A DNA stretch of 64,000 nucleotides from Patescibacteria group bacterium. GTDB taxonomy: Bacteria; Patescibacteriota; Microgenomatia; UBA10105; UBA927. Within the stretch, counting starts at the first letter, position 1; each line of letters starts with the position of its first letter. The stretch is from assembly GCA_049322955.1 (NCBI GenBank), contig JBMOPU010000012.1, forward strand, positions 788,791 through 852,790, written 5' to 3'. This document shows, one piece after another, positions 1-64,000 of this stretch. The notes under the pieces are model-generated. The model searched no databases and was not told where the DNA came from. It saw only the letters and a program-made list of their open reading frames with translations. Both the position numbers and the translations under genes were made by a program.

Positions 1-234
1 GTCAGTTATTTCGTTTTTGTGTTTTAGGACACACAGCCGCAGGTGTCTCCTGGCAATAATGTATATGGCAGTATTTATTTGTTTGCGTGCCAATGCAAGT
101 GCAGTATGGGTAGCCTGCCAATTTTTTTCAAACTGTTTCCCAATAATCACGGCGTTAATAGTAGCTCGCGCGATAAAAAGCTGAGTAATGATTTTTTGCT
201 TATCAGAATCTACAACTTCGATCTTCATACGCAT
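1..234 (-). CDS. Hypothetical protein, 5' part only (start ATG at 234..232; ORF runs off the window start so C-terminus missing)
   Basis: Manual translation of minus strand gives MRMKIEVVDSDKQKIITQLFIARATINAVIIGKQFEKNWQATHTALALARKQINTAIYIIARRHLRLCVLKHKNEITD with no stop before position 1; more protein-like than the listed + strand ORF 43..249 (Cys-rich). Not in ORF track because it lacks a stop in-window. Confidence 0.3.
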   Translation of the reverse strand, partial: MRMKIEVVDSDKQKIITQLFIARATINAVIIGKQFEKNWQATHTALALARKQINTAIYIIARRHLRLCVLKHKNEITD

Positions 235-406
235 ATGTTACCTGCCTGAGTATGAAGAAATTATTAAGATTAAATAAATTGTTGTTTGTAACGTGGAAAC
301 TTTGAGAACTTGATACATTTTCATCTGATCATTACAATATGAGAGTAGTTGTTGAAGAGAGATTCAAGTAATTTGCGTCTCCGCTCCGATTGAAAATTAC
401 AATCCT

Positions 407-844
407 ATGATATATATCGCCGGCGATAAACACGGGTACTCTGCGATAAGGTATGTTACCGAATATCTGACGGAAAAACGTATCGCGTTTGAAAATCTCG
501 GTGTTCAAAACAGCGAAACCGACGATAAACTCGAAAATTTTCTTCCAAAAGTCGCCTCACAAGTGCTTTCTCAACCGGAAAATAGCGGCATTGTGGCTTG
601 CGGCACGGGAGTCGGCGTCGAGGTGGGTATAAACAAATTCAAAGGCATCAGGGCGTGTCTAGCCAATGAGCCAAAAATCGCAAAATGGGGAAAGATATAC
701 GATAAGTGCAACGTTTTGTGTATACCCGGCTGGGAGATTGACAGAGAAACCGTTTTTGCGATTCTTGACGAGTGGTTTGGTAATTCCTATGACGGAAATA
801 CTGATAGACTGAAGATGTTTGAAGCGTTTGACGCGTGGAAATAA
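407..844 (+). CDS. rpiB: Ribose-5-phosphate isomerase B (RpiB/LacAB family)
   Basis: 145 aa; motif GIVACGTGVGVEVGINKFKGIRA matches RpiB active-site region (CGTGxG...N K..GIRAA); typical size. Confidence 0.8.
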   Translation: MIYIAGDKHGYSAIRYVTEYLTEKRIAFENLGVQNSETDDKLENFLPKVASQVLSQPENSGIVACGTGVGVEVGINKFKGIRACLANEPKIAKWGKIYDKCNVLCIPGWEIDRETVFAILDEWFGNSYDGNTDRLKMFEAFDAWK

Positions 845-942
845 CGCGTATTTACCCATAAAGTAACTTCGGGAAAATGAGCAAATCATCGATTCTGCCG
901 CGACACCAAGATCATCCACGGATAATCTATACTTAACTCATT

Positions 943-1755
943 GTGTTGAAAAAAACGATACGTATTTTATTGGTAGTATTCCCCCTCCTTTTTACCGCAG
1001 GGTTGTGGATATACGGTTTTATCCAGGCTAACGATTTCTCAATAGCAATTAAATCAGCCGACAATTTTACCTACACCAACATACTGGTTATCTTTCCGCA
1101 TCCCGATGATGGAGCGCAATCACTTTCGGGAACTCTTTCCCTTTTCGCAAAAAATAATGCGCAAATTAATTGGATTATATTGACGCGGGGAGAACGCGGC
1201 ACTGCTGACGCACATCCGGATGACAACCTGAAACGCATCAGAACCCAAGAATCGGAAACCGTGGCAAAAATTCTCAAGATAGATCCGCCATCGTTCGGTG
1301 ATTTTCCGGATAATCAATTGGCTGATCACGAAGATGCGCTTACAGCGTATGTACGGCAACAAATCGCAACATATAAGCCCGATTTGATTATTACCTACGA
1401 TGAATCAGGAGGGTACGGGCATCCCGATCACATGCTGGTATCCCGGATTGTTACCTCGTTACTCAAGACTGACTTTCCAAACATCCGATTATGGTACACC
1501 TCCACACCCGAAAAGTTATTTAACCAACTCTCCCTTCCCACGCACATGGCAACTAATCAGGAATTTCTTAAAAGCCGCAAGCCGCCTACCTTCCGCGTCT
1601 GGATCGGAGTAGCTGGTGTAGCCGCAAAAATTCGGACAGTATATGCGTATAAGAGTCAATTTAATTCTTTTATGAAAAGCGTACCGATAAAACAGATTCC
1701 GATGTGGTTTTATATTTCTCTCACGCCGTATGAATACTTTCATGACGTGAACTAA
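943..1755 (+). CDS. PIG-L/LmbE family N-acetylglucosaminyl deacetylase, N-terminal TM anchor
   Basis: Motifs ILVIFPHPDDG, TRGERG, DNQL and GGYGHPDH typical of LmbE/PIG-L zinc deacetylases; hydrophobic N-terminus. Confidence 0.7.
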   Translation: MLKKTIRILLVVFPLLFTAGLWIYGFIQANDFSIAIKSADNFTYTNILVIFPHPDDGAQSLSGTLSLFAKNNAQINWIILTRGERGTADAHPDDNLKRIRTQESETVAKILKIDPPSFGDFPDNQLADHEDALTAYVRQQIATYKPDLIITYDESGGYGHPDHMLVSRIVTSLLKTDFPNIRLWYTSTPEKLFNQLSLPTHMATNQEFLKSRKPPTFRVWIGVAGVAAKIRTVYAYKSQFNSFMKSVPIKQIPMWFYISLTPYEYFHDVN

Positions 1756-1878
1756 ACTATACTTTAACGTGCGTTCGGTCTTCCCTCTATCGCTTGTTAT
1801 ATATGGTGAAAGAATAAAAATGGAAAAGCAATATTTTGTGCATGCCCTACCATTTTCGACACTGATACTCTATGCTGA

Positions 1879-2298
1879 GTGAATATCAGTATGAGCACAA
1901 CAACCGCAAAAACTATCGATGGATATAATCGGTTACAGTCCGGCAACGAACGGCAAATTTGCGTCCTTCTCAAGGAAACCATCGATCACACTTTGCCGAA
2001 TGCGGAATCTAAAATATGGCACGGCGACCCCGTGTGGTTTCTCGATGGCAATCCGATTGTCGGTTATAGCATACTGAAAGCAGGCATAAAACTGATGTTT
2101 TGGAGCGGTGCCGATTTTGAAGAGCCGGCACTCACCCCCACTACCGGCAAATTTAAAGATGCGTCGATAATTTATACGCAACCCGATCAGATCGATGTGA
2201 AGGATTTGACGCGGTGGATAAAAAAATCAATTCGTATTCAATGGGATTATAAAAACATAGTCAAACGCCGGGGAAAGCTTGTCAGAATAGGCAACTGA
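1879..2298 (+). CDS. DUF1801 (YdhG-like) domain protein
   Basis: 139 aa; WHGDPVWFLDGNPIVGYSILKAGIKLMFWSGADF resembles the YdhG/DUF1801 core; function unknown. Confidence 0.5.
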   Translation: MNISMSTTTAKTIDGYNRLQSGNERQICVLLKETIDHTLPNAESKIWHGDPVWFLDGNPIVGYSILKAGIKLMFWSGADFEEPALTPTTGKFKDASIIYTQPDQIDVKDLTRWIKKSIRIQWDYKNIVKRRGKLVRIGN

Positions 2299-2347
2299 CA
2301 AGCGGACGCGACAAGTGAACTTGTAGAGGATCCGGTAATCACCGTAT

Positions 2348-2986
2348 ATGAAGTCAACAATCCTTATCTCTCTCATAGGCATCCTACTGGTGAGCGCCAT
2401 AATTCTTGGAGCTTTGGGATATCACATGGGCACACCATTAACCACCCCGCAAACTGCGGTAGTTTCCACAAATACGGAGGCGACTTCTGCCTCCACACCG
2501 CCGACACCGATATCGAAGAAAACCCAGGAGAAAGGAGATGCGTTTGCCTCATGTGTCGTTTTTTCCCGACGAAATGTGAATACGTATGGCAGTAATCCCA
2601 ATATGCTTGATGACCGGTCGGAATTGCGGTGCAACAATCAGGGTACCTGGCAAACAATGGTCACGGTAAAGGATAAGGCGGGTTCATCCGCGTCAGCGCA
2701 CTCGATTTATCGGTTCTGGAAAGACGAAAACGGGTATCGGTTGCTTATCGTTGATACAAACGGCGCGGGAAGTGGCGAGGGAATCGGCAAACTCGTTACT
2801 CTTTTTAACGACTCCGCCGTACTCACTTCATGTTTTTCGTTTCTCCCGGAAGATTTTTCCGTGCTTTCGACCGAAAAATGGAATACCCCGCTTTCCGCGG
2901 AAGAATATGGGGCTATCCAAAAAAACTTATTGAGCAACACAGGTTCAGGTTGTACTAACTACACCATTGCTTCGTCCGTGCGTTAA
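2348..2986 (+). CDS. Membrane-anchored extracytoplasmic hypothetical protein with Thr/Pro-rich linker
   Basis: N-terminal TM helix (ILISLIGILLVSAIILGAL) followed by PLTTPQTAVVSTNTEATSASTPPTPIS low-complexity linker and a Cys-containing globular domain. Confidence 0.45.
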   Translation: MKSTILISLIGILLVSAIILGALGYHMGTPLTTPQTAVVSTNTEATSASTPPTPISKKTQEKGDAFASCVVFSRRNVNTYGSNPNMLDDRSELRCNNQGTWQTMVTVKDKAGSSASAHSIYRFWKDENGYRLLIVDTNGAGSGEGIGKLVTLFNDSAVLTSCFSFLPEDFSVLSTEKWNTPLSAEEYGAIQKNLLSNTGSGCTNYTIASSVR

Positions 2987-3025
2987 TTTTGTGTCCGGCT
3001 CATACAATTTGCTACACTGATATGT

Positions 3026-3973
3026 ATGCTTGGTCATATTGCACTCTATGCATTGGGATTTGCCGGTATATGGTTCGGTGCGGGTATTGCCATACGGGCG
3101 GTGGAGAAAATCGCCCATAAACTCCGACTCTCTTCGTTTCTCGTTTCGTTTCTCGTGCTCGGATTTTTTACCTCGATTAGCGAAGTATCGGTGGGAGTCA
3201 ACGCCGTGCTTTCGGGTCAGCCTGACATTTTCGTGGGAAATCTTATCGGTGCGTCTATCGTGCTGTTCCTTATGGTGATTCCCCTCCTTGCCATTGTGGG
3301 GCACCCCATATCCATAAACAAAGAAGTACGCGGACGCCATCTCATCCTCCCACTCGTGGTTGTTGCTATCCCGGTCTTACTGTCGTTCGACGGCATGGTA
3401 AGCCGTATTGATGCCATCATTGCGGTTACGCTCTTTGCACTATCGGCACTGGTTCTGGAACGGCGGAAAGGGTTTGTCAAAAACGTAGCGACGTACGCCA
3501 CTTTCAAAAATCTGTCGGTAGCAACCGAATTTTCCAAAACGCTCGCGGGATCGCTTATCATTTACGCCTCAAGCTGGATGGTCGTCAATCAGACGCACTA
3601 CTTTTCTACCCTGCTGGGGCTTTCGGATTTTTTCATCAGTCTTATGGTTATCGGCATCGGCACCAACTTGCCGGAACTTTCCCTGATCGTGCGCTCGCTC
3701 TTTATGAAAAGTAATCAGGTGGCGTTCGGCGATTACCTGGGTTCGGCATCATTTAACTCCTTCCTTTACGGCATCCTTACGCTCTGGCACGGAAAATCCA
3801 TTATGTTAAACAATAGTTACGCGGTAAGTTTAGGCTTTCTGATCGTGGGACTGGTCTTATTTTTTATCTTTGCCAAAAGTAAGCACACTATTTCACGCCT
3901 TGAGGCATTGGGATTATTTACGCTCTATATCGCGTTTTTCCTGATTGAAGTATTTACGCACTTACCCGCCTAA
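3026..3973 (+). CDS. Ca2+/Na+ antiporter (CaCA family, YrbG-like)
   Basis: Polytopic membrane protein with the two alpha-repeat signatures GNLIGASIV and GTNLPELSL characteristic of CaCA exchangers. Confidence 0.75.
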   Translation: MLGHIALYALGFAGIWFGAGIAIRAVEKIAHKLRLSSFLVSFLVLGFFTSISEVSVGVNAVLSGQPDIFVGNLIGASIVLFLMVIPLLAIVGHPISINKEVRGRHLILPLVVVAIPVLLSFDGMVSRIDAIIAVTLFALSALVLERRKGFVKNVATYATFKNLSVATEFSKTLAGSLIIYASSWMVVNQTHYFSTLLGLSDFFISLMVIGIGTNLPELSLIVRSLFMKSNQVAFGDYLGSASFNSFLYGILTLWHGKSIMLNNSYAVSLGFLIVGLVLFFIFAKSKHTISRLEALGLFTLYIAFFLIEVFTHLPA

Positions 3974-4945
3974 TCACCGAAGATACGTGTCGATATTCTC
4001 CAGGTGCTCTTCGTAGGTTTCCGCACAGTGAATCTCCCGGTCCGATGAGTGGAGATAGAAAATACAGTCCGTTTCTTCAGGGTTTAACACCGCTTCTATT
4101 GCGGCGAGTCCAGGGTTACTGATGGGTCCGGGCGGAAGTCCTTTATTGCGATACGTATTGTACGGCGATTCCAGGTATTTATCCTGCGGGACCACTCTCG
4201 GCCACCAGCCGTCCTCGCTGTTGCCGCGTATATACTGAAGCGTCGCGTCGATTTCGAGCCGCATGTCGATGTCCAGCCGTTTCCATATGATGCCCGCGAT
4301 AAGCGCCTTGTCGCTATCTCCACCCGATTCCCGTTCGATAAGCGATGCGATTTTTAGCGCCGTCGTCCATTTGATATTTTTTGCCGTAAATTTATCGACG
4401 TACGGCGCGAATTTGGTATTGAAGTTATCCAGAAACCGTTTTGCCACAAGCGGTACGGGTTCATCGGTCGGCAACAGGTAAGTATCGGGAAAATACACTC
4501 CCTCGCGATACTCCGCAGAATCGGCGTTAAAGGCATTCCATTCTTTTTCCTGTTCCGCGGTCCACCCCAGCGTCGTACCCAAGAGTTCACCGATTTGTTC
4601 TTTGCGCAGTCCCTCACGCACGGTCACCCAAAAAAACTGCGGGGTATCCGTAATTTTTTCCGCGATGTCCCATGCGGGCATAGACGTATTGAGTCTATAC
4701 CCTCCCGGCACCACGGACTTCCCCACCGCGGTAATGTCCATAAACAACCGAAAAGCCGCTTCATTTTTGATAAGTCCCAACTTTTTGAGTTCTGCGGGAA
4801 CATCAAATTCGGCATTCTGTTGTGGAACGATGAGCACCCATTGTTCGGCAACGCGACTTACCGGTCCCAGTGTGTTCCACACACCGAATCCGATGGCACA
4901 AAGAGCGAGAGTAAATGCGATGACAAATGAAAGGATGTGCTTCAT
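3974..4945 (-). CDS. mltG: Endolytic murein transglycosylase MltG (YceG-like)
   Basis: N-terminal TM anchor; C-terminal hallmark YNTYRNKGLPPGPISNPG of the YceG/MltG family. Confidence 0.85.
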   Translation of the reverse strand: MKHILSFVIAFTLALCAIGFGVWNTLGPVSRVAEQWVLIVPQQNAEFDVPAELKKLGLIKNEAAFRLFMDITAVGKSVVPGGYRLNTSMPAWDIAEKITDTPQFFWVTVREGLRKEQIGELLGTTLGWTAEQEKEWNAFNADSAEYREGVYFPDTYLLPTDEPVPLVAKRFLDNFNTKFAPYVDKFTAKNIKWTTALKIASLIERESGGDSDKALIAGIIWKRLDIDMRLEIDATLQYIRGNSEDGWWPRVVPQDKYLESPYNTYRNKGLPPGPISNPGLAAIEAVLNPEETDCIFYLHSSDREIHCAETYEEHLENIDTYLR

Positions 4946-4981
4946 GAAGGAAAACCGATTTCCCCATGATACAATCTATAC

Positions 4982-5857
4982 ATGGAAAATTCCATGACTG
5001 TGGCCGTTTCATCTGACTGGAAAGAGTATGAACTGATCGACAGCGGCAACGGCGAGAAACTTGAGCGGTTTTCGTCATATATCATTTCCCGTCCCGACCC
5101 GCGCGCCATATGGAAACCCATTGCCCCCTCCGCCGTATGGGACAGGGCACATGCGCGGTACGTACGGGGATCCAAAGAAGAAGGGTATTGGGACATCAGG
5201 ATGCCTCCCCCGCAAAACTGGCAGGTTCGTTACCATGACCTCGTATTCACCCTGAAACCGACGTCTTTTAAACACGTGGGGGTGTTTCCCGAACAATCCG
5301 TAAATTGGCGATGGATGATGCAGACAATTGCAGGACGTCCGCTCAAGGTATTAAACCTGTTTGCGTACACCGGAGGTGCCACCATGGCGGCGCTTGCGGC
5401 GGGAGCACATGTTACCCATGTAGATAGTGCAAAAGGCGCCATCGAGTGGGCAAAAGAAAACGCCACAGCTTCCGAACTGATCGATAAACCGGTTCGCTGG
5501 ATTACCGATGATGCGGTGAAATTTGCGGCAAGAGAGCTCAAGCGCGGCAATACCTATGACGGCATCATCCTTGATCCGCCGCGTTTCGGCAGAGGACCCA
5601 AAGGTGAGGTGTGGAAAATTGAGGTCGACCTGCCGAAACTTACCCCGATACTCACGGGGCTTTTGTCCCCCAACCCCGCATTTGTTTTGATAAACGCCTA
5701 CACTGCGGACTTATCGGCACTCGTAATCGGTCACTTACTGCAGGATATGACGGCATCTCTTCCGGGCACCCGATCGTTCGGCGAATTGACGATTGCGGAT
5801 TCGACAAGCGGTCGATTGCTTCCCAACGGTATTTTCGCCCGATGGAGCGCTTCCTGA
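4982..5857 (+). CDS. Class I SAM-dependent rRNA methyltransferase (RlmI/RlmK-like)
   Basis: Motif I LNLFAYTGGATMAALAAGA, VDSA, and ILDPPRFGRG (DPPxF) in the same order and spacing as E. coli RlmI catalytic domain. Confidence 0.6.
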   Translation: MENSMTVAVSSDWKEYELIDSGNGEKLERFSSYIISRPDPRAIWKPIAPSAVWDRAHARYVRGSKEEGYWDIRMPPPQNWQVRYHDLVFTLKPTSFKHVGVFPEQSVNWRWMMQTIAGRPLKVLNLFAYTGGATMAALAAGAHVTHVDSAKGAIEWAKENATASELIDKPVRWITDDAVKFAARELKRGNTYDGIILDPPRFGRGPKGEVWKIEVDLPKLTPILTGLLSPNPAFVLINAYTADLSALVIGHLLQDMTASLPGTRSFGELTIADSTSGRLLPNGIFARWSAS

Positions 5858-6023
5858 GCAGATTCAAGTTTGCTATAATAAGGTGCCCTAAAACCGATGC
5901 GAAAAGAGCGAGGTTGCAAAAAGGGCATAATCCGTTGCGAAGGGGTGATACAGTTGGGAGAACCTTCGCAACTTATTGAAGGAAAAGCGTTGGGGAAAAA
6001 CCTCGGTTTTGCCCCATGAAGAT

Positions 6024-6097
6024 GCCCCCTTAGCTCAACGGCAGAGCAGCGGTATCGTAAACCGTAGATGTCAGTCCAATTCTGACAGGGGGCTCCA
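6024..6097 (+). tRNA. tRNA-Thr (anticodon CGT), includes encoded CCA
   Basis: Hand-folded: acceptor GCCCCCT/AGGGGGC, D-arm GCTC/GAGC, anticodon stem GCGGT/ACCGT with loop ATCGTAA (anticodon CGT), T-arm GTCAG/CTGAC, discriminator T then CCA. T-loop (TCCAATT) deviates slightly from canon. Confidence 0.75.
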
Positions 6098-6103
6098 AAA
6101 TTT

Positions 6104-6817
6104 ATGATTTCATCCCGATTACGAAGAGTTGAGGAAAAAAAAGCTTCCAAACGGATGGCAATGGCCGTTATCGGGATGGTGGGAACACTCGTGTTCCTTG
6201 CGCTTTTCGGCGTAAAAATTCTCATCGGTTTCAGTGTGTTAGTGGATAAAATTCGCGGGAACTCCCCCGCCCAACAGCAACCGCAGGAATCCCTGATCCT
6301 TCCGCCGGTACTTGATCCGCTTCCCGAGGCCACCCATAGTGCTACCCTCGACGTGCACGGCAGGGGCACCGCGAAAATGACGGCAATACTTTTCGTCAAT
6401 GACAGTGAGTACAAAAAAGTGCCGATTACCGATGACGGAAGCTTCACCGTCACGGATATTCCGGTCGAACCGGGAACGGTCACCGTACGCGCCAAAATTA
6501 CCGACGGAAAAGACAACACCAGTGATTTTTCCCCCGTCATTTCCACTGTTGTGGATCGAACCCCGCCGAAACTGACCATCGACAATCCCGAAGATAACAT
6601 CACCGTCAATGACGGGACACATAAAGTTACAGTTAACGGGATCACCGATGAAGGCATGAAAGTGACGATCAACGGACGGATTGTCGTCGTAAAATCAGAC
6701 GGATCGTTCACCTACAGCATGCCATTAAATGATGGGGATAATCTTTTGACTATAATCGCCAAGGATCCGGCGGGTAATGAAACTTCGCAAACCCGTAAGG
6801 TTATTTATAAGCCGTGA
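6104..6817 (+). CDS. Membrane-anchored hypothetical protein with Ig-like beta-rich repeats
   Basis: TM helix near N-terminus, Gln/Pro-rich linker, then repeated T/V/D/G-rich beta-strand-like segments (e.g. VTVNGITDEGMKVTINGRIVVV). Confidence 0.45.
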   Translation: MISSRLRRVEEKKASKRMAMAVIGMVGTLVFLALFGVKILIGFSVLVDKIRGNSPAQQQPQESLILPPVLDPLPEATHSATLDVHGRGTAKMTAILFVNDSEYKKVPITDDGSFTVTDIPVEPGTVTVRAKITDGKDNTSDFSPVISTVVDRTPPKLTIDNPEDNITVNDGTHKVTVNGITDEGMKVTINGRIVVVKSDGSFTYSMPLNDGDNLLTIIAKDPAGNETSQTRKVIYKP

Positions 6818-7982
6818 TTTCCTGTTCCATTGTTCCAGTGAGTATCCACAGCCATACCAACACCCACGGGTAAAACAGACTATTCACAAACAGACTGTGT
6901 AAGAGGAGTGCGGTCAACACACCCAGATACGTAGCCGCGGACAACCGATGCTTCTCGCCTGCTCGGTACAGTCGCATCCCCGATCCAAAAAGTGACACGA
7001 GTAACCATACGTACACCCCAAAACCGACAAGTCCTGTAGTCGCTCCCACAAAGAGCAGGCTCGTGTCCAGTCCCGCCCCCGCCCTTGAGGGGACGGACGA
7101 TTCATCAAGCCAGCTCCGCTCTCTTGCCACAAACCGCAAAAGATTAAATCCGTGACCGAATAACGGCTTTTCTTTGATAAGGGTGATCGCCCGCTGGGCA
7201 TTACCGACCCGGGCATACGAAGACACACTGCGGAATAGGTTGCGGCCTTCGCCCGAATTCGGCAGTAACAGAAAACCCACAAGAACTGCGGCGATGACAA
7301 TCCCCGCCAGCTTTTTATACCCGGAAAGTACCGCCCACACGATAAGACCGCCGACCAGTGCGACTATACTACTTCGGGAATACGTCAGGGCAAAGGCAAG
7401 CAACACCAGTCCCGTTAACGCATATCGCATGAACGGTTGCATGCCTTTGTGTTGTGTTCCCAGAAGCGAAAGGAGGGTAAGCGTGAGGATGATCCCCATA
7501 AAATTCGGATCAAGCAGGGTACCGAACAGTCGTTGATAGTGAGGATCCCACCCAAGATACGCAAGATTCCGTAAATCGGGGTACCAAAAATACTGAAGCA
7601 AGCCGACACCCGCCATGCACACTCCGGAGAGGGTGAGTGTACGCCGCCAAACGACGGGAGCAAATAATTTCCCCACGGCTGTCCAATACAACGCGGCATA
7701 TAGGAGGAAACGGAGCACATAAAGGAGTCCTCCTCCCACGACATAGAGCGGCACATTTGTCACTGTCTGTGCCAGTGAAATAAGGCAGATTCCGGTAAAT
7801 GCGATTATCGGTGCCCAAAGATGCGGGATTATACGCTTTTTTCCGCTTCGGAGCGCTCCGTACAAAACGAGGACAAGCACGGAAATATCAAGCAGGGTCA
7901 CCCGCGCACCCAACGCGACGGGCATCGAAATAATGTTTCCCGCGATGAGTCCCGCGGCAAGAAACAGTAAGGGATAGTGCAT
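6801..7982 (-). CDS. O-antigen ligase-like (Wzy_C domain) polytopic membrane protein
   Basis: ~10-12 predicted TM segments with a central larger loop; segment ALTYSRSSIVALVGGLIVWAV resembles Wzy_C/WaaL core; neighbourhood of glycosyltransferases. Confidence 0.5.
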   Translation of the reverse strand: MHYPLLFLAAGLIAGNIISMPVALGARVTLLDISVLVLVLYGALRSGKKRIIPHLWAPIIAFTGICLISLAQTVTNVPLYVVGGGLLYVLRFLLYAALYWTAVGKLFAPVVWRRTLTLSGVCMAGVGLLQYFWYPDLRNLAYLGWDPHYQRLFGTLLDPNFMGIILTLTLLSLLGTQHKGMQPFMRYALTGLVLLAFALTYSRSSIVALVGGLIVWAVLSGYKKLAGIVIAAVLVGFLLLPNSGEGRNLFRSVSSYARVGNAQRAITLIKEKPLFGHGFNLLRFVARERSWLDESSVPSRAGAGLDTSLLFVGATTGLVGFGVYVWLLVSLFGSGMRLYRAGEKHRLSAATYLGVLTALLLHSLFVNSLFYPWVLVWLWILTGTMEQEITAYK

Positions 7983-7983
7983 A

Positions 7984-9066
7984 TCAAAAAATACTTACTA
8001 GCCAAAGTATAATCGCTCCGATAGTCCCGTGAGAAGCGGGTATCCACCCGAACGGCAAACCGGTGAAAAATCCCGGTGATGCAACATTGGCGCTTATCAA
8101 CAGATACCCGAGCACCAAGAGGCCCCGAAACATCTTTTTTTCATTACGTTTCCACAACACAAAAAAAGTCGGAATCAAAAAAACAAAGTGATGTTGCCAG
8201 GCAATGGGTTCGACAAGCAAAAATACCGGCATTGCAAGCCATAATGCCTCGGGAAACCGTATTTTATTTTTTCGGAACGCAGAGGCGGTTACGGTGATGA
8301 TGATACCCGCGATAATTGCGTACGAAATAACGTCTGTTGTTCCCATTCGCGCCAACAATCCCGTAATCCCCTGATTGTAGTAGATACCGTGATCCTGCCA
8401 TGTCCCCATTGCTTTCTGCATCCGTTCCGCGTATCGCACGTACGCATCAAATCCGTACACGCCCAACGATGCGATACCAACACCTGCCATCCACGCACCA
8501 ACGGAAAGCAGAGTCGTCCACCGACGGTATGCCAGAAGCACCGCCAGGAGAAGGATAACCTCCGGCTTGATAAGAACAGCCAGCGCGAATAATCCGCCCA
8601 TTACCAGCCGGTGATATTTATTTTCATAATAAATCGCACCGATAATGAGTGCCAACGCGTAAAAATTAACTTGCCCCATCCCCAAGGTAAATTGACTGGG
8701 AAATGACAAATAGCTCAAAGCGACAAGGGTAAGTGTCGTTCGCGTGTCGGTTACTCCTGATTGTCTTGCCAGGAACCATACGATACCGACAAGACTGGCA
8801 AATGAGCCAAGTATCCATAACGCTTCCATAATTTCATACGGAAGAAGCGCCAACGGGGAAAATACCAATAGCGACGCGGGGGGCAACAGGTGGATGGGAC
8901 GCGGGACGTTTCGTATTACCTCTCCGGCCGCCTCGTAGTAATAGAAAAAATCCGGTGCGGATGTGGCGATGATCCGAAACACGGAAACCGCGGCCTTGAG
9001 CGCCGCGCCGACAACGACAACCCATTGAGCGACGACAATTACCCGCGCTGATTTTGGAGTTGCCAT
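7984..9066 (-). CDS. DUF2029 / GT87-like integral membrane glycosyltransferase
   Basis: Polytopic membrane protein with the DFFYYYEAA-type motif seen in DUF2029 (GT87 mannosyltransferase-like) proteins. Confidence 0.45.
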   Translation of the reverse strand: MATPKSARVIVVAQWVVVVGAALKAAVSVFRIIATSAPDFFYYYEAAGEVIRNVPRPIHLLPPASLLVFSPLALLPYEIMEALWILGSFASLVGIVWFLARQSGVTDTRTTLTLVALSYLSFPSQFTLGMGQVNFYALALIIGAIYYENKYHRLVMGGLFALAVLIKPEVILLLAVLLAYRRWTTLLSVGAWMAGVGIASLGVYGFDAYVRYAERMQKAMGTWQDHGIYYNQGITGLLARMGTTDVISYAIIAGIIITVTASAFRKNKIRFPEALWLAMPVFLLVEPIAWQHHFVFLIPTFFVLWKRNEKKMFRGLLVLGYLLISANVASPGFFTGLPFGWIPASHGTIGAIILWLVSIF

Positions 9067-9785
9067 ATTTTTGCTCGGGTAAGAAATGAGTGAAAACTCA
9101 TCATGAGGGCAACAATACTTCCCACAACACCGTCACGGTACCCTTGCTTGCCGACATAGTTTAGGAAAAATTTTGCCAGGGGATACGCGACTATCTGCCA
9201 TACCGTAACCCGGGTGCCGGTTTCATAAAAATGTTTTGCGTTTATCGTGGAATAGTCGTTGATGTCCCGAAGAAATTCCGCCACCGTCTGATGCGGCATA
9301 TGCGTAAGCGGAGCATTGAGTGTCCCGACAACTCCCGCCACCTTCCATACCTCATGTACGGGTCGGTGCCATTTGCCCTTTCCGCTCCTGCCGAGGCGGA
9401 GGAGTCGCACCCCTGCCGTCTCACCGAATCGTAATGTCGTTCCCCAGAGCACATCCTGCCGTTTGAGGAAGAAGCCGCTGACATCCACCTGAAGAACCGC
9501 TTCTTGTATCTCGCGGGCAAGTTCAGGACTCACCACTTCATCGGCATCGACAAAGAGTATCCATTCTCCCCGGGCTTTGGATAGTCCGAAATTACGTTGA
9601 GCGGCAAAATCACCATTGATGGCACGAGTGTGCACAACCGCTTTTTTTCTCTTTGCGACGGCAATCGTGTCATCGGTGGAATTGTCGTCTATGACAATCA
9701 CTTCGTTGCAAAATCGCACGCTATCAAGCGTCATCTCGAGTGTCCGGGCGGCATTGCGGGCGAGAATAACTGCGGATATACCCAT
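9039..9785 (-). CDS. Glycosyltransferase family 2 (WaaE/KdtX-like)
   Basis: ISAVILARNAA...VIVIDDNSTDDT...FVDADE (DxD) signatures of GT2; C-terminal hydrophobic segment. Paralog of 15317..16009. Confidence 0.75.
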   Translation of the reverse strand: MGISAVILARNAARTLEMTLDSVRFCNEVIVIDDNSTDDTIAVAKRKKAVVHTRAINGDFAAQRNFGLSKARGEWILFVDADEVVSPELAREIQEAVLQVDVSGFFLKRQDVLWGTTLRFGETAGVRLLRLGRSGKGKWHRPVHEVWKVAGVVGTLNAPLTHMPHQTVAEFLRDINDYSTINAKHFYETGTRVTVWQIVAYPLAKFFLNYVGKQGYRDGVVGSIVALMMSFHSFLTRAKIWQLQNQRG

Positions 9786-9812
9786 AGTATGTATTCATTG
9801 TATCATACGGCT

Positions 9813-10916
9813 ATGACGCGAAAATCGGTGTTTTTGGTCATCATTGCCGTCTATATTGCCGTTTTCAGTGTGCATGCGTGGTATCTCCAAAAAACCGTCT
9901 ATGGTGACGGCATTTTTTATTATTCCTGGCTTCGATCGGTCGTCGTTGACCGTGATATCCACTTTGCCAACGAGTACCTAAAATCATCGGTTTCTCAACC
10001 GATGATTACGGAAACCAAACCAGGCAATAAGTACAGTATCGGACCGGCACTGTTTTGGGCACCGCCCTACGTAGCGATCCACACCGCACTACGGGGAGAC
10101 GGATGGACGTTAGCGTATCAGGTTGCGGCAGGGGTAACTTCCGTTGCCGCTTCTCTTGCGGGACTCATTTTATTAACCCGCCTGCCTCGTTTCCCGTCAG
10201 CCGTGATTGCCAGTACTATTTTGCTTCTTGCCGGTGCGACGAATTTACTGTTTTACGGAGCAATCGATCCCGTGAATTCACATGCGCTTTCCTTTTTTTG
10301 TGCGGTGATCTTTTTGGCGTTTTTGGGGATGCCGCAAAAAAATTGGAGTGCAATCGGCGTGAGTCTTGCCCTACTGGCATCCGTACGACTGCAGGACCTG
10401 GTGTACGTTTTGTTATTGTTGCCGCATGCGAAGCAGATTCGTTGGCAGAATTTGCTTGCCGGTTTCGGGATCGGGTTTATACCCCAGCTGGCCGCGTGGT
10501 ACGCACTCTACGGCACCCTCGCCAATCCATACCTTGCGGGCGGCGAAGGTTTTACGTTCCTCAGACCGCACATGTGGGGAGTACTTTTCGGCATCCAAAA
10601 CGGTCTCTTCCTTTGGACGCCGATTGTTGCCGTGGGCGTGTACGGATTACTCAGCAAATGGCGGAAATATAGGATGTATCTGCTCATTTTTGGCTTACAG
10701 TTATACTTTGTGTCAAGTTGGAGCACCTGGTGGCAAGGTGCCAGCGTCAGCGGACGCATGTTTGTGAGTACACTTCCGCTGATTGCATACGGGATTTCAG
10801 AGGTTATATCTACCCTTTATCGCCACCGGATTCTTCGAGGAGTTCTGCCGCACATCACCGTGAGCGTTTGTGTCATCAATGCCCTGGGGATCGCGTATTA
10901 CCTTGTCAGCCACTAA
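9813..10916 (+). CDS. GT-C fold membrane glycosyltransferase-like protein (ArnT/PMT-like)
   Basis: Start chosen at ATG 9813 (MTRKSVFLVII...) rather than ORF-track 9597, which would overlap the divergent GT2 gene. Multi-TM with acidic loop motif VVDRDIHFANEY after TM1, reminiscent of PMT/ArnT loop-1 DE motif. Divergently paired with a GT2. Confidence 0.45.
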   Translation: MTRKSVFLVIIAVYIAVFSVHAWYLQKTVYGDGIFYYSWLRSVVVDRDIHFANEYLKSSVSQPMITETKPGNKYSIGPALFWAPPYVAIHTALRGDGWTLAYQVAAGVTSVAASLAGLILLTRLPRFPSAVIASTILLLAGATNLLFYGAIDPVNSHALSFFCAVIFLAFLGMPQKNWSAIGVSLALLASVRLQDLVYVLLLLPHAKQIRWQNLLAGFGIGFIPQLAAWYALYGTLANPYLAGGEGFTFLRPHMWGVLFGIQNGLFLWTPIVAVGVYGLLSKWRKYRMYLLIFGLQLYFVSSWSTWWQGASVSGRMFVSTLPLIAYGISEVISTLYRHRILRGVLPHITVSVCVINALGIAYYLVSH

Positions 10917-12096
10917 GCACTTCGTTGTACAAGTCTGCAATTTGACGGGCGCCGACAGTTATGTCGTGTACGACTTGTGCCCGTTTGCGCGCACGCGTTG
11001 CCAGCGTAGCGCGCAGTTGCGGTGTGGTCACTAATTTGGTTATGGCGGATGCAAGTGCTGATGCGTCGCCGGGTGGAACAAGCAATGCCGCGCCGCCGAC
11101 GTTTTCCGGAATACCCCCGGTGCGTGTCGTCACAATAGGGAGCCCTGTTGCCTGCGCTTCCAGAAGCGTCATCCCATATTGCTCTTCCCATGTGGCAATC
11201 GGTTTGCTCGGGGCGACAAAAATATCGGCTGAGCGATAGATAGTCGGCATCCGGTCATACGTAGCACTCTCTAAACTAGAGTGCCAATTTTTCCCTTTTT
11301 CCTCAGAAAGCCGCAAAACGTCCCGTTTGAGTGCGCCATCTCCAACGAATCGCCATCGAAATTCGTACGTACGTAACTGCGGCATAGCCCCCAATCGACG
11401 TACGGTCTCAAGAAGCTCGTCTATCCCTTTTTCCTGAACCAGCCTGCCGGCATATAAAATGGTAAAGGACTTTTTCCCGGGGGCTCCTGCCTTTCGCTCC
11501 CACCCTACGGGCGGATGAAATCGTGACGTATCCACGTGTGCCCCGATAACGCTAATGCGCGCGCCGTCAGCTCCCTCCATAATGAGTGCCTCTTTGGCCT
11601 TCCGGGTTACGGCGATGATGTGATCAAGCTCCTGAATCGCCCGCTGTTTGAAATGTGCCCGCCCCCATATGCCTTCATTGGCATGGGGAAGCGTCTCCCA
11701 TACGGTGGCGATGACTTTCTTCACCATACCCGCCTTTTTGGCATCAAGGCATTGCTTGGTGTAGTGGTAGTAGGTTTCGGCGGTATGCGCGATATCTACA
11801 CCCGCAAGCCGCTTCTCCAGCCCGAATAGGTAATGCGCATCGACGAATATTCGATTGAGGATCGGCATCTTGTACGGAAAATTCGGTATATCCATAGGGC
11901 TAAAAAGCGCGGTCACCGGGAAGGGAAAAGAGTGATGAATGCTTTTTTGGGATCCGATCGCCGTGAGATCAAAGCGACGAGAGAGCGGCGCAAAACTCTG
12001 CATATCATACCGGTTTAGAAATGCGCCGCGGACAAGGGCAACTCGTGGTTTTTGCATACGGATGGGGTTAGAAAACACTCGCAACACTTTGTGCAA
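10906..12096 (-). CDS. Glycosyltransferase family 4 (GT-B, RfaB-like)
   Basis: C-terminal GT4 signature EEQYGMTLLEAQATGLPIVTTRTGGIPE (E-x7-E motif). Confidence 0.8.
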   Translation of the reverse strand: MHKVLRVFSNPIRMQKPRVALVRGAFLNRYDMQSFAPLSRRFDLTAIGSQKSIHHSFPFPVTALFSPMDIPNFPYKMPILNRIFVDAHYLFGLEKRLAGVDIAHTAETYYHYTKQCLDAKKAGMVKKVIATVWETLPHANEGIWGRAHFKQRAIQELDHIIAVTRKAKEALIMEGADGARISVIGAHVDTSRFHPPVGWERKAGAPGKKSFTILYAGRLVQEKGIDELLETVRRLGAMPQLRTYEFRWRFVGDGALKRDVLRLSEEKGKNWHSSLESATYDRMPTIYRSADIFVAPSKPIATWEEQYGMTLLEAQATGLPIVTTRTGGIPENVGGAALLVPPGDASALASAITKLVTTPQLRATLATRARKRAQVVHDITVGARQIADLYNEVLSG

Positions 12097-13144
12097 AACC
12101 CGACCAGGTAAATTGCTTGGCGCGTGTTTTCCCCATATGCGCCAAGGTATGACGGAGATCTTTTTGTGTGGCTATTCGTATCATCGCACGGGTGAGGGCG
12201 GCGTCATCCTCCGGATCCACCAGTAGACCCGCATTTTCCACCACCTCAGGATATGAACCTGCGGTTGATCCGATAACAGGAGTGCCCGTCGCCATGGCTT
12301 CAACGACCGGAAGACCGAACCCTTCAATGAGCGATACACTGACAAACGCGGTGGCACCCCGATAATACTGGGAAAGGGTTTCATCATCGACAAACCCTAT
12401 CGTGTGCACCCTGTCTCGTATGCCGAGCGCGTTAATGGTTGCCGAGATCCCCGGATCTAACCAGTAATCGCTTCCCGCCAGGATAAAATCATACGGCGTT
12501 TTACTCGACTTCAAAAAATCCGCGAATGACCGAAGCATCATCGGAACGTTTTTCCCCGGTTTCAAGGAACCGACAAACAAAAAGTACGGATTCGTTCCCT
12601 TAAATACCGGACCGGTTGGATGGAATTGTTTTTCCACACCCAAATAGGCAACCGTGAGCTTCTCCGGCCGTACCTTGTAATGTTTCCGTATGCTTGCGGC
12701 GGATGCATGTGAGATGGTGATGATATGATCGGCACGCCGAACGACATCGGCTGTTTGTCGGGAAAGGGCAAAATACGACTCGCGATAAAATTCTGGCTGA
12801 TCCATGAATCCGACGTCATAAATAAACCCGATTTTTCTAACGTCGTACAATGTAAGTGGAAGGGCTTGTGAAATACCTAAATACACCTCTACGGGATGTT
12901 TGATAAGTTCTATCGGTTGCCAGATTTTTTGAAACCCGTGGCGCGGTAATCCGACAAATGAAACATTCTTTCGGATAAGCGAAGCACTACCCTCCTCTCC
13001 CCTTTTGAAGCTGTACACCCTATAGTCATTTGCCGCGGCAAATCGGGGCAATTCTTTCACGAGGTTATAGGCTACCCGATACACACCGACTTTTAACCGG
13101 TCATCCGAGATAGAAAGTGCACCGCCGTCTATGCCAACCTTCAT
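12068..13144 (-). CDS. Glycosyltransferase family 4 (GT-B)
   Basis: EGFGLPVVEAMATGTPVIGSTAGSYPEVV signature; 29-nt overlap with downstream GT4 suggests translational coupling. Confidence 0.8.
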   Translation of the reverse strand: MKVGIDGGALSISDDRLKVGVYRVAYNLVKELPRFAAANDYRVYSFKRGEEGSASLIRKNVSFVGLPRHGFQKIWQPIELIKHPVEVYLGISQALPLTLYDVRKIGFIYDVGFMDQPEFYRESYFALSRQTADVVRRADHIITISHASAASIRKHYKVRPEKLTVAYLGVEKQFHPTGPVFKGTNPYFLFVGSLKPGKNVPMMLRSFADFLKSSKTPYDFILAGSDYWLDPGISATINALGIRDRVHTIGFVDDETLSQYYRGATAFVSVSLIEGFGLPVVEAMATGTPVIGSTAGSYPEVVENAGLLVDPEDDAALTRAMIRIATQKDLRHTLAHMGKTRAKQFTWSGFAQSVASVF

Positions 13145-13920
13145 AATTTTCCTTCCTTTATCATACCAAAGCGACCGAAGACGAAATCGCGAAGCCCGAG
13201 CAATGCCCCTTTTTCCCGGCGAGCGACGTGTTCATACAGCGTTTTCCCCAGACGGAAAAATTCGTAGAGCTTTACGGGAGTAGGCGCCAGGCGGGCAACA
13301 AACAGCATATGATTCCGCGCGAGATAGTACTGATGCAACTCCGATCCTCTCCCCAATGAAGCGGATTCTTCATGGGCAACGTCGACAAGATCTATACGCG
13401 TTAACGGATACCCTGCGTTTTTGGTACGGATGCAGTAGTCCGCGTCTTCGTAATAGAGAAAGTACGGTTCGTAGAAGTAGCCGACTTTGCCGATGATGCG
13501 CTCATGGATCGCAACGCATGAACCCGTGAGATAATCAAGCTTTTTCGAGGGAAGAATGGTCGTCCAGCGACTTTCATCGAGCCCCGCGGCAAAGGTGCCT
13601 GCTACACATGGAGGAAGTTTCCGGAGCTGACGAATAAGCGATAACACGGCCGGTCGGGTAAGCACCATATCCTGATTTAAAATCACAAACCATTTGGCGC
13701 CGAAGCCGCTGGCGTTATGTATCCCGATATTTGCCGCCGCACCGTAGCCAACATTTTTTGTCTGCGACAACAGTGTAGCGCGCCCCACATCATCAAGGGT
13801 CAACGTTCCTCCGTTATCGACGATAATGACGGGATACCCTTCCAAGGTACGAAGCAACCTCCGAAAGTCGCGCATCTTCGGGCGATACGCGATGATAATA
13901 AATGCGATGGACTTGTTCAT
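13141..13920 (-). CDS. Glycosyltransferase family 2 (rhamnosyltransferase-like)
   Basis: IAFIIIAYRP...VIIVDNGG...FYYEDADYCIR typical of WbbL/GT2 rhamnosyltransferase-like enzymes. Confidence 0.75.
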   Translation of the reverse strand: MNKSIAFIIIAYRPKMRDFRRLLRTLEGYPVIIVDNGGTLTLDDVGRATLLSQTKNVGYGAAANIGIHNASGFGAKWFVILNQDMVLTRPAVLSLIRQLRKLPPCVAGTFAAGLDESRWTTILPSKKLDYLTGSCVAIHERIIGKVGYFYEPYFLYYEDADYCIRTKNAGYPLTRIDLVDVAHEESASLGRGSELHQYYLARNHMLFVARLAPTPVKLYEFFRLGKTLYEHVARREKGALLGLRDFVFGRFGMIKEGKL

Positions 13921-15338
13921 TTTCTCCTGAGCAATTCCCCGCCTTCCGCCGGCGGCGCGCCTATTTTTTCATACTTTGCCGAAACATACAAGAAAAGTGC
14001 CTCCGGCGCGTATCCATCGTAATATTTATTCGGCGGATGAAACGGAGCGTACAGGATGTACTCGGGCTTTGCGGCTTCAAGCGAGCGGATCAGCCGGTCT
14101 TCCATGCCGGGAACTTTTCCGTTCCACGGAAAAAGAGGAACCCAGGGAAGCACTACCGGTGTTTCATTTCGCCCAAAGTACACATAATCGTAATTTCCCA
14201 AAACATACAGACTCCCGGGAGCATGGTCATCGAGATATGAAACAAGCGATTCATACTTGGCGGTAAAAAAAGTCGGTTGCATCGGGTCACGAAGCGTGAC
14301 AAAGACTCTGAAGCTCCGCCAGCTCCCGAGAATTGTCAGACATATCGCAAAAACAAGTAAGACAATTCGCGTGTTTTTCTTGTGATAATCAACGGCTCCG
14401 AGAAACGAAAGCCCCACAGCAATAAACGCAAGCATCGGTTGCAATCGATGCAGTCCCCATCGAGGAAGACCGGCCAAAAGTACCGCCACCGTGAACACGA
14501 TAAGGAGCAATCGCTCTTTTTTCATGGGTGACAGGATAAGTGCGGCAAAAGGGATGAGCGCCGGGGCAATGAGGGTCAGATCGGAACGGGGCGGAGCAAG
14601 CGCATACATGCTTGATTGTCCCGACAGAAAACCCAAAAATCCGAATACCCAGAAGCCGTATTCGACACCCGCACCCTGAAGGGCAAAGTATCCCCAGGAT
14701 ATGCCTTGCATGACAACGGTAACCGCACCGATAGCAACCGCATGAAAAAAGGATGAACGTTTTTCCTTTCCCGTTAGCCAGATAAACAGACATATGAAAG
14801 CAAGCGGCCAAATAGCGGTTTGTTTGATCAGCGTCGCGATGCCCAGGATGGCTCCCACCAAAAGCACGCGGGACAACCGCGGTCTCTCAATATAACCGAG
14901 AAGTAATAAGTAGGTAAGAAGGTAGAGCGGGGCAAGTATCGTCTCATACCAAATGGTATTACCGGAAAAAATCGGTTGCCAAAGAACGAAAAAGAAAAGA
15001 GCAATAATGCCCATCAATCCCGACTTTGTGACTTTCCTGGACACCACATAAACCAGCCAATCGGTCAGCAAAATAAATCCGTATGCGATAGCTCGTTCGG
15101 AACCCGGACTATAACCGAGAAGTGAATATAACCCATGAAGCAAATAATACGACCCGGGGACATACGCGAGTACAACATCACGATAGTACAACATTCCTTT
15201 GCTGAGAAACCACGGATAGACCAGCATCTCAGGCCAATCCACGAATGTCGTATGGAACAGCAACCAAAGATGGAAGGCAATCGCAGTAAGGAACGCGGTG
15301 ATCTCCAAATACGGATTTAGCCGAAAATATTTCGCCAT
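13917..15338 (-). CDS. GT-C fold membrane glycosyltransferase-like protein (ArnT/PMT-like) with C-terminal extracytoplasmic domain
   Basis: ~10 TM helices then ~150 aa soluble C-terminal domain, architecture of ArnT/PMT/PglB-type GT-C enzymes. Start set at internal Met (MAKYFRL...) to limit overlap with the upstream GT2; the longest ORF would start at 15416. Confidence 0.45.
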   Translation of the reverse strand: MAKYFRLNPYLEITAFLTAIAFHLWLLFHTTFVDWPEMLVYPWFLSKGMLYYRDVVLAYVPGSYYLLHGLYSLLGYSPGSERAIAYGFILLTDWLVYVVSRKVTKSGLMGIIALFFFVLWQPIFSGNTIWYETILAPLYLLTYLLLLGYIERPRLSRVLLVGAILGIATLIKQTAIWPLAFICLFIWLTGKEKRSSFFHAVAIGAVTVVMQGISWGYFALQGAGVEYGFWVFGFLGFLSGQSSMYALAPPRSDLTLIAPALIPFAALILSPMKKERLLLIVFTVAVLLAGLPRWGLHRLQPMLAFIAVGLSFLGAVDYHKKNTRIVLLVFAICLTILGSWRSFRVFVTLRDPMQPTFFTAKYESLVSYLDDHAPGSLYVLGNYDYVYFGRNETPVVLPWVPLFPWNGKVPGMEDRLIRSLEAAKPEYILYAPFHPPNKYYDGYAPEALFLYVSAKYEKIGAPPAEGGELLRRK

Positions 15339-16009
15339 AGCAGTAACCAATACATAAGGCTTTCCATATAGCCGAAGCAAAGTGCTATGAGTATTCCTCG
15401 CCATCCGTCCCGCCACCCCTCATCTTTAATGGCTCGCGCCCAAACCATATGAGGACCGTAGAGAAAAAGTTTTTTGAGCGTTACTCTTTCTCCCGCTTTT
15501 TTCTTTTCCCCTGCCATCTGCCATGCATATTTAGTGAATTTGAGTAGAACATAAGTAATTGACCTATATGAATAGTGCAATATTTTGCCACGACATACGC
15601 CAATATCTCCATTTACGGATATTTCCTCATGTATTGGCAACTCCGATACAGATGCTTTTATTTTTTTAAATAAACGTACTTTTTTGTACACTTCCCCCCC
15701 ATATAAAAGTGGCTTATCACCGACATGGTTTTGATATCTAATTGCATAGCCTGAAATCAAGATATTAGGGTTGCTAATAATCCTTCGAATATCAATTAAA
15801 AGATCGTCTGTAACGATCTCATCAGTATCAAGCAATAAGACCCATTCATAAGCGGCAAGTCTTAAGAGATGATTCTTTCGAGCACCTAGAGGCTCGTAAC
15901 CATTTTGACTAATATCTACGATTATTTGTGGGTTTAACGGTAATACGCTTTTAATAGTTCTAATTAAGTAATCGTCTATTTTTTGGCAAATGATCAAAAT
16001 AGATATCAT
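15317..16009 (-). CDS. Glycosyltransferase family 2 (WaaE/KdtX-like), AT-rich
   Basis: MISILIICQK...LLLDTDE (DxD)...C-terminal hydrophobic tail; paralogous in organisation to 9039..9785; strongly AT-rich codon usage versus the surrounding genome. Confidence 0.7.
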   Translation of the reverse strand: MISILIICQKIDDYLIRTIKSVLPLNPQIIVDISQNGYEPLGARKNHLLRLAAYEWVLLLDTDEIVTDDLLIDIRRIISNPNILISGYAIRYQNHVGDKPLLYGGEVYKKVRLFKKIKASVSELPIHEEISVNGDIGVCRGKILHYSYRSITYVLLKFTKYAWQMAGEKKKAGERVTLKKLFLYGPHMVWARAIKDEGWRDGWRGILIALCFGYMESLMYWLLLWRNIFG

Positions 16010-16011
16010 AA

Positions 16012-16857
16012 TTATAATTTCTTCAAAAGAAGTAAAGATAAACCGCCTCGATTCGTTATAACACTTAGCAACTCAATTATATGTAATATAGGCATAAGGA
16101 TAATAAATAAACACTTAGTGAACATATTTTTCTTGAATATGCCCATAATATTTAAGATGAAGTCATTTCGATCTTGGTATGTAAATTTCTTTAATATGAT
16201 AAATCCTCTATTTTGCATGTATTGCGATATAAAATCAAAAGAAAAATGAAGCACATGGTCGGGAATTGACCACCAATCCCATTTTTCTCCTGTAATATAT
16301 GCCATATAACTTTTGTAATTTGGTACTTGAAGCAAAAGAAGACCATTTGGTTTTAAAACCCGCTTTAGTTCTGTAATATTATTATTAATGTTAATGCTGT
16401 GTTCTAGTACATCAAGACAAGTTATCACATCAAAGAAATTATCGTTGTAAGGTATTTGATCTAGGGAACCTGTAGCGATATTCAGTTTAGAATTAAGTTT
16501 TGCTACTTTCCGCAATTTATCGTTTGGTTCAACACCATATGGATTAAAAAAGCTATTCTTTTTAACATATTTTAGAAAAAAGCCCGTGCCACAACCAATA
16601 TCAAGCAAGTTTCCATCTGTTTTATATCTATTGATTAAATGTAGGAAATTTTTATATCTCTCATTAAACTTACTCAATTTTTCCTCATAATCTTTTGCAT
16701 AACCTGTTTCATATTGTTTTTTTATAAATTTTTTTCTTTTTTCTTCATCTACTGGGTTAAAAAGTAAGGTGCATTTATTGCATGAAAAAATCACATGACC
16801 ACTTATATTTGCATATTCACTAGTAATTTCTGAGCCACATGATGGACACGGATACAT
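16012..16857 (-). CDS. Class I SAM-dependent methyltransferase with N-terminal Zn-ribbon
   Basis: CPSCGS...CNKC Zn-ribbon, then motif I LLDIGCGTGFF and motif post-I/II (VITCLDVLEH), Methyltransf_11/12-like; AT-rich. Confidence 0.7.
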   Translation of the reverse strand: MYPCPSCGSEITSEYANISGHVIFSCNKCTLLFNPVDEEKRKKFIKKQYETGYAKDYEEKLSKFNERYKNFLHLINRYKTDGNLLDIGCGTGFFLKYVKKNSFFNPYGVEPNDKLRKVAKLNSKLNIATGSLDQIPYNDNFFDVITCLDVLEHSININNNITELKRVLKPNGLLLLQVPNYKSYMAYITGEKWDWWSIPDHVLHFSFDFISQYMQNRGFIILKKFTYQDRNDFILNIMGIFKKNMFTKCLFIILMPILHIIELLSVITNRGGLSLLLLKKL

Positions 16858-16954
16858 GCGGGTAGTTTATCACATTCTTTATGTGGTATTTCTTACTGAC
16901 AATATTTTTATGTAGTGCTATTTTCAAAATTATATTTGTAGCCGCAGGAGATTT

Positions 16955-18937
16955 ATGAAATTATTCCTGTCCACTCTAGCGGTTTTGATTTTCTGTATTT
17001 TTCTTTTAGCTCAAACCACGTCGGTTAAGGCGTCTTATATCTTCTCTGATTCCTTTTTAAACTCATATAGCAATGAATGGAGCGTACCTAGTAGTACTTT
17101 CCCTCCCGTTTTAACTTCATCCGGGATTACAGGTACTGATATAAGTAATTCGTGGACTGTTTTGGAATATGCTATTGCAGGCAACTATATTTATCAGATT
17201 GAATTTGATATTACTGTTAATAAATCAACAAGCCAACAAACATGGGGACTTGGTATAGGTGATAACCAAAATAACTGGAAAATTATAAACACATGGCAAA
17301 ATTATCTTCAATTACATGATTCAAATAATAACGATAAGCTTGTGTCTTGGAATCATTCTTTAGGCAAGCATCATTTCGTTGTAAGAATATCACCTCAATC
17401 TAACACAGACATTATTATTTATGAGGACGATATTTTGTTAGGATCCGTTAACACCTCTTCTTCCTTTGAATTAACTAGAGTTTGGATATCTTTTTTGGGT
17501 AACGGAGACTACGAAATGGCAAATTTTGTTCTTTCCACATACGAAGAACCTACACCGACCCCAACGGTAGAACCGACGTTAACCCCGACACCATCGCCCA
17601 CTCCTACACCAACGCCTTTACCGACAGCGACTCCCACACCGGCATCTGAAGCACCCCGGAAAGTTATCGTCATACATGGCGCGGGAGGAAGTTGGAACAA
17701 AGACGCCCTCCTAAATTGCAAAACGACCGAATATTCGGGAGATTGGTCGCCGTGGAAAATAAAAAATGCTGATATATATGATTCACTTACCAATAATATA
17801 CGAGCACACGGATATGAAGTGTTGCCGTTTTACTACGATTGGCGAAGAAATGCACCGGATTCCGCACAACAACTCAACGCATTTATCACTTCCCGAGTGC
17901 CAGCCGGTCAGATGGCTGATGTCGTGGCACACAGTTTTGGCGGAATAGTGAGCCGAACATATGTGGCATCCGCAAAAAGCGAAAGTCGTATCCGATCGCT
18001 ACTCACGGTTGGCACCCCGCATCAGGGATCAGTGCTTGCATATCCTGCGTGGTCTGCAGGCGAAATGTGGATAGACGATATCTCAATACGGCTCGGATTT
18101 ACCATGATGCGCGTAGGGTGTGCCATCAAAAACGACATGTCCGCGCGGGAAACAGTACATGTATCAATTCCGGCAACACAAAACATTTTACCGATATTTG
18201 ATTATCTGAAAACACCGTCGGGGAAAACCATTTCCGTAGCGGAAATGACGGCAACAAATAATCTGCTTCCCGATACATATGTGCCGCCTTACTACGACAT
18301 ACGGGTAGGTGCTCTATCCGGTTCCGGATATCAGACGCTTCGCACGCTAGAAGTACAACCGGCAAGCAAAAATGATCGTCGGCTAGGGAATTGGACAGAC
18401 GGTAGGCCGACAAATAATAAAGCCTATGCCGATGGTGACGGCACGGTATTAACCGAGAGTAGCGTGTTATCGGATGCTGAAAATGTAATACTTCCGCTCG
18501 ATCATGCCGGATTGGTGACTGATCCGACCGGAATCGATGCCATACTTGGTTTTCTTGATAACCAGGCTTTTACACAATCAATGCTGAGATTGAACAGGCA
18601 AACACCAATCAAAATCAAACCTGCAAAAAACACCTCGGCACTTCTTCTCGTTGCCGATAACGCGCATCTTACGCTTACCGACAATAACGGAAATAAAACG
18701 ACCGATGATGAAGGGCAAATCACCATTCTCGATCCCCACCTGCAGGCATATACCCTTACTGTCATACCGTCTAAAAAATGGTGGTGGCAGAAAAAAGCGA
18801 AAATTATCGTTATCCAGCTCTTCGACGACGGCACTTCAACCTGGAAAGAATATACCCACACGGGCACCGGGAACAAAAAATGGAAACTTCGATTTGATGC
18901 GCATCGAAAAAACAACGACATCCTACATGACCGATGA
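16955..18937 (+). CDS. Secreted alpha/beta-hydrolase lipase/esterase (PGAP1/LCAT-like) with N-terminal unknown domain and Pro/Thr-rich linker
   Basis: Signal peptide-like N-terminus; ~190 aa unknown domain; linker EEPTPTPTVEPTLTPTPSPTPTPTPLPTATPTPAS; catalytic region with VVAHSFGG (GxSxG-type nucleophile elbow) and HAGLV near C-terminus. Composition switches from AT-rich (N-terminal domain) to GC-rich (hydrolase domain). Confidence 0.65.
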   Translation: MKLFLSTLAVLIFCIFLLAQTTSVKASYIFSDSFLNSYSNEWSVPSSTFPPVLTSSGITGTDISNSWTVLEYAIAGNYIYQIEFDITVNKSTSQQTWGLGIGDNQNNWKIINTWQNYLQLHDSNNNDKLVSWNHSLGKHHFVVRISPQSNTDIIIYEDDILLGSVNTSSSFELTRVWISFLGNGDYEMANFVLSTYEEPTPTPTVEPTLTPTPSPTPTPTPLPTATPTPASEAPRKVIVIHGAGGSWNKDALLNCKTTEYSGDWSPWKIKNADIYDSLTNNIRAHGYEVLPFYYDWRRNAPDSAQQLNAFITSRVPAGQMADVVAHSFGGIVSRTYVASAKSESRIRSLLTVGTPHQGSVLAYPAWSAGEMWIDDISIRLGFTMMRVGCAIKNDMSARETVHVSIPATQNILPIFDYLKTPSGKTISVAEMTATNNLLPDTYVPPYYDIRVGALSGSGYQTLRTLEVQPASKNDRRLGNWTDGRPTNNKAYADGDGTVLTESSVLSDAENVILPLDHAGLVTDPTGIDAILGFLDNQAFTQSMLRLNRQTPIKIKPAKNTSALLLVADNAHLTLTDNNGNKTTDDEGQITILDPHLQAYTLTVIPSKKWWWQKKAKIIVIQLFDDGTSTWKEYTHTGTGNKKWKLRFDAHRKNNDILHDR

Positions 18938-18957
18938 TTCGATGGCAAAATGAACCG

Positions 18958-19251
18958 CTATTTTACCTCGTGATATTTCAACATTGTTTGTAGCGCTACT
19001 CTTGAAGGATTAAAAAGTACCGCTTTCATTTCCATGTTCGGCCAGACCCCACGGCGCAGATAGATACGGGGCGTTTCGGTATGCCCGTCTATGGAAGCCA
19101 TTTTTGCCACGGCCTGTATGACCGGAGCCTCCGAACTCATATTATGAAATTCAAACGCAAGTCCCGCCCTTTCTAACGCTTCAGTGACCGTTGCCGTCGC
19201 GTCACTGATTTTGTAGCCATATACATCGATCATCCACTTAGCTTCTGTCAT
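18958..19251 (-). CDS. Hypothetical protein (97 aa)
   Basis: ORF with protein-like composition; no recognisable motif. Confidence 0.35.
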   Translation of the reverse strand: MTEAKWMIDVYGYKISDATATVTEALERAGLAFEFHNMSSEAPVIQAVAKMASIDGHTETPRIYLRRGVWPNMEMKAVLFNPSRVALQTMLKYHEVK

Positions 19252-19306
19252 GGATGAATTATACCGTAAAATGTGTACTTTAGCGCGTATTTACAAGGCA
19301 AAGCGG

Positions 19307-19603
19307 TTACTCAGCAAGGAGAATCAGCCGTGGACCCGGTCGATCGGACTGAGGAGTACGCGAAACTCTGGTGAACCGAATATCGGTGATATTTGCCCGC
19401 ATATCACACATTGCCTCCCATCCTGTTTTTTGAGAAACATACGATGCCCTCTCCTCGCCGTCGGTTGTCTGTACCATGAAGAATGTTCCTTTATCGTCGA
19501 GAGGACTTTCAAAAATAAGAAGCGCTTCGGACTTTTTGGCACTGTTCCGCTTGCCGTGCGCGTAAAACACGTATTGTTCGCATTCCGCAATTTTCGTACT
19601 CAC
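19307..19603 (-). CDS. Hypothetical protein (98 aa)
   Basis: More protein-like than the overlapping + strand ORF 19250..19645 (Cys/Arg-rich); co-directional with flanking genes. Confidence 0.3.
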   Translation of the reverse strand: MSTKIAECEQYVFYAHGKRNSAKKSEALLIFESPLDDKGTFFMVQTTDGEERASYVSQKTGWEAMCDMRANITDIRFTRVSRTPQSDRPGPRLILLAE

Positions 19604-19616
19604 CTACCTCATTTGC

Positions 19617-20336
19617 CTACGTTCTTGCGGCTATTTGCTCGCTAAATCGTTTTCCCAAACGACTCTGCACTCCGTTAACAAGATTTGTATGCAACACCAA
19701 CGGAAGCGTTAATTCATACGCCTCCCGTCGTTCCCGCTGGTGCACAAATTTGGCGCGCCAAATGTTTTTTGCCGGTTCTACCGTAAATTCATCCATCCGT
19801 ACCCCCGATCTTGCAAACGCTCTTCTCAACCAATCTTCTCCGTTCCCTCTTTTTTTGAAGAGTTCGACAAAAGGCAACGGTTCGATAAATCTACCGAAAA
19901 GATCAGCCTCAACAATTTGATCGTCGGTATTCATCGTGATACTCGGCGTATGCCCGATCCAATGCACCGAAAGTCTGCTGGAGTCACGCCGCCCTTTGTC
20001 CCCATTCCATGCAATCGTGAAATTCGGCATCGCATCAAGTTGTGCACCGACTCGTGCCGACCATCCGCCGTCGGCAAAATATTCATGCACGTTATGGTAT
20101 ATGTGATCCATACGCCTGCCCGTTTGTGCATACACCCCCACATAATCAAATGGGTAGTGGGTATTGAGGGGAGTGAACGTCGTACCGGTATTATTCACCA
20201 AGAGATCTTTTAACGTATTTGGAGGCGCCTCCTCGCCGAATAAACCGGGAAGCTTTAACCTGAGATCGGGAATGACCCGATCCCGCGAAAGCACCGTCTC
20301 ACGAGTATCTCCAAATGATTCGATCAATAATGCCAT
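19617..20336 (-). CDS. Hypothetical protein (239 aa), His-rich motifs
   Basis: Contains DHIYHNVHEYF and SVHWIGHTPS segments suggesting a metal-binding hydrolase, but no family could be assigned from sequence alone. Confidence 0.4.
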   Translation of the reverse strand: MALLIESFGDTRETVLSRDRVIPDLRLKLPGLFGEEAPPNTLKDLLVNNTGTTFTPLNTHYPFDYVGVYAQTGRRMDHIYHNVHEYFADGGWSARVGAQLDAMPNFTIAWNGDKGRRDSSRLSVHWIGHTPSITMNTDDQIVEADLFGRFIEPLPFVELFKKRGNGEDWLRRAFARSGVRMDEFTVEPAKNIWRAKFVHQRERREAYELTLPLVLHTNLVNGVQSRLGKRFSEQIAART

Positions 20337-20406
20337 GATGTGAAACTTTTGGGCAGACCCGGAAAACTATACCAGAAAATACATGAAAAGCGCAATGGAG
20401 CGCTCT

Positions 20407-21090
20407 TTATGGAGTAGGAGTAATTGTTGCAGATGAAGTAGCAACCGGCGGTTTTGTCGGGGTCGCCACGGGACATACGCCGCTCCATAATCCTTTATTA
20501 GCCTCACGGGCGTTTTTTTCTGCGGCGAGAAACGTATCAACATATGAAACATCAGGTGGGTATGTGCTGACATGCGCATAGCCTTCTTTCACCAGGTATT
20601 CATTGACCATGACGTCCCCTACCCATACATACCGAAGCAACCTGCCGAATTTATCCCGTTGCGATACGTCACGAACCAGTTCGACAACCTTTCCCTGCAC
20701 CAATTCTTTGTTTTTTGCGCTCGCTTCTTTGCCGTAGCACTGCACGGGTTTATTCGGCGCCACCGTTTCCGGCGTATCAACACCGATATAGCGCACCACC
20801 TCACCTCCCTCAATCTTTATCGTATCCCCGTCCACGACACTTACTACCGTCGCCAAGACTCCTCCGTGGGCTGGCACCGGCGTCGCCGACGGGCTGGCTA
20901 TTTGTGTTGTCGGCGTCGGTGTACCCTGCTCCGGTACCACTTGGGCAATCGGGTAGTATTGCGAAAATAACGTATAGCCGATCCCGGCAAACACCAGAAT
21001 GATCGTGGTTATCTGCACGGCACGCTTTTTTCCTATAAAGGGCTTAAGAAGCATCACGAGGGAATTTTTCATATCTGCATTCACACGCAT
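20407..21090 (-). CDS. Membrane-anchored thermonuclease (staphylococcal nuclease/SNase homolog) with Pro/Thr-rich linkers
   Basis: VVSVVDGDTIKI...RYIGVDTPE...YGKEA...DKFGRLLRYVWV...YLVKEGYAHV matches the SNase fold motifs; N-terminal TM; TPTPTT and C-terminal TPTKPPVATSSATITPTP segments. Confidence 0.8.
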   Translation of the reverse strand: MRVNADMKNSLVMLLKPFIGKKRAVQITTIILVFAGIGYTLFSQYYPIAQVVPEQGTPTPTTQIASPSATPVPAHGGVLATVVSVVDGDTIKIEGGEVVRYIGVDTPETVAPNKPVQCYGKEASAKNKELVQGKVVELVRDVSQRDKFGRLLRYVWVGDVMVNEYLVKEGYAHVSTYPPDVSYVDTFLAAEKNAREANKGLWSGVCPVATPTKPPVATSSATITPTP

Positions 21091-21135
21091 TATATGACGA
21101 TTGGGGTAACGAGTTCAAAAAAAGAGGAGTACAAC

Positions 21136-21567
21136 TTAGTTATATCCCGCTTGTGCCCATCGGGCGAGTGCTGATCCGCGTTTTACGGTGAGGAATCCCG
21201 TGCTATCAAGCCGTTCTTCATTGAGCGCGGGTGTTGCACCGTATGCCTGCAATTGCGCATGCCACATATCCGATTCACCCATAAAATATGCCAATCCAAA
21301 CGGATATTGCGTGTTACCGGTGTGCGGCATCGTAGCATCGTAATGCTTGCGTATATCGGGGGTCATAGGATTTGCTATGAGGAACAATCCGCTCTTCAAC
21401 CGTCGAAGCTCACCTTCCACAAACCGCAGAGGATGTTTGCGAAATTGTTTCGAGACTTCTGTCAGCATGTCGGAAAAAACCATCGGATCATACGACCGCT
21501 CAGCCCGGGCGACGAGCTCACGCACTGCGGCTTCTTCTTGGACGTTGGATCGCTCTATACGTGCCAT
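21136..21567 (-). CDS. Hypothetical protein (143 aa)
   Basis: ORF immediately downstream (same strand) of tRNA-Val; no motif recognised. Confidence 0.4.
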   Translation of the reverse strand: MARIERSNVQEEAAVRELVARAERSYDPMVFSDMLTEVSKQFRKHPLRFVEGELRRLKSGLFLIANPMTPDIRKHYDATMPHTGNTQYPFGLAYFMGESDMWHAQLQAYGATPALNEERLDSTGFLTVKRGSALARWAQAGYN

Positions 21568-21660
21568 AGGGTGTAAATATACACAAATCGGAGGAAAAAA
21601 TCAAACTATGGGATTCCTCGTGATGCTCGCGGCAATAACGGGAATACGAACACATACTGG

Positions 21661-21734
21661 TGGACCCGAGAGGACTTGAACCTCTGACCTTTTCAATGTC
21701 AATGAAACGCTCTAGCCAGCTGAGCTACGGGTCC
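21661..21734 (-). tRNA. tRNA-Val (anticodon GAC), includes encoded CCA
   Basis: Reverse complement folds as GGACCCG acceptor, GCTC/GAGC D-arm, anticodon stem TTTCA/TGAAA with loop TTGACAT (GAC), T-arm AGAGG-TTCAAGT-CCTCT, then A-CCA. Confidence 0.85.
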
Positions 21735-21801
21735 ATTCCCGGTAGGAATTTGCATGTTTCCTTCCCGGTATTCACCCCTATTATACCCGCTTTTCCCCCG
21801 C

Positions 21802-21830
21802 TTGACCACCTCCCAGGAGTGCTCTACACT
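21802..21830 (+). promoter_or_regulatory. Putative sigma70-type promoter for lepB (TTGACC-17 nt-TACACT)
   Basis: TTGACC at 21802-21807 and TACACT at 21825-21830 with 17-nt spacer, ~12 nt upstream of the lepB ATG. Confidence 0.3.
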
Positions 21831-21841
21831 GGGAAACAGAT

Positions 21842-22405
21842 ATGTTGAAATGGCTCGGAAAGATGATTGCGGGTTTTTTTGATTTCCTCCAAGGGATTGT
21901 GGCTATCGCCGCGGTCATGGTTATGATTTATCTGTTTGTCATGTCCCCACAGGAAGTAAGCGGACATTCCATGGAGCCGAATTTCCATAATGGCGACTAT
22001 ATCCTCACCAATAAAATCGCCTACAAAATGACCAACCCCGCCCGCGGTGATATCGTCATATTTAAATCCCCCACCAACAAAGATATCGACTATATTAAGC
22101 GCGTGATCGGATTACCCGGTGAAACGGTCATGCTCAAGGATCAGAAATTTTATATAAACGGGAAACTTCTTGAGGAGCGCTACAACTACAATAAGCCCGT
22201 CTATGGCGGATCGTTTTTGCAGGAAGGGGTCGAAATTGTCGTTCCGGAAGGGTTCTATTTTGTCAGCGGAGACAATCGACCGGGAAGTTCCGATTCGCGC
22301 GAATTCGGTCCGGTATCCAAGTACGATTTCATCGGCAAAGCACTCCTCCGCTATTGGCCGACCAACTCGGCGGGTATCATCCCGCACCCCACTTACGACT
22401 TCTAA
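21842..22405 (+). CDS. lepB: Signal peptidase I
   Basis: N-terminal TM; catalytic Ser box SGHSMEP, Lys box region YIKRVIGLPGE, and GDNR box (VSGDNRPGSSDSREFG). Confidence 0.85.
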   Translation: MLKWLGKMIAGFFDFLQGIVAIAAVMVMIYLFVMSPQEVSGHSMEPNFHNGDYILTNKIAYKMTNPARGDIVIFKSPTNKDIDYIKRVIGLPGETVMLKDQKFYINGKLLEERYNYNKPVYGGSFLQEGVEIVVPEGFYFVSGDNRPGSSDSREFGPVSKYDFIGKALLRYWPTNSAGIIPHPTYDF

Positions 22406-22443
22406 AAAGGGAAATTGCTTTTTTCGCGACGGGGAACTATCGC

Positions 22444-23256
22444 TTATTTGTCGCTCATTTTCTCGTGCATGTGCTTCAATGCTTGGCTCGTGGTTTCGAG
22501 GTTACCGCGAATCACAAACACGACGCGCGCTTCGACTTTGGATTGGGTGATCTTTACCAATCCGTTCACCGACTGCGCCAGATCACGGGCAATGGAATCC
22601 AGGTCATCACTATGGATGCGCTCGATCTTATGTGCGGGTGACTGTTCGCTTTTTGCCTTCATGCGACGGGCAAGGTCTTCCGCTCGACGCACCGACGCAC
22701 TCTCGGCAAGGATTGTCTTGTATGCGTCCACCATGAGCTTGACGTCATTTAAGCCGGCAATCGCCCGGGCATGCCCTTCGCTGATGGCATTTGATACGAG
22801 TCCGTCTTTGATTGCGTCAGGAAGCGCCAAAAGGCGCATGGTGTTAGAAACGTACGATTCGCTTTTCCCGATGCGTTTGGCGATACTGGTTACGGAAAGG
22901 CCGAATTCCTCGATTAATCGTTGGAATGCAAGCGCACGGTCGATCGGATTAAGATCAACCCGTTGCACGTTTTCCACGATGGCCATTTCAAGCATCCCCT
23001 TGGCGGATGTTTCCTTGATAAGCACCGGTACCGTGGTAAGACCGGCAATTTTTGAAGCTCGCCAGCGGCGTTCTCCCGCAATGATCTGATATCCCGCAGG
23101 TGTCTTAGCCACAACGAGCGGTTCGATAATGCCGTGTTCTTTGATGGAATCGACGAGGTCAGCAAGGAGGTCGGGAGCGATAAGTCCCCGCGGCTGGAGC
23201 GGGTTCGGTTGCAATAAGTCCAGGTCTAAATGAAGGATCTGTTGGGTGTCTGCCAT
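22444..23256 (-). CDS. parB: ParB/Spo0J chromosome partitioning protein
   Basis: ParB N-terminal box GERRWRA(SKIAG), HTH region, typical 270 aa. Confidence 0.85.
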   Translation of the reverse strand: MADTQQILHLDLDLLQPNPLQPRGLIAPDLLADLVDSIKEHGIIEPLVVAKTPAGYQIIAGERRWRASKIAGLTTVPVLIKETSAKGMLEMAIVENVQRVDLNPIDRALAFQRLIEEFGLSVTSIAKRIGKSESYVSNTMRLLALPDAIKDGLVSNAISEGHARAIAGLNDVKLMVDAYKTILAESASVRRAEDLARRMKAKSEQSPAHKIERIHSDDLDSIARDLAQSVNGLVKITQSKVEARVVFVIRGNLETTSQALKHMHEKMSDK

Positions 23257-23517
23257 TTATTTTTCGTGCGAGGGCAAGACCGACACGTACCGTTTACCAC
23301 GTTTTGTGATAAAAGAAACCACGCCAGACATTGTGGCAAAGATCGTATAATCTTTTCCCATGTCTGTGCCGTTGCCCGGATAGAACTTCGTCCCCTTCTG
23401 TCGGACGATGACGTTGCCGGAAATACAATTCTGGCCGCCATAAATCTTCACGCCTAGACGCTTCGAAATTGAATCTTTGTTGCCTTTTGCGGTACCGCCT
23501 GCTTTTACGTGTGCCAT
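23257..23517 (-). CDS. rpmA: 50S ribosomal protein L27
   Basis: MAHVKAGGTAKGNKDS...LGVKIYGGQ...IVRQKGTKFYPG...GKDYTIFA matches L27 consensus. Confidence 0.9.
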   Translation of the reverse strand: MAHVKAGGTAKGNKDSISKRLGVKIYGGQNCISGNVIVRQKGTKFYPGNGTDMGKDYTIFATMSGVVSFITKRGKRYVSVLPSHEK

Positions 23518-23565
23518 ATAACTTTTAACAAACTAATTTTTAACAATCACTACCGAAAAACCCGA

Positions 23566-24717
23566 TTACTTACTCTTTTGAAAAACGTAAAACTCGCGTT
23601 TTACGACTGCTTGCGGACGGCTATATTCTATAGGTCCAGCCATGAGAGTATATCCGAGGCTTTCACATCTGTCAACAACATTTTTCACGCGCATCACCGC
23701 GCGCTGGGTTGCATATGCAGGCATAGCCATCACAATTCTGCCGCCTTTTTTCATTACCGGTGCCCAATCTTTGAGTGCGCCGATATAGAGTTTCTCAAGT
23801 CCTTTCAGCACATTTTTAACTCGCTCGGGAGTGAGAACGGCGATGTTTTTGGTATCCACGGGTTCCCCCATAAACGGTTCGGTGACTATCGCATCAATAC
23901 TTGCCGGCGCGACATGTTTGGATATATGTGTTGCGTCGCCGACAAATACGTTGGCATAGAGCGGTGATGCCACCGGGTAATTTTTGCGGAGCCATTCAAG
24001 ATTTTTCTTGGTGTGACCGACGGCATCTTCGGAAATGTCGCACCCCACGACGTTTGATCCCCGCAACAATGCTTCGGCAAGAACCGTTCCCACGCCGCAA
24101 AACGGATCCAGAAGCATAGTCGTATGGGAAGAATCATGCGCGGCTATTGCGATATTGACGATCATTCGGGCAACCTTCGGGGGTAACATTCCCGCCTTGG
24201 GATCAACGGCAGGTCTGCCGAAATCCCGCTTATTCCAGTCTTCAAAATCCTGTACCGCCCGGGTTACCCCGATGCGATTTTGTTTCCCGACTTTTATAAT
24301 CACCAGCTCAACCACCTGTTGTTTGGCGACAACGACACTCGAGAGTGCCTCATCGTGTTTCGTCTCGACATAGCGGGCTATGATTCCCCGTTCGGTTAAT
24401 CGTTTCTTTACGGCGGCCGTAAGACCATGAGACACCTGCGTACCGTAGGCACTGATACCGAACGTTATATGATTATCGCGGGTTTCTTCAAGAAGGACCG
24501 ATACGATGAGATCTTCCGAATACTCCTCGATTTCATCATTTGCCGTCACGATTTTGACCGTTCCTCCTAGTCGTTGCATGATGTCGGCGGGATTGTCGGA
24601 AAAATCAGGGACACTCGCAATACCGGGCGCGATGAGGCTTGCAGTGGGATACAACGACGACAACTCCAAAAAAGACAAGTCGGGAGTTCTTCCAAAAATA
24701 AAGAGGGTTTGTTTCAT
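23566..24717 (-). CDS. THUMP-domain class I SAM-dependent RNA methyltransferase (Trm11/TrmN/Trm14-like)
   Basis: C-terminal methylase with LLDPFCGVGT (motif I of THUMP-associated MTases) and N-terminal ~150 aa THUMP-like region; located between rplU and rpmA. Confidence 0.65.
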   Translation of the reverse strand: MKQTLFIFGRTPDLSFLELSSLYPTASLIAPGIASVPDFSDNPADIMQRLGGTVKIVTANDEIEEYSEDLIVSVLLEETRDNHITFGISAYGTQVSHGLTAAVKKRLTERGIIARYVETKHDEALSSVVVAKQQVVELVIIKVGKQNRIGVTRAVQDFEDWNKRDFGRPAVDPKAGMLPPKVARMIVNIAIAAHDSSHTTMLLDPFCGVGTVLAEALLRGSNVVGCDISEDAVGHTKKNLEWLRKNYPVASPLYANVFVGDATHISKHVAPASIDAIVTEPFMGEPVDTKNIAVLTPERVKNVLKGLEKLYIGALKDWAPVMKKGGRIVMAMPAYATQRAVMRVKNVVDRCESLGYTLMAGPIEYSRPQAVVKREFYVFQKSK

Positions 24718-24720
24718 GCA

Positions 24721-25029
24721 TCAGGCGACTGCCGTCACCTCAAGCCTGGTCAACTGTGCACGGAATCCTCGCGCACGTCGGTATCGCACCTTAGACTTAA
24801 AGCGGTGGATATCGATCTTTTCGCCTTTTTCCTGGGCAATAATGGTTGCAGTCACTTTCGCACCGCTAACCGTGGGCTTGCCGACTTGAACCTTCTTACC
24901 GTCCTGTACGAGAAGGACGTCGGTGAATTCGACTTTGTCGCCGGCTTTGCCGTCAATCTTATCGACGGTGATAACCGACTTCTCACTGACCTTATATTGT
25001 TTGTTACCGATTCTTACAATAGCGAACAT
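24721..25029 (-). CDS. rplU: 50S ribosomal protein L21
   Basis: MFAIVRIGNKQYKVSE... matches L21 N-terminus and length (102 aa). Confidence 0.9.
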   Translation of the reverse strand: MFAIVRIGNKQYKVSEKSVITVDKIDGKAGDKVEFTDVLLVQDGKKVQVGKPTVSGAKVTATIIAQEKGEKIDIHRFKSKVRYRRARGFRAQLTRLEVTAVA

Positions 25030-25053
25030 AGGTACATATTATATAGCTTCAGC

Positions 25054-26160
25054 CTATCCAATTGCAATGCTCCCGTTATCTTCGCCCTGTCGGCGAAGCG
25101 CCAGGAGGAATCCGAAGGCTATGCAAAGCGACAAAATCGAGCTTCCCCCGTAGGAAACGAACGGCAGAGTAATACCCGTAACGGGGATAATCCCCATATT
25201 CATACCCGCGTTAATGACGACTTGCGTCAGCAACACCCCAAAAAGTCCTATGGTGTAAAAAAAGACAAACGGATTACCGATCCTGCCCTTCACATAGGGT
25301 CGGATAAGTTGCCACAAGAGGATGGCGTAGAGAAAAAGCAGGATACACCCGCCCACGAATCCGAGTTCTTCAATGAGGGTGGCAAAAATAAAATCCGTAT
25401 GATACTCGGGAAGAAAACGCAGATGACTTTGCGTGCCCATGCCGAGTCCTCTGCCGAAGAGTTGGCCGCTCCCTACCGCTATCATGGCCTGCAACGCATT
25501 GTAGCCCGCACCCTGGGGGTCGGTGGCAGGGTTTAAGAAGGTAAAAATCCGGGCCTTCTGATATGCGGCAAGTGCTTTCCAGAAAAGCGGGAAGCCGATG
25601 ATCCCGATCAATCCCCCCAAACCGAAGAGGATTAACGGAAATCCTCCTGCAACAAGCATTGCCACCCAAGAAGCGGCATAGACAAGCGATGTCCCTAAAT
25701 CAGGTTGCCGAAAAACAAGAAGGAACGGAATACCGAATACCAACAGATGAAGCGGCAACGATCGCCATATGCGGGGAGAAAACATCACCGCCATGCGGGC
25801 AAACGACAAAATCACGAGCGGTTTGACAACTTCCGACGGTTGCAGTTGCATGCCGAATATGAAAATCCATCGCGACGAGCCGCGAATCGGCTCACCGAAG
25901 TATGAAGCGATCAGAAGGATGATCGACAGCACATACCCGTAGGGTGCGAACCACCAAAGCAGTATCGGATCGAGTTTGGAAGTGACGTACATGAGCACAC
26001 CGCCGAAAATAAGGAAGAAAAGTTGTTGCCAAAACAGACCGACATTGGTGGTAATGAGGCTAAAAAGCCCGATAAGCCCCAAAAGTACCAGCGACAAGAG
26101 GACAACCCAGTCTATGTGGTACTCTGCGTCGCGGTAACTATGTCCGTAGTTTCTCCCCAT
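25054..26160 (-). CDS. rodA: SEDS-family peptidoglycan glycosyltransferase (RodA-like; second SEDS protein in window)
   Basis: FtsW/RodA/SpoVE family polytopic membrane protein (…FGMQLQPSE…GYNALQA…). Annotated start overlaps ileS 3' end by 49 nt; true start may be a downstream non-ATG codon. Confidence 0.75.
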   Translation of the reverse strand: MGRNYGHSYRDAEYHIDWVVLLSLVLLGLIGLFSLITTNVGLFWQQLFFLIFGGVLMYVTSKLDPILLWWFAPYGYVLSIILLIASYFGEPIRGSSRWIFIFGMQLQPSEVVKPLVILSFARMAVMFSPRIWRSLPLHLLVFGIPFLLVFRQPDLGTSLVYAASWVAMLVAGGFPLILFGLGGLIGIIGFPLFWKALAAYQKARIFTFLNPATDPQGAGYNALQAMIAVGSGQLFGRGLGMGTQSHLRFLPEYHTDFIFATLIEELGFVGGCILLFLYAILLWQLIRPYVKGRIGNPFVFFYTIGLFGVLLTQVVINAGMNMGIIPVTGITLPFVSYGGSSILSLCIAFGFLLALRRQGEDNGSIAIG

Positions 26161-28955
26161 GTGATGTCGGTTGCTAACGTGTCGTTTTTGACTTCTTCAA
26201 GAAGTGTTTCGGGCAATGATTGATATTCTTTCGAAAGCACCAGCGATACCCTCTCGTCTATTTTACAACCTTTCGTTTTTCTTAGCATTTGAATCTCACG
26301 GACGAGTTTTCGTTTGTCTCCCTCCGCCTTGAGTTCCGGCGTTATTGTTGAGTCCACGGCCACCGAAAGTTCTTTGTCGGTTTTTACTACTTCACCGGTT
26401 TTTATGTTAAGTTCCTCAAGGAATACCGAGATAAGCTCACTCGTTAAATCGGTATGGGTTGCGGATGAAACCGTAATCTTTGCCAGCGGTTGCCGTATCG
26501 GGATGCCGAGCTCCTTGCGTTTGGCGTTGCCGAGTTCCGCAATGGTCTGTACAAACGTCATCTGTTCCTCAAGGGAATCATCAATAAATGGCGTATCAGC
26601 TACCGGCCAGGACGCAAGATGTACCGATTCGTCTCCGTCAACAAGGTTTTGGTAGATAAGTTCGGTGATAAACGGCGTTACCGGTGCCATGAGGCGCACG
26701 AGGTTGACGAGCACCCAACCGAATACTTCCTGCCCTGTCGTATCGGTTTGCAGTCGCGCTCTGCTTCTTCGTAAATACCACGTCGACAGTTCGGTAATAA
26801 ACGCAAGCAATAGTCGGCAGGTCAGCGTCGTATCATACCCGTCCATCGATGCGGTGGTGTCACTGATAAGCCGATTAAGCTTGCTCATGATCCATTTGTC
26901 GAGCACGTGTACGGGCACGGGGGCAACCGTCGGCGCCGCTGTTTTCACATACAGTTTATAAAAACTCACCACATTCCATAGGGTCGAAACAACCTTCTGA
27001 TACACTTCCTTTACCCCGTCTTCGGAAAAGTTCAGGTTCTCTGCTTTCATGACGACCGACGCCATGAGGTAAAACCGCAGAGCATCGACACCGTATTTTT
27101 CAAAAAGGAGCGACGGATCCGGATAATTCTTTTTGGACTTACTCATCTTCGTGCCGTCTTCGGCAAGGATCGTTCCCGTGGTCACCGCATTTTCAAACGT
27201 ATGGGTACCGAAAAGCCCGACCGACATCACATGAAGCGTATAAAACCATGCGCGTGTCTGTGCGATATATTCGGCGATAAATTGGGCAGGATGTGCGCTT
27301 TCAAATTCTTTCTTGTGCTCAAACGGATAGTGAAGCGAAGCATACGGCATACTGCCGCTTTCCACCCAACAGTCAAAGACTTCGGGGATCCGTTTGCCTT
27401 TGATCGTCTTTGCGTCATCCACCCATATTTCCAAATCATCCAGAAATTCCCGATGGATATCGGTGAGCGCATTTGCTTTGTCGGTATCGACCGCCCAGGT
27501 ACGCAGTTCTTCGAGCGATCCGATGACACGGGTGGTATTGGTCACGGGGTCCACCCAAACGGGCATCGGAGTTCCCCAGTAGCGTGAACGGGATATGTTC
27601 CAATCCGGTGCGGTTTCCAATCCTTTGCCGAAACGTCCGTGCTTTAAGTGTCCCGGGTACCAGTTGATTTGCTCGTTTTGCACAATCAGTTTTTCCTTGA
27701 GTTTTGCGATATCGATAAACCATGCGGGTACGGGCGCATGATATAGCCGCGTCTCACAGCGGTAACACACGGGTACACTGTGGAGTCGATCTTCATTGCG
27801 GTAGATAAGACCGCGTTTTGCCAAATCCTCATTGACCAGCGGATTTACTTTGAGCATAAACATCCCCGCCCAGGGAGTCACTTCGGGCTTCATTTTCCCT
27901 TCGCTATCGACATGCTCGACGAGCTGAATATGATGTTTGGTCATGACGCGGTAATCGTCTTCGCCATACACGGCAAGCGTGACGATACCCGTGCCTTCCG
28001 CATCGGCAACATACGGATCGGCAACCACGACTCCCGCGCGTTCTCCGGCTTTCCGGGGATAAAAGTCATAATGCAACTCAAACGTAAGCTTTTCCAGATC
28101 CTCACCCGTGTAGTGCCCGACAACTTCATACGGATCATTGTCCAACATCCCCAGCGTGCTTTCCGCCAAGATGTACTGCTCCCCTTTTTGTTTGACTTTA
28201 ACGTATTTCATGGTCGGATTAACGGCAAGCGCGGGAGTGGCAAGTTTATTCCACGGGGTTGTTGACCATGCGAGTAAGTACGTATTTTCTTCTCCGATCA
28301 CTTTATATTTGTAGGTGGTGGAAGGACCGTTCATGTCCTTGTAACTGTTATCCATGGCAATTTCAAAGTTAGAAAGCGGGGTGGCACACCGCGGGCAATA
28401 CAGGATAACTTTTCGTCCCTCATACACCAGATCTTTTTTGGTGAGTTCTTTAAACGCCCACCAGACGGATTCCATGAACGTCGCGTCCATGGTTTTATAG
28501 GAATGCTTAAAGTCCACCCATCTGCCGATTCTGCGGATGACTTTTTCCCATTCCGTATCAAAACGGAGAATGGCCGATCTGCATGCGGCGTTGAACTTAT
28601 CGATCCCCATCGCTTCGATACCTTTTTTGCCGCCGACAAGGCCGAGTTCTTTTTCGATCATGTTCTCGATGGGAATCCCATGACAATCCCATCCCCATAC
28701 CCGATCGACCCGATATCCTTTCATCGTCCAGTATCGCGGAATGACGTCTTTGATCGTCGAAGCTAATATGTGACCGTAGTGAGGGAGTCCGGTGGCAAAG
28801 GGAGGGCCGTCATAAAATACGTACCGTTTGTCTTCGGGGCGTTCGGAAACGGAACGCTCAAAGGCATGGGATTCATCCCAAAACGACAGCACATCGTGCT
28901 CGCTGGCAGGTATATCCAGCTTTTCCTGAAAATTATCTTTGCGTAATTTTGCCAT
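26112..28955 (-). CDS. ileS: Isoleucine--tRNA ligase (type 2, eukaryote/archaeal-like, no C-terminal Zn-finger extension)
   Basis: HIGH-type motif PHYGHIL, KMSKS motif (GTKMSKSKKN), editing domain, 947 aa. Confidence 0.95.
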   Translation of the reverse strand: MAKLRKDNFQEKLDIPASEHDVLSFWDESHAFERSVSERPEDKRYVFYDGPPFATGLPHYGHILASTIKDVIPRYWTMKGYRVDRVWGWDCHGIPIENMIEKELGLVGGKKGIEAMGIDKFNAACRSAILRFDTEWEKVIRRIGRWVDFKHSYKTMDATFMESVWWAFKELTKKDLVYEGRKVILYCPRCATPLSNFEIAMDNSYKDMNGPSTTYKYKVIGEENTYLLAWSTTPWNKLATPALAVNPTMKYVKVKQKGEQYILAESTLGMLDNDPYEVVGHYTGEDLEKLTFELHYDFYPRKAGERAGVVVADPYVADAEGTGIVTLAVYGEDDYRVMTKHHIQLVEHVDSEGKMKPEVTPWAGMFMLKVNPLVNEDLAKRGLIYRNEDRLHSVPVCYRCETRLYHAPVPAWFIDIAKLKEKLIVQNEQINWYPGHLKHGRFGKGLETAPDWNISRSRYWGTPMPVWVDPVTNTTRVIGSLEELRTWAVDTDKANALTDIHREFLDDLEIWVDDAKTIKGKRIPEVFDCWVESGSMPYASLHYPFEHKKEFESAHPAQFIAEYIAQTRAWFYTLHVMSVGLFGTHTFENAVTTGTILAEDGTKMSKSKKNYPDPSLLFEKYGVDALRFYLMASVVMKAENLNFSEDGVKEVYQKVVSTLWNVVSFYKLYVKTAAPTVAPVPVHVLDKWIMSKLNRLISDTTASMDGYDTTLTCRLLLAFITELSTWYLRRSRARLQTDTTGQEVFGWVLVNLVRLMAPVTPFITELIYQNLVDGDESVHLASWPVADTPFIDDSLEEQMTFVQTIAELGNAKRKELGIPIRQPLAKITVSSATHTDLTSELISVFLEELNIKTGEVVKTDKELSVAVDSTITPELKAEGDKRKLVREIQMLRKTKGCKIDERVSLVLSKEYQSLPETLLEEVKNDTLATDITWGETTDIVTATQSTT

Positions 28956-29180
28956 AAAAAAACCCGTCCTCTTGATAATACTATAAAGGACGAGTCGGCA
29001 AACACCGATCGTGGTACCACCTTTGTTGCTTCTTGAACTGCTATAACGGGCTTACCCGAGGAATTCTACTTTCTCATTTTTGAGATTTCTTTTCCCTGCC
29101 TTTCCCGGTGATAGCCGGGATCAATCGCATTTCCATAAGCGAGTATAACAAATGCACCACTACGAAACAAGCCGTCGGAG
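28956..29180 (-). promoter_or_regulatory. T-box riboswitch leader (Ile) with intrinsic terminator upstream of ileS
   Basis: On minus strand: F-box CCGTTATAG (revcomp of 29041-29049), T-box core AAAGGTGGTACCACG (revcomp of 29009-29024; 12/14 to AGGGUGGNACCGCG), AGTA box, then hairpin CTCGTCCT/AGGACGGG followed by TTTTTTT abutting the ileS ATG. AUC-containing candidates for the specifier are present (ATCA, ATCT) but Stem I was not folded unambiguously. Confidence 0.5.
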
Positions 29181-29201
29181 AATAATAAACGAAGCGTTCG
29201 A

Positions 29202-29894
29202 TTACTTTTTGCGCGGAGATCGGGATTTTTTATTTTGGATGATTCGCCCGTCAGAAAGCGTAATAACGCGATCCATCATATGCGTATATTCTTCCTCATG
29301 CGTTACCATAACAATCGTTTGTCCTTGCTTATGAATCTTAAGAAATGTCTGAAGTACCTGCTCCGACGTTTCACTGTCCAAATTGGCGGTCGGTTCATCC
29401 GCAAAAATAATTTTCGGCTTATGAGCAATCGCCCGGGCGATACTCACGCGCTGTTGTTGCCCGCCCGATAACTGACTGGGTAAATTATCGCGTTTATCCG
29501 CAAGTCCCACTTCAGCCAACACGTCGGAGGCGGTCCCATAGGCACGGGACGATGAGTATCCCAACATAAGAAGCGGTGCCATGATATTTTCCGCGGCAGT
29601 AAGCGAAGGAATGAGCGCATAATCCTGAAAAACATATCCGAGTTCACGAAGCCGATAGTTGACACGCTGATCGTCGGTAAATCCCGAGGTATCCTGTGTA
29701 TCAAGAACCACTTTACCGCTGGTCGGCGTATCCAACAGACTCAGCTGATACAACAGGGTACTTTTGCCCGATCCAGATCTTCCCGTAATCGCGAGAAATT
29801 CTCCGCGAGCCACGGATAGCGATATGTCGTTTAAGACCGTGATTTTCCCCGTCCCGGTTTTATATTGCTTGATAAGATGTATCGCCTGAATCAT
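29202..29894 (-). CDS. ABC transporter ATP-binding protein (MacB/LolD/FtsE-type)
   Basis: Start set at ATG 29894 (MIQAIHLIKQYK...) immediately after permease stop; Walker A GRSGSGKST, signature LSGGQQQRVSIARA, Walker B IIFADEPT, H-loop. Confidence 0.85.
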   Translation of the reverse strand: MIQAIHLIKQYKTGTGKITVLNDISLSVARGEFLAITGRSGSGKSTLLYQLSLLDTPTSGKVVLDTQDTSGFTDDQRVNYRLRELGYVFQDYALIPSLTAAENIMAPLLMLGYSSSRAYGTASDVLAEVGLADKRDNLPSQLSGGQQQRVSIARAIAHKPKIIFADEPTANLDSETSEQVLQTFLKIHKQGQTIVMVTHEEEYTHMMDRVITLSDGRIIQNKKSRSPRKK

Positions 29895-29896
29895 AG

Positions 29897-31165
29897 TTAT
29901 CTTCCCAAAATTGCGTCGAGCGTATTTTGTTTGACCACGATGCGCGCGGGTATATATCCCGCGGCAATAGTCGCAAAGAAGAGTACGACGACTCTCAGTA
30001 ATACCCCTGGCACATCCGCTACAAATATACCGTCGGAAAAGGGAAAGTTTATCGGATTGTCCGCAAAATACGGAACCATAAGTCCGTACACGACGACAAG
30101 GCCCAACAACGATCCCGAAAGCGCATAAAACATTGATTGAAATACATAGGAACATTCTATGGCAAGTGAATTGACGCCGATTCCTTTGAGAATACCGATA
30201 AATTTTCGGCGGGTTATGGCATTGACGAAAATGACGATGAATATGGTGATGGATGCTACCGCAAGCCCGATGCTTCCGATTAAATCTCCAAGCAGGGCAA
30301 AGGTCGCGGAGATATCACGGATAAACTGCGGCTGTGCTTCCTGCCACGTCTGCACTTTGGCCTGTGCATCAACGCCGTTCCCCAAAAGAATTGTCGCGAT
30401 CTCCTTTTCCGAACTCCTTCCGTTTGCCCGGATAGCGATTTCATTAACATTAAAATCATCTCTGCCTATCAAAGGACGGAGTTCCCTATCGAGCATAAAA
30501 ACTCGGCTATCTATATTTGTTACTTTTGCCTTGACGACGCCGACGATCGTTACTTCTTTGACAATCCCGTTCACCGTAAGACGGGTCTGTGTTCCCACAT
30601 CGGCAGTCTTCAAAGACGCCGTCCCGGTGCCCGCCGCGGACTGATACTTGCTAAGCAGTGATACGCCCACCAACACCGCATCATGATCATCCGGGGTGAG
30701 ATATCTGCCGCTTATCACCTGTCGTGATAAATTGGTCAATGCATCCTCACGTCCCGGGTCAATGCCCACCATGACGGCATTTGCCGTATCCGCTCCTTCA
30801 TCACGACGCACGACGGTCTTGTAATCGGCTTCAATCGTTCCCGAAGCGATGTACCGTGCGCTCACGGCTCGTACCTGCGGGAGCTGTTCGGCGATTTCCC
30901 TGGGCAAATGACTGTCTTCAATGTATTGTTTTTTGTCGAGCGTACTGAGTAACACATCTCCCGTATAGCGTTCCCGATAGGATCGTACGGAGCCCTCGGT
31001 AAGGCCTACCAGAATCCCCCGAACAACCACGAGGTTGAGGAATGTCAGCATCATGACAAAGGTGATAAGTAACGTTGACCAAATGCTCGCCCGCTTGATA
31101 TCCCGAATAGCAAGGAAATAACCAACGGATACCGCAAGGGAAAACATGTCTAGCTTGTTTTTCAT
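29897..31165 (-). CDS. ABC transporter permease (MacB/FtsX-like, large periplasmic domain + 4 TM)
   Basis: N-terminal TM, ~250 aa extracytoplasmic domain, C-terminal FtsX-type 3-TM bundle. Confidence 0.8.
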   Translation of the reverse strand: MKNKLDMFSLAVSVGYFLAIRDIKRASIWSTLLITFVMMLTFLNLVVVRGILVGLTEGSVRSYRERYTGDVLLSTLDKKQYIEDSHLPREIAEQLPQVRAVSARYIASGTIEADYKTVVRRDEGADTANAVMVGIDPGREDALTNLSRQVISGRYLTPDDHDAVLVGVSLLSKYQSAAGTGTASLKTADVGTQTRLTVNGIVKEVTIVGVVKAKVTNIDSRVFMLDRELRPLIGRDDFNVNEIAIRANGRSSEKEIATILLGNGVDAQAKVQTWQEAQPQFIRDISATFALLGDLIGSIGLAVASITIFIVIFVNAITRRKFIGILKGIGVNSLAIECSYVFQSMFYALSGSLLGLVVVYGLMVPYFADNPINFPFSDGIFVADVPGVLLRVVVLFFATIAAGYIPARIVVKQNTLDAILGR

Positions 31166-31174
31166 ACCCTGAGA

Positions 31175-32377
31175 TTATTCGGCGGACGGAATGAGAATCA
31201 TGTCCCCTTCATTGACCCCGTCGAGTATTTGCGTGATCGAGCCGTTTTTCTTGCCGACCGTTACGGGGACGGTCACTTCACTATTTCCCTGCAGACGACG
31301 GACGGCAGTTTTGCCTTGTTCCGTTCGGGTGAGCGCGCTATTGGGAACAACCAGTACATCGCGCAAACGATCGGTTTCTATAACCACGGTTGCCGTCATA
31401 CTCGGACGCACACGATCATCATTGGCATCCGTCAGTGCTACATATGCCTTATAGGTTACGACGGCATTTTCGTTTTCTCCCACGGTATCTACCCGCGCGA
31501 CGGTAGCGGGGAACTCTTTCTCTGGAAATGCGTCAAAACGCACACTCGCGAGTTGTCCCGTCTTCACTTTCGAAATATCGATTTCATTAAGTTTCACCAT
31601 AACGGTCACCCCACCCTCGGCAAGAATCCTGAGCACCGGATCCCCCTCCGCGGTACTGGCGGGATTGGTGAATTTTGCGCGGACATAATCCCCCGTATCT
31701 ACCGCAAGATTAGCCACAACGCCGGAAACGGGCGCTTTGATAACACCGTTTAACGATGCCTGATACTCGAGGAGCGCGGCGTTCAAGGCGCTTTGTGCGG
31801 CCGCAATCGACGCGTCGGCATCGAGGTATTTCTTTTCGGAGGCGGCAAACGCGATTTTCGCGCTTTCATATGCGGACACAATACCGTCAATTTCGTCCTG
31901 TTTGTACGCTTCTCCCGTAGCAGGATTGACGCCTCCCTCGTTACGCCGTTCATCCATCTGCTGTTTGGCGATAGAAGTGTTGATAACGAGCGTTCTTCCG
32001 GATTCCAAACTCGATTGTAAAGATATTTTTGTTTGCTTTGCGGCATTGAGACTCGCAACGGCGGCTTGATACTGTGCCAACATTGCCGCTTTTTCATTTT
32101 CCATTGCCGTACTTTTTACCTTGAGAAGTTCCGTTCCTGCGGTCACCGAATCACCGTTTTTTACGTACAGTTCTTCAACAATACCCGTTGTGGGGGAAAA
32201 AACTTTTGCGTTATCCGCGGCGTTTGCATTGCCGCTTATGACGATGGACTCCACCACTTCACCCTTACTGATTCTGTGGGGAGCGGCCGAGGAACCACGA
32301 CGAAAACGCGGAACAATGATTGCCGATATGACGACCAAACACACCGATTCGCTGTGGCACCGAAAGCGATGCGGCAA
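31175..32377 (-). CDS. Efflux membrane fusion protein (HlyD/MacA-like periplasmic adaptor)
   Basis: N-terminal anchor; biotinyl/lipoyl-like hairpin motif (PTTGIVEELYVKNGDSVTAGTELLKV), long coiled-coil (Ala/Gln-rich), C-terminal beta-barrel (…VVPNSALTRTE…). Confidence 0.75.
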   Translation of the reverse strand: MPHRFRCHSESVCLVVISAIIVPRFRRGSSAAPHRISKGEVVESIVISGNANAADNAKVFSPTTGIVEELYVKNGDSVTAGTELLKVKSTAMENEKAAMLAQYQAAVASLNAAKQTKISLQSSLESGRTLVINTSIAKQQMDERRNEGGVNPATGEAYKQDEIDGIVSAYESAKIAFAASEKKYLDADASIAAAQSALNAALLEYQASLNGVIKAPVSGVVANLAVDTGDYVRAKFTNPASTAEGDPVLRILAEGGVTVMVKLNEIDISKVKTGQLASVRFDAFPEKEFPATVARVDTVGENENAVVTYKAYVALTDANDDRVRPSMTATVVIETDRLRDVLVVPNSALTRTEQGKTAVRRLQGNSEVTVPVTVGKKNGSITQILDGVNEGDMILIPSAE

Positions 32378-32978
32378 AACTCCGTATTTTTTTCATACCG
32401 AGTTATTATAACAGGCATAACTCCTCCATGCGGTATGAAATCTCTCATTACCCCTGTTCTGCTCCTCTGATGAGAAAACCGACATACCGCGGTATAATAA
32501 TCAGTTATGGGCTACCGCACCGTCGCAAAATGGGAAATAGATATCGGAGAAATGCAGGAAACGCAGGGTCTTGCCCGAATGTTCGGCAGTCTGTACCGGC
32601 AGGAATTCGGTATAAATTTCGAAATCAGGAAACGCGTTTTACCGTCAAAACGTCGGATCTCATGACTCTACGGGAAATTGAGAGACTTCTTCCCCAGCTT
32701 GCCCGTATCCGTTATCAGCATCACCACAAATACGGAACGGGAAACGATTACGGCAGACCCGTTGAGGATGATGAGATAACCGCAACACTCGAAGGCTTCG
32801 GTGTACGACTCCCCGGATGGCTCAGATAATTCCTTTGCAAGACATTTCGCACGCACCCGATCTTGTGTATTTTCCTGAAATGCACCAGGCATGCAGAGAA
32901 AACTTCCTGTTGTTTGCCACACGAAATAATCGCGCGCAATGCGAGCATTGAGGCATACGTGTGCCTCAGATGATATTG

Positions 32979-33698
32979 CTACTTGGTAATCACGTATTCC
33001 TTCTCGGGAACCGCTCCGATAAATGTCATCGTACCGTCGGCAAATGATACTTCATCCGCACGGAACGCATCCGTATGCTTGGCGATCACGTCATTAAGCA
33101 CCGATTCAGCCTCTTTATTTGCCCGCGCCACTATATCACCGGGGATAGGAATGGCACCTATCTTTACGGTGCGCGCGTCAACTTGCACGGAGTTGTTTCG
33201 AACCGATCCCTTGCCCAATACGTATATAGGTACGGCAAACGGCGGAATCGCGTATGTTTTCATCGCATCGCGTATTTGCTGTTCCGAATACCCCAACGCC
33301 ATAGCATAAGGCATGGCTTTATCGACAAGAAGGATCGCGGAACTTTCTATAGTTCCGTCGTCATGGATCTTTATCTGGATATTTTTCACCGGATAGTTTT
33401 TCCATGAGCGGTTATTTGAGTGCGCGGTAAGTTCGGTGCTGTTCATGGTGAACGAAACGGATTTCTTCCCTTCCAGCCGAAAATCGTCCGCTGGAGAGGC
33501 ATCACTGGGAAGCGAAATTATTTCAGTGCCTCCGCTCTTTTTCCATGCGGCACGTGAATCGTCGAGCGCATATCGTATCCCCAGATCTTTTTGTCCGGCT
33601 CCGATCAGATTTGAAAGACCCGGAATAACGCCGATCCCGGCAAGGATAATCGCCACGATGATGATGACGAGGGAAAGAAAAATGAGTACATATTTCAT
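32979..33698 (-). CDS. Membrane-anchored extracytoplasmic hypothetical protein
   Basis: Start set at internal Met (MKYVLIFLSLVIIIVAIILAGIGV) giving a TM anchor; ORF-track N-terminal extension to 33779 is unlikely. Confidence 0.45.
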   Translation of the reverse strand: MKYVLIFLSLVIIIVAIILAGIGVIPGLSNLIGAGQKDLGIRYALDDSRAAWKKSGGTEIISLPSDASPADDFRLEGKKSVSFTMNSTELTAHSNNRSWKNYPVKNIQIKIHDDGTIESSAILLVDKAMPYAMALGYSEQQIRDAMKTYAIPPFAVPIYVLGKGSVRNNSVQVDARTVKIGAIPIPGDIVARANKEAESVLNDVIAKHTDAFRADEVSFADGTMTFIGAVPEKEYVITK

Positions 33699-33791
33699 AT
33701 GGCGACAGTATACGCCACCCATGGCACATTGCTGTACGATATCCCACCGAATGAAACGTAGCCTCGCTACCTGAAACAAAAGGGAGATGCG

Positions 33792-34139
33792 TCACTTATT
33801 TACCAGGGCATTGAGGAAACTGTTGACGACAGACAGGACGATAACCGCAAGCACGGCGGTGCCGAAACCGTCTATCCTGAATCCGGGCACGATCGCACCG
33901 GTAATAAGCATAAGAAGGGCATTAATAACAATGGTAAACAACCCAAACGTCAGAATATTTATGGGAAGCGTAAGCAAGAGAAGCACCGGTTTAATACTCA
34001 CGCTCAATATCCCCCACACGATCGCAATCACAAAAAGCGAAATCCATCCGCTTATGGTAATACCCGGGAGAATATATGCGGTAATATAAAACGCCAACGC
34101 ATTGATGAGAAACCGCATCAGCATGAATTTATTATACAC
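33792..34139 (-). CDS. DUF360 / phage-holin-4_2 family small membrane protein
   Basis: 115 aa, 3-4 TM helices; ILPGITISGW...FGLFTIVINALLMLITGAIVPGFRIDGFGTA resembles the YvlD/DUF360 family. Confidence 0.6.
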   Translation of the reverse strand: MYNKFMLMRFLINALAFYITAYILPGITISGWISLFVIAIVWGILSVSIKPVLLLLTLPINILTFGLFTIVINALLMLITGAIVPGFRIDGFGTAVLAVIVLSVVNSFLNALVNK

Positions 34140-34160
34140 GCATACGTCAGAAAGCGCTGG

Positions 34161-34487
34161 TCATTTGCCGCGTTTAGGTTTATCCTTCTTCCGACGACGA
34201 AGAAGGAACTGCAATAACGTCATACCCTCAGGCAATTGGTATCGAGATTCTTCCCATGCTTTATCACGCGTGCCCGTCAGCGTATTGTTCTCTTTTGTGC
34301 CGGATCGCAACGCCGCACCGTCCCGTTCTTCATGAAATTCCGAAATCGCCCGCGATAGGTCGTCGTCATGCTCAATTCGGATCGGTTCATCTTCTTTTGC
34401 CATACAGAGGGCAGAACGGTCACAATAGTACACCTTGTTCACGTCCATTGAAAGGAAACTGCAGGATGCACGTGACCGGATAACCAT
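34161..34487 (-). CDS. Hypothetical small protein with Lys/Arg-rich C-terminus
   Basis: ORF co-directional and adjacent to the DUF360 gene; ends RRRKKDKPKRGK; no motif recognised. Confidence 0.3.
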   Translation of the reverse strand: MVIRSRASCSFLSMDVNKVYYCDRSALCMAKEDEPIRIEHDDDLSRAISEFHEERDGAALRSGTKENNTLTGTRDKAWEESRYQLPEGMTLLQFLLRRRKKDKPKRGK

Positions 34488-34501
34488 CGTAAAATGTTAC
34501 A

Positions 34502-34903
34502 ATGAGAGACGAAAGGAAAAACAGCATGAAAAAATACGGCGGATTTTGGAAACGGTTATTGGCGTACGCGATTGACTCACTCCTCATATACGCACTTTTT
34601 TGGCTGATTCCCGGCATCGATATGGATAACGCATGGGTCAATATGCTTATGTTTCTGACGTGGACCGCTTATTTCGTATGGATGGTGGGCACCTATGGCG
34701 CCACGATCGGGAAAATGATCCTCAAAATGAAAATCGTCAAAGAAAACGGCAAATCGCTCACCTATTCCGATGCATTACTGCGGGAGCTCGCCAGCTATTT
34801 GTCCTTCCTGGTGCTTGGTCTCGGCTATTTTTCGATCGGCTGGGATCCCCGCAAACAGGGCTGGCATGACAAGATCGCCAAAACGCTAGTGGTAAATGCC
34901 TAA
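34502..34903 (+). CDS. RDD family membrane protein
   Basis: GFWKRLLAYAIDSLL...WDPRKQGWHDKIAKTLVV carries the R-D-D signature positions of RDD-domain proteins. Confidence 0.7.
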   Translation: MRDERKNSMKKYGGFWKRLLAYAIDSLLIYALFWLIPGIDMDNAWVNMLMFLTWTAYFVWMVGTYGATIGKMILKMKIVKENGKSLTYSDALLRELASYLSFLVLGLGYFSIGWDPRKQGWHDKIAKTLVVNA

Positions 34904-34959
34904 CCAAGAGACATAAGAAGACCGGTGATATCGAGCCAAATGGTTTTTCCCGTGTCCGG

Positions 34960-35271
34960 TTACACGACTTCCTCGAGGTAATAATCGCAGGCAAATCCTT
35001 TGTCCTTTTGATGCCCGTGATGATGTGTCGTATCAATCACCTTTGCATCGGCAACCTTCCACCTTTTCCCGCGGTACCACGCGATATGCCCCGTCGGTAT
35101 GCTATCGAGATCCGTAACCATCCGGCGAAGTTGTTTGGACGGATGATCGAGGTGAATATGAAGTATTGCTTTTCGTGCCGGTCGTTCACGGAATGTTTCT
35201 AAACCCGCGCCAACCAATAGATCATTGGTGATATCTTCCGCCGTATATGTTTCGACACCTTGCCTGCACAT
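34960..35271 (-). CDS. Hypothetical protein with metallo-beta-lactamase-like HxHxDH motif (possibly truncated)
   Basis: AILHIHLDHPS (HxHxDH) plus downstream His cluster (HHHGH) in only 103 aa, too short for a full MBL fold. Confidence 0.25.
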   Translation of the reverse strand: MCRQGVETYTAEDITNDLLVGAGLETFRERPARKAILHIHLDHPSKQLRRMVTDLDSIPTGHIAWYRGKRWKVADAKVIDTTHHHGHQKDKGFACDYYLEEVV

Positions 35272-35348
35272 AGATTTGATAATTATATCAAACTATATCA
35301 ATACGAAGAGGGTGAGCGAATTATGCAAACTGCAATACCGACATGTAT

Positions 35349-35852
35349 TCATTTCAAGTCGCGAACAAATAATTGATCCTGCTGGGACCATCGGAGATGC
35401 GCAAGCACGATAAAGGCCTTATATCGTTCAAGTGCCTGCTCAGATCTTGCTCCGTCAATGTTTTCAATATCAATAGGTTGCGGCATACCAAGCCTTCGCA
35501 CCCCACTTTCCGGAAGAGTAGCTACGGCAATTGCTTCCGACATCAAAAAATCATCCCAGCGCATCCCCGTCGCCACTCTCCATGAAACTTTCGACCTCGC
35601 TCCTTGTAATTGTTGTAATACCATGTCATCGCCGCGGGCTTCAAAACTACTCACAGCGGCCTCAGTGTTTTTATAGCGAAGTACCGTCGAAAAGTCACCG
35701 GTTATGGGCGTACGCACCACATGACGCTCATGCCCGACAAGTAACCCCGTATCAAGCCGTTCGATATCCAATTGAGGCACGATCATGCGGAGATATCGAC
35801 GATACGCTCCCGATTGCAACGGGTACCGTTCTTTCATTGCTTCAAAATTCAT
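35349..35852 (-). CDS. Hypothetical protein (167 aa)
   Basis: Protein-like ORF; no family recognised. Confidence 0.4.
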   Translation of the reverse strand: MNFEAMKERYPLQSGAYRRYLRMIVPQLDIERLDTGLLVGHERHVVRTPITGDFSTVLRYKNTEAAVSSFEARGDDMVLQQLQGARSKVSWRVATGMRWDDFLMSEAIAVATLPESGVRRLGMPQPIDIENIDGARSEQALERYKAFIVLAHLRWSQQDQLFVRDLK

Positions 35853-35899
35853 AGAGATGCATTATACCTCAACGGATAAAGGTACTGCCATCAAGCACA

Positions 35900-36559
35900 C
35901 TAGAGTACGAGTGTATGGCCGTTTTTGCGTAGCCATGTTCGTGCCGATGCATATTCGGGATAAAACTCCCCTACCCGAGCCCAAAAGGACAAACGATGAT
36001 GCGGATGAGTGATATGGGCAAGTTCATGGATTACGACATAATCAATAATCGAAATCTCGGCCAAGATAAGCCGATACGAAAAACTGATGGTTCCCGTGCT
36101 CGAGCAGGAACCCCACCGGCTTGAAGTATCCCGTATGGAAACCCGCCGATAGGTAACCTTCATTTTTTCGGAAAAAAACGATACCCGTTTTGTGAGAAAC
36201 TCCTTGGCGTATTTGCGGCAGAATTGTTCCATATGATACTTCGGCTTTGCGAGAAATTTTTTGGGAAAAAATATTCGGGAGGGGGTGAGCACAATGGCAC
36301 TGCCGTCCGTGAGGTGGAGTGTGTAATCCTTTCCTCCCAATCGAAACAATTCGCCTTCTTCATACACTCTCTCTTTCTTCTTGGGAACGGATGCCAGTCT
36401 GCGCCGCGTGTTGTCTATCCAATCTTGCTTTGATGCGACAAATTGTCGGATAAAAAACTCCGGCATGTATTTGGGAGCACGTACTTCCAGTTCACCCGTC
36501 GGGAGAATATGAAGGGAAATTGATCTTCGGGGAAGGCGTTTGAGGATGTCGATGCGCAT
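35900..36559 (-). CDS. YgjP-like (DUF45/M48-related) zinc metallohydrolase
   Basis: C-terminal WGSCSSTGTISFSYRLILAEISIIDYVVIHELAHITHPHHRLSFW matches YgjP/DUF45 signature including HExxH. Confidence 0.75.
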   Translation of the reverse strand: MRIDILKRLPRRSISLHILPTGELEVRAPKYMPEFFIRQFVASKQDWIDNTRRRLASVPKKKERVYEEGELFRLGGKDYTLHLTDGSAIVLTPSRIFFPKKFLAKPKYHMEQFCRKYAKEFLTKRVSFFSEKMKVTYRRVSIRDTSSRWGSCSSTGTISFSYRLILAEISIIDYVVIHELAHITHPHHRLSFWARVGEFYPEYASARTWLRKNGHTLVL

Positions 36560-36638
36560 ATGCTGTAAAGCGTATGGTACACCATGCGTAACCCTTCGTC
36601 ATATTGCACATAATTTTAACCTATAGTATAATCCGCGG

Positions 36639-37259
36639 ATGACAAATACACGAGAAGCTTATCTTAAAATTGCATACGCAGGGCCGATTCTTAAAACGCG
36701 TTGGATTAACGACGTGTTTAACACGTATCTGGATCAACCACAGGGTGAGACCAACGTTGCGGCACTTGCCGTCGGAGGTTGTGAGGAATTACCTCATTTA
36801 CGTTTCTTTACCGGTCACGGCGCAAACATTCATGCGTTCGATATTCTGCAACCATCCATGAGAATGCGGGATTTATCAGAGTACGCCAAAGTTCAGTATC
36901 ATCGCGAAGGCATACAGCGTATTGACAAGGTCATACGCCATCTAGGCGGTGAACCTAATCTTGTCATATGTCGCGCACCTCGAATACTTGAGACAGTTTC
37001 GAAGCACGGATTTAAATTCAATAGATGGTGGGCAGACACTCTTGCAGGGTATGGGGAGAGAGTAGGCGGAAATGGACAAATGCTTGTGACCACCTATACA
37101 GGTGAAGAACGCGATATTGTTGCTGAAGCGTTAGATAAGCGTGCGATAAGTTTTTCAACCTATGAAAACGACTTATGCCCCATTAACGTCCCGAACTATA
37201 CCGGACCAAACGGTCCCATCAGAGCGGGAATAGACAAATACGTTTTGGTAAGCCGGTAA
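36639..37259 (+). CDS. Hypothetical protein, possible Rossmann/methyltransferase-like fold
   Basis: VAALAVGGCEE (motif I-like) followed ~17 aa later by IHAFDI (acidic post-I); otherwise unassigned. Confidence 0.35.
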   Translation: MTNTREAYLKIAYAGPILKTRWINDVFNTYLDQPQGETNVAALAVGGCEELPHLRFFTGHGANIHAFDILQPSMRMRDLSEYAKVQYHREGIQRIDKVIRHLGGEPNLVICRAPRILETVSKHGFKFNRWWADTLAGYGERVGGNGQMLVTTYTGEERDIVAEALDKRAISFSTYENDLCPINVPNYTGPNGPIRAGIDKYVLVSR

Positions 37260-37278
37260 TCAACCGGATGCGTATCGG

Positions 37279-37845
37279 CTAGATTCTGAATATCCGTTGA
37301 CGCAGTACTTCCGCCACTCCGTACCATCGTCCGCGAATCCAACGCTTTGCCAAGATAACGCCGATAACGTTACTTTCGGCATCAATCACAGGCTTTCCCG
37401 AAAAACCGAAATCCACGCGCTGACCGAGCGAAGATACGATGAGCTCTCTCGGTGCCCGACGCAATAAAACAGGTTTTTCTTTCGATACGGTCATCACCCG
37501 ATCGGTCGGCGGCATCAAGGGTATCGGAGACCCCAAAGTCACGTACTCAACGCCCGGTGTATAGTGCGTGGCGACTGATAATGCCTCGTTTATCGCAACG
37601 GGCTCGCTAAGCGATATATCCCGTGATCCGGCTACCTTTTCGAATGCAAGGTTCCTAAACGTTGCATTCCCAACCCTATTTCGCAGAATAAGCGCACGGG
37701 GCTCATGCGTTTTGCTGTCATGACTCACATGATACGCGGTAAGGATGCGGATACTCCCCTGGAGCCATATGGCACAAGCACCCCCGATAGGACCGTCACC
37801 GAAATACGCATCAAAATTTGATTGAGCGAGTTCTTGGGTATTCAT
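37279..37845 (-). CDS. Trypsin-like (S1/chymotrypsin fold) serine protease, apparently cytoplasmic (no signal peptide)
   Basis: His box ILTAYHVSHD (TAAHC-like), Ser box FGFSGKPV (GDSGGP-like); 188 aa; no N-terminal hydrophobic segment. Confidence 0.55.
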   Translation of the reverse strand: MNTQELAQSNFDAYFGDGPIGGACAIWLQGSIRILTAYHVSHDSKTHEPRALILRNRVGNATFRNLAFEKVAGSRDISLSEPVAINEALSVATHYTPGVEYVTLGSPIPLMPPTDRVMTVSKEKPVLLRRAPRELIVSSLGQRVDFGFSGKPVIDAESNVIGVILAKRWIRGRWYGVAEVLRQRIFRI

Positions 37846-37999
37846 AGCGCAATGGTGAGCATTATACTATAAGCTGTTTTGAGGCAAAATATCCTTACTT
37901 ACCATTTCGCATGATGTAAATTCGGGTATCGCCTGCGGCTTTTCTGAGGAGCGTACGTCGATTATTTTTGGCTAAACTGCCGCCATATTATGTGATATA

Positions 38000-38533
38000 A
38001 TGGAGCGTATGAACGCAAAAAATCAGACGGTTTCGTTTCGTCAAAGTAGCGTAATATTAATCATGCGACTTATCCTCGCCGAATGTATTATTCTTGGGGT
38101 AAATATTGCCCTTAAGTTACCACAGCTTGCCACTTCTGCACTCATGAATGACACCTCGGCAGTGACATCGTTGACTCTGATGAGTATTACGAGTCTCATC
38201 GCATCATCAATATTTCAACTTGCTCTGATCGCGTATATAACCCTGGACTGGACGAATCACGAATACGAAATTCGCGATGGTGCGATCATCCATCGACACG
38301 GTATTTTTTACCGAAAAGAAGAAATATATTCACTGCGTAATCTCGGCTCTGCCGTCATTTCTCAGTCTTTGTTGGGTCGACTATTTAACTTTGGAAGTAT
38401 TCACGCATACAGTCCGATCTTAAAACAGGATGTTCACATGCTTCTGGTACATAACCCCCAAGATATCGTGCATCACATACAAGACGACGTGGAACACACC
38501 GGAGGCAAACACGAAGTTATCCGTCGCAGTTAA
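38000..38533 (+). CDS. Membrane protein with bacterial PH (bPH_2/YdbS-YdbT-like) domain
   Basis: Two N-terminal TM helices followed by YEIRDGAIIHRHGIFYRKEEIYSLRNLGSAVISQSLLGRLFNFGSI typical of DUF304/bPH_2. Confidence 0.55.
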   Translation: MERMNAKNQTVSFRQSSVILIMRLILAECIILGVNIALKLPQLATSALMNDTSAVTSLTLMSITSLIASSIFQLALIAYITLDWTNHEYEIRDGAIIHRHGIFYRKEEIYSLRNLGSAVISQSLLGRLFNFGSIHAYSPILKQDVHMLLVHNPQDIVHHIQDDVEHTGGKHEVIRRS

Positions 38534-38732
38534 TGGCGCACTACAAAAAGGCGTCCAATACCGATACTCATTCGCGTGACGAAGCGGGTATTCCGATAAC
38601 CCCATACTCTTTCGAGAAATTGCACCCTTCCCTGTTTTTGGCAGATGCACTCAATATTGCCTCTGCCGAAAAAGATTTCTTTCCGCCTATTGTTTTTATA
38701 CCCGCACCCTCTCACCCGAAGACGGCGAAATG

Positions 38733-38774
38733 CAGAGAACAAAACAACCCATCGATATTTCTACCGATGGGTTG
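38733..38774 (-). terminator. Rho-independent terminator downstream of 38790..39776
   Basis: Perfect 10-bp inverted repeat CAACCCATCG/CGATGGGTTG (38745-38774) followed on the minus strand by TTTTGTTCT. Confidence 0.45.
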
Positions 38775-38789
38775 AAAAATTAAAAAACT

Positions 38790-39776
38790 TTACTTACTCC
38801 AATTTCCAAGACCTGATCGAATCTGACTTCTGTAACTCATTGTATTAAATTCATTACAGGGGTCTCTACTTACTTCTTGGATAACCGCGAAATCGCCCCA
38901 TATTGCAGGTCCAATTTCTCTACCACCTTCTGATTCATACCACATACCTTCTCCATAAGGAGTTGAGACTAACGAATCATGATGGGAACCTGTAGATACA
39001 GCAACGATTTTTACAAAATCACTCACTGAACACATTTCAAATTTTTTTGTTGCTCGACCGCTCGTGCTACTCCATGTTCCAGAGTCACCATACACGACAT
39101 CAGACCAAGTACCATTCATTGTTCCGTCCACTGCAACTGTTCCAATAAAAGTAGCAACATAGCCTAACATTGGAGCATCATACGTCAAAGTAAAAGCCAC
39201 ATTACTTCCAGTAATACTACCCGCAACAGTCCATGTATAACCTGCAGGAACATTACTACCAGTTCCTGTAATGTTTCCATTTACATCTTGGGTAATGGTC
39301 ATCGTTTTTGCGTATGTCCCTGGATACTTTGTACTGACTACATCAAAGTCCCATACACCCGACAAATTCAAGCTATACTTTGTTGTACTTGGATATGTTC
39401 CTGTAATATGGTTAGTCAACCACGCTCCTGAACCTTGAACTGGATTGGGCCTATCTAACTTGAAATCGGTGTCACAACTTTTGTTACTTAACCAAGCATC
39501 GTTCCACTTCATCATCAAGTTAAGACTGCCTTCTGTAACTGGCATAGTTGGTCTACTAAAATTTTCATATAGACCATTGAACATATGGGCTTGATAGTTA
39601 TATCCCCATTGATCGTATCCGAGTCCAATTATTTGACCTATCGCATCAGTCAACATACCTCCTTGAATTGTCTTGCACACATCTACCGCTGGCTTTGCGG
39701 ATTCAACGGGAGAAGCGACAAGAACAAATACTATACCAATTAAAACAAACATCAATAGTTTTTTCATCTTGTTCAC
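38790..39776 (-). CDS. Secreted hypothetical protein (signal peptide, Cys-containing, Thr/Gly-rich beta-rich), AT-rich, strong SD
   Basis: N-terminal signal peptide MNKMKKLLMFVLIGIVFVLVASPVESA; GGAGGTG Shine-Dalgarno 7 nt upstream of ATG (unusual relative to other genes here); AT-rich codon usage. Confidence 0.55.
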   Translation of the reverse strand: MNKMKKLLMFVLIGIVFVLVASPVESAKPAVDVCKTIQGGMLTDAIGQIIGLGYDQWGYNYQAHMFNGLYENFSRPTMPVTEGSLNLMMKWNDAWLSNKSCDTDFKLDRPNPVQGSGAWLTNHITGTYPSTTKYSLNLSGVWDFDVVSTKYPGTYAKTMTITQDVNGNITGTGSNVPAGYTWTVAGSITGSNVAFTLTYDAPMLGYVATFIGTVAVDGTMNGTWSDVVYGDSGTWSSTSGRATKKFEMCSVSDFVKIVAVSTGSHHDSLVSTPYGEGMWYESEGGREIGPAIWGDFAVIQEVSRDPCNEFNTMSYRSQIRSGLGNWSK

Positions 39777-39799
39777 CTCCTTTCATTATCAATTTGCAC

Positions 39800-39822
39800 A
39801 AAAAACCCGCCTCCGCGGCGGG
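39800..39822 (-). terminator. Orphan rho-independent terminator/attenuator hairpin immediately upstream of 38790..39776
   Basis: CCCGCC-TCCGC-GGCGGG hairpin followed on the minus strand by TTTTTT; no minus-strand ORF >=60 aa lies upstream of it for ~850 bp. Confidence 0.4.
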
Positions 39823-40677
39823 TGTCACGAAACAACACTACGTACTTTTTCTACGTAACTTTTCATGTCTTTTGTATCGTATCACATCTTATAGTCATAG
39901 TATGTAAAGCACCATACAACCGACCTGGCGGATATGGAATAAAAGATTGCTATGTAGGGGACGGGTATATCTTCTCCACCGATATTCGATATGCACGATC
40001 TGACCGAGGATCAACCGTATCAAACCCAAGCTCAGCCTCATTGCTCAAGATCCATTGTTTGATCAGAGCTCCTCCTATGAATTTGATTGCGTTATGCAAA
40101 GTAATTGTTCAAATACATGTTCAGACAAAATAAACTCATGGGATAAACAGTATTGCTATAATCAATGCGTTGAACCGTCAAAGCTGAATGTCAATCTAAA
40201 ACCTTATCAAAAACTAAATCTGACTATTTCTATAAACTGGTAAATAAATATTGTTATGAACTATACTAATTATTAGTATGACACCAATACTTATAGGGTT
40301 TATTATATTTACATTAATTATAGTCATAATAACTTTAATTCTAGAAAAACACCTACAGATCCTAATGGCAAAACTAGAATGGTAGTAGAGGGCTCTGATG
40401 GAAAGAGCAAAACTTACGAAATGTCTAATAAGGATGCCGATAATTTCACCGAGGCGATCTTTAAGGAAAGGTTTTTTGGTACGAAGAAGTGATTATGTTC
40501 TCTAAAAGGCAATTAAATTACACAAACGCTTCATTTGTCCCAAGCCGCTCCTTAGTCCTCGCGAAACCTCATTAATTTGCAGTCACCCTCCCCATGGCAT
40601 ACGTAACCAGGCTCAATTATATCCTATAGTTTGCAACTCTTTAACTTTTCTTCTATAATTGCCGCCGACGTAACCCT

Positions 40678-41451
40678 ATGGCAGAAAAAAGAAAACCCAC
40701 CATCTCGCCAGAGCAGATGCCTCGCTTCTCACACCCTCGCTGGCTTGCGGGTTTTCTCGAAGTCGGCGGCAGTATGAAGCTCACTATCGTGCGTAATCAT
40801 CAGAATGGGCATGAGACTCCCCAGGCACGACCCGAAATCGCTTACGGCGACGATGATCTGGATCGGATAACCAGACTTCGTGAGCTATGGGGAAGCACCG
40901 ACAAAGTTCGAACGGCGCGCTCCACAAGTTATGCGATTGTCCGAGGTGACCGTGCGGTATATATGGCCAACTCGATAGCTCCTGACGCCCTATCGAGACG
41001 CACTATCATCACCGCATTTCTTGATTGGCTACGTGCCGATTTTACCGAAGACCGTGTGGCGATAGCAGAGGGTGTCGTTGGGAGACGAACAGTTGATCCC
41101 GTACAACCGAAAGAATACCGCGGACTTGTACAAGACCCGGAGTTTGTCGCCGGAGTTATCGACTGTCGGGCTCGCGTGGCACCGGGCGAACAACCGGACA
41201 GAAAAAGAATTTCGTATTGGATATCGCACGTGGTCAAAGTGAATTCCGTAAACGGACCGCTCCTTGAGGCATTGCAATCGCAACATGGCGGACAATTTGT
41301 TCAAATCGGAAAAATGGGAGAAACCGTCCCTATGCGCGGCAAACAAGTTACCCTGAAAAACGATGCATTTGAGTGGATACTCGGTGCGGCAAACGCAAAG
41401 AACTTGATTACCTGGGCAAATCCAAGGCTTCCAATATCAAACGAAAAGTGA
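40678..41451 (+). CDS. Putative LAGLIDADG-like homing-endonuclease-fold protein (two degenerate motifs), free-standing
   Basis: First motif PRWLAGFLEVGGS (LAGLIDADG-like) at aa 21-33 followed by the expected ...DDLDRITRLRELWG... helix region; second motif FVAGVIDCRA at ~aa 148 followed by ...LLEALQSQHGGQFVQ..., spacing (~125 aa) typical of double-motif LAGLIDADG enzymes. GC-rich gene adjacent to AT-rich DNA. Confidence 0.4.
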   Translation: MAEKRKPTISPEQMPRFSHPRWLAGFLEVGGSMKLTIVRNHQNGHETPQARPEIAYGDDDLDRITRLRELWGSTDKVRTARSTSYAIVRGDRAVYMANSIAPDALSRRTIITAFLDWLRADFTEDRVAIAEGVVGRRTVDPVQPKEYRGLVQDPEFVAGVIDCRARVAPGEQPDRKRISYWISHVVKVNSVNGPLLEALQSQHGGQFVQIGKMGETVPMRGKQVTLKNDAFEWILGAANAKNLITWANPRLPISNEK

Positions 41452-41459
41452 GTTTATCG

Positions 41460-42641
41460 TTAACTCCTCTGTCGTAGGAATGCGGGGATGTCGAATTCGT
41501 CCTCTTCGGGAGGCGCGTCATCAGTTTGCGGGGCAAAACTCACGGGCGGCTGTTGCTTCATGGGTTGCTCCATAGGAGTGACGGGTTGCACGGGCGGCTT
41601 ACCGAAGGTCGGAGATTGTCTGCTAAAACTTCCGCCGTATCGCGGATCCATGGCGGGCTTACTGCTTAATTCACGCAGTCGCTTCTTGGTTTCATCAAAC
41701 CCTGTCGCCACCACCGTAATCTTGATCTGATCCACCAGTTTTTCATCGATGATGGCGCCGAAAATGATGTTGGCATCGGGATCCACCGCAGATGAAATAA
41801 GCTTTGCCGCCTCATCCACTTCGGCCATCGTGAGATCGTTGCCGCCGATGATGTTAAATAACACTCCCTTGGCTCCTTCGATGGTCGTTTCAAGAAGCGG
41901 CGAGGCAATCGCGGTACGTGCCGCGGTTGCCGCACGGTTTTCACCTACTCCCGTGCCGATTCCCATAAGGGCGCTTCCCGCATTGGTCATGATGGCGCGG
42001 ACATCCGCAAAGTCCACGTTGATAAGTCCCGGCATGGTGATCAGGTCAGAAATGCCCTGCACACCCTGACCCAACACGGAATCCGTGACGCGGAATGCTT
42101 CGACCAATGTCATTTTCTTGTCGATCACTTCAAGGAGCCGTTGGTTCGGGATGACGATAAGCGTATCCACTTTGTCCTTAAGATTTGCGATCCCCTCTTC
42201 CGCAGACACCATGCGTCGGGTGCCTTCGAAGTGAAAGGGCTTGGTGACAACGGCAACGGTCAGTGCGCCGACTTCTTTGGCAATTTCTGCAAACACGGGA
42301 GTGGCTCCCGTCCCCGTGCCGCCGCCTTCACCGCAGGTCAAAAAAACCATGTCGCTGTCGCGAAGATGCTCGGCAATCTTTTCCCGTGATTCCTCCGCCG
42401 CCTGTCGGCCGATATCGGGATTTCCCCCGGCACCCAATCCGCGGGTCAGGTTATCACCGATTTGGATTTTGCTTTGCGCTTGGGAAAGAAGCAATGCCTG
42501 CGCGTCGGTATTGACGGAAATAAAATCCACGCCGTTAATCTGATTGTTGAGGATCATGGAGTTGACGGCATTACTTCCGCCGCCGCCGATGCCGACGACT
42601 TTAATTTTGGCAAACCTTGCGATATCCGGTTTTATAAGCAT
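41460..42641 (-). CDS. ftsZ: Cell division protein FtsZ
   Basis: Tubulin signature GGGTGTG ([16 protein letters not shown]), N-terminal [16 protein letters not shown]-terminal conserved peptide DIPAFLR. Confidence 0.95.
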
Positions 42642-42703
42642 AGGTATATAAATACTATGATAGTAGATTATTCCGTCAGGGGCAGTCTCACGGGGTTAAC
42701 AAT

Positions 42704-44002
42704 TTAGGGCAAGAACGACTTTACCAGATCAATGACCTTTCCAGCAAGTCCCTTTACTTGTATGGCACTTCCGATTTTTCCGAAACCGGAAAGCAATGAT
42801 CCTGATGACTCGGATTTACCCGTCGAGTTCCCCCACAACAGCAGTCCGACTCCCGCGGCATAGGAAGGAGTCATGATTTCGTCGATAAGTCCCGTTATTT
42901 TTTGCGGAATACCGATGTGCACGGGCATCGCAAGGTTTCTTCGGGCCGCTTCGACGGCGCCGACGGTCAGCGCACCTCCGCCCGTGATCACGACACCCGA
43001 AGGCGTCATCCCGCCGAATCCGCTACGCTTTATTTCAAGTCCTACCATCGTGAATATTTCGTTGAGCCTCGGCTTGATAATACCTTCGATCAACGTTTTC
43101 TTCGAAATCGATCGCATGCCCTCGGGAAGCCCCAAATCGGAAACGTCAATCTCATCATCTTTTTCAGTCTTGCTTTTCGGTTTCTCGTCTTCACTCAGGA
43201 CGGGTGTTTTGGGCAATTCACCCAAGCGAAGCTTGATCTTCTCGGCACTTTCAAGTGACACCCGAAGTCCCGCGGCAAGATCCTTGGTGATGTTTATCGC
43301 ACCGACAGGAATAACCGATGAATACGAAAGCGCGCCTTCCACGAAAATCGCCACATCCGTGGTTCCTCCGCCGATATCGACTAACACAACTCCCAATTCT
43401 TTTTCCGTATCGGAAAGCGTTGCGGCCGCGGCGGCAAGACCGCCGAACGCAATGCCCGCAACTTCCACACCTAACTCAGACACGCATTTATGCAGATTAC
43501 GGATTGCGGTTGCTCCTCCCGTAACAAGATGGGTTTCCACTTCGAGCCGCACTCCTCCCATCCCGATGGGATCAACTATCCCCTCCTGACCGTCCACGAT
43601 ATACCCGCGGGGAAGGACATGGAGAATCTCTCGAGACGTCGGCAACTGTACCGCTTTGGCGGCATCAATGACGCGCTTTACGTCAAAGGCGGTGATTTCT
43701 TTTTCCGGCTCGGCAACGGCAACCACGCCGTGCGAATTGAGCGATGCCACATGCGCTCCTCCGATACTCACAAACGCCTGGGCGACGGATGCTCCCGCCA
43801 TACGTTCGGCGGCTTCCAAAGAGGCGGAAATCGCCTCTGTCGCTTCTTCGATGTTGACTACCTGGCTTTTTCGGAGTCCCCGACTGGGTGACACCGACAC
43901 GCCGATAATGCGGGCTTCTCCTTCATCGGTGATTGCGGCGATAAGCGTGACTATTTTTGAGGAACCGATGTCTATTGCAGAGAGGATGCGATCGCGTGCC
44001 AT
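42704..44002 (-). CDS. ftsA: Cell division protein FtsA
   Basis: Actin-fold ATPase; DIGSSKIV phosphate-1 motif, VDIGGGTTDVAIF phosphate-2. Start placed at MARDRIL (44002) to avoid overlap with ftsQ; longest ORF begins 44047. Confidence 0.9.
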   Translation of the reverse strand: MARDRILSAIDIGSSKIVTLIAAITDEGEARIIGVSVSPSRGLRKSQVVNIEEATEAISASLEAAERMAGASVAQAFVSIGGAHVASLNSHGVVAVAEPEKEITAFDVKRVIDAAKAVQLPTSREILHVLPRGYIVDGQEGIVDPIGMGGVRLEVETHLVTGGATAIRNLHKCVSELGVEVAGIAFGGLAAAAATLSDTEKELGVVLVDIGGGTTDVAIFVEGALSYSSVIPVGAINITKDLAAGLRVSLESAEKIKLRLGELPKTPVLSEDEKPKSKTEKDDEIDVSDLGLPEGMRSISKKTLIEGIIKPRLNEIFTMVGLEIKRSGFGGMTPSGVVITGGGALTVGAVEAARRNLAMPVHIGIPQKITGLIDEIMTPSYAAGVGLLLWGNSTGKSESSGSLLSGFGKIGSAIQVKGLAGKVIDLVKSFLP

Positions 44003-44018
44003 AAAAGTGGTATGAAAA

Positions 44019-44723
44019 CTAGTAATTGGTGATGACCGGTTTTTCAAACCGCAAATCTATCACCGTGGGCAGTGTTCCTTTCATTCTAAACCCCTCTACA
44101 ATTATTTGTAAAGTATCTGCTTTCGCGCTTAAGTCGCCTGTTTGAGGAAGAAATATGTTTGTATTGCCGAGTTTGGCAAATAATGACTGCGTATCCCGTG
44201 GAGCGATAACCGAAATACCGGCATTTCCCTTCATCTGCCGCAGAAACGACAGCGCCGATTCCACCCGATCATCCGTGACTCTTCCCCCGGTCGAGAGAAT
44301 GCCCACATCAAACACAAGCAAAGGATGCGTATCTTTCCTTCCTACCGAACCCAAAATCAGTCCGTACTCATCCAGTTCATAAATATTTCCGGCGGATTCG
44401 ATCAGCACGAAAGTGGGTCGTTTCATAAGATGCACCACGAGCGTTCCCGGAAATTTCCGTTCAAACGATACGTCTTTGAGCAGGGGGTACGAGGAAAGCA
44501 ATTCTTTACGGAATGTGGAAACGGGCAGAAACAGCAGATTCTTGCCGAACTTTTCCCGATCCAGTTCTATCGTCATTCCGGGCGCATCCACGATAATATC
44601 GCGGATGGTGAATGCCCGAACAAGAAACATGGCAAGGATAAATGTCCCGATCAACAGCGCCGCCACTCCGCCGATGAAGCGTACCGTTCTTTTTAGGGTG
44701 TACGTCGTGAGCCGGGATGCCAT
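44019..44723 (-). CDS. ftsQ: Cell division protein FtsQ/DivIB (POTRA domain)
   Basis: N-terminal TM, POTRA-like segment (IRDIIVDAPGMTIELDREKF), position between murG and ftsA. Confidence 0.7.
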   Translation of the reverse strand: MASRLTTYTLKRTVRFIGGVAALLIGTFILAMFLVRAFTIRDIIVDAPGMTIELDREKFGKNLLFLPVSTFRKELLSSYPLLKDVSFERKFPGTLVVHLMKRPTFVLIESAGNIYELDEYGLILGSVGRKDTHPLLVFDVGILSTGGRVTDDRVESALSFLRQMKGNAGISVIAPRDTQSLFAKLGNTNIFLPQTGDLSAKADTLQIIVEGFRMKGTLPTVIDLRFEKPVITNY

Positions 44724-44732
44724 GGTCTTTAG

Positions 44733-45857
44733 TTATCGTCGGGGCGTCAATACTTCTGAAACCGTTTTCATGAGTCGTATCGCCCCGTCGTGCGGTGCCG
44801 TGGCGGCAAGCGCTTTCGCTTGTTCCTTGCGCTGTGTCATGGTTGCCGTGATTGCATCGATTGCGGCAATTAAGGACGCCGCGGTAAGCTGTCGCTGTTC
44901 AAGAATTATTGATCCTGCTTTTTCGAGTACTTTTGCATTATGGAATTGCTCGTTACCGGCAGACCACGGCAGAGGTATCAGTACGGCAACGGCGCCGACC
45001 AGCGCCAATTCCGACACCGTATTTGCGCCGGATCTTCCGACGATAAGCGCACTATGGTGCAATGCCCAACTGTATTCTTCGGCGGTGAAAAATGCCTTGT
45101 GGATATATCGCTTTCGGAGACTTTGCGGCAGTGCTCTTGCCGCTTTGTCCCCCGCTTCCACGGAAAGCCTCCCCACCTGATGCAAGACCGTGTAACGGCT
45201 AAGGAGTTTTTCGAGGGCCGCGAAAACGGCGGTATTGATACTTACCGAACCCGTGCTTCCGCCCACGACAAATAACACGGGGGTATCCGAATCAACGGCA
45301 AAAGGTGATGCTTTGGGGGGCGTGAGTACCGCACTCCGTATGGGCAGTCCGGTCACTTCCACGCGGCTTGTTTTCGGGAGCATGGCCGTCGTATCCGCAA
45401 AACTCACACATACGCGTGTTGCGATACGGGCGATAATACGGTTGGCTAATCCCGGACGAGTGGTTTGTTCGTGCGTGATAACGGGAATACCCAAAAGTTT
45501 CGCACACAAAGCAACGGGAAGCGCCACATACCCGCCGAAAGACAATATGCCGTCCGGACGCTTCCGAAGAAGCATGATAAACGCCTGCGCAAAACCGACG
45601 GGAACCTTGAACAGGGAAAAAAACGTTCCTATCCCCAAATCTCGCTTCAATCTGCCCGCGGTAATCGGCACAAACGACACCCCGAGATCGTGAATAAGGC
45701 GGTATTCCTCCGAAAGGACTTTCGTTCCTTCCAACGAATACTTTCTCCCGACAAATATAAGCCGCCAATTCGGATGCGATTGTCGTATCGCCTCTATGGT
45801 AGCGATTGCGGGAGTCACATGACCGCCGGTAATGACGAGCGTTATCGGATGGTTCAT
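44733..45857 (-). CDS. murG: UDP-GlcNAc--lipid I GlcNAc transferase MurG
   Basis: ITGGHVTPAIA N-terminal G-loop, GT28 C-terminal domain (VGRSGANTVSELALVG), synteny. Confidence 0.9.
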   Translation of the reverse strand: MNHPITLVITGGHVTPAIATIEAIRQSHPNWRLIFVGRKYSLEGTKVLSEEYRLIHDLGVSFVPITAGRLKRDLGIGTFFSLFKVPVGFAQAFIMLLRKRPDGILSFGGYVALPVALCAKLLGIPVITHEQTTRPGLANRIIARIATRVCVSFADTTAMLPKTSRVEVTGLPIRSAVLTPPKASPFAVDSDTPVLFVVGGSTGSVSINTAVFAALEKLLSRYTVLHQVGRLSVEAGDKAARALPQSLRKRYIHKAFFTAEEYSWALHHSALIVGRSGANTVSELALVGAVAVLIPLPWSAGNEQFHNAKVLEKAGSIILEQRQLTAASLIAAIDAITATMTQRKEQAKALAATAPHDGAIRLMKTVSEVLTPRR

Positions 45858-46996
45858 AACTTGTTTCCTGACTTACTTATATTATAGACAATACCAAGCG
45901 CCGCCAAGGTTACGATCAGCCCCGATCCCCCGTAGGAAATAAGCGGCAACGGCACACCGGTAAGCGGAAGTAACGCTACCATCGAACCCGTGTTGACGAG
46001 CGCCTGTGCACCGATCCACGAACCCACTCCCAACGTAAATAATTTACCGAACGGATCGTTCACCCGTTTGGCGATTTTAAAGCATCGCCAGACAAGAAAT
46101 ACGAACAGTGCAATGACAATAACCGCCCCGAAAAATCCCACTTCTTCTCCGAGGATGGCAAAAATGGAATCGGTGTTTGCCTCGGGCAAGTATTCGTATT
46201 TCTGCCGTGACTTCCCTAAACCCACCCCGAAAAATCCCCCCGATCCCAACGCGATAAGCGCCTGACGGATTTGATATGACGCCCCCAACGGATCCGATTC
46301 GGGATTGAGGAACGTCGTGACCCGGCGGAGTCTATACGGCTGTACGACGGCAAGTCCAGCAATCCCGACAATAAGCACGGGAATAAGCCCGATAAAATGC
46401 CCTACGGGAGCACCGGAAAGAAAGTAGAGTGCCATGGAGGTAACAATAATCGTTATCGCGGTTCCCAAATCCGGCTCGATAATGACGAGACCCGATACCA
46501 TGCCGAGCAACAGAAGGAATGCCAATAATCTCCCGTGCTCTTTGGTGGCAAACCATGCCGAAAGATATAGCACCATGGCCAGCTTCGCAAATTCCGCGGG
46601 CTGAAGGACAAAGAATCCGAAATCAATCCACCGATGCGCACCAAGCGCGCGTACTCCGAGGCCAGGGATAAATACGGCAATGAGCAGGATGAGCGTTACG
46701 ACGATTCCCGGAACCGCAAACCGTTTCCAAATACCGTACGGAATACGAGAAAGAATCGTAAATCCCGTAAATCCCAACAGCAACCATTTCACCTGATCGC
46801 GGACAAAATGATACGGATTGGAAAAATCCCGAAACGCGATGGCCACCGAAGAATCGTACACCATGATGATGCCGATGATGGATAACACGACCGTCGTAAG
46901 GAGGAGCCACCGGTCCCCCCGGCCTTCCGAATTTTTTATATGTCGTACCGCACTCTGCCTATCTGCTTTGTGCGCAAGTGATGCAAAAATCTTCAT
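45854..46996 (-). CDS. ftsW: SEDS peptidoglycan glycosyltransferase FtsW
   Basis: FtsW/RodA family, 10 TM; ATGA overlap with murG; located between mraY and murG. Confidence 0.85.
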   Translation of the reverse strand: MKIFASLAHKADRQSAVRHIKNSEGRGDRWLLLTTVVLSIIGIIMVYDSSVAIAFRDFSNPYHFVRDQVKWLLLGFTGFTILSRIPYGIWKRFAVPGIVVTLILLIAVFIPGLGVRALGAHRWIDFGFFVLQPAEFAKLAMVLYLSAWFATKEHGRLLAFLLLLGMVSGLVIIEPDLGTAITIIVTSMALYFLSGAPVGHFIGLIPVLIVGIAGLAVVQPYRLRRVTTFLNPESDPLGASYQIRQALIALGSGGFFGVGLGKSRQKYEYLPEANTDSIFAILGEEVGFFGAVIVIALFVFLVWRCFKIAKRVNDPFGKLFTLGVGSWIGAQALVNTGSMVALLPLTGVPLPLISYGGSGLIVTLAALGIVYNISKSGNKL

Positions 46997-47008
46997 GGTG
47001 CCGGGATC

Positions 47009-48043
47009 TTAACTCAGAAGCGCAAGCCACAAACCAAAGAGTGCCAAGACAATAGCAAGTATCCAAAACCGCATGACGATTTTTGACTCAGGCCAACCTT
47101 TCACCTGCAACCACAAGTGCAAGGGGGCGGCGGCAAAAAGCTTTTTGCCCGTGATTGATTTTGCCACAAGTTGGACGAGTGAAGATGCGACCTCAAGAAC
47201 GAATATTCCTCCGATGACGACCAGTGCCGGGGTTTTTCCGAGGATCAGTCCGACCACGGCAAAGGTGGCACCGAAGGAAAGCGAACCGACATCCCCCATG
47301 AATATACGGGAGGGCAAGACGTTAAAGTACAAAAACGCCAACATTCCGCCGATCCATAACGCCAAAAACAGGGAAAGCACGGTGTCCAAGATAGCCGCCG
47401 ATAAAAACCAAAATGCAAAAAGCGCAATCACCAGTACTCCCGCGGACAGTCCGTCCAGTCCGTCGGTAATATTAAACGCATTGGCGAATGCGATAATCAC
47501 AAACACCGCAAACGGTATGTACCACCATCCGAGGTGAAACACCCCCAGAAGCGGCAGATGGACGATGCCGATCTTCAAATCGTGTACCAACCAAAATCCG
47601 ATGATACCCGCAAGCAATATTTCAAGGTATAGCTTATGCCGGAGCCTCAGACCGAAAAATCCGTTCTTTACCCAGCCGAATGTTTTTTTCGTATCATCCA
47701 AAAGACCCAACAACCCGAACGAGATAAAGGTGAATAACAGAATCTTTACCTCACTTGCCAACGGATACACCGACGTAATCGGTATCCAGAAATAGTACAT
47801 GAGGACCAGCAACACCGGCAAAAGCAGGGTCGTGAGCGCGATAATCAGAAGTCCTCCTCCCACGGGAGTACCTGCCTTGTGATGGTGGAATTTGTCAAAA
47901 AGCGGGGTTCGTTTATTGAACATGTCGCGGGTGACCTGATCGAGTCTGCGAAGCTTCAAATGATACAGAAGTTTGATAAACGGGATGAACAATACACTGT
48001 GGATAAGCCACGAAAATAAGACGACGCCGAGAAGTAATTGCAT
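47009..48043 (-). CDS. mraY: Phospho-N-acetylmuramoyl-pentapeptide transferase MraY
   Basis: NAFNITDGLDGLSAGV and FMGDVGSLSFGATFAVVG motifs. Confidence 0.95.
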   Translation of the reverse strand: MQLLLGVVLFSWLIHSVLFIPFIKLLYHLKLRRLDQVTRDMFNKRTPLFDKFHHHKAGTPVGGGLLIIALTTLLLPVLLVLMYYFWIPITSVYPLASEVKILLFTFISFGLLGLLDDTKKTFGWVKNGFFGLRLRHKLYLEILLAGIIGFWLVHDLKIGIVHLPLLGVFHLGWWYIPFAVFVIIAFANAFNITDGLDGLSAGVLVIALFAFWFLSAAILDTVLSLFLALWIGGMLAFLYFNVLPSRIFMGDVGSLSFGATFAVVGLILGKTPALVVIGGIFVLEVASSLVQLVAKSITGKKLFAAAPLHLWLQVKGWPESKIVMRFWILAIVLALFGLWLALLS

Positions 48044-48046
48044 AGG

Positions 48047-48421
48047 TTAATACCCGAAACGGGCAACTAATTTGGGTCCCAATATCAGTACCGCCACCAG
48101 TACCGCACCGAATGCTACGGTCAACATCATACCTGCGGCGACATCTTTGGCGATTTTGGCCTCTTTGCGCCACTCGGTGGTAATAAGGTCGGTCATTGAT
48201 TCAAGTGCGGTATTGATCATCTCTGCGGAAAGTCCCAATACGATGGTAAATGCGATGATCGCTCCTTCGACGGGGCTCACCCCAAGATAGGTGCACAGAA
48301 AAAGCGCGAGAATTGAAAGCGCGATATGTACGCGAAAATTCGGCTGGGTGGTGATTGCCCACCAAAGGCCGGAAAATGCGTTTTTAAATGAGATATGGTG
48401 TTGCATCAATATCTTTTTCAT
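48047..48421 (-). CDS. dgkA: Diacylglycerol/undecaprenol kinase (DgkA family)
   Basis: 124 aa, 3 TM; EMINTALE and KDVAAG motifs of prokaryotic DAGK. Confidence 0.7.
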   Translation of the reverse strand: MKKILMQHHISFKNAFSGLWWAITTQPNFRVHIALSILALFLCTYLGVSPVEGAIIAFTIVLGLSAEMINTALESMTDLITTEWRKEAKIAKDVAAGMMLTVAFGAVLVAVLILGPKLVARFGY

Positions 48422-48482
48422 ATCCCTATGCTCCTAAGTATAGGTGGTTGCCCGGTAAAACTCAACGAAACGGCATAGCCGC

Positions 48483-49532
48483 CTAATCGTACCCTTTCAT
48501 AAGACGCCTGATCGTTTCAACGGTTCGCGGAATAATGTACAGGGGAGATAACGGAATATCCTGCGCATGAGAATATTCGACCACCCTGCCCCCGAATCCC
48601 TTTTTGAACAATGTTATTCCTCGCCATGGATGATTTGGGCTGTTTTCCGGTGCTATACCCCAAAAATTGTACACTTTCATTCCTCTTTTTTTGGCATCTT
48701 TGATTGCTTCCCACTGCAGAAGTGGCGACGCGGGTACTTTTGACTGTACCGATGCGCCATGGTGATATATCGCCTGATTGCCGTAATACAGGATAATCGC
48801 CGACGCCGTCGTTTTGCCTTCATATTTGCCCAAATACAGCAAGGCCTGTTTTGCTTTCGCAAACAGCGCAAATTCTTCCCGTATGCCAACATGCGGGACA
48901 AACCCGTGGCGGTTGCTTGTCGCTTCATAGAGCGAAAAAAATTCATGAAGATATTTGCCGTCCGTGGTCGTAAAGACCGCCACCCCTTCCTTTTGCCCGC
49001 GACGCACCTCATAACGGACCGTTTTTCGCATACCGGAGAGCAACTCTTCTTCCGATTTATCAAGATCCAATACCCAGCAATACTCCCCGTCCATCCGATG
49101 CATGGCGGCGGGTATCGTGCGCAGGCGGGAAAACAGTGATGCGGTTTCGGGGGAATTCGGCAGTAAGGGACTGATCCGTATGAAGACGCATCCTAACTTT
49201 TTTGCTTCTCGGGTCAGCAGTGCAAGGGATGCTTTCCACGTAGCAATGTCCTGTTTTTCAAAAACCGGACCGTGTCGCACATGCAAGAACTTTCCCCGTT
49301 TTGCGTTGACGAGCACGGCTTGCGCGACACCTACAAGTTTGTCACCCCGGTAAAATCCGTATCGCGACACGGCAATGTGGGCGTTTTTTTGTACTTCACC
49401 CCATAACCAGCTCTGAAAAAGCGCCTGAGGACTGTGTCGGAGGATAAACCATTCCCACGTGGCGCGATCTTCGACAATACGCATGAGGAGTTTCATATCG
49501 CTATTGTACGTGAAAGGATGATTCGACGCCAA
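48483..49532 (-). CDS. FemAB-family peptidoglycan aminoacyl/peptidyl transferase (FemX/MurM-like)
   Basis: FemAB domain features (YRGDKLVGVAQAV...GKTTASAIILYYGNQAIYHHGAS...). Possible alternative start at Met-13 (49496) avoiding overlap with the MBL gene. Confidence 0.7.
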   Translation of the reverse strand: MASNHPFTYNSDMKLLMRIVEDRATWEWFILRHSPQALFQSWLWGEVQKNAHIAVSRYGFYRGDKLVGVAQAVLVNAKRGKFLHVRHGPVFEKQDIATWKASLALLTREAKKLGCVFIRISPLLPNSPETASLFSRLRTIPAAMHRMDGEYCWVLDLDKSEEELLSGMRKTVRYEVRRGQKEGVAVFTTTDGKYLHEFFSLYEATSNRHGFVPHVGIREEFALFAKAKQALLYLGKYEGKTTASAIILYYGNQAIYHHGASVQSKVPASPLLQWEAIKDAKKRGMKVYNFWGIAPENSPNHPWRGITLFKKGFGGRVVEYSHAQDIPLSPLYIIPRTVETIRRLMKGYD

Positions 49533-50133
49533 TCGTCGTCATTTCACCGTGTCCGCAATACAGCATGGTACGCCCGGGGAGTTTCATCACCCGCGCTATT
49601 GACCTGACTAGCTCGGTCCTGCTCGCATACTCATGATCCGTCCGTCCCACCCCGCCGCCCGAAAAAAGTAAATCCCCGCAAAAGAGCGTATTTTCCGCCT
49701 TGTCATGGAGGCATATGCTTCCCGGGGTATGTCCCGGCGTTTCCATGACCGTCAGCTCGTGGGTACCGACGTGCAGGATGTCTCCTTCCGTAAGATACCG
49801 ACTCACCAAAGGGGCAGGATCGGATGCAACACCCAAAAAATGTCTCGCAGTCTGCGGCATTCTGGCAACCAGAAATTCATCGTTTTTATGGATTGCAAAC
49901 GGAATACCAAACCCCGCCGTCACGGCAAACGCACCCATGATGTGGTCAAAGTGACCGTGGGTTGCAACCACAAGAGACGGCGTAATTTTCTCACGAAGCA
50001 ACGTGTCGCTTATATACTCGGCATCATCCCCCGGATCCACGACGATCCCCTCGCCCGTATCACGATCGGCGAGAATATAACAATTGGTAGCCATTTGACC
50101 GACGGTAAGCGAAATGATTTTGAGCTGATGCAT
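49501..50133 (-). CDS. MBL-fold metallo-hydrolase (glyoxalase II-like)
   Basis: ATHGHFDHIMG (HxHxDH), downstream PGHTPGS and GH motifs. Confidence 0.8.
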   Translation of the reverse strand: MHQLKIISLTVGQMATNCYILADRDTGEGIVVDPGDDAEYISDTLLREKITPSLVVATHGHFDHIMGAFAVTAGFGIPFAIHKNDEFLVARMPQTARHFLGVASDPAPLVSRYLTEGDILHVGTHELTVMETPGHTPGSICLHDKAENTLFCGDLLFSGGGVGRTDHEYASRTELVRSIARVMKLPGRTMLYCGHGEMTTIGVESSFHVQ

Positions 50134-50135
50134 GG

Positions 50136-51104
50136 TTAGTCGGCAAATATTTGCGTGAACATTTTGCCGTATATGCCTCCGTCAATGACGCCGATACCGA
50201 TCCGACCGAACCGGGGTTCCAAAATATTTGCCCGATGTCCAGGGCTGTTCATGAGGCCGTCGTGCGCGCTCGTGAGATCGGGAGCGTAGGCCAAATTTTC
50301 CCCTACCACGGTGTAGGAGATCTTTGCCGCATCCATCCGATCGGCCGCGTTTTTTCCGTCGGGATCATAATGCGAAAAATATCGACGCTCGAACATATCC
50401 CGACTTTTTCCTCGGGCAACCGTGCTTATTGAAGGATCCAGGGTAAGCGGTGCAAGGCCTTTCTGCACCCGTTCTTTGTTGACGAGATCGACCATCCCCG
50501 ATTCTGCGGTGCTATCGGTAGTATAGACGATGCCGCGAGCCGGAATATCAAGCGGTATTTGCTGTTTTGAACCCGGCTCCACCGTAAGGAAGGTGACGGC
50601 CTTTTTTGCGGCCTGCGAAATCGATGAGGTAATATCACCCGCATAACGCTGTGCAATCCGTATCAATGCGCTCCCTATGAAGGATGCGTTAATATCCTGT
50701 TTTATTGTGCCCCGTAGCGGAAGGGCAAGAATCAAAAGCAGGAAAAAAGTAACCAGAATGCACCCGTTAACCGCGGAAAGAAACGCGCCGATAATCTGAT
50801 TGATTTTTGACGCATGGAGTTTGTCGGGCAATCTATTGATTCCGAACAGCAATACTTCTTCAATGACAAGCTGAGCGATGAGGGCAACACCCGCATACCC
50901 CACAACCGAAGTCCAAGCGGGAGTAATACCGAATTTTTCGCCGAGAAAAGTTCCGACGACGCCCTGATAGCGTATGGCAAGCCAAAGGGAACCGATGAAC
51001 GAAAATAAATTGGCGATAAGCGTCAGACTGCCGCGAATCCACCCTTCATACAAGTGATACAGGATAACAATGACGATGATAGCGTCTATCCAATAAAGTT
51101 GCAT
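50136..51104 (-). CDS. CvpA-family membrane protein fused to C-terminal CAP (SCP/PR-1, YkwD-like) domain
   Basis: N-terminal 4-TM CvpA-like region (MQLYWIDAIIVIVILY...); C-terminal ~120 aa with CAP motifs (HYDPDGKNA...GENLAY...MNSPGHRANIL). Confidence 0.6.
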   Translation of the reverse strand: MQLYWIDAIIVIVILYHLYEGWIRGSLTLIANLFSFIGSLWLAIRYQGVVGTFLGEKFGITPAWTSVVGYAGVALIAQLVIEEVLLFGINRLPDKLHASKINQIIGAFLSAVNGCILVTFFLLLILALPLRGTIKQDINASFIGSALIRIAQRYAGDITSSISQAAKKAVTFLTVEPGSKQQIPLDIPARGIVYTTDSTAESGMVDLVNKERVQKGLAPLTLDPSISTVARGKSRDMFERRYFSHYDPDGKNAADRMDAAKISYTVVGENLAYAPDLTSAHDGLMNSPGHRANILEPRFGRIGIGVIDGGIYGKMFTQIFAD

Positions 51105-51107
51105 TGG

Positions 51108-52349
51108 TTAGCGAAGTTTCCGGACAAGCGAAACGACTGCGTTGGCATCCTTCCCGCTTATCAGGGTGGGAAGATTGACTACTCTTGATGCGGCGGATTC
51201 CGCAACGGGACAACTTCCCTTTTTATAGCCGATACTGATAAATGCAACACCCCGGGGATCGATAATATTATTATACCAATTTCCCAAAAGCACCCCCTGT
51301 TTTTTCGCTTTCGACCTCATACGTTCCGGGTTAGCCACTTCAATGGTATATCGTAAAGGGGCACTGCCATTTGTCAGTTTGGGCAGGGTGATACCGGGCA
51401 GAGTAGCAAGCGATTCGGCGTAATATGACGCAATCGATTGGCGCATCTTCGTGTAGCGGGTAAGTTTTTTCAGTTGTCCGATAAGCAAATAGGCAAGCGC
51501 CTCGGGATATTTTGCCGGAAACAACAACGGTTTGCCCCCTGTTTTTTCCGTCGCAAACACCGGAAACGATAACAACCGCATTCGTTGCATAAGAAATAAA
51601 AGCAGTTTTCCTATGCCAAGTCGGTACATCGGCAGAATGAGCGCAAAGAGTATCGGATGTAAAAGTTGCTGGGCAATCCAACCGGCGTTTGGTTGCGGTA
51701 CGCGTTCGTGATAGCGGGAAAGCGCATCCACCGCTTTTTTGTGTCTGGCGCGGATAACCGCCGCTCCTCCCCACACGCTGGAAAGCGATTTATCACGACC
51801 GAAACTGAAAAAAGCCGCATCACCCAAGGTGCCCAAGGGCGTATCGTTGCATCGTGATCCCAGCGCATGGGCACAATCCTCGATAAGCAGAAGATTATGC
51901 TTTTTGGCGATGACAAGAAGCGAGTCCATATCGGCAGGGACACCGAACGTATGTTGCACGATAATCGCTTTTGTTTTTCGGCTGACGCATTTTTCTACCG
52001 ATCGCGGTGCGCTATTGTAGGTCCCGTCGATATCCGCATAGACGGGGGTCGCCCCCGCCCACAGCACGCCGTTGGGAACGGCGACACACGTGAATGCCTG
52101 TACGATCACCTCGTCTCCTTCTCCTATACCGAAACTCTTGAGGATTACAAACAGCGCACTGCGTCCGCTATTGAAAAAAAATGGACGATCCCCGTTCCCC
52201 AAATATTCGGCAAACCAACGGGTAACCTCGGCGAGACTTCCTCCCCGTTGCCACCGCCACGGCGTCAAAAACATACCGAATGCGCGCAGGACATCATCCC
52301 CTTCGGTATTGGGAGACAACGAGGCTGATATGACGCGAGCAATACCCAT
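51108..52349 (-). CDS. DegT/DnrJ/EryC1/StrS-family PLP-dependent sugar aminotransferase
   Basis: SGRSALFVILKSFGIGEGDEVIVQAFTCVAVPNGVLWAGATPVYADID and FSFGRDKSLS (Lys for PLP) typical of DegT family. Confidence 0.8.
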   Translation of the reverse strand: MGIARVISASLSPNTEGDDVLRAFGMFLTPWRWQRGGSLAEVTRWFAEYLGNGDRPFFFNSGRSALFVILKSFGIGEGDEVIVQAFTCVAVPNGVLWAGATPVYADIDGTYNSAPRSVEKCVSRKTKAIIVQHTFGVPADMDSLLVIAKKHNLLLIEDCAHALGSRCNDTPLGTLGDAAFFSFGRDKSLSSVWGGAAVIRARHKKAVDALSRYHERVPQPNAGWIAQQLLHPILFALILPMYRLGIGKLLLFLMQRMRLLSFPVFATEKTGGKPLLFPAKYPEALAYLLIGQLKKLTRYTKMRQSIASYYAESLATLPGITLPKLTNGSAPLRYTIEVANPERMRSKAKKQGVLLGNWYNNIIDPRGVAFISIGYKKGSCPVAESAASRVVNLPTLISGKDANAVVSLVRKLR

Positions 52350-52354
52350 AGCGG

Positions 52355-53953
52355 TTATACAAGCAGATGCAATGCGTGTTCGGCATCTTTTCCCTTAAAA
52401 AGCACGACATCGCCTTTCCGCACCGTATCACGAATATACGTGGCAATCGGTGACGGAGGACGGATATATACGGGACATTTCGGAGAAACTTTTTTGACGC
52501 CTTTGATAAACGATTCGGAAAAATTACCGTTTGTCAGGAAGATGACATCGCAATGCTTTGCGGCAACCTCTCCCACCGCCTCATGTGAACTCTGTGCATA
52601 TGCGCCCAACTCTACCATCGGTTGAAACACCATAATGCGTTTTCCATTTTGATCGCCCAGAAAACGAATCGCCGCCATGGCCGCATCGGGATTGTTATTG
52701 AACGTATCATCGATAAATATGCTTCCGTTCACTCCGGGTCGAACCCGCATGACTTTTTCGGCGGGACTGACCGTACTTGCCGCTTTTGCCGCAGACCGAA
52801 AATCCATCCCGACTGCCACCGCTCCCGCAATCGCCGCCAAAATGTTTCCCGCCTGGTGCACCCCTACGACGGGTGCGTGGACGGATATTTTTTGTGACTT
52901 GTACCTGCATTCAAAGCGAACGCCGGTGATATCCGAACGGATATTGTCGCCGTAAAATATTTCGTCGGCGAGCACGGCGTGATTTTTATGAGGCTCCCGT
53001 ACCGTCCATCCCCAGACGACACATCCGTCGCGTCGTGCCCACTGTGCCATGGTGCATACCCTATGGTCATCCAAGTTAACTATCACGACGCGCTTCCCGA
53101 CCAACCCTTGTACCAGTTCATATTTGGCCTGCATCGTTGTTTCGATGGAACCGAATAAATCCTGGTGTTGGGGATTGATGGCCGTGAGTATGCCGACTTC
53201 CGGATGAACCATGGCGGCCATTTCCCCTATTTCCCCCGGTCGGTATGCTCCCATTTCCACCACAAATACCTCATCATCGGCCGAAAGTTTCCGCAGGAGC
53301 AATTCAGCAATTCCTATCGGCGAATTTTTGCTCGCTTCGGTTTTTATCGTCTTATGCCCCGTGGCAAGAATTGCCGAGACATATTCTTTGACGGAGGTCT
53401 TTCCGTAACTGCCCGTGATGCCTATGACCGCCATTTTTTTGTGTCTGGAAAGTACTCCTATGGCCTGGCGAATTTTTATACGGTGGTATATCCGCGTCGG
53501 TATGGTCAGAAGTACGACGATAATCGTACTCACGGGAAACAGCAAAAGATCGGTGATCGCAAGAGAAACGATCCACGGAAACGGCATAACAAACGGAGCG
53601 ATAATGAACGTTCCAACGAGGACCCCCCCCAACAGGATAACTTTCGGGGAAACGGGCGGCAGATGCCAATTCCTTATACTTCGTACGTACATCCCTCCCA
53701 CGACCGCATAAAAAACCGCCAACAACGCTATCGAAATGTCCCGCAGACCGGGAACCGATGCGAGCATAAGGAGGAATATCGCAAGAAGGTGCGTTTTGGC
53801 AAAAAGCAATGTCTTGCCCTGTGCCGTCCCCATGTGAATGCGCATCCTATCGATACGGTATTCTTTGCGCCACCATAAAAAGAGCAAGCCGGCAATCTTG
53901 TGACCTGCTCGGGCGGCAAAACCGATACCTCCCAATGTTACAAGTAGTTCCAT
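52355..53953 (-). CDS. murF: UDP-MurNAc-tripeptide--D-Ala-D-Ala ligase MurF with N-terminal multi-TM extension
   Basis: P-loop IGITGSYGKTS, and MurF-type C-terminal DDTFNNNPDA (DDSYNANP-like). N-terminal ~170 aa contain 3-4 hydrophobic helices instead of the usual soluble domain 1. Start placed at MELLVT (53953); longest ORF begins 54007 and would overlap the upstream hydrolase gene. Confidence 0.8.
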   Translation of the reverse strand: MELLVTLGGIGFAARAGHKIAGLLFLWWRKEYRIDRMRIHMGTAQGKTLLFAKTHLLAIFLLMLASVPGLRDISIALLAVFYAVVGGMYVRSIRNWHLPPVSPKVILLGGVLVGTFIIAPFVMPFPWIVSLAITDLLLFPVSTIIVVLLTIPTRIYHRIKIRQAIGVLSRHKKMAVIGITGSYGKTSVKEYVSAILATGHKTIKTEASKNSPIGIAELLLRKLSADDEVFVVEMGAYRPGEIGEMAAMVHPEVGILTAINPQHQDLFGSIETTMQAKYELVQGLVGKRVVIVNLDDHRVCTMAQWARRDGCVVWGWTVREPHKNHAVLADEIFYGDNIRSDITGVRFECRYKSQKISVHAPVVGVHQAGNILAAIAGAVAVGMDFRSAAKAASTVSPAEKVMRVRPGVNGSIFIDDTFNNNPDAAMAAIRFLGDQNGKRIMVFQPMVELGAYAQSSHEAVGEVAAKHCDVIFLTNGNFSESFIKGVKKVSPKCPVYIRPPSPIATYIRDTVRKGDVVLFKGKDAEHALHLLV

Positions 53954-53954
53954 A

Positions 53955-54671
53955 TCACGTTTGCAAAAATGCCATGACGCGAGCGGCAAATTCCGCGGGG
54001 TGTTCAAACGGAACGGCGTGGGTCATTTCCGGCATGATGATGAGCCGGGAGCCTTGAATGGTATCGCGCATTCGTTCCGCAACTGAAACGGGGACAATCG
54101 TGTCGTTTTGTCCCCACACCAGGAGGCAGGGTACGGCAACCGATCGCATGGCCGTCGATAAGTCATCCGCCACGATATATTTAAACGTTTGTCGCATCGC
54201 GCCTTCGGCGCGTAAAAATTCTCTGGCACCGGCAATGTAGTACAACCATTTACGGGCACCGTCCGCGATATGCCGTAACCCCGGGAGCTGAAAAATAATT
54301 CCCCCGATTTTCGAAATAATCAGGAAAAAACGCAGTTTTTTTGAAGGGATAGGACTGTAACCCGGCGTACCCGTCAACACGATTTTTTTGACTCGTGAAG
54401 GATACAGCTCGGCGTATTTCAACGAAACTCTCCCGCCGAATGAATGGCCGACGAGAATGGGATTTTTTATCGTATGTTTTGTAATATACCGATGAAGAAA
54501 TTCCGCATAATCCGAAACATGCCAGGCGACATCGGGGGCTTTTTCATCTCCGAATCCCGGCATATCCGGGGCAAAGACGCGGAATCCCGCCTTACGAAAT
54601 CTGTCGGCAAGGGCAGGAAATCGCTTCCCCGAAAGGTTCCAGCCGTGAAGAATAATAAGATCCTGTTTCAT
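53955..54671 (-). CDS. Alpha/beta-fold hydrolase
   Basis: GHSFGG nucleophile elbow, HGW...G oxyanion region, C-terminal His; 238 aa. Confidence 0.7.
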   Translation of the reverse strand: MKQDLIILHGWNLSGKRFPALADRFRKAGFRVFAPDMPGFGDEKAPDVAWHVSDYAEFLHRYITKHTIKNPILVGHSFGGRVSLKYAELYPSRVKKIVLTGTPGYSPIPSKKLRFFLIISKIGGIIFQLPGLRHIADGARKWLYYIAGAREFLRAEGAMRQTFKYIVADDLSTAMRSVAVPCLLVWGQNDTIVPVSVAERMRDTIQGSRLIIMPEMTHAVPFEHPAEFAARVMAFLQT

Positions 54672-54677
54672 AGGGCG

Positions 54678-55988
54678 TCAGATTTTTGCTTTATATTTGT
54701 CCCGGTTATTCGTACCCACTGCACGGGTATTTTTTTTGACGACGAGGGTGCTTTTTCCGGTACAAAACGAATCGGCGGGAATATCGGCATCAAGCAAAAT
54801 GCCCGCTCCTATCAGGGAATTTGCACCTATTTTGACACCGGGCATAACACTCGCATTTACCCCTATGCGTACCCCTCTGGCTATCATGGCACCCAATTTT
54901 GTTTTTTTGGTATTTATTTTTTGTTCTCCGACAACGGAGTGTATTTCCCCTTCATCGAGCCGCAGGTTGGCAAGCACCGATCCCGAACCCATACTGACAT
55001 CGCCTTCAAGAACACTGTCGCCGACATAGTTACTGTGGAACCAGCAGTTGTCGCCGATATAGCTTCTCGTGATATCGGTGTTAAACCCGGTAACGCAATT
55101 TTCACCGATAATGCTGTCTCGAATGATATTATTATTGCCCACGATCGTGTTGTCTCCGATATACACCGGCCCCACGATCTTCGTGTTTTCAAAAATCTTC
55201 ACGTTATTCCCCAAATATACGGGGCCTTCAATACTTACGTTGTTTCGTATTTCCACTCGCTTTCCCCGACCGGCAACCAATCGGTGGGTGAGTAAATACT
55301 CGGTCATATCCAGTACATGCCAGGGATATTTTAGCGAAACAAACTCACGCTCATAGGGCACCATCACGAATCGATCCTTTGCCATAAGCGCGGTGAGGGC
55401 ATGCTCGTACCTATCGTCGGTTTGCTCCGGAGCAGATTCGATGGCGGCAATCAGACTGTCGGCGTCGGCGATATATTGTCCGCCGAAGTACACGTACTCG
55501 CTCGGCGTCTTACCCTCACCGGGTTTTTCTTTGATACCCACAGGTCTCCCCTCACGAAACACCAGATATCCCCCGGGGAAATACTGCTTCGGTTTCCAAC
55601 CTACGATAACGCCGGATACGTCCGGTCTGACACTTTGTAACACCGTATCAATGAGGCGATCATCCGCCACATCGTCTCCGATGACGACGAGGATTGCTTT
55701 CTTCCGAAGTTCGTTTTTTGCGGCAAGAAGCGCTCCTGCCATACCGGTTGCTTCTTTTTGCACAACCACGGTGTGCGGCACGGGGAAATGCATTGCTTCA
55801 AACGTTTCAAGGTTACGCTCGCTTACCACAAGTACGAGACGAACCACTTCAGGCGGTAATTTGTTCGGCAGGGCATAATCGATGACTTTTTTTCCGAGAA
55901 ACGGGAAGAGGGTTTTGTCGGTACGAAACGGCGCAAACCGCTTGCCGATACCCGCCGTGAGTACCACCATCGTAACATCGCGTTTCAT
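54678..55988 (-). CDS. GlmU-like bifunctional protein: sugar-1-phosphate nucleotidyltransferase + left-handed beta-helix (hexapeptide) domain
   Basis: N-terminal MVVLTAGIGKRF (NTP_transferase G-loop), C-terminal tandem hexapeptide repeats (IGDNTIVGNNNIIRDSIIGENCV...). Confidence 0.6.
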   Translation of the reverse strand: MKRDVTMVVLTAGIGKRFAPFRTDKTLFPFLGKKVIDYALPNKLPPEVVRLVLVVSERNLETFEAMHFPVPHTVVVQKEATGMAGALLAAKNELRKKAILVVIGDDVADDRLIDTVLQSVRPDVSGVIVGWKPKQYFPGGYLVFREGRPVGIKEKPGEGKTPSEYVYFGGQYIADADSLIAAIESAPEQTDDRYEHALTALMAKDRFVMVPYEREFVSLKYPWHVLDMTEYLLTHRLVAGRGKRVEIRNNVSIEGPVYLGNNVKIFENTKIVGPVYIGDNTIVGNNNIIRDSIIGENCVTGFNTDITRSYIGDNCWFHSNYVGDSVLEGDVSMGSGSVLANLRLDEGEIHSVVGEQKINTKKTKLGAMIARGVRIGVNASVMPGVKIGANSLIGAGILLDADIPADSFCTGKSTLVVKKNTRAVGTNNRDKYKAKI

Positions 55989-57325
55989 GGCAACTGCTCC
56001 TTTTTCCGGCTGATGGTCGCACCTACGGAACTCAACCGGCCTTCAAGGTCTTCATAACCGCGATCGATAAGATCAACGTTGTGGATATAGCTTTCGCCCG
56101 AAGCGACAAGCGCCGCAAGAACAAGCGACGCCCCCGCCCGGATATCATCGGCTGAAAGCACGGCGTTATGAAGCGTCGACTTTCCGTGAATTCGTATGCC
56201 CTGATGATACCCTTCTTTCCGGTCTTCCCAATTGAAGTTATAAAAATCGGGAGGATTTTTCACCTCGGGGTCGTAAAAGGTTATATCGGCACCCATTTTC
56301 ATAAGCTCTCCCACATATGAAAATCTGCTTTCAAACACCGTTTCGTGAATCGTCGAGGTACCTTCAGCCTGCGTCATAAATACCGCCCACGGCGCCTGCC
56401 AATCGGTCATAAATCCCGGATGCGGGAGCGTAACGATGTCCGTCCCCGTAAGGCGGCCGCCGCTTCTGTACCGGGTGCTCGTTTCATCTATCGGCTCATA
56501 CACCCCGCCCGCCTGTGCAAATACGGACAAAAATGAGGAAAGGTGTTTTCGTTGGGATCCGGTGACGATAAGATCTCCTCCCGTAATAGCCGCCGCGATG
56601 GCAAACGTTACCTCTTCATTTCGGTCAGGCATGATGGTGTACTCGACGCCGTGCAGTTTATCCACTCCCTCGATGACAATGGTTCGGGGAGTCGTGCGCC
56701 GAATGTTTGCACCCATAAGGTTAAGACAGTCGATGAGGTCATCGACTTCCACTTCTTCCGCGGCATTTTCTATGACGGTTTGTCCTTTTGCAAGCACCGC
56801 GGCCAATATGATAGTTTCGGTGCCGGTGTGCGTATTTTTCGGGAATGTCACGGTAGCACCGTGAAGCCCTGTAGCCGTTGCATGAAAAAATCCGTCTTCC
56901 GAATTGTAGTCAATGACGGCTCCCATATCCCGAAGTCCCACTATATGGCGGTCAATCGGACGCGCGCCCAACCTGCATCCGCCGGGATTGGGAACATGTG
57001 CTTTGCCGTATCGTGCAAGAAGCGGACCCAATACCATCGAAGAGGTCCGAAGCCGTGCGCCGATATCAAGAGGAACAAGCGGTTCACTCGCCATGGTACC
57101 GTTTTTTATGACCAAATCATGCCGGGTAAATACGGCGGAAACCCCCAAACTCTTCAGGACTTCGATAAGGGAAAACACGTCCTTAAGATGCGGGACGTTG
57201 TGAATAATGATTTCCTCGTCGGTGAGGAGGGATGCGATAAGGATCTTCAAGGCGACATTTTTTGCGCCCTCAACATGAATCGTACCGGTTAGCGGATTGC
57301 CGCCTTTGATGATAAACGTATCCAT
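55985..57325 (-). CDS. murA: UDP-N-acetylglucosamine 1-carboxyvinyltransferase MurA
   Basis: EPT family; active-site Cys region (NPGGCRLGARPID), 446 aa. Confidence 0.95.
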   Translation of the reverse strand: MDTFIIKGGNPLTGTIHVEGAKNVALKILIASLLTDEEIIIHNVPHLKDVFSLIEVLKSLGVSAVFTRHDLVIKNGTMASEPLVPLDIGARLRTSSMVLGPLLARYGKAHVPNPGGCRLGARPIDRHIVGLRDMGAVIDYNSEDGFFHATATGLHGATVTFPKNTHTGTETIILAAVLAKGQTVIENAAEEVEVDDLIDCLNLMGANIRRTTPRTIVIEGVDKLHGVEYTIMPDRNEEVTFAIAAAITGGDLIVTGSQRKHLSSFLSVFAQAGGVYEPIDETSTRYRSGGRLTGTDIVTLPHPGFMTDWQAPWAVFMTQAEGTSTIHETVFESRFSYVGELMKMGADITFYDPEVKNPPDFYNFNWEDRKEGYHQGIRIHGKSTLHNAVLSADDIRAGASLVLAALVASGESYIHNVDLIDRGYEDLEGRLSSVGATISRKKEQLP

Positions 57326-57326
57326 A

Positions 57327-58307
57327 TCAGAATTCTCCCACCCGTATAATCTCTTCTTCGAGACTCACGCCGAATTTTTCCTTCACGGCTGTTCTTGCCG
57401 CCTCGATTAATTCTACCACGTCGACTGCCGTTGCATTTTTTCTGTTGATGATAAAGTTTGCATGCACCGGCGAAATTTCCGCGTCTCCGATCACTTTTCC
57501 TTTCATCCCCGCGTGATCGACCAAAAAGCCCGCCGATGTCGTGTAGTTGGGGGTTGCGGCGGTAAGTGCCGATGCTTTGGAAATGTTTTTGAACGTACAT
57601 CCCGCGGAAAATACCCCCTGGGGCTGTGTTTCCCTGCGATACCCGATGCTTTCGTTTGCTACCTGCCACAGTCGGTCTTTTTCATCCTGGACAAGGGCAA
57701 AGGTGACCGAAACGACGATATCACCCGTTTTTTGCAGGGCGCTATAGTCGTATGCAAAGTCGAAGTAATCCCGCGATACGATCTTGCGTTCCCCTTCCGG
57801 AGTGAGGAGTTCCGCCTGATACACCACGTCTCCCACGTAGCCTACCGGTTTCGTCCATTTGGAATTCATAAACGTCGCCCCTCCCACGCTCCCGGGAAGA
57901 CCCAGTTGCATCTCAAGCCCCGATAATCCTTCTTCTATCGTAAATCGCACCAGCTTGTTCATCGAAACTCCCGCATCCGCCTCGACAAAGACCGTTTTTT
58001 TCTTTGCTCCCTGTTCCACTGACCCACGGATCCCCCTGATCGTAATTGCCTGTGATGAATTTTTTATGACAATCCCCCGTATACCGCGATCTCCGATGAG
58101 AATGTTTGTCCCGCCGCCCATGACAAAAAGCGGCAACCCCGTTGCCCTGGCAAGGGATACTGCCGTAATAAATTCTTCTTTGGTTTTTGCCTCATAAAAG
58201 TAATCGGCCGGCCCGCCGATTTTGAAGGTGGTGTAGCGGGCAAGCGGCTCCTGTTCTTTCACTTTCGGAGCGAGTCGGCTTAAAAACTCATACAGTCTGT
58301 CCGTCAT
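57327..58307 (-). CDS. murB: UDP-N-acetylenolpyruvoylglucosamine reductase MurB
   Basis: FAD-binding domain (YTTFKIGGPADYF...MGGGTNIL) and MurB C-terminal domain. Start set at MTDRLYEF (58307) to avoid overlapping murC. Confidence 0.85.
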   Translation of the reverse strand: MTDRLYEFLSRLAPKVKEQEPLARYTTFKIGGPADYFYEAKTKEEFITAVSLARATGLPLFVMGGGTNILIGDRGIRGIVIKNSSQAITIRGIRGSVEQGAKKKTVFVEADAGVSMNKLVRFTIEEGLSGLEMQLGLPGSVGGATFMNSKWTKPVGYVGDVVYQAELLTPEGERKIVSRDYFDFAYDYSALQKTGDIVVSVTFALVQDEKDRLWQVANESIGYRRETQPQGVFSAGCTFKNISKASALTAATPNYTTSAGFLVDHAGMKGKVIGDAEISPVHANFIINRKNATAVDVVELIEAARTAVKEKFGVSLEEEIIRVGEF

Positions 58308-59716
58308 AATGTTACCTCCCGTATGACATCGTGTTCCCAATTATATATGTCTCCCGCGCCCATAAACATAACGACGGTATCATGATTCGACAGGGTGCGA
58401 AGAAGGGTTGCCACCGCGTTTTGGTCTTTTGCAAAATGCACCTCTTTGTGATGGGGAGAAAGCTCATTAACGAGCGTCATTCCCGTGATACCCAGCGTAT
58501 CGTGTTCCCGGGCGGACGCGTAAATATCGGTAAGAATGACGGTGTCCGCATCCGAAAAACACGCGCCGAATTCTTTTAACAGCGTTTTGGTTCGGGAGTA
58601 CGTATGCGGCTGAAATACGGCAATAATCCGGGATGACGGATACCATGATCTTGCGGCCTTGAGCGTTGCCGCTATCTCGGTGGGGTGATGGGCGTAATCG
58701 TCGTAGAAACGAAGCGTGTCGGTACTTCCGGGTAACGCCTCAAACCGTCGTTTTGTGCCCGTAAATCCGGTGATGCCTTCCTTGAGTACGTCCCAACCGA
58801 CGCCCGCAATATGCGCGGAAACCATTGCCGCCACGGCATTTAACACGTTATGCCTGCCGGGAACCTTCAGCGAAAATTCACCCAGCGAAACACCGCGTTC
58901 GTGCAACGTAAAAAACATTCTGCCGTTCCCCACCCCCACATGCGTAATCTGATACTCCGCATTCGGGGAGAACCCGAACGTCACGACGTTTTGTTTGCCG
59001 AGAAGCACTCTGCTGTTGGCATCGTCGGCATTACATACGACGGTGGTACTTTTTTCCTGCAGTTTGGTAAATGCCGCCTGGACCTGGGCAAGATCGGCGT
59101 ACGCATCGGGGTGATCAAAATCAATGTTCGTAACGATGAGTATTTCGGGAACAAGCCACAGAAACCGCGGCGTCTGATCATGACCGGGATCAGTGACATA
59201 TTCATCGCCCTCGGCGATGAAAAAACTGCCTTTTCCTTTTCTGCCCGCGGCTCCCAAACCGTTAATCGATCCGCACCCGATCGCCCAGCTCGGTTCACTT
59301 CCGGCGCGGGAAAGGAGCACCGCAACCATGGCACTCGTCGTCGTTTTACCGTGGCTCCCCGAAACGACGATCTGACGTGTTCCCTGCATGATCATCCCGA
59401 GTGCCTGCCCGTGCGGAAATACGGGGATGCCCGCTTCCCGTGCGGCAACGACCTCTACATTATCCCGTCCGTTATGCGCTCCGGTATAATACACGACGTC
59501 GGGTGCCTGCTTCCCCGTCATCCTTGATGCGTCAAAGCCGACCGAGACGGGAATCCGTGCCCGATCAAGTTCTTCCTTTGTGGGGAAATCATCCGCAATA
59601 TCGCTTCCCGTCACCTTCACTCCGCAATCGTTGAGATAAACGGCAAGCGCCGACATGGCGACGCCCTTGACCCCCACAAGATGGGCATGCTTATACGGAA
59701 AGTTTGTGTGTTTCAT
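58304..59716 (-). CDS. murC: UDP-N-acetylmuramate--L-alanine ligase MurC
   Basis: Mur ligase N-terminal Rossmann (LVGVKGVAMSALA), P-loop SGSHGKTTT, and MurC-specific DDYAHHP. Confidence 0.9.
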   Translation of the reverse strand: MKHTNFPYKHAHLVGVKGVAMSALAVYLNDCGVKVTGSDIADDFPTKEELDRARIPVSVGFDASRMTGKQAPDVVYYTGAHNGRDNVEVVAAREAGIPVFPHGQALGMIMQGTRQIVVSGSHGKTTTSAMVAVLLSRAGSEPSWAIGCGSINGLGAAGRKGKGSFFIAEGDEYVTDPGHDQTPRFLWLVPEILIVTNIDFDHPDAYADLAQVQAAFTKLQEKSTTVVCNADDANSRVLLGKQNVVTFGFSPNAEYQITHVGVGNGRMFFTLHERGVSLGEFSLKVPGRHNVLNAVAAMVSAHIAGVGWDVLKEGITGFTGTKRRFEALPGSTDTLRFYDDYAHHPTEIAATLKAARSWYPSSRIIAVFQPHTYSRTKTLLKEFGACFSDADTVILTDIYASAREHDTLGITGMTLVNELSPHHKEVHFAKDQNAVATLLRTLSNHDTVVMFMGAGDIYNWEHDVIREVTL

Positions 59717-59745
59717 AATGAATTATCCGGTAATGCCGATCACCC

Positions 59746-60441
59746 CTATAATTTCTCCGAATGTTTCCTTGGTATCTTTGCGAAACGAAAAAAACGGTCA
59801 TTCTGACACGACGTGCAGGTAACCGGCGCATCAATGTGTACCTGGGTAACGCCTGCGGTAAGAAGCAGTTGTCTGTTCGCATAGCCGATATCAGCGTACC
59901 AGGTATCACCGCTGTTTGAGATAATGAGCGGATCATTACCGAACTTTTTTGCAAACAACTCAGCCCGATCACTCCCTATAGCATAACAGCATCTGCCGAT
60001 ATGCGGACCGATCGATGCATAGATAGTAGCAGGCGTGGCTCCCTGTTGTGTCATACGGGTCACCGCATTTTGCACGATACCGGCAAGCGTTCCCTTCCAG
60101 CCCGCATGCACCGCGGCGACAACTTTTGCCACCGGATCCGCAAGAAGCACCGGCACACAGTCCGCAACATGCACTTCCAGCATGACGGATGGATCCGCCG
60201 TTACCACTCCGTCGACTCCCGAAACCGTCCGGGGAAACGTCGCATCGACGACCGCAACGTCCGAAGCGTGCACCTGTTGCCCCCGAATGACGGGACGGGT
60301 GGTGCCGATAACTTTTTTGATAAACGCATCCGTATTGGTTGCGATTCGTCCGTCACCCATTGTGCGATCCGAATAGCCGTGCGTAATGCCGGGAAGTCCC
60401 GAAAGAAGTGTCGATTGCCCTCTGCCGTTTGTATAAATCAT
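59746..60441 (-). CDS. pgeF: Peptidoglycan editing factor PgeF / YfiH (Cu-oxidase_4, DUF152)
   Basis: HVADCVPVLL and AAVHAGWKG motifs. Confidence 0.8.
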   Translation of the reverse strand: MIYTNGRGQSTLLSGLPGITHGYSDRTMGDGRIATNTDAFIKKVIGTTRPVIRGQQVHASDVAVVDATFPRTVSGVDGVVTADPSVMLEVHVADCVPVLLADPVAKVVAAVHAGWKGTLAGIVQNAVTRMTQQGATPATIYASIGPHIGRCCYAIGSDRAELFAKKFGNDPLIISNSGDTWYADIGYANRQLLLTAGVTQVHIDAPVTCTSCQNDRFFRFAKIPRKHSEKL

Positions 60442-61658
60442 CGTGATTTCTTCCGCTTTGCCAAAAGCTTTTTTGCCGCAGACGCATCACTCCAGGGATA
60501 TTCCTTTGTCCCGCGACACAAACTTTGTTCGTGACCTTTTCCAGTCAATATAACGATATCCCCCGGTTTGGCCTGTGAAAACGCAAATACGACCGCGTCT
60601 TTGCGATTGGGGTACCGATGGACTTCTTTGCCCTCGGGAATGCCTTTTGCGATGGCATCCATGATATCCTCGACGTTTTCGGTGCGGAAATCCTCCTCGG
60701 TTAATACGATACAGTTGGCGTATTTTGCCGATGCAGCTCCCATCAGCGGCCGTTTTGACTGATCCCGAAGTCCCGCGCTTCCGAACACGTGAATCAGGCG
60801 TTTTCGCGTCATCTTTCGGACCGTTGAAAGCGCTTTTTCCAATGCGTTGGGAGTGTGGGCAAAATCAACAATAACCTTGAACGGTTTTTCCGCAATGACC
60901 TGCATCCTCCCCACCACCCCCGAAAAATGCTTGAGGGCAGAAAGCGAAACGGAACGGGAAATACCCAAAGCATCCGCGACGGCAAGCGCGGCAAGCGCGT
61001 TATACCGGTTGAACATACCGGGGATCTTGAGGCGCACGGGATGAGTTTTGGGATTCACCATACTGTCGCGGCGTATGCCGTAAGTGATGTAGCGTTTCTT
61101 GGTAAGATACGGCATGCCCGCCATATAAACGTTTGCTTCATCGCGGTTTATGACGGCAACTTTTGCCTGCGAAAGCAGGGTAAGTTTAGTTTTCCGATAG
61201 TTTTCAAACGTGCCGTGCCAATCAAGATGTTCGTGCGTGATATTGGTGATCGCTCCCACGGCAAATCGAACACCGAACACCCGGGACTGACTTAGGGCGT
61301 GGGACGTAACTTCAAGTACCATGTGGGTGTCGCCGTGATCCACCGCCTCCCGCAGATACCGCTGTACCCACCAGGCGGTGGGGGTGGTGACATGGAATCC
61401 CGTGTCATAGGAACGCCCCGCAATCACCGCATGCACCGAGGTGATCATGGAGGCTTTTACCTTGGCTTTTTTCAAAATTTCATACACCATCGTGGTCGTG
61501 GTGGTTTTCCCGTCCGTACCCGTGATACCGATAACCGTGAGTGACCGGCTCGGAAACCGGAACCAGATATTGGCCACAATAGCCACCGCGAGATGGTAGA
61601 GCCCCTTGAGGGTTCGTAGCATGAGGCTATTATACCGAAAGTAAGCCGACAAGAGCAA
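60438..61658 (-). CDS. murE: UDP-MurNAc-L-Ala-D-Glu--diamino acid ligase MurE (short N-terminus)
   Basis: P-loop GITGTDGKTTTT only ~42 aa from N-terminus; MurE-type DFAHTPNALEKAL (DYAHTPDAL-like) and GSAGLRDQSKRPLMG; specificity motif reads EDFRTE rather than DNPR. Confidence 0.75.
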   Translation of the reverse strand: MLLSAYFRYNSLMLRTLKGLYHLAVAIVANIWFRFPSRSLTVIGITGTDGKTTTTTMVYEILKKAKVKASMITSVHAVIAGRSYDTGFHVTTPTAWWVQRYLREAVDHGDTHMVLEVTSHALSQSRVFGVRFAVGAITNITHEHLDWHGTFENYRKTKLTLLSQAKVAVINRDEANVYMAGMPYLTKKRYITYGIRRDSMVNPKTHPVRLKIPGMFNRYNALAALAVADALGISRSVSLSALKHFSGVVGRMQVIAEKPFKVIVDFAHTPNALEKALSTVRKMTRKRLIHVFGSAGLRDQSKRPLMGAASAKYANCIVLTEEDFRTENVEDIMDAIAKGIPEGKEVHRYPNRKDAVVFAFSQAKPGDIVILTGKGHEQSLCRGTKEYPWSDASAAKKLLAKRKKSR

Positions 61659-61689
61659 AAAAGCACGCTCAAAACGCCCACGCCTGTTT

Positions 61690-61843
61690 CATCCGGTGGA
61701 AGGGAAAATCGTTGGGAAAAAACCGCAGGTTTTGTCCCAAAGTGGTCAGCGCCCGAGGAAGCCTCGTCCACAACCGTTCATCTGAAGGGAAAATCGTTGG
61801 GAAAAAACCGCAGGTTTTGTCCCAAAGTGGTCAGCGCTCTATG
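61690..61843. repeat. Intergenic tandem direct repeat (two ~54-60-nt units, 85-nt period), each carrying a near-perfect 11-bp stem-loop
   Basis: Unit 1 61699-61752 and unit 2 61784-61837 are identical (GAAGGGAAAATCGTTGGGAAAAAACCGCAGGTTTTGTCCCAAAGTGGTCAGCGC); each contains hairpin GGGAAAAAACC-GCA-GGTTTTGTCCC; spacers contain further hairpins (CGAGGAAGCCTCG; CTGGGGAGGAATTCCCCAG). The two ORF-track ORFs 61712.. and 61797.. share an identical N-terminus because of this repeat. Confidence 0.55.
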
Positions 61844-63529
61844 TTACTGGGGAGGAATTCCCCAGTACGTGAACAGATCACGCGCAATCGTAAAAAACAG
61901 CGGTGCGGCGGTCTCCGATCCCCAGGGAGAACTCGTGGTCTCGCGAAGCGTCACCAACATAACAAAGCGCGGATTATCTGCGGGAGCAAACCCCACAAAT
62001 GAAGCGATCGTTTTTGTGGCATCGTAATGCCCTGCGATGGGGATCTGGGCCGTTCCGGTTTTCCCCGCCACCCGATAGCCTTTGGGTTTTGCCCATTTCG
62101 CTTCACCGTTATCGACGGCCGCCACCATCATTTCGGTGACAATGCGCGCGGTTTCCGGCTTGAGCACCTGTTGCACCGTTTTGGGCGGGATAGTGATGGT
62201 TTTTCCCGTTGCCTCCCGTATTTCCTTCACAACATGCGGCTCCATGAGCTTTCCGCCGTTGGCGAGCGCGGCTATCGCGCGTACCATCTGCACGGGTGTT
62301 ACCGCGATACCCTGGCCGAACGATGCGGTGTATTGGTCGACTTCACCCCACTCCTTATCGGCACGCAGATCGGGAGAGGCCTCGTCCTCGAGGTCTATGC
62401 GCGTTATCTTGCCGAAGCCGTATTTTTTAATCGCGCCGATGAGTTTATCCTTGCCTAATTTTTTCGCCACATAGACCATACCGACGTTACTGGAGTACTC
62501 GAGCACCTGGGTCATCGTTATTTTGCCGTGATATTGGTTATTCCAGGTGCGTATTTTATACGGTCCCACTTCAACCGGCGCGTCTTCATCCATGACCGTA
62601 TCGGGCTCAACCAGGTTTTCATCAATAGCCGAGGCCATAATGAGGGCCTTAAACGTACTTCCCGGCTCAAACGAACTTCCCACAATGGGATTTTTATACA
62701 GGGATTTATCAAACGCTGAAAAATTCCGTGCGTCATAGTTGGGGAATGCCGCCATGGCAAGAATGCCTCCGGTAGAAGGATCCATGACCACGATGTTGCC
62801 TTCCTTCGCCCCGTACCGTTCCATGCCTTCCTTAAGTCGCCGTTCCACGATCTGTTGCACCACTTTATCCATCCATAACACCAAGGTGCGTCCGTCCTCG
62901 GGCGATATCCGATCTTCCTGACTGATAAGGATAGGGGCACCGTGGGCGTCTTTTTCGAGTCTTCGGGAACCGTCTATACCGCGGAGCTGTCTATCGTAAT
63001 ACCCTTCCAGACCGAAGTACCCTTTGTCCGAACCGTTGACGTCGCTCCCCACAAACCCCGTGAGGTGAGCCGCCGTCGAAGCCTCGGGATAAAACCGCTT
63101 TGGTTCTTTCTCAAATCCCAAACCGCTTAATTGTAACGCCTTGAGCTCGGTTACCACGGGCAGTTCGACTTTGTGGGCAAAGGGCACCCACACCCGGGAC
63201 GTATCGGATAAATCCGTCGCCATTTTGACGGGATCAAGTCCTAAAATTTTGGCCACCTTTTCCGAAAAATCCCGGACATCCGTGATGGTTCGCGGCTCGC
63301 CGTACACCACATAGGCGGGCTGATTTACCACAATCGGTGCGTATTTGCTGTCCAGAATTTCGCCGCGGGCGGCGGGAACCGTAAATTGTATGAAGTGCTG
63401 ATTGGCGGCGGCTTTTTGGAGCCTTGCTCCCGAAATAATCTGCCAGTAAAAAAGACGCATGATAACCAGCGAGAATCCGATCGCGAACAAGGTAAAAAGC
63501 AGTGAGGAGCGACGCTGTGTAGTGCCCAT
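61844..63529 (-). CDS. ftsI: Peptidoglycan D,D-transpeptidase FtsI (class B PBP)
   Basis: N-terminal TM, PBP dimerisation domain, transpeptidase motifs STFK (GSTFKALI), SSN (YSSNVG), KTGT (GKTGTAQ). Confidence 0.9.
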   Translation of the reverse strand: MGTTQRRSSLLFTLFAIGFSLVIMRLFYWQIISGARLQKAAANQHFIQFTVPAARGEILDSKYAPIVVNQPAYVVYGEPRTITDVRDFSEKVAKILGLDPVKMATDLSDTSRVWVPFAHKVELPVVTELKALQLSGLGFEKEPKRFYPEASTAAHLTGFVGSDVNGSDKGYFGLEGYYDRQLRGIDGSRRLEKDAHGAPILISQEDRISPEDGRTLVLWMDKVVQQIVERRLKEGMERYGAKEGNIVVMDPSTGGILAMAAFPNYDARNFSAFDKSLYKNPIVGSSFEPGSTFKALIMASAIDENLVEPDTVMDEDAPVEVGPYKIRTWNNQYHGKITMTQVLEYSSNVGMVYVAKKLGKDKLIGAIKKYGFGKITRIDLEDEASPDLRADKEWGEVDQYTASFGQGIAVTPVQMVRAIAALANGGKLMEPHVVKEIREATGKTITIPPKTVQQVLKPETARIVTEMMVAAVDNGEAKWAKPKGYRVAGKTGTAQIPIAGHYDATKTIASFVGFAPADNPRFVMLVTLRETTSSPWGSETAAPLFFTIARDLFTYWGIPPQ

Positions 63530-63553
63530 TCCATTATCCTACCACGGACAGCA

Positions 63554-63877
63554 CTACTGTACCGGGGTAAGTAGCGCGTTATGACCGGTATCCAATGCGA
63601 CCGGTACCTGTAACGATAGGTTAAGAATCTGTTTGGTGGTAGGCTCGACGAATCCTTCGGCTAGCGCGCGTTCACGAAGCTGTAACAACGATGAGGCGGA
63701 GGCAACTGCTATGGTAAGTGATTCACGAGCCTCATTCTCTATGCGAACGTCGTGATCAAGAGAAGCCATTTTTTTGCCGAGTGTGGCAAGTTCATTGGAG
63801 ATGATGACCTGGACGATAAGAAGGACGATAGCGGTAATGGGCAGAAGTATTTCAGCGATTCGTAGCAGGCGTTTCAT
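63554..63877 (-). CDS. ftsL: Cell division protein FtsL-like (single TM + coiled coil)
   Basis: 107 aa, TM helix LLPITAIVLLIVQVIISN followed by heptad-like region; conserved position between rsmH and ftsI. Confidence 0.5.
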   Translation of the reverse strand: MKRLLRIAEILLPITAIVLLIVQVIISNELATLGKKMASLDHDVRIENEARESLTIAVASASSLLQLRERALAEGFVEPTTKQILNLSLQVPVALDTGHNALLTPVQ

Positions 63878-64000
63878 GGTTTTGTTTTGTTGCTATTCGT
63901 AATTTTGCACTTCGGCTTCTCCGGTTGTTTTCCGCTTCTTCATCGGTCGGCCGTATGGGATGTACCGTTTCCACTTTCCACCCGGCTTTCCGCATAAATA
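63852..64000 (-). CDS. rsmH: 16S rRNA m4C1402 methyltransferase RsmH (MraW), C-terminal fragment (gene continues beyond window end)
   Basis: Manual translation of minus strand frame gives ...DEEAENNRRSRSAKLRIATKQNHETPATNR*, matching the conserved RsmH C-terminal NPRSRSAKLR motif; stop (TGA) at 63854..63852, overlapping ftsL start by 26 nt. Confidence 0.55.
   Translation of the reverse strand, partial: FMRKAGWKVETVHPIRPTDEEAENNRRSRSAKLRIATKQNHETPATNR

Follow-up and report, generated by a model that had tools for sequence, protein, structure and literature searches.

A conserved glycosyltransferase cluster in a patescibacterial genome, most likely for the assembly of a cell-surface glycan

Gene content and conservation of the cluster

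A 64-kb stretch of DNA (the window) from a Patescibacteria (CPR) bacterium with a tiny genome contains a gene cluster encoding three GT-C enzymes (a GT87 protein included), a Wzy_C protein, two GT4 enzymes, three or four GT2 enzymes and a methyltransferase (Table 1). An earlier note had described this region as a dense glycosylation island; Pfam matches and identical gene calls by NCBI PGAP (MFZ5535367-76, on a contig of 990 kb) bear this out, and all the genes that it listed are present at the positions given, but it had omitted a third GT2 enzyme (GT2r), the methyltransferase and an Ig-like protein.

Table 1. Genes of the cluster and its lipase-like neighbor (positions within the window)
Feature	Position	Strand	Basis of assignment
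Ig-like membrane protein	6104..6817	+	Pfam Glucodextran_B, Big_13, Big_6
Wzy_C multi-pass membrane protein	6801..7982	-	PF04932
GT87 (PimE-like) GT-C	7984..9066	-	PF09594
GT2a	9039..9785	-	PF00535, 72 bits
Short GT-C, 367 aa	9813..10916	+	AlphaFold model
GT4a	10906..12096	-	Glycos_transf_1, 97 bits
GT4b	12068..13144	-	Glycos_transf_1, 108 bits
GT2r, rhamnosyltransferase-like GT2	13141..13920	-	PF00535, 28 bits
GTC_L, 473-aa ArnT/STT3-like GT-C	13917..15338	-	PMT_2, 28 bits
GT2b	15317..16009	-	Alignment with paralogue GT2a; GT2 Pfam 18 bits
SAM-dependent methyltransferase	16012..16857	-	Methyltransf_23, 88 bits
Secreted LCAT/PGAP1-like alpha/beta hydrolase (lipase-like)	16955..18937	+	Pfam LCAT, PGAP1, Abhydrolase_1

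The gene order is kept in at least seven related Patescibacteria/Gottesmanbacteria lineages, and its recurrence extends to relatives with only 37% identity in the 473-aa GT-C protein. Such recurrence across relatives argues that the arrangement is not due to chance. The core set across the related loci consists of GT2b, GTC_L, GT2r, GT4b, GT4a, GT2a, the Wzy_C protein and the Ig-like protein, while GT87, the short GT-C, the methyltransferase and extra PMT_2/YfhO genes form a variable set. The cluster is a real, evolutionarily conserved set of sugar-transferring enzymes.

The Ig-like protein is a single-pass membrane protein (Glucodextran_B, 79 bits), encoded convergently with the Wzy_C gene with an overlap of 17 nt. 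Its orthologue adjoins Wzy_C in six relatives (L001, L004, L005, L008, L009 and L011), as part of the syntenic block. The protein may serve as an acceptor or as a partner of the chain-length or cell-wall-associated kind. The Wzy_C protein, of the O-antigen polymerase/ligase superfamily, scores 47.2 bits against a cut-off of 31.7 and is named 'O-antigen ligase family protein' by PGAP; no NCBIfam or PDB sequence match sets its subtype (polymerase, ligase or protein O-oligosaccharyltransferase). The 360-aa GT87 protein matches its Pfam model with 87.8 bits and PimE (9dm5) with an E-value of 1.3e-14, its 'AWQHH' aligning with PimE as an SWxHH-like motif; it is an accessory module, found among the relatives only in L007, L009 and L011. 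GT4a and GT4b are cytoplasmic enzymes of GT-B fold. For GT4a the start codon is not certain, and translation might begin at an internal ATG (12057); the exact 396-aa product was not found in the protein collection. GT2r matches the TIGR01556 rhamnosyltransferase model with an E-value of 1.3e-15, below its cut-off. The methyltransferase gene, the first of the operon, is very AT-rich (GC 0.29) and encodes a C-terminal hydrophobic segment; it recurs in L006, L009 and L011, with a remnant in L001.

No phosphoglycosyltransferase other than MraY, no flippase and no GtrA/SMR/MATE gene is encoded within the 64-kb window, and the cluster contains neither a classical initiating enzyme nor nucleotide-sugar genes. 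A Wzx flippase gene lies within the cluster of a distant relative (L014).

GT-C membrane proteins and their GT2 neighbors

The earlier note had named two large GT-C membrane proteins, each adjacent to a GT2 gene. AlphaFold models (pLDDT 90-92) display a GT-C fold for both GTC_L and the short GT-C, all top structural matches being ALG12, ArnT, STT3/AglB/PglB and Aft, and acidic residues are conserved directly after TM1, in the first outer loop, in both families. The assignment as GT-C enzymes therefore holds for both, but "large" does not suit the 367-aa protein, which lacks a soluble domain. Because both combine this fold with conserved acidic first-loop residues, the classes that were to speak against the earlier reading (O-antigen/teichoic-acid polymerases or non-catalytic membrane proteins) are not what we found.

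GTC_L passes the PMT_2 cut-off of 26 bits, and 26 of 31 homologues match PMT_2. Its AlphaFold2 model (pLDDT 91.7) retrieved STT3, AglB, ArnT, PglB and AftA in Foldseek with E-values of 5e-7 to 1e-4 (TM-score 0.60 with ArnT); residues D34, E37, R53 and D54 are conserved after TM1, and a C-terminal outer domain of about 110 aa follows the membrane region. The short GT-C, an accessory module on the strand opposite to the operon, consists of the membrane domain only; it has no Pfam, NCBIfam or PDB sequence match, and its model is nevertheless unambiguously GT-C. The PMT family proper (PF02366) was matched by neither protein and by none of the 74 homologues scanned, leaving the broad PMT_2 family as the only one of the two that is matched. 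In structure, too, GTC_L is much further from PMT than from OST and ArnT: solved PMT structures gave E-values of 4e-3 to 0.2 in Foldseek, compared to 5e-7 for OST and 6e-6 for ArnT.

GT2a, a GT-A glycosyltransferase of GmaR/SunS/WaaE-like type, carries membrane-interface helices at its C-terminus, and GT2b is its paralogue. In profile searches of the PDB with GT2a/GT2b, GmaR (2.6e-31 over about 190 residues) and SunS (2e-18) were the closest solved structures, while DPMS matched at 2.8e-5 over the N-terminal 100 residues, ArnC at 0.14-0.27 and GtrB not at all. Neither protein is thus of the DPM1/GtrB/ArnC type; the earlier note had proposed to look for a DPM1/GtrB signature. In IMG, one GT2 homologue bears the name '(heptosyl)LPS beta-1,4-glucosyltransferase'.

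GT2b overlaps the start of GTC_L by 22 nt, and the two genes always co-occur side by side in the relatives. In several they are fused: P0039 and P0236 join GT2b orthologues to GT-C, and in P0035 a GT2a-like domain occupies the position of GT2b. Overlap, constant co-occurrence and fusions argue that this pair is genuine and functionally coupled. GT2a, on the other hand, occurs in every related locus, even where the optional short GT-C is missing, and was thus rejected as a dedicated partner of the latter; of the two pairs proposed earlier, both are adjacent, but only GT2b/GTC_L is evolutionarily coupled.

A distant relative, P0340, falls in the GTC_L family (profile E-value 4e-49), and its N-terminal GT2 domain matches ArnC (1e-18), GtrB (9e-18) and DPMS (1e-15). 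This fusion, in which a GTC_L-family member carries a genuine polyprenyl-phosphate glycosyltransferase of ArnC/GtrB/DPMS type, fits a synthase/transferase logic. L013 has a separate DPM1/ArnC-like GT2 and a Wzy_C-PMT_2 GT-C fusion (1042 aa). GT2b of the window scores below the Pfam GT2 cut-off; alignment reveals that it has lost the DDxSTD nucleotide-binding segment, while DxDE and HEE are retained and the C-terminal membrane-interface region is highly conserved. This 230-aa form is kept in L008, L009, L011 and about 60 or more protein clusters. Lacking DDxSTD, GT2b of this clade may be incapable of charging a lipid carrier. The suggested synthase/transferase pairing is thus favored by the GT2b/GTC_L overlap, the fusions and P0340, but not by the GT2 type in the window or the loss of DDxSTD.

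Secreted neighbors of the cluster

The lipase-like protein, encoded divergently from the operon, has a signal peptide, an N-terminal beta-rich domain and a Pro/Thr linker. Orthologues adjoin the cluster in L001, L004, L006 and L011, with the linker at the same position, making the protein a conserved neighbor and a candidate functional partner only. The thermonuclease (SNase) gene is present as described. The Pro/Thr-rich linkers reported earlier are real, with 17 (lipase), 11 (SNase) and 9 (2348-2986 protein) P+T per 20 residues; only 3 of the 67 long ORFs of the window reach 9/20, and all of these lie no further than 15 kb from the cluster. Linkers of this kind commonly join the domains of secreted proteins, and their presence is non-specific as evidence for O-glycosylation. 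A membrane-anchored PIG-L deacetylase is encoded 5 kb from the cluster.

Candidate functions and related systems

The most likely function of the cluster is to assemble and decorate a glycan on the cell surface, outside the membrane; sugar-coating of secreted proteins is possible, and the earlier interpretation as protein O-glycosylation is partly supported. The Wzy_C protein and the two GT4 enzymes, together with Wzx in relatives, are no less compatible with the assembly of a glycan polymer. Multicomponent transmembrane glycosylation underlies wall polysaccharides of Gram-positive bacteria (lactococcal PSP, streptococcal Gac) as well as O-antigen modification. With a slightly better than even chance of being right, we propose for the locus a conserved assembly line of this kind, built from modules and similar to PSP/Gac. 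Synthesis would begin at the cytoplasmic face, where a sugar is placed on polyprenyl phosphate by GT2b, which is membrane-associated, or by an enzyme encoded elsewhere; GT2r, GT4b, GT4a and GT2a would lengthen the lipid-linked glycan from nucleotide sugars, and the methyltransferase would modify it before an unlinked flippase carries it outward. On the outer face, the Wzy_C protein would polymerize or ligate the glycan, and GTC_L, coupled to GT2b, would perform the key transfer from a lipid-linked donor to the final acceptor. GT87 and the short GT-C, as optional modules, would add side-chain sugars from polyprenyl-phosphate-sugar donors, such that the surface structure would differ between lineages. 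The order of events and the sugar donors are inferred, and so, most of all, is the acceptor: wall polysaccharide, lipid anchor and protein are all candidates.

Among the alternatives, PMT-like transfer of single sugars, from polyprenyl-phosphate-sugars made by the adjacent GT2 enzymes to Ser/Thr in the Pro/Thr linkers of secreted proteins like the nearby lipase and nuclease, appears unlikely. The GT-C fold and acidic loops of both proteins, the GT2b/GTC_L coupling and fusions, the conserved linker of the lipase-like neighbor and the proximity of the window's only three PT-rich ORFs agree with it, but PF02366 is unmatched throughout, GTC_L is structurally nearer to OST and ArnT, the GT2 enzymes are not of the type required of a Ppm1/DPM1 synthase, and the core Wzy_C, two GT4 and three GT2 enzymes would be superfluous for single-sugar O-mannosylation; moreover, such linkers are generic, and L005 retains the cluster without the lipase neighbor. 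Wzy_C domains characterize O-oligosaccharyltransferases and ligases alike, and low-complexity Pro/Ser/Thr/Ala regions are typical O-oligosaccharyltransferase targets. With its Wzy_C match, its PT-rich secreted neighbors and an Ig-like membrane protein always beside Wzy_C that could be the acceptor, the cluster might thus glycosylate proteins en bloc through a PglL/PilO/WsaB-type enzyme, the GT-C enzymes merely decorating the glycan; given that no PglL_A or Wzy_C_2 match was found at E<=0.01, that the Wzy_C protein has no NCBIfam or PDB match for typing and that the window contains no pilin genes, we regard this as very unlikely.

In mycobacteria, PimA/PimB'/PimE/Mpt pair GT4 with GT-C enzymes. 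A PIM/LM-type lipoglycan, in which GT4a and GT4b add sugars to a membrane lipid (possibly host-scavenged) inside and GT87 and the other GT-C enzymes extend it outside from polyprenyl-phosphate-sugar, is improbable. The homology of the GT87 protein to PimE, the similar pairing of two GT4 with GT-C enzymes, the conserved LCAT/PGAP1-like lipid hydrolase or acyltransferase and the nearby PIG-L deacetylase speak for this explanation, as do weak GT4 similarities to GlcNAc-phosphatidylglycerol synthase (1.7e-17) and monoglucosyl-DAG synthase (1.7e-12), although none of the GT4 matches is specific and all fall far short of the family cut-offs. GT87, in addition, is accessory rather than core, and Wzy_C, with Wzx in relatives, indicates repeat-unit polymer assembly. 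In contrast to the mycobacterial setting of PimE, no phosphatidylinositol-mannoside pathway is evident.

The favored glycan assembly line shares with PSP/Gac (WpsA/B-WpsG-WpsH/I-WpsJ; GacI/J-GacK-GacL) a GT2 on the inner face and GT-C enzymes acting outside on lipid-linked donors, elongation of a lipid-linked unit by cytoplasmic glycosyltransferases, a Wzx-type flippase (here only in L014) and structural diversity from accessory GT-C modules. It differs in its GmaR/SunS/WaaE-like rather than GacI/GtrB-like GT2 enzymes, in the lack of a flippase in the window, in Wzy_C in place of the lactococcal polymerization proteins WpsH/WpsI (one of GT-C fold), in the lack of an evident rhamnan pathway and in its CPR host. 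For lactococcal PSP, GT2 initiation on polyprenyl monophosphate has been proposed, with a classical phosphoglycosyltransferase dispensable for the PSP branch (PMC10821137); MraY as the window's sole phosphoglycosyltransferase would fit such initiation. Three-component systems (as defined in PMC11127046) such as GtrA/GtrB/Gtr*, CsbB/GtcA/YfhO and ArnC/ArnT, which act on O-antigen or teichoic acid, likewise have a GT2 gene adjacent or fused to a GT-C gene and a catalytic acidic loop after TM1, and GTC_L resembles ArnT in architecture, while the GT2 fused to its distant family member is of true ArnC/GtrB type; here, by contrast, the partner GT2 is of another subfamily with an eroded nucleotide-binding motif, a flippase gene is missing, and the pair sits inside a larger assembly operon.

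Actinobacterial Ppm1/Pmt O-mannosylation (GT39) shares the polyprenyl-phosphate-sugar logic of its GT-C enzyme and Pro/Thr-rich secreted proteins as candidate targets, yet the window has no DPM1-type synthase. GmaR is the Listeria flagellin O-GlcNAc transferase, SunS/ThuS are peptide S/O-glycosyltransferases and WaaE/LgtF are LPS-core glucosyltransferases. The GT2 proteins studied here differ from this group in that they belong to an organism without LPS, have no TPR or peptide-binding domains, bear membrane-interface helices at the C-terminus and are linked to a GT-C protein by coupling or fusion.

Organization and conservation of the glycosylation locus

The minus strand between positions 16857 and 6801 carries two operons of tightly packed genes, on which PGAP gene calls agree with ours; according to the coordinates, several gene junctions in the cluster overlap by 4–29 nt. 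All genes listed in the earlier note were found in the window, but that list had overlooked a rhamnosyltransferase-like GT2 (GT2r), a methyltransferase and an Ig-like membrane protein. An additional ORF (5731–6711, minus strand, 326 aa) was discarded as spurious, as it overlaps a tRNA-Thr gene (6024–6097) as well as the Ig-like gene on the opposite strand and is without a family match. The window stems from a Patescibacteria (CPR) genome. Core genes (ParB, signal peptidase, YceG) surround the locus, which has been retained in different lineages; core genes also occupy the rest of the window, with the dcw/mur cluster and the genes for IleRS, ParB, L27 and signal peptidase. The large GT-C protein, GTC_L, has a 100% identical counterpart among NCBI MAG proteins, encoded on a 990-kb contig, and homologs carry the name Candidatus Gottesmanbacteria.

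Features of the glycosylation locus, with positions in the window
Feature	Position	Strand	Placement or content
Operon 1	16857 down to 10906	-	methyltransferase, GT2b, GTC_L, GT2r, GT4b, GT4a
SAM methyltransferase	16012-16857	-	operon 1
GT2b	15317-16009	-	operon 1
GTC_L (473-aa GT-C)	13917-15338	-	operon 1
GT2r	13141-13920	-	operon 1
GT4b	12068-13144	-	operon 1
GT4a	10906-12096	-	operon 1
GTC_s (367-aa membrane protein)	9813-10916	+	between operons 1 and 2
GT2a	9039-9785	-	operon 2
GT87	7984-9066	-	operon 2
Wzy_C	6801-7982	-	operon 2
Ig-like single-pass membrane protein	6104-6817	+	convergent with Wzy_C

We compared the locus with related loci by tblastn of the window proteins. Gene order is the same in relatives down to 37% identity of GTC_L, and the cluster arrangement is therefore no chance juxtaposition. 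GT2b, GTC_L, GT2r, GT4b, GT4a, GT2a, Wzy_C and the Ig-like protein are present in every compared locus. The variable genes are those for GTC_s (the short GT-C protein; missing from L001, L009 and L011), for GT87 (restricted to the window/L007, L009 and L011), for the methyltransferase, and for the neighboring lipase, which L005 lacks; L004 and L006 have additional PMT_2 or YfhO genes. Such swapping of outer modules (GT87, GTC_s, methyltransferase, extra PMT_2/YfhO) in and out of the locus is what one would predict if hosts or phages exert diversifying selection on a surface structure. A scan of a genome collection with two peptide patterns returned 6 loci, which is no estimate of distribution; a GTC_L profile search, the better measure, found 276 protein clusters at E<1e-30 and 963 at E<1e-10.

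Two side observations concern the compared loci. In L001 (4332–4760; also in L002 and L003), tblastn uncovered a methyltransferase-like stretch with 38% identity, in which the called ORFs comprise only 45 and 67 aa; the stretch lies upstream of a GT2-GT-C fusion and probably represents a methyltransferase gene in decay. In addition, the MAG records of L007 (CAYUZE010000002.1), L008 and L011 are titled "uncultured Gammaproteobacteria bacterium"; L007 proteins are 96–100% identical to those of the window, the syntenic locus is also found in L008 and L011, and the labels of these third-party assemblies look wrong.

Fold and conserved acidic residues of the GT-C membrane proteins

Sequence methods barely detect either of the two GT-C membrane proteins: GTC_L scored 28.2 bits on PMT_2 (PF13231), against a gathering threshold of 26.1, and GTC_s matched nothing in Pfam, NCBIfam or sequence searches of solved structures. 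NCBIfam gave no family-level assignment for Wzy_C, GTC_L, GTC_s or GT2b. Neither the two GT-C sequences nor the profiles of their families nor the Wzy_C sequence gave usable matches among solved structures, so that folds had to be compared, and AlphaFold2 models of GTC_s and GTC_L were built on family alignments (pLDDT 90.5 and 91.7, respectively; pTM 0.91 each). In the predicted models, the multi-pass membrane domain superposes on solved GT-C enzymes. Foldseek aligned GTC_L with STT3, AglB, ArnT, PglB and AftA at E values of 5e-7 to 1e-4, ArnT giving the best TM-score (0.60), and with PMT structures at E values of 4e-3 or worse.

Both families retain acidic residues near the N-terminus. Y30, D32 and G33 (Y30-G-D32-G33) are invariant in the GTC_s family, with D46 present in at least 90% of 43 sequences; in the GTC_L family, D34, E37 and D54 (D34-W-P-E37 and R53-D54) occur in at least 90% of 31 sequences. 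The secondary structure of the models places these acidic residues directly after TM1 in both families, where they would lie in a putative first extracytoplasmic loop of GT-C type with a predicted role in catalysis. Arg/Lys residues at the N-termini of both proteins fit a topology in which the N-terminus is cytoplasmic and the loop faces outward.

The earlier assignment of both membrane proteins to the GT-C enzyme class stands, as neither was classified as a polymerase and neither family has lost the acidic residues. A placement among the PMTs is not supported: PF02366 and PF16192 (PMT_4TMC) are unmatched by both window proteins and, at E≤0.01, by all 31 GTC_L and all 43 GTC_s homologs. Nor are PMTs the closest structural relatives, since GTC_L lies nearer to STT3, AglB, ArnT, PglB and AftA. 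The broad PMT_2 model is matched by 26 of the 31 GTC_L homologs and, at E≤0.01, by 16 of the 43 GTC_s homologs; the window copy of GTC_s is without such a match, and PMT_2 membership of GTC_s is borderline. The top Foldseek matches STT3, AglB and PglB had also prompted us to consider GTC_L as an N-oligosaccharyltransferase. We rejected this as the main reading, given a C-terminal domain of only ~110 aa, the best TM-score of ArnT and the fusion of one family member to a monophosphate-sugar synthase.

With GTC_s and GTC_L, the GT87 protein makes three GT-C enzymes in the locus. It matches PF09594 with 87.8 bits (cut-off 25) and PimE (9dm5) at an E value of 1.3e-14 over residues 55–306. On the NCBIfam PimE equivalog it reaches 70 bits, far under the cut-off of 413, and we therefore regard it as a member of the PimE family but not as an ortholog.

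The GT2 proteins and their coupling to GT-C enzymes

In an alignment, the paralogs GT2a and GT2b have in common DxDE and HE motifs and a C-terminal amphipathic G-x-x-DG-x-x-G region. Searched against all solved structures (PDB), their family profile matched GmaR (2.6e-31 over ~190 positions), SunS (2e-18) and the ThuS-like 7msk (6e-15); DPMS followed at 2.8e-5, over the N-terminal 100 residues only, and ArnC at 0.14–0.27, and GtrB was absent among the PDB matches. With GmaR and SunS closest, neither protein fits the DPM1/GtrB-type synthase signature that the earlier note had proposed to check, and profile matching places both outside the DPM1/GtrB/ArnC subfamily. We know of no characterized GT2/GT-C pair that uses a GT2 from outside this subfamily. 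One homolog, P0453, with 53% identity to GT2b, carries the IMG name "(heptosyl)LPS beta-1,4-glucosyltransferase".

Relative to GT2a and to its orthologs in L005 and P0039, GT2b of this clade has a deletion of ~18 residues that includes the DDxSTD nucleotide-binding element. It keeps DTDE and HEE, and the C-terminal membrane-interface region is its most conserved part. The short, 230-aa form is kept at 55–65% identity in about 60 or more protein clusters, which argues that it is under selection and no pseudogene. GT2b may be a pseudo-enzyme or a partner subunit of the GT-C protein; its role may be that of a lipid-charging, non-orthologous replacement of a DPM1-type GT2, of an elongating GT or of a largely structural partner.

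One of the two GT2/GT-C pairs proposed in the earlier note was upheld. GT2b and GTC_L occur together in every case, with a 22-nt overlap between the two coding regions, and in several lineages they are fused into single proteins of 727–735 aa (P0035, P0039, P0236). The second pair dissolved: GT2a is kept in loci without GTC_s and so has no dedicated partner in this protein.

P0340, a distant member of the GTC_L family (E 4e-49, matched via its C-terminal domain), has an N-terminal GT2 that differs from GT2b and matches ArnC (1e-18), GtrB (9e-18) and DPMS (1e-15). Judged by these matches, the N-domain is a genuine, if predicted, polyprenyl-phosphate glycosyltransferase of ArnC/GtrB/DPMS type. 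The P0340 locus, L013, additionally encodes a free DPM1/ArnC/AglJ-like GT2 (9395–10117); DPM1/GtrB/ArnC-type GT2s were found only in such distant relatives. The same locus bears a natural 1042-aa fusion of Wzy_C to a PMT_2 GT-C (10746–13874), which suggests that Wzy_C and GT-C act on one substrate outside the cell.

Proposed glycan assembly, possible protein targets and neighboring genes

The Wzy_C protein matches PF04932 with 47.2 bits (cut-off 31.7), in line with a polymerase or ligase of the Wzx/Wzy type; at E≤0.01 this is its only match, with PglL_A and Wzy_C_2 unmatched. Gram-positive O-OTases such as WsaB likewise have only Wzy_C, so a role as a PglL/PilO-type protein O-oligosaccharyltransferase is compatible with this pattern. 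No dedicated flippase of the GtrA, SMR, MATE or Wzx type was found among the window ORFs, and two small multi-TM ORFs considered for this role turned out to be a DgkA-like kinase and a holin_4_2 family protein. A Wzx protein (PF01943/PF13440) is encoded inside the cluster of the distant relative L014. The window also holds no initiating phosphoglycosyltransferase, its sole PF00953 protein being MraY in the dcw cluster.

In the multicomponent systems for the lactococcal polysaccharide pellicle (PSP) and the streptococcal group A carbohydrate (Gac), synthesis begins when a GT2 places a sugar on undecaprenyl monophosphate; after optional elongation by cytoplasmic GTs, the product is exported with the help of a Wzx-type flippase, and its transfer to the acceptor outside is the task of a GT-C enzyme (PMC10821137; for a general definition of three-component glycosylation systems, see PMC11127046). 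The present locus fits transmembrane glycosylation of this type because the parts list matches: besides the GT2 that is coupled to an ArnT/STT3-like GT-C, there are four other cytoplasmic GTs, a methyltransferase, Wzy_C and optional GT-C modules; a phosphoglycosyltransferase is missing from the locus, and relatives carry Wzx. With the Gtr, CsbB-GtcA-YfhO and ArnC-ArnT systems it shares a GT-C transferase, but unlike these systems the window is without a DPM1/GtrB/ArnC-type GT2 and a flippase. In a PSP/Gac-type assembly line, GTC_L would carry out the core transfer outside the membrane, Wzy_C would polymerize or ligate the glycan, and GT87 and GTC_s may add lineage-specific side chains.

The earlier note had envisaged O-glycosylation of Pro/Thr linkers. 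The Pro/Thr-rich stretches are indeed real, with 17, 11 and 9 P+T per 20 residues in the lipase-like protein, the nuclease and the 2348–2986 protein, respectively, and these are the only 3 of 67 long window ORFs with at least 9 of 20. Protein glycosylation in any form, via a PMT/TfpW-like GT-C or a PglL/PilO/WsaB-like Wzy_C, draws what support it has from this neighborhood, as both the lipase-like neighbor and the site of its PT linker are conserved. However, PT linkers are ordinary interdomain linkers, L005 has the cluster but no neighboring lipase, and single-sugar O-mannosylation would need far fewer genes than the core set contains; type IV pilin genes, as possible targets, were not found in the window. 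We therefore consider protein glycosylation rather unlikely. Greater still are our doubts about a narrower version, in which, in this CPR clade, a GmaR/SunS/WaaE-type GT2 displaced the DPM1/GtrB type as membrane partner of an ArnT/STT3-like GT-C, to which it is fused in some lineages, and the pair initiates a glycan on polyprenyl phosphate and transfers it to Pro/Thr linkers of secreted and surface proteins; were this very improbable scenario true, ultra-small episymbionts would possess general protein O-glycosylation of an undescribed enzymatic make-up.

Assembly of a surface glycan of PSP/Gac type remains the preferred reading. The enzymes come from known superfamilies and already have generic PGAP names. 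What is unusual is the coupling or fusion of a GmaR/SunS/WaaE-type GT2, with its nucleotide-binding motif eroded, to an ArnT-like GT-C, the existence of a sister lineage in which a canonical synthase is fused to a member of that GT-C family, and the presence of three GT-C enzymes in a genome of ~1 Mb. CPR/Patescibacteria live attached to other cells; to our knowledge, almost nothing is known about their own surface glycans, and no study of a locus like this one came up in our searches of the literature on glycosylation in Patescibacteria/CPR. The GT2-GT-C fusions offer a cloneable entry to a first biochemistry of the pathway and allow asking whether a polyprenyl carrier can be charged by a GT2 other than the DPM1 type.

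Part of the locus falls into an AT-rich patch (15500–17600), with GC contents of 0.29 for the methyltransferase gene, 0.37 for GT2b and 0.31–0.41 for the 5' third of the lipase gene, compared to 0.49 for the whole window. Recent lateral transfer into this genome was rejected as the cause, since relatives show the high AT content of these genes as well; in L006, L009 and L011, the methyltransferase and GT2b genes lie 6–15 GC points under their surroundings. Low GC is a recurrent property of this module.

The secreted LCAT/PGAP1-like hydrolase (16955–18937) is a conserved divergent neighbor of the operon, and its N-terminal β-rich domain varies among relatives (629–802 aa; faint GH130/GH32-like matches in L004 and L006). 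As CPR bacteria are generally reported to be without lipid synthesis, a role of this predicted hydrolase in lipid harvesting linked to the glycan locus is conceivable. Elsewhere in the window, a gene of DgkA type (diacylglycerol/undecaprenol kinase; 48047–48421) adjoins mraY in the dcw cluster and is followed by a FemAB-family gene (48483–49532), and a small Phage_holin_4_2 protein with 3–4 TMs (33792–34139, minus strand; 106 bits) is encoded among unannotated small ORFs (33–41 kb). Finally, at a distance of 5 kb from the cluster, positions 943–1755 encode a membrane-anchored protein of the PIG-L family (GlcNAc-PI de-N-acetylase-like), which could remove N-acetyl groups from a glycolipid or glycan that contains GlcNAc.

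Follow-up and report, generated by a model that had tools for sequence, protein, structure and literature searches.

The described systems closest to the genes considered here are of several kinds. In retron type XI a protease is fused to a reverse transcriptase (RT). On Klebsiella IncF plasmids a gene of the YgjP/SprT family (PF01863, COG1451) overlaps the end of hsdR, at the close of type I restriction-modification (R-M) operons (hsdM-hsdS-hsdR) within a plasmid defence island. Small class I SAM methyltransferases include CbiT, RsmH/MraW, TrmN and TrmI-like proteins, and flexible islands are found between core genes. Partial likenesses to all of these occur within one short interval of a Patescibacteria chromosome.

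We analysed a 64,000-nucleotide stretch of DNA (the window) from a Patescibacteria group bacterium, and within it a block of mostly small genes that lies between ileS/macAB and the ftsZ/dcw cluster, both conserved anchors. The source is a MAG with a contig of 990,597 bp; the chromosome measures about 1 Mb. An earlier sequence-only reading had listed nine open reading frames (ORFs) in this block, all of which were found again with the same coordinates and strands (Table 1), and had grouped a serine protease, a zinc hydrolase and several unassigned proteins as a possible defence, abortive-infection or stress module. Pfam placed three of the nine proteins (DUF360, RDD and YgjP) in the families named by that reading, and the other six in none above threshold. 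Protein accessions run consecutively from the RDD protein (MFZ5535400) to FtsZ (MFZ5535409), suggesting one annotated coding sequence per ORF over this interval. Against conspecific strains, the dN/dS values of five genes (mem239, YgjP, p206, p167 and the protease) lie between 0.07 and 0.21, which indicates that the block genes are real; p103 has too few changes for a judgement of this kind.

Table 1. Features of the block and its immediate surroundings (positions in the window).
Feature	Position	Strand	Basis or remark
107-aa gene	32507..32829	+	frameshifted in the window; missing from the earlier list
mem239, membrane-anchored protein	32979..33698	-	ORF
DUF360 / Phage_holin_4_2 membrane protein	33792..34139	-	PF04020, E 1.9e-30
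p108, small hydrophilic protein	34161..34487	-	ORF
RDD-family membrane protein	34502..34903	+	PF06271, E 1.1e-26
p103	34960..35271	-	103-aa orthologs
Strain-specific segment with p167, 607 bp	35302..35908		blastn breakpoints, junction sequences
p167	35349..35852	-	ORF; variable accessory gene
YgjP-like HExxH zinc metallohydrolase	35900..36559	-	PF01863, E 5.4e-56
Strain-specific segment with p206 and promoter-like site, 679 bp	36609..37287		strain comparison
p206, predicted class I SAM-methyltransferase fold	36639..37259	+	structure prediction
prot188, small cytoplasmic serine protease	37279..37845	-	invariant His/Asp/Ser
Strain-specific low-GC insertion, 2.57 kb, just beyond the block	37985..40555		strain comparison

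Comparison with related loci (L001 to L015) makes it likely that the block is a recombining, strain-variable flexible segment and not one system. Same-species loci, whose housekeeping proteins are 97-100% identical, differ in gene content at five points within 9 kb. All four combinations of p206 and p167 were seen among conspecific strains: both genes in the window and in L014, p167 without p206 in L012, p206 without p167 in L007/8 and neither in L001-3. The p167 segment is replaced by an unrelated 34 bp in L001-3 and L007/8, and the p206 segment by 9 bp in L001-3 and L012. At the third site, just beyond the block, the window carries 2571 bp, L001 has 4 bp and L007/L008 hold different cargo. 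This insertion has a GC content of 0.37-0.43, versus about 0.48 in the neighbourhood, and encodes a bPH_2 membrane protein (38000-38533, + strand; Pfam E 1.1e-8) and a 328-aa protein (38790-39776, - strand) with a hydrophobic N-terminus, probably secreted. The three insertions have clean breakpoints, all intergenic; no flanking repeats were found at these breakpoints, and no tRNA, integrase or repeats lie beside the insertions at this locus. In addition, L014 lacks macAB and mem239.

From one gene to the next, dS varies between 0 and 0.35 (ileS 0.005, holin 0, protease 0.22-0.31, ftsZ 0.31-0.35), a mosaic that points to recombination. Islands with integrase, Phage_CRI, NYN and DUF4238 genes adjoin ftsZ in sister strains, a few kb from the block. 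The locus thus shares with flexible islands between core genes its several independent insertions within 9 kb, one of them low in GC, the gene-to-gene variation in dS and the integrase islands of sister strains. It differs from them in that mostly single small genes are set precisely into intergenic DNA in the absence of repeats, a tRNA or an integrase beside them in the window. The mechanism of gain and loss proposed here is an inferred one: the conserved flanks would recombine homologously and so give rise to the differences in gene content, and in sister strains integrase islands would integrate site-specifically beside ftsZ. The earlier description of the interval as an accessory block is therefore borne out by its strain variability and by the integrase islands with defence-type cargo nearby. 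A single operon or co-conserved module is not what was found, since the mixed orientation of the genes calls for five transcription units or more, p206 and p167 come and go independently of each other, and relatives have p167 at other places.

The flexible segment would hold genes of different kinds. One class would consist of the clade-conserved envelope genes mem239, DUF360, RDD and p108. On reading its sequence, mem239 has a hydrophobic N-terminal membrane anchor and a soluble domain; it has no Pfam family, but its orthologs in L005 and L006 are 65-68% identical, its dN/dS against conspecific strains is 0.07, and it is conserved in the clade, usually near the DUF360 gene. The DUF360 protein is a polytopic membrane protein encoded by a chromosomal gene that is kept in all relatives compared, with orthologs at 69-71% identity in L005/L006 and at 65% in L014. 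Despite its Pfam match we rejected it as a holin of a phage lysis cassette; mem239, p108 and the RDD gene adjoin it, there is no lysin or phage context, and the only PHROGs match (E 0.009) is to a family of unknown function. The next gene, p108, had been described as encoding a small basic protein, which is so for its C-terminal tail, but overall the protein is only mildly basic (pI 8.84). It is species-restricted, without a family match in Pfam, PADLOC or PHROGs, 93-100% identical in conspecific strains, and shows a dN/dS of 0.05-0.23 in L007 and L014. Divergent from it, the two start codons 14 bp apart, lies the RDD gene, whose product PGAP names 'RDD family protein'. The 107-aa gene missing from the earlier list is highly conserved but has no Pfam family; its C-terminal 71 residues are 87-100% identical at the amino acid level in L001, L005, L006 and L007, and a 1-nt deletion after about position 32612 causes the frameshift in the window.

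A second class would be a clade-restricted pair of cytoplasmic hydrolases, the protease prot188 and YgjP, usually followed by p103. In prot188, residues H39 (LTAYHV or TAYHV), D76 (SRDISL; SRDxSL) and S149 (GFSGKP) are invariant in 11 sequences, and they follow the trypsin-like order His, Asp, Ser within TAxH, D and GxSGxP-like motifs. No signal peptide was apparent on reading the sequence. We consider prot188 a small serine protease of the cytoplasm that carries trypsin-like motifs, much as the sequence-only reading had proposed, and its family is lineage-restricted and tiny (10 clusters in 5.8e9 proteins, 8 representatives in 1.84e9). Pfam Trypsin_2 matched it with 14 bits (E 0.087), below the cutoff of 27.6, and the PDB yielded only a weak match to HtrA2 (E 0.7) around the Ser motif. 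Its best match in any profile library was to the protease domain of PADLOC RT-Protease_XI (E 5e-6, profile positions 359-487 of 510). It thus resembles the protease part of the retron type XI RT-protease, and its His/Asp/Ser triad has the arrangement known from trypsin-like proteases, but it is a stand-alone protein of 188 aa and the match is at domain level only. We rejected it as a retron type XI RT-protease, as there is no fused RT domain and no retron ncRNA match: no block protein or immediate neighbour had a Pfam RT match above threshold, and an Rfam scan of the window gave only two tRNAs.

YgjP matches PF01863 over profile positions 1-206 of 207 with 190 bits against a cutoff of 26, and its HExxH motif reads HELAH (HELAHITHPHH). 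PGAP names it 'M48 family metallopeptidase', and in the PDB it matches proabylysin weakly. It shares the family name with the hsdR-overlapping gene of the Klebsiella plasmids, but is only about 23% identical to the proteins encoded there, and it is flanked by a small serine protease, p103 and variable genes, with no hsdR, hsdM or hsdS adjoining. As an R-M-associated gene it was accordingly rejected, its neighbours being p167/p103 and p206/protease.

The product of p103, downstream of YgjP, had been read as an HxHxDH fragment. It proved to be a full-length protein with 103-aa orthologs in L001, L004, L007, L012 and L014, and without relatives in Pfam, PDB or viral searches. A paralog with 41% identity, beside a NYN gene of the integrase island in L001, has HIHLKR in place of HIHLDH. 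A metallo-beta-lactamase fragment was rejected on the uniform length of the orthologs, the altered motif of the paralog and the missing Lactamase_B match.

The order protease, YgjP recurs in four species-level lineages (the window species, L004, L005 and L006) and is kept down to 55% protease identity, which may reflect a functional link. In L004, L006 and those strains of the window species that lack p206, the two genes are co-directional and 45-95 bp apart; in L005 one 171-aa gene separates them. Being co-directional and about 50 bp apart in the simplest strains, they were probably once co-transcribed. Both occur in all conspecific strains seen and both are under purifying selection, and in the window species and L004 the gene after YgjP is p103. 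One could accordingly see the protease, YgjP and perhaps p103 as a small clade-specific cassette, a two-hydrolase pair for processing or quality control or a toxin/regulator-type pair, with the other genes as passengers inserted around it. We regard this as rather unlikely. In three conspecific strains p206 sits reversed between the protease and YgjP, and neither gene shows signs of decay; in L005 and L006 a non-homologous 98-aa gene takes the place of p103; and in the more distant L013 and L015 the protease has no YgjP downstream, a PMT glycosyltransferase following it in L013. Moreover, only about seven distinct lineages had usable flanks, all close relatives sharing the ileS/ftsZ synteny, so that adjacency may be simply inherited and descent is not cleanly separable from functional linkage. 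The block genes as a whole are not co-conserved, although this one adjacency does recur in close relatives, and several of them are lineage-restricted orphans and not ordinary housekeeping orthologs.

That the block, or its core of protease, zinc hydrolase and unknowns, is an as yet uncharacterised module for abortive infection or defence against phages, as first suggested, appears highly improbable. In sister strains the variable locus acts much as a hot spot for incoming defence-type cargo, and islands a few kb away match NYN/HEC-09 and DUF4238-Pers; the protease recalls a retron domain, and distant YgjP homologs end R-M operons in the Klebsiella island. However, PADLOC (PADLOC-DB v2), run on the nine listed proteins and the bPH_2 neighbour, returned no system, the protease being the only one of the ten with any match. 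No R-M subunit gene or RT is found in or next to the block, and no viral relatives of the protease, p206, p167 or p103 were found. Defence genes usually differ between strains, whereas the protease and YgjP do not vary in presence among the conspecific strains seen, and dN/dS values of 0.1-0.2 do not indicate diversifying selection. The 'effector-like' unknowns segregate independently, and p167 occurs in housekeeping contexts elsewhere. A point against the flexible-segment reading is that in L006 a SAM-methyltransferase non-homologous to p206 adjoins YgjP, perhaps a sign that methyltransferase and YgjP genes are recurrently associated. A variant reading places the protease, YgjP and p103 at a hot spot of integration and sees in them a cassette for conflict or defence not described before from ultra-small Patescibacteria. 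This reading, in which the cassette would be tuned or counteracted by interchangeable neighbours (the SAM-methyltransferase-fold gene, a possible GNAT, the methyltransferase of L006), seems to us very improbable.

Under the preferred reading of a flexible segment, a third class would comprise independent insertions into intergenic DNA: p206, p167 and the low-GC pair of bPH_2 and 328-aa genes. Structure prediction was run on p206 and p167. The 'Rossmann-like' label given to p206 holds and can be refined: the model is that of a stand-alone, divergent protein with a seven-strand class I SAM-methyltransferase fold, with an invariant VG-x-x-EE after strand 1 and an invariant D68 after strand 2. It differs from the small class I SAM methyltransferases named above in its low identity to them (7-17%) and in an unusual invariant C-R-A-P-R after strand 4, and no Pfam methyltransferase family was detected. 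The gene runs opposite to the protease and YgjP, between which it is inserted, and is preceded by a promoter-like TGCACA-16-TATAAT at 36605-36632. The lineage-restricted p167 possibly has a GNAT-like fold. Outside the window species its homologs adjoin TK/DinB or a GNAT, or follow an ACR_tran transporter gene, and in no case are they accompanied by YgjP or the protease. Most likely each inserted gene would work by itself, its product being an accessory enzyme of modification or an envelope protein.

These results define a serine-protease family that is tiny and highly divergent, carries trypsin-like motifs and has kept its catalytic triad intact, and the predicted structure assigns a methyltransferase fold to p206, which no sequence library could place. 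If functional, the protease-YgjP pair would, on weak evidence, represent a novel cassette of two hydrolases that only the candidate phyla radiation has. The block is largely ordinary and, given that its parts segregate independently, ought not to be taken for a candidate defence system. Even in Patescibacteria genomes of about 1 Mb, genes turn over between strains at a dense hot spot beside ftsZ.

All nine open reading frames that a sequence-only reading had listed between the MacAB exporter and ftsZ were present, each at its proposed position and on its proposed strand, and the proposed holin-like, RDD and YgjP domains were all backed by Pfam (Table). The six remaining listed proteins matched no family in Pfam, NCBIfam or PHROGs, and searches of all block proteins with PADLOC, NCBIfam and PHROGs added nothing to Pfam except a weak RT-Protease_XI domain match. 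Judging from its numbering, the accession series up to FtsZ (MFZ5535409) is consistent with one annotated CDS per ORF. The genes mem239, YgjP, p206, p167 and the protease are real, since their dN/dS ratios against conspecific strains were 0.07-0.21. From the gene orientations, the block comprises at least five transcription units.

Table. Features of the block and of its flanks (window coordinates)
Feature	Position	Strand	Characteristics
107-aa gene	32507-32829	+	not in the sequence-only list
mem239	32979-33698	-	membrane-anchored
Phage_holin_4_2/DUF360 protein	33792-34139	-	Pfam E 1.9e-30
p108	34161-34487	-	
RDD protein	34502-34903	+	Pfam E 1.1e-26; PGAP 'RDD family protein', MFZ5535400
p103	34960-35271	-	orthologs all 103 aa
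p167	35349-35852	-	
YgjP-like protein	35900-36559	-	Pfam E 5.4e-56; HELAHITHPHH; PGAP 'M48 family metallopeptidase', MFZ5535403
p206	36639-37259	+	
Protease (prot188)	37279-37845	-	188 aa; very small family
bPH_2 membrane protein	38000-38533		
328-aa protein	38790-39776		hydrophobic N-terminus
257-aa protein	40678-41451	+	adjoins ftsZ

The 107-aa gene is the most conserved of the interval, with 87-100% amino-acid identity across species versus 65-70% for its neighbours. The window copy lacks one nucleotide after approximately position 32612 (GGTA-TAAATTT versus GGTATTAAATTT), which marks it as a pseudogene unless the assembly is wrong at this point.

Contigs bearing homologs (L001 to L015) were fetched, and tblastn and blastn served to compare them with the window. 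Among the same-species loci (n = 6, housekeeping proteins 97-100% identical), p206 and p167 are presence/absence variants that vary independently: L014 carries both, as does the window, L012 only p167, L007 and L008 only p206, and L001-L003 neither. The block is thus not co-conserved as a whole. Three clean, intergenic breakpoints were found, at 35302-35908 (607 bp versus 34 bp), 36609-37287 (679 bp versus 9 bp, with a promoter-like site for p206 in the longer form) and 37985-40555 (2571 bp, strain-specific, with a low GC of 0.37-0.43, versus 4 bp). The last segment encodes the bPH_2 protein and the 328-aa protein, which is probably secreted; in other strains its site holds either 4 bp or different genes (283-aa, 114-aa). 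None of the three insertions is flanked by repeats, direct or inverted, or by cassette-like ends beyond short matches at chance level, and a transposon or integron-cassette origin was therefore dropped. In L014 (WBZO01002665.1, 4500-6400) macAB and mem239 are missing and ileS lies directly after the conserved 107-aa gene, so that the MacAB-type exporter is also accessory in this species.

Synonymous divergence between conspecific strains ranged from 0 to 0.35 in adjacent genes, with dS values of 0.005 for ileS, 0 for the holin-like gene, 0.22-0.31 for the protease and 0.31-0.35 for ftsZ (the uneven values cover 37279-37845 and 41460-42641, compared with L001, L007 and L012), and the protease allele of the window is unlike those of all four other strains. 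This mosaic points to recombination between diverged lineages. Integrase islands lie between ftsZ and the protease in L001-L003 and in L004, a contig of a sister species, and the ftsZ-proximal spot is therefore regarded as an integration hot spot. The L001 island (987-8813) carries an integrase, HTH and Omega-repressor-like genes and an NYN gene (PADLOC HEC-09, E 2e-11); that of L004 (1096-7149) carries an integrase, a DUF4238 gene (PADLOC DUF4238-Pers) and a Phage_CRI replication initiator. The 257-aa protein is conserved in all conspecific strains. It shows by eye two LAGLIDADG-like motifs, WLAGFLEVGGSM and FVAGVIDCRARV, and its only sequence match is the homing endonuclease I-PanMI, at an insignificant E of 0.38. 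Possibly the protein is a free-standing homing endonuclease that has degenerated.

Outside the species, the sole recurring adjacency was that of the protease followed by YgjP, co-directional and with gaps of 45-95 bp, as seen in L004, L006 and the strains of the window species without p206. A mini-cassette formed by these two genes, possibly with p103, would account for this arrangement; we consider it unlikely. The pair recurs in L005 too, separated by a 171-aa gene, but the adjacency is lacking in L015 and in L013, where a PMT glycosyltransferase gene comes after that of the protease. Co-transcription of the pair is dispensable, since in three conspecific strains p206 lies between the two genes in opposite orientation and neither has decayed. 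p103 lies downstream of YgjP in L004 and the window species alone; in L005 and L006 an unrelated 98-aa gene occupies its position. Because the ileS/ftsZ synteny is common to all lineages, inherited order and functional linkage are not separable. Beyond the window species p167 homologs never accompany YgjP or the protease; their neighbours are thymidine kinase/DinB, a GNAT or an upstream ACR_tran transporter gene. In L011 (3421-5025) the homolog (65% identity) follows two tandem genes of approximately 169 aa behind the ACR_tran gene.

The protease family is represented by 10 clusters among 5.8 billion proteins, and a profile search retrieved only 8 representatives (E ≤1e-3) among 1.84 billion. 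Scans of genomes and of metagenomes each added one same-species locus, plus one 'Woesebacteria' MAG; tblastn against phages gave no match. The His-Asp-Ser triad is complete, as His39 (LTAYHV), Asp76 (SRDxSL) and Ser149 (GFSGKP) are invariant in the 11 sequences compared, and the N-terminus has no hydrophobic segment, in agreement with the proposed lack of a signal peptide. The top profile match was the protease domain of PADLOC RT-Protease_XI (E 5e-6, positions 359-487 of 510); Pfam Trypsin_2 reached only E 0.087. In the literature we found nothing useful on the function of YgjP/DUF45/COG1451.

p103, previously taken for an HxHxDH fragment, is instead a full-length small protein. Its origin as a metallo-beta-lactamase fragment was rejected, as it has no Lactamase_B match and its HIHLDH motif is HIHLKR in a 41%-identical paralog. 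This paralog (L001, 7756-8064) lies inside the integrase island, directly upstream of the NYN nuclease gene, which suggests that mobile elements carry the p103 family along. Comparison of p103 with the 98-aa gene of L005/L006 was negative, as was that of p167 with the 171-aa gene of L005. p167 had no Pfam match at E up to 1; a fold search with a low-confidence model gave a weak GNAT enrichment, and hhalign detected no similarity to the neighbouring GNAT or the two tandem L011 proteins; a GNAT identity may serve as a lead. p206 has a methyltransferase fold, and its RVT_connect match (E 0.039) was therefore judged to be noise. In L006 a Methyltransf_11-class SAM-methyltransferase gene (1683-2393, minus strand) directly adjoins YgjP; it has no detectable sequence similarity to p206, and its position could be a coincidence or reflect a recurring methyltransferase-YgjP neighbourhood.

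That the block is a defence module, a possibility raised in the sequence-only reading, appears very improbable. PADLOC left nine of the ten proteins without a match, the tenth being the domain-level match of the protease; the block contains neither a reverse transcriptase nor a restriction-modification (R-M) subunit gene, Rfam found two tRNAs and no other RNA family in the window, and scans of viral contigs with the protease, p206, p167 and p103 gave no relatives. The HEC-09 and DUF4238-Pers matches in the islands are mildly favourable to this idea, as are distant YgjP homologs at the end of type I R-M operons on Klebsiella plasmids, although these share only about 23% identity with YgjP here. 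Such points show a variation hot spot and a possible link of the YgjP family to defence systems, not a defence role of the block.

The block is probably a patchwork, in which conserved envelope genes would stand beside independently acquired accessory genes and a protease/YgjP pair that is restricted to the clade and whose linkage is uncertain. What is new here is limited to divergent members of known enzyme folds and the description of a flexible region.

Follow-up and report, generated by a model that had tools for sequence, protein, structure and literature searches.

A small strain-variable islet carrying exported-protein genes next to ftsZ in an uncultured Candidatus Gottesmanbacteria species

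Anatomy of the locus

We have analyzed a low-GC region found in a 64 kb stretch of DNA (hereafter the window) from an uncultured member of Candidatus Gottesmanbacteria (CPR), whose FtsZ is 87-89% identical to those of Gottesmanbacteria MAGs. The GC scan over the 64 kb gave 0.39-0.45 across positions 37800-40000 and 0.32-0.34 at 40000-40600, with a window mean of 0.49. This trough was one of only two falling more than 2 sd below the mean, the other being at 15-18 kb. A first-pass annotation of the same DNA had reported a drop in GC, and the drop is real (0.40 in the islet against 0.49), but the limits that it gave to the block, 38534-40677, were wrong because a gene for a bPH_2 membrane protein (38000-38533) belongs to the islet. 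The part that varies between strains goes from about 37985 to 40555. Measured against strains in which the site is empty, the islet (37985..40555) has 2,571 bp and a GC of 0.399. It is located between a gene coding for a 188-aa protein and another coding for a 257-aa protein with a LAGLIDADG fold, next to ftsZ. The region has 7 terminator-like sites, where 3.3 +/- 2.0 were expected.

The first cargo gene (38000..38533, plus strand) codes for the bPH_2 membrane protein, of 177 aa (PF03703, E=1.1e-8; phrog_3707, membrane-flanked domain), and has a GC3 of 0.438. The second (38790..39767, minus strand) codes for a secreted protein of 325 aa, which has a classical signal peptide and four conserved, nearly invariant cysteines, as the earlier description of a Cys-containing secreted protein had anticipated. 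The ORF proposed there, 38790-39776, exists, but the GTG at 39776 falls within the Shine-Dalgarno (SD) sequence AAGGAGGTG and the true start is almost certainly the ATG at 39767, as gene-called in P0001, L088 and L089. About 1,900 proteins of CPR bacteria and DPANN archaea make up the unannotated family to which it belongs. It contains an avidin-like beta-barrel of 8 strands, placed within a larger, conserved domain rich in Cys and Trp. Fold comparison against the PDB found no counterpart for the non-barrel domain. The barrel suggests a predicted role in ligand or surface binding, the function of the cargo proteins being judged here only from fold and signal peptide. Homologues 65-82% identical to the 325-aa gene appear in unrelated genomic contexts, with other flank GC and the same SD and terminator. 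Close homologues in L001 and L005 bear their own extended -10 promoter-like motif, TGCTATACT, and a promoter scan found none for the copy in the window. Besides, the terminator located directly upstream should block read-through, so that expression of the gene is putative. A distant member of the family, in L108, has neither the SD nor the hairpin described below and ends in a terminator of another kind.

The SD AAGGAGGTG (39774..39782, minus strand), 8 nt upstream of the ATG, is the strongest among the 64 ORFs of the window, 40 of which have no SD-like 4-mer. Such a strong SD is atypical for the host, in agreement with the first impression that it was distinctive. Both flanking terminators noticed before were recovered on the minus strand, at 38774-38745 and 39823-39805. 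The one that ends the 325-aa gene (38745..38774) has a 13-bp stem, ACCCATCGG/CCGATGGGT, followed by GTTGTTT. The upstream one (39805..39823) has a 7-bp stem with 6 GC pairs followed by TTTTTT, and is placed about 20 nt upstream of the SD and 127 nt downstream of a possible ORF 3' remnant (39950..40062, minus strand). This remnant would comprise the last 36 codons and the stop of an ORF that has 114 aa in L105. Before the stop the window reads KQWILSNEAELGFDTVDPRSDRAYRISVEKIYPSPT and L105 reads KQWILSNEDELGFDTVDPRSDRAYRITVEKMYTSPT, and the homology stops at 40062. We tentatively consider 39950-40062 a truncated gene, from the alignment of both versions; 4 of the 36 residues differ, which gives no sign of purifying selection. 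The upstream terminator is accounted for by this putative remnant and not by an unidentified transcript.

Beyond 40062 an AT-rich spacer (40063..40277, GC 0.293) gave no coding or RNA signal. Next to it is a gene for a small membrane-anchored protein of 71 aa (40278..40492, plus strand), frameshifted by the loss of 1 nt after 40350. At the deletion site L090 has one more T, and its ORF is intact. The linked short ORFs of the first-pass annotation, 40278-40385 and 40379-40492 (claimed from 40377), are the halves of this one gene. Six other lineages (L090, L094-L097 and L106) keep the ORF whole, a 71-aa gene is also called at the equivalent position of L098, and two 71-aa proteins (P0121 and P0122) are present in the protein collection, on contigs of up to 181 kb. 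The 325-aa and 71-aa genes have a GC3 of 0.29, against 0.46-0.61 for the backbone genes. The suspicion of pseudogenised DNA was thus well founded, given the frameshifted gene and the possible remnant at 39950-40062. Of the description of some 850 bp here as decayed or non-coding DNA, the decay stands, as the 71-aa gene is broken, but the stretch is not purely non-coding, since it contains that gene and an ORF 3' end. As had been stated, the minus strand of 39830-40677 has no ORF reaching 60 aa, and only the 71-aa ORF, broken in the window strain, was recovered as a gene there. When the six-frame stop-free pieces of at least 25 aa from 39824-40677 and the restored 71-aa protein were compared with 5.8 billion proteins nothing scored, but the search also missed the identical 71-aa entry of the collection, which makes its negative outcome unreliable as a sign of non-coding DNA. 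For the 71-aa protein, PF25184 (YxzE-like, 19 bits for a cut-off of 40) and phrog_38187 (E=0.001, below threshold) were rejected. The grouping of a 37-aa fragment with 382-aa alanine racemases was a short-sequence clustering artefact.

The right backbone neighbour (40678..41451, plus strand) codes for the 257-aa two-domain protein, with an alpha-beta-beta-alpha-beta-beta-alpha core fold in two copies per chain. Throughout the family other residues stand in place of the last acidic one of each motif, G/A for motif 1 in 48 of 55 sequences and R/K for motif 2 in 51 of 55, so that both canonical catalytic acids are missing. The replaced position is the equivalent of I-CreI D20. The protein reaches no Pfam LAGLIDADG threshold and had no matches in the metagenome scan. 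Unlike LAGLIDADG homing endonucleases, its gene is found outside any intron or intein, and unlike WhiA, a LAGLIDADG-derived regulator, the protein does not have the WhiA-type C-terminal HTH domain. A homing endonuclease as the driver of the variability was discarded, both catalytic acids being missing across the family.

Variation of the islet among strains

We compared the locus with its counterparts in six sister strains belonging to this Ca. Gottesmanbacteria species and with a wider panel of 106 loci. The position of the islet is fixed among strains, with the 188-aa gene at one side and the 257-aa gene and ftsZ at the other, and the flanks are 93-99% identical. The content of the slot is not. 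In the window, L088 and L089 it holds the bPH_2 and 325-aa genes; in L094, L095, L105 and L106 it holds a cassette with a 283-aa gene; in L099-L102 and L104 it is empty, with 213-268 bp separating the flanking genes. Close strains carry this non-homologous content at a local ANI of 97-98%. The block is therefore not conserved with the same composition in relatives, but differs between strains. None of these genes is found downstream of ftsZ in the four Gottesmanbacteria species nearest to this one.

The swap could be delimited with base precision. In the four strains with the cassette, 994 bp with an unrelated 283-aa secreted-protein gene (8236-9087 in L094) replace the cargo module (module A, 37881..39759), which contains the bPH_2 gene and the body of the 325-aa gene. 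The left junction is directly upstream of the -10 box of the 188-aa gene, where identity resumes. The right junction is exactly at the start codon, and identity resumes at ATGAAAAA, the SD and the terminator. As the breakpoint coincides with the start codon, the ribosome-binding region is shared, and the SD is 100% conserved in the strains with the 283-aa cassette. The 283-aa and 325-aa proteins are unrelated apart from their signal peptides, and both genes finish in one and the same conserved hairpin. The GC of the 283-aa cassette is 0.478, which is host-like, so that not every variant of the slot is compositionally foreign.

The 5' region common to both cargo genes (module B, 39768..40062, minus strand) contains the SD, the upstream terminator, a TACGTAG..TACGTAG repeat and the ORF remnant. 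It is 96.6-98.3% identical in L094, L105 and L106 and is missing from the empty-site strains. A metagenome scan with the 41-nt terminator-SD module gave no matches. The third segment (module C, 40063..40555) is different in L105. Taken together, the 850-bp stretch is 97-98% identical in sister strains with the other cargo gene, and it lies outside the most recent cargo swap.

The stem of the 38745-38774 hairpin is kept both in the close homologues of the 325-aa gene and in the unrelated 283-aa cassette. Its pattern (ACCCATCGG...CCGATGGGTTGTTT) has one match in the 64 kb, for 0 expected. The strict pattern matched, among the 106 loci, only the cassette ends of 9 loci, and variant stems are visible in the alignment for L001, L091 and L093. 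The slot cargo genes are flanked by this hairpin and by the leader AAGGAGGTGAACAAGATG.

In L101, L102 and L104 only a 4-bp filler separates window positions 37984 and 40556, and in L099 and L100 a 58-bp filler connects position 37878 with 40556. The sole feature of the junctions is an imperfect short direct repeat, GCCGCC / GCCGCTCC. At the islet ends we found no inverted or direct repeats beyond 5-7 nt of imperfect microhomology and no target-site duplication, no mobility gene bounds the islet, and no transposase domain was found, so that these features point to no mechanism for the first insertion event. The horizontally acquired cassette suggested by the first-pass annotation agrees with the absence or replacement of the block in sister strains, with the GC3 of 0.29 and with the presence of relatives in other contexts.

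Divergence of the flanking genes

The 188-aa backbone gene at the left flank (37279..37845, minus strand) has a divergence of about 10%, versus 1-2% in the neighbouring genes. It is 89-92% identical to all the sister strains, with 24-30 synonymous versus 12-19 non-synonymous codon changes (30 to 18 against L094). Identity to the sister strains is 98-99% for YgjP, the 257-aa gene and ftsA. Lopez-Perez, Martin-Cuadrado & Rodriguez-Valera 2014 (PMC4033161) describe replacement flexible islands as marked at their boundaries by peaks of substitutions that are mostly synonymous, and the peak seen in the 188-aa gene would be typical of recombinational island replacement. Diversifying selection could contribute as well, given the 12-19 non-synonymous codons. 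At the right flank (module B and the 257-aa gene) the peak is absent, so that the two-sided signature of recombination is not seen. Besides, L096 is about 98% identical in the segment with the 71-aa and 257-aa genes, and its ftsA and ftsZ are 88% and 91.5% identical.

Origin of the islet

We consider it likely that 37985-40555 is a small strain-variable islet of foreign, low-GC origin, set in the ftsZ-ileS plasticity zone and built as a mosaic of three modules. These would be gained, swapped, truncated and lost among co-existing strains, mainly by recombination in the conserved flanks and occasionally by microhomology deletions. Module A would be the current cargo, with the bPH-domain membrane protein and the Sec-exported, disulfide-stabilised 325-aa protein. 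Module B would provide a strong SD and a start codon to whichever cargo occupies the slot. In module C the membrane-peptide gene would have been freshly pseudogenised by the 1-nt deletion. We infer that the replacement takes place by homologous recombination, and the cargo proteins may act at the surface or outside of an episymbiotic CPR cell, where diversifying or frequency-dependent selection would operate on them. Secondary deletions between the GCCGCC/GCCGCTCC microhomologies would account for the empty sites equally well.

Several other origins were weighed. The islet might be what decay has left of an integrative mobile element or a prophage inserted at the ftsZ 3' end, with the 325-aa gene as moron-like cargo. 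In L101-L103 an integrase-bearing element with a GC of 42% abuts the last 9 codons of ftsZ, so that the ftsZ 3' end apparently serves as attachment site in this species. The genes ftsZ and ileS stay neighbours across species and the entire gap between them is variable, from 444 bp to 12.5 kb. A gene with terminators at either side is moron-like, the PHROG matched by the bPH_2 gene falls in the 'moron' category and a holin-like gene (PF04020) is located 4-5 kb from the islet. However, there is no integrase in 28956-41459 or elsewhere in the window, nor any phage structural gene, and the 30-nt ftsZ 3' end is single copy in the window, with no att duplicate. The 257-aa backbone gene, which every strain has, intervenes between the islet and ftsZ. 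The 325-aa family, the 257-aa family and the ACCCATCGG hairpin had no match on 2.9 million viral contigs. We regard this origin as unlikely.

It is decidedly unlikely that there was no insertion at all, that is, that the block is ancestral, with a low GC coming from its function or from a local bias in mutation, and that the empty strains arose by deletion. The junction of the empty sites at short direct repeats is what a microhomology deletion would give, and the L099 filler resembles the end of the 283-aa cassette, suggesting a deletion there. Nevertheless, a GC3 of 0.29 against 0.46-0.61 and the atypical SD are hard to ascribe to local bias, the genes are missing downstream of ftsZ in the four nearest species, and the closest relatives of the 325-aa gene are in unrelated genomes and contexts.

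The slot might also be a dedicated cassette-exchange site. The conserved 5' module (insulating terminator, SD, ATG-Lys-Lys) and the conserved 3' hairpin would then be functional limits for recombination or expression, and ORFs of exported proteins would be exchanged between them by a site-specific or hairpin-directed recombinase, with an integron-like logic but without IntI and attC. Two unrelated genes do begin at one and the same ATGAAAAA, each preceded by the same SD/terminator module, and end in a shared, sequence-conserved hairpin, which is found once in the 64 kb and only at cassette ends among the 106 loci, and which accompanies the clade of the 325-aa gene through unrelated genomes. 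Against this, no recombinase or integrase was found within 10 kb, in the window or in the sister strains, and the hairpin has the complete anatomy of an ordinary intrinsic terminator, without the attC cores RYYYAAC/GTTRRRY. The bPH_2 gene and the spacers beyond the hairpin vary between strains too, so that the hairpin does not bound the exchanged unit. Just two cargo types were observed, and the distant family member has neither SD nor hairpin. In-situ replacement of the coding sequence, with the old terminator left behind, is simpler. Such an exchange site is very unlikely, and there is only a faint chance that the hairpin is the recombination signal of an undiscovered enzyme with the nuclease-dead LAGLIDADG-fold neighbour as a possible DNA-binding partner. 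If true, this would be a new, integron-independent shuffling of surface-protein genes between ultrasmall symbionts.

The ncRNA locus put forward in the first-pass annotation was not supported, and a regulatory RNA in 39830-40277, either an sRNA ending at 39805-39823 or a long 5' leader or attenuator of the 325-aa gene, is highly improbable: the strong terminator close to the SD with no minus-strand ORF of at least 60 aa above, the similar terminator-then-SD order upstream of the L093 homologue and the 97-98% identity in sister strains with other cargo speak for it, but the folding of 39768-40120 (minus strand) had an MFE z-score of -0.81, with 22 of 100 shuffles folding as well, the best Rfam matches had 22 bits (gathering scores 37 and 85), one being a look-alike of the terminator and no other family reaching E<=1, the conservation is not above that of the surrounding DNA and stops in L105 at 40062 and in L096 at 40225, the minus strand gave no promoter-like site, and the stretch overlaps a recognisable ORF 3' end.

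Comparison with known systems

The strain-variable islet, probably exchanged by recombination, resembles the replacement and additive flexible genomic islands (fGIs) described in the same article (PMC4033161). With them it shares the fixed position between core genes, the non-homologous content, the foreign composition and a cargo predicted to be exposed or exported. Their synonymous peaks at the boundaries are matched in part, by one boundary gene. The islet is nonetheless smaller, with 1-2.6 kb and one or two genes, whereas the classical fGIs are glycosylation clusters of tens of kb. Its divergence peak is found at one side only and the host is a CPR bacterium. Besides, some version of the island would be expected in all strains and here five (L099-L102 and L104) are empty, so that the islet mixes additive and replacement behaviour. 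The islet is ordinary genome plasticity seen in unusual detail, and current ideas are not overturned.

The genomes of CPR bacteria (Patescibacteria) are tiny and their cells live attached to those of a host, and for this reason exported and surface proteins likely decide which hosts and phages they meet. At base resolution, the locus shows how strains of a single uncultured CPR species exchange, lose and disrupt exported-protein genes in one slot beside the cell-division cluster. Also noteworthy are the exported family of about 1,900 members in CPR and DPANN, the acid-less LAGLIDADG-fold family by ftsZ and the mobile element apparently using the conserved ftsZ 3' end as attachment site.

Phage morons are independently transcribed cargo genes with their own promoter and terminator. 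The 325-aa gene is likewise a single gene with its own strong SD, terminators at both sides, deviant GC and unrelated neighbours; it differs in having neither a prophage context, nor relatives on viral contigs, nor a detected promoter in the window copy. Integron cassettes are also promoter-less ORFs with a conserved imperfect 3' hairpin and a common expression region upstream, but here IntI, attI and the R''/R' cores are missing, the hairpin is T-tailed and there is a single cassette and not an array. IS elements and transposons differ by their terminal inverted repeats, target-site duplication and transposase, none of which the islet has. As for the 8-stranded up-and-down barrels of avidin and streptavidin, that of the 325-aa protein is similar to them in fold only, with an identity of 15-23% and no sequence match in Pfam or PDB, and the residues that are invariant in its family are mostly outside the barrel.

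The islet and its empty slot

The best description of the sequence between a 188-aa gene (37279-37845, minus strand) and a 257-aa gene next to ftsZ (40678-41451, plus strand) is a flexible islet, small, mosaic and fed by horizontal transfer, of exported and membrane protein genes. The copy in the window additionally holds a small gene with a fresh frameshift and, possibly, a truncated remnant. Genome dynamics of this kind are known, and they are recorded here to the single base for a CPR bacterium. We retrieved contigs of the same strain and of sister strains by exact-protein look-ups and compared them with the window by BLAST. Three contigs belonged to the same strain: L089 matched the window at 100% over 33050-47061, and L088 and L090 both at 99.9%. 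Six sister lineages were also recovered. Among the sister contigs, L101, L102 and L104 had the slot empty, with window position 37984 joined to 40556 by a 4-bp filler, and in L099 and L100 position 37878 was joined to 40556 via 58 bp. The surplus of the window over the empty-slot strains was 37985-40555, 2,571 bp with a GC of 0.399, matching a trough in which GC drops below the window mean of 0.49, to ca. 0.40 (37800-40600), and is lowest, 0.32-0.34, at 40000-40600. Only two troughs in the 64 kb were more than 2 sd under the mean (windows of 0.5-2.6 kb), this one and another at 15-18 kb. The first-pass annotation was right about the AT-rich block and about a horizontally acquired cassette, the slot being empty or differently filled in sister strains, and its boundaries (38534-40677) have to be moved to those defined by the empty slots.

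In L094, L095, L105 and L106, 994 bp replace 37881-39759, which holds the bPH_2 gene (38000-38533, plus strand) and the body of a gene for a 325-aa secreted protein. The protein encoded by the replacement (283 aa) has a signal peptide and is otherwise unrelated to the window cargo. L105 also has a different 954-bp segment instead of 40063-40539, and in L096, a more distant lineage, homology is found only from 40225 rightwards. Inverted repeats and mobility genes were sought at the islet ends and none was found; an imperfect direct repeat of 5-7 nt (GCCGCC / GCCGCTCC) was all that appeared there. GC3 was 0.294 in the 325-aa gene, 0.296 in a 71-aa gene, 0.438 in bPH_2 and 0.46-0.61 in the backbone genes.

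The cargo gene and its replacement

The ORF annotated at 38790-39776 (minus strand) is real. Its start is almost certainly not there but at ATG 39767, because GTG 39776 sits within the Shine-Dalgarno (SD) AAGGAGGTG (39774-39782, minus strand, upstream of the ATG) and gene callers give 325 aa. Of 64 non-overlapping ORFs in the window, this one has the strongest SD; the others had been said to lack one, which was the case for 40 of the 64. A consensus scan recovered the two flanking terminators as strong minus-strand intrinsic signals at 38774-38745 (13-bp stem) and 39823-39805 (GC-rich 7-bp stem followed by TTTTTT). Adjoining the latter on its upstream side, at 39832-39858 (minus strand), the palindromic heptamer TACGTAG occurs twice, 13 nt apart start to start and 100% identical in L094; the pair could be an AT-rich hairpin or an operator-like site.

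The junctions of the cargo swap were base-precise. On the right, 100% identity restarts at the start codon (ATGAAAAA), SD and upstream terminator, and on the left directly upstream of the 188-aa gene's -10 box. The start-codon junction is common to both cargo genes, and the 283-aa cassette closes with a hairpin, ACAACCCATCGGAAGGTCCGGTGGGTTGTTTGG, that is essentially that of the 325-aa gene. This motif is present once in the window (0 expected), restricted to these cassette ends among 106 loci and not found in viral contigs. The simplest reading of the shared hairpin and start junction is that the coding sequence was replaced in situ, and the former SD and terminator would have been retained. 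The more novel alternative, a dedicated cassette boundary, seems to us very improbable.

No Pfam domain or informative name was found among the 1,888 relatives of the 325-aa protein, whose named sources were Nomurabacteria, Beckwithbacteria, other Patescibacteria and one Nanoarchaeia archaeon. Four of them (82%, 76%, 76% and 65% identity) were located in four wholly different neighbourhoods, with flank GC of 0.385-0.43 and the gene itself near 0.40. Common to them are an SD of the GGGGGTGA/GGAGGTGA type and a terminator conserved in sequence, ACCCATCGG-loop-CCGRTGGGTTGTTTG; a Nomurabacteria member, 45% identical, has neither. About 200 residues of the 325-aa protein, outside its avidin-like beta-barrel, have no PDB counterpart; most invariant Trp, Gly and Asn residues lie there, along with four Cys that are nearly invariant. 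We infer an exported, disulfide-stabilised protein with a predicted binding role. The closest out-of-species relative (82%; in L001/L002, next to 7716-8614) has a defence cluster (type I R-M hsdRMS, ThsB-TIR, 8xMP) directly upstream and a glycan-synthesis cluster downstream, another typical variable region.

The region 39830-40677

This region had been described as lacking minus-strand ORFs of at least 60 aa and containing two short plus-strand ORFs, and the ORF scan agreed on both counts. Of the explanations offered, an ncRNA did not hold: an Rfam scan (E<=1) gave nothing besides a terminator look-alike, and folding energy was no better than in shuffles (z=-0.81). A pseudogenised gene is what we found. 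L090, from another sequencing run and 99.94% identical, has one additional T after window position 40350 that restores a 71-aa ORF (40278-40492, plus strand), whose product has a transmembrane helix at the N terminus and a charged tail. L094-L097 and L106 carry this ORF unbroken, with a single S/P polymorphism; in L098 a 71-aa gene is called at the matching position; and the protein is present in the protein collection from contigs of up to 181 kb. Since the deletion site, GAAAAAC[T]ACC, is neither a homopolymer nor a simple repeat, the deletion is probably genuine: the gene was either pseudogenised very recently or is polymorphic in the population.

Positions 39950-40062 (minus strand) match the last 36 codons and stop of a 114-aa ORF in L105, and the homology stops at 40062. 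The stop codon lies 127 nt upstream of the 39805-39823 terminator, which would explain a terminator with no gene in front. A remnant of a real gene is likely, short of proof because the strains differ at 4 of the 36 residues and no known family was matched by the 114-aa ORF. The spacer at 40063-40277 (29% GC) carried no signal. A six-frame protein search of the region gave no match, but it also missed its positive control, the 71-aa protein, which is in the collection, and it is given no weight here.

Signs of recombination at the borders

The 188-aa gene at the islet border was 89-92% identical to all sister strains, with 30 synonymous and 18 non-synonymous codon changes against L094; YgjP, the 257-aa gene and ftsA were 98-99% identical. 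Boundary peaks of mostly synonymous substitutions are presented in PMC4033161 as the hallmark of flexible islands swapped by homologous recombination between clonal frames. No divergence peak was found at the right boundary. Compared with L096, the segment with the 71-aa and 257-aa genes was ca. 98% identical, versus 88% in ftsA and 91.5% in ftsZ, indicating a recent exchange of this segment between diverged lineages.

An exhaustive profile search placed the 257-aa protein in a family of 248 representative clusters, a few of which reach into Pfam LAGLIDADG models. In 55 aligned members the catalytic-acid position (in the I-CreI register) was G/A in motif 1 and R/K in motif 2, so the family is probably not nucleolytic. 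With the catalytic acids replaced in both motifs, homing was dropped as a driver of the islet.

The ftsZ-ileS zone

FtsZ (41460-42641, minus strand) was 87-89% identical to Ca. Gottesmanbacteria MAGs, and upstream of its gene are ftsA, murG, ftsW and the remaining dcw cluster. The syntenic stretch shared with the four nearest species ends exactly at the ftsZ stop codon, and synteny picks up again at ileS (26112-28955), rodA, L21 onward. The ftsZ-ileS gap was 444 bp in L011, 1.3 kb in L013, 3.9 kb in L009, 6.8 kb in L010 and 12.5 kb in the window (28956-41459), and therefore the islet is inside a species-level plasticity zone. Barring weak paralogue-level matches, no gene of 28956-41459 was found within +/-10 kb of ftsZ in the four nearest species.

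Further small strain-specific indels occur in the same zone at 36609-37287, 35302-35908 and 32488. A 206-aa gene (36639-37259) is missing from L094 and L101, and a 167-aa gene (35349-35852) from L101, L102 and L105. At 32488, L094 and L101 are longer by 414 bp. In L099 and L100, the 206-aa and 188-aa genes have a Peptidase_S51 gene between them. In L101 (6775-12774), as in L102 and L103, homology to the window ends 30 bp into the ftsZ 3' end (41460-41489), leaving only the codons for IPAFLRQRS*. Beyond this stub lies a 42%-GC segment with NYN, HTH_3, Omega-repressor-like and phage-integrase genes. It resembles an integrative element that has the conserved sequence coding for the FtsZ C-terminal peptide as its att site. 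Beside this putative att site, ftsZ was 93% identical to that of L094, with 78 synonymous versus 3 non-synonymous codon changes, and the adjoining ftsA 99.2%; the ftsZ divergence is a second recombination-type peak. The other GC trough of the window (15000-17950) is deeper, with a minimum of 0.278. A glycosyltransferase of the PMT_2 type, a SAM methyltransferase and a lipase/alpha-beta-hydrolase-like protein of 660 aa are encoded there, and this trough may represent a foreign island for glycosylation of the cell envelope.

Follow-up and report, generated by a model that had tools for sequence, protein, structure and literature searches.

In the window, that is, the whole 64,000-nucleotide stretch of DNA analysed here, a gene for a 257-aa protein lies at 40678..41451 on the plus strand; the open reading frame and the length of its product are as an earlier note on this DNA had given them. 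The gene, which comes from a MAG of a Patescibacteria group bacterium, is annotated as "hypothetical protein ACOY3M_04660" (protein MFZ5535408.1). Its product is a predicted two-domain protein, and the gene is called the LAGLIDADG-fold gene below. The start codon is supported by comparison of five loci, in which nucleotide conservation starts exactly at ATGGCAGAAAAA, and the N-terminus MAEKRK is common to four full-length homologues. All four motif strings quoted in the earlier note are present: PRWLAGFLEVGGS at residues 20-32, FVAGVIDCRA at 156-165, DDLDRITRLRELW at 58-71 and LLEALQSQHGGQFVQ at 195-209. The spacing of the two motifs had to be corrected, however, from about 125 to 134 residues.

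The neighbouring ftsZ gene (41460..42641) is encoded on the minus strand and converges with the LAGLIDADG-fold gene, and only 8 bp (41452-41459) separate the two stop codons. Therefore, the open reading frame lies beyond the 3′ end of ftsZ. It had been placed directly upstream of ftsZ, whereas the two genes are in fact tail-to-tail. This convergent orientation excludes co-transcription with ftsZ. A search of 40400-41900 on the relevant strands revealed no terminator-like site, and the transcripts of the two genes probably overlap in antisense. In two related loci (L003 and L004), the gap between the two genes is wider and contains small ORFs. The gene is not GC-rich, as had been thought: its GC content of 51.8% (GC3 48%) is unremarkable beside the 49.2% of the window and the 49-55% of ftsQ, ftsA, ftsZ, murG and ftsW. 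The statement that the gene is not inside an rRNA or tRNA intron was borne out. It is free-standing between protein-coding genes, and an Rfam search of the window detected only two tRNAs and no intron or rRNA gene.

Conservation of the gene and variability of the surrounding DNA

We compared the locus with those of relatives. The gene occupies the same locus in all seven near-clade loci, and the order of a YgjP-like gene, the LAGLIDADG-fold gene and ftsZ is kept in seven loci, down to 58% protein identity. In a 93%-identical contig (L001), and also in L002, the position of the gene is unchanged, with 8 bp between it and ftsZ. In more diverged loci, with protein identities of 64% (L003) and 58% (L004/L005 and L007), it is still tail-to-tail with ftsZ; in L004, the YgjP-like gene lies directly upstream of the homologue. 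The dN/dS value was 0.15 against close relatives and about 0.10-0.13 against distant ones, and synonymous sites are saturated between lineages. None of the lineages examined has a disrupted reading frame, and the gene is present once in the 64-kb window and once in each locus retrieved. The earlier proposal that the gene was recently inserted is contradicted by its constant place beside ftsZ in relatives with saturated dS, by purifying selection and by its host-like GC content. Judged from these sequence comparisons, the LAGLIDADG-fold gene is an old, vertically inherited and selected host gene.

We also looked for traces of a selfish lifestyle. The gene is not carried by an intron or intein, and in the near clade its presence is not patchy. 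Around 40.6-41.5 kb, where the earlier note had advised looking for a target-site duplication, only chance-level repeats of 11-17 nt were found, none of them meaningfully flanking. No relatives were found in IMG/VR viral contigs. A phage or defence origin was considered and rejected: in addition to the IMG/VR result, PADLOC gave one sub-threshold "HEase" match, for one paralogue.

The DNA 5′ of the gene is indeed low in GC, as had been noticed. The segment 37879-40555 has 40% GC and its part 40000-40555 has 34%, against 49% for the window. It contains a gene for a bPH_2 membrane protein (38000..38533, plus strand), a gene for a 328-aa secreted protein with a signal peptide and no Pfam match (38790..39776, minus strand) and about 900 bp of AT-rich non-coding DNA. 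In L001 and L002, this segment is absent, with 58 bp in its place. In a 98%-identical genome (L006), a different filling of roughly 1 kb replaces 37880-39760, and 39760-40555 is common to that genome and the window. Thus, the 2.68-kb low-GC segment varies between strains, whereas the gene does not, and the supposed insertion event belongs to this neighbouring 2.7-kb segment.

Other insertions were observed nearby. In L007, an element of roughly 5.9 kb (2790-8530 of that locus) is inserted between the LAGLIDADG-fold gene and ftsZ. It encodes a tyrosine integrase (7374..8390, minus strand) and a rolling-circle replication protein of the Phage_CRI/G2P type (4287..5345, minus strand), and has the appearance of an inovirus-like or plasmid-like element that has integrated into a Patescibacteria genome. 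L001 carries a 257-aa Peptidase_S51 gene in its 8318-9230, between the matches to window positions 37314 and 37288; L002 carries it too, and the window is without it. In L001 and L002, this gene is flanked by the 206-aa and 188-aa genes. Taken together, the low-GC segment, the L007 element and the Peptidase_S51 indel mark the few kb on either side of the LAGLIDADG-fold gene as an indel hot spot. The records of L006 (CAYUZE010000002.1) and L007 (CAYHQC010000004.1) are labelled "uncultured Gammaproteobacteria bacterium". Over 20 kb, L006 has about 98% identity with the window, whose proteins are labelled "Patescibacteria group bacterium". One of the two labels is probably wrong.

The LAGLIDADG fold and the catalytic positions

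The proposal of a LAGLIDADG fold was supported by structure comparison. The structural model of the window protein is of moderate quality (pLDDT 66). A Foldseek search of the PDB with it gave 116 matches at E<=1e-3, and the top 50 were all LAGLIDADG meganucleases or engineered derivatives. When the window protein alone was used as the query, neither Pfam nor NCBIfam gave a match even at E<=10, and the best PDB match was I-PanMI with E=0.38; the top matches were LAGLIDADG proteins without significance. The homing-endonuclease PHROG phrog_5046 matches the window protein itself (E=2.3e-4). A profile of 78 family members matched solved LAGLIDADG enzymes in the PDB with E=1.4e-7 to 3.8e-7, and almost all of its 56 matches at E<=1 were LAGLIDADG proteins. 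Among 95 family members, 8 matched PF00961 (best 2e-7) and 4 matched PF14528, and PF03161 was absent from the Pfam matches. Thus, the LAGLIDADG matches in the PDB reached significance only with the family profile and not in the single-sequence search. Because the profile-to-PDB, PF00961/PF14528 and phrog_5046 matches agree, the fold is secure and homology is supported at the level of the family. According to the model, the fold is that of a two-domain LAGLIDADG protein (meganuclease), and in both sequence and fold the protein is nearer to active enzymes of the I-OnuI/I-CreI type than to WhiA.

In the N-terminal domain, LAGLIDADG helix 1 (PRWLAGFLEVGGS, residues 20-32) is encoded by 40735..40773, and its catalytic-acid position is G30 (40765-40767). 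It is followed by the β1-β2 hairpin (residues 33-58; 40774..40851), whose strands in the model are residues 32-42 and 45-58. LAGLIDADG helix 2 (FVAGVIDCRA, residues 156-165) is encoded by 41143..41172, with R164 at the catalytic-acid position (41167-41169). All three features are on the plus strand. In the model, the protein ends 10 residues past the last helix of domain 2.

We then aligned the two motifs with those of active enzymes. In motif 1, WLAGFLEVGGS aligns with ..GFVDGEGSF and WLAGFTSGEGCF, so that G30 stands at the catalytic acid, and HMM alignments place G30 opposite the catalytic Glu of I-PanMI and aHE15. In motif 2, FVAGVIDCRA aligns with VTGFVDAEGSF, with R164 at the catalytic acid; likewise, the family profile "peFvAGviDaRgs" aligned with "PWVVTGFVDAEGSF" of a solved enzyme puts R opposite the catalytic E. 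Among 123 family members of about 250 aa, the motif 1 position is Gly in 86, Ala in 22, Ser in 8 and Glu in 3, and the motif 2 position is Arg in 109 and Lys in 6. In a high-confidence model of a paralogue, the Gly and the Arg are each the last helical residue before β1. Active LAGLIDADG enzymes are recognised by D or E at motif position 8 of each helix, and the window protein has neither. The acids at motif position 6 are nearly invariant (E28 in 112 and D162 in 105 of the 123 members). An acid at this position is common in active LAGLIDADG enzymes (for example, D18 of I-CreI) and is not a catalytic ligand there.

These alignments show that the metal-binding acid is replaced in both motifs, by Gly and Arg, family-wide. 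The earlier note had inferred from the loss of acidic residues in motif 2 a possibly inactive or nicking variant. The loss is real; however, it extends to both motifs, and this argues against a nickase too. WhiA (DUF199) is a domesticated LAGLIDADG protein that acts as a transcription factor in Gram-positive bacteria and Thermotoga. In T. maritima WhiA, the two acid positions are occupied by arginine and glycine, and the protein does not digest DNA (PMC3384342). Because the same Arg/Gly pair is found here, both canonical cleavage and nicking are unlikely, and we infer from the aligned positions that the window protein has lost DNA cleavage. The active site could, with a small probability, have shifted to the near-invariant E28 and D162. 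On this basis, the gene could encode an active, free-standing homing endonuclease or nickase, which holds its metals by E28 and D162 and was inserted beside ftsZ. The conservation of these two acids, the closeness to active I-OnuI/I-CreI-type enzymes and the position of the gene between junctions that vary among strains are in keeping with such an enzyme. Nevertheless, position 8 is Gly or Arg in essentially all members listed, and the position-6 acid is shared with active enzymes in which it binds no metal for catalysis. Moreover, stable synteny with saturated dS, dN/dS of about 0.1, host-like GC, a single copy and the lack of a target-site duplication and of IMG/VR relatives all speak against it, and we consider it very unlikely. 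The description of the product as a homing endonuclease or maturase-like derivative, free-standing or domesticated, can therefore be kept for the domesticated LAGLIDADG fold and not for an active homing endonuclease, because the acids are lost and the gene is not selfish.

A conserved element upstream of the start codon

A consensus scan predicted a sigma-70-like promoter, TTGCAA-17-TATAAT (10/12 matches), at 40631..40659 on the plus strand. The predicted promoter is separated from the ATG by 18 nt, in which no Shine-Dalgarno sequence is present; its -10 box has been kept in five loci. A 13-nt candidate operator/promoter element, ATCCTATAGTTTG (40621..40633, plus strand), abuts and overlaps the -35 hexamer. 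No position of this element varies among the near-clade loci, even at 58% protein identity, whereas its flanks and the -35 hexamer have diverged, and each locus has a single copy of the element. In the distant loci L009 and L014 (28-30% identity), its core, C[CT]TATAG, also falls within the 44-55 nt before the start codon (at 44-46 nt), and in L015 the distance to the start codon is 22 nt. Outside the positions upstream of family genes, C[CT]TATAG occurs only 21 times in 189 kb, both strands counted. Five of the nine C[CT]TATAG sites of the 64-kb window fall within 36.6-40.7 kb.

Similar sequences are found at other promoters of the window. A copy with one mismatch, ATCCCATAGTTTG, lies at 21602-21614 on the minus strand in the layout TTGATT-17-TATATT, and the start-codon context CCCTATGGCA is likewise the same. 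It precedes an unrelated 143-aa ORF (21136..21567, minus strand), which has no Pfam match and is located just downstream of tRNA-Val. This copy could mark a shared regulon or a promoter typical of the lineage. Furthermore, CYTATAGTATAAT is also the -10 region of two neighbouring, unrelated genes. CCTATAGTATAAT is observed at 36620-36632 (plus strand) before the 206-aa gene, and CTTATAGTATAAT at 37855-37873 (minus strand) before the 188-aa gene. Because of the ATCCCATAGTTTG copy and the occurrence of CYTATAGTATAAT at unrelated promoters, the conserved box may be no operator but a promoter element typical of the lineage.

Nested inverted repeats bracket the start codon (40660-40669/40762-40771, a perfect 10-bp repeat, and 40690-40711/40736-40757), and the RNA fold around the start codon has a predicted energy of -40.7 kcal/mol (z=-2.4). 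A structured 5′ mRNA element was considered. It is present only partly in L001, the stem is absent in L003, L004 and L007, and there is no covariation. Thus, this candidate was rejected.

The family, its proposed function and related systems

An exhaustive HMM search gave 248 cluster representatives (50% identity) at E<=1e-3, of which 173 reached E<=1e-10. The family thus comprises at least 248 clusters at 50% identity, and most members are about 250 aa long. A metagenome scan with a 12-sequence alignment gave 3 loci, and a profile in a word-indexed protein search gave 7 proteins. The sources of the distant relatives include 0.1-micron groundwater filtrates, and the family has so far been seen on Patescibacteria-type metagenomic contigs. 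No description of the family was found in Pfam, NCBIfam, PHROG annotations or the searchable literature. Long paralogues carry C-terminal HTH-like or winged-helix modules, none of which matches PF02650. P0040, P0060, P0100 and P0113 consist of two full units of roughly 250 aa, that is, four LAGLIDADG-like domains per chain, and P0095 and P0111 have unrelated N-terminal extensions of 170-270 aa. The gene for P0100 (702 aa; L015 7189-9297) adjoins a gene for a DEAD/ResIII helicase fused to a Sigma70_r4 domain.

The neighbourhoods of members with 42% identity or less are different from that of the window gene. The gene follows ddl in L013 and lies by a pilin gene in L008. In L014, it is placed between a GTPase gene on one side and PIG-L and FemAB-like genes on the other, and in L012, S1, RadA-like and PIN genes are its neighbours. 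The ATP-synthase beta and epsilon genes are normally adjacent. In the contig that encodes P0153 (JGI 3300071358), these two genes are separated by a mostly unannotated block of roughly 5 kb, in which the P0153 gene and a HicB-like antitoxin gene are found. No consistent shared gene was found in the neighbourhoods of the distant members. A family-wide link with ftsZ was rejected, since members with 42% identity or less are in unrelated neighbourhoods and the adjacency is confined to those with at least 58% identity. Therefore, the position beside ftsZ belongs to the near clade and is not a property of the family.

The extent of the family also bears on whether the gene is a decaying remnant of a selfish element without current function. 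Although the catalytic residues are lost and variable DNA adjoins the gene, the frame is intact in every lineage examined, dN/dS stays at 0.10-0.15 across saturated synonymous divergence, and the promoter region and start codon are conserved. In addition, the same substitutions are fixed throughout a large family. A decaying remnant is strongly disfavoured, and we give it hardly any weight.

The explanation that we consider best, with moderate confidence, is that the window protein is a domesticated, catalytically dead, single-chain (pseudo-dimeric) meganuclease scaffold, which binds nucleic acid and is likely to be regulatory. We propose that it would act as a sequence-specific nucleic-acid binder, most likely of DNA, via the basic β-sheet saddle of its two domains. 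The invariant Arg164 would stand where active enzymes hold their catalytic metals, close to the central phosphates. The role of the protein may be regulatory as in WhiA, and the protein might also control the promoter of its own gene by way of the conserved CCTATAG element. A regulatory role is suggested because paralogues are fused to HTH modules, because WhiA provides a precedent and because the upstream box is conserved.

Several properties of the protein bear on this proposal. The protein is basic (pI 9.6). On family average, each of the four β-sheet segments has a net positive charge (+0.5 to +2.2), and the interdomain linker is net negative; the window protein's own β1-β2 segment has a net charge of 0. 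In homing endonucleases, the β1-β2 hairpin is the base-reading element. This hairpin is the best conserved part in the near clade (..RN.QNGH.TPQARPEI.YGD), with 21 of 27 residues invariant across five lineages against 41% overall. No HTH was found in the window protein by Pfam. In WhiA, the one domesticated LAGLIDADG protein that has been characterised, the endonuclease-like domain serves chiefly as a scaffold for contacts between proteins, and it is the HTH that reads DNA (PMC10243135). Therefore, DNA binding mediated by the saddle should not be assumed.

Two other functions were weighed against nucleic-acid binding of a regulatory kind. The protein might be a trans-acting RNA maturase or chaperone for group I introns of rRNA or tRNA genes. 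Comparable to the bI3 and I-AniI-type maturases but with its gene outside the intron, a dead LAGLIDADG protein would assist the folding and splicing of these introns. A basic protein would suit this role, and maturases are known to arise when the endonuclease residues are lost and the fold is kept (PMC3384342). Moreover, introns in rRNA and tRNA genes of Patescibacteria are many and often ORF-less (PMC11270868, PMC13011429). However, the Rfam search found no intron or rRNA gene in the window, and the HTH/winged-helix additions of the paralogues point to DNA and not to RNA. We regard a maturase as rather unlikely.

Alternatively, the protein may be a protein-protein scaffold like the N-terminal domain of WhiA, with little or no nucleic-acid recognition of its own and possibly with a partner in cell division, as the gene borders the dcw-ftsZ cluster at its end. 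The endonuclease-like domain of WhiA bridges WhiB and the HTH domain, its endonuclease DNA interface being unused, and WhiA and WhiB control ftsZ and ftsW (PMC10243135). The Arg/Gly replacement is the same as in T. maritima WhiA; in addition, ftsZ adjoins the gene in the near clade, ddl precedes it in L013 and a FemAB-like gene is near it in L014. The ftsZ adjacency is, however, found only at 58% identity or more, and the convergent genes form no operon. Furthermore, none of 95 members matched the Pfam models of WhiA, and the β-sheet faces are net basic family-wide, whereas the face of the WhiA N-domain is acidic (PMC3384342). Thus, a pure scaffold seems unlikely to us.

Coming back to the domesticated nucleic-acid binder, a bolder form of this proposal can be stated, although we hold it to be doubtful. 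The family would be Patescibacteria's own large family of domesticated meganucleases, acting as sequence-specific regulators that read DNA by the saddle, with Arg164 in place of metals, unlike WhiA, in which an appended HTH does the reading. The window clade would control its own promoter via CCTATAG, and possibly the convergent ftsZ/dcw transcript. If this were true, the family would amount to a naturally occurring collection of nuclease-dead meganucleases that differ in specificity. Nuclease-dead single-chain scaffolds with diverse β-hairpins could also interest protein engineers. To our knowledge, most regulators of Patescibacteria are unknown, and intron-borne LAGLIDADG genes are abundant in this group. 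The family, which goes undetected by Pfam and NCBIfam and has given rise to HTH-fused and tandem-duplicated forms, is a concrete candidate for the way in which selfish nucleases feed the regulatory or RNA-handling repertoire of the host. The annotation "hypothetical protein" could be changed to "LAGLIDADG-fold protein, catalytic residues absent".

Among the closest known systems are the monomeric, double-motif enzymes I-OnuI, I-LtrI, I-GzeII and I-HjeMI and the pseudo-dimers I-CreI and I-MsoI. In contrast to the I-OnuI-type enzymes, the window protein is without the metal-binding acids, and its gene is outside any intron or intein, single-copy, syntenic and under purifying selection, with no sign of a homing site or target-site duplication. 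The LAGLIDADG maturases, such as the yeast bI3 maturase, are more similar in that a LAGLIDADG scaffold has its DNA cleavage lost or down-graded; I-AniI is a dual-function enzyme. Such maturases have gained a nucleic-acid-binding role that benefits the host (PMC3384342). However, they sit inside the intron that they serve, whereas the window gene is free-standing with a predicted promoter.

In its proposed mode of action, the window protein is most similar to WhiA, likewise a host protein on a dead bipartite LAGLIDADG fold with acid-free catalytic positions. As in WhiA, HTH modules stand C-terminal to the LAGLIDADG domain in the long paralogues. In actinomycetes, ftsZ is under the control of WhiA (PMC10243135), and WhiA also regulates its own gene (PMC3384342). 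The window protein differs from WhiA in that the C-terminal HTH (PF02650) is absent. Membership in the WhiA family was rejected: neither PF10298 nor PF14527 was among the Pfam matches of 95 members at E<=0.01, and the window protein has no HTH. No WhiA chain was among the 56 PDB matches of the family profile at E<=1, and no literature linking WhiA with Patescibacteria was found.

We know of documented domestication of LAGLIDADG proteins into host proteins essentially for WhiA, the intron-encoded maturases and HO. The present family looks like a second, independent bacterial domestication. In CPR/Patescibacteria, LAGLIDADG enzymes are encoded inside insertions of 16S and 23S genes at conserved rRNA sites, and one of them cleaves (PMC11270868). 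Compared by description, these enzymes have the host phylum and the superfamily in common with the window family, whereas the members of the window family are free-standing and without the catalytic acids.
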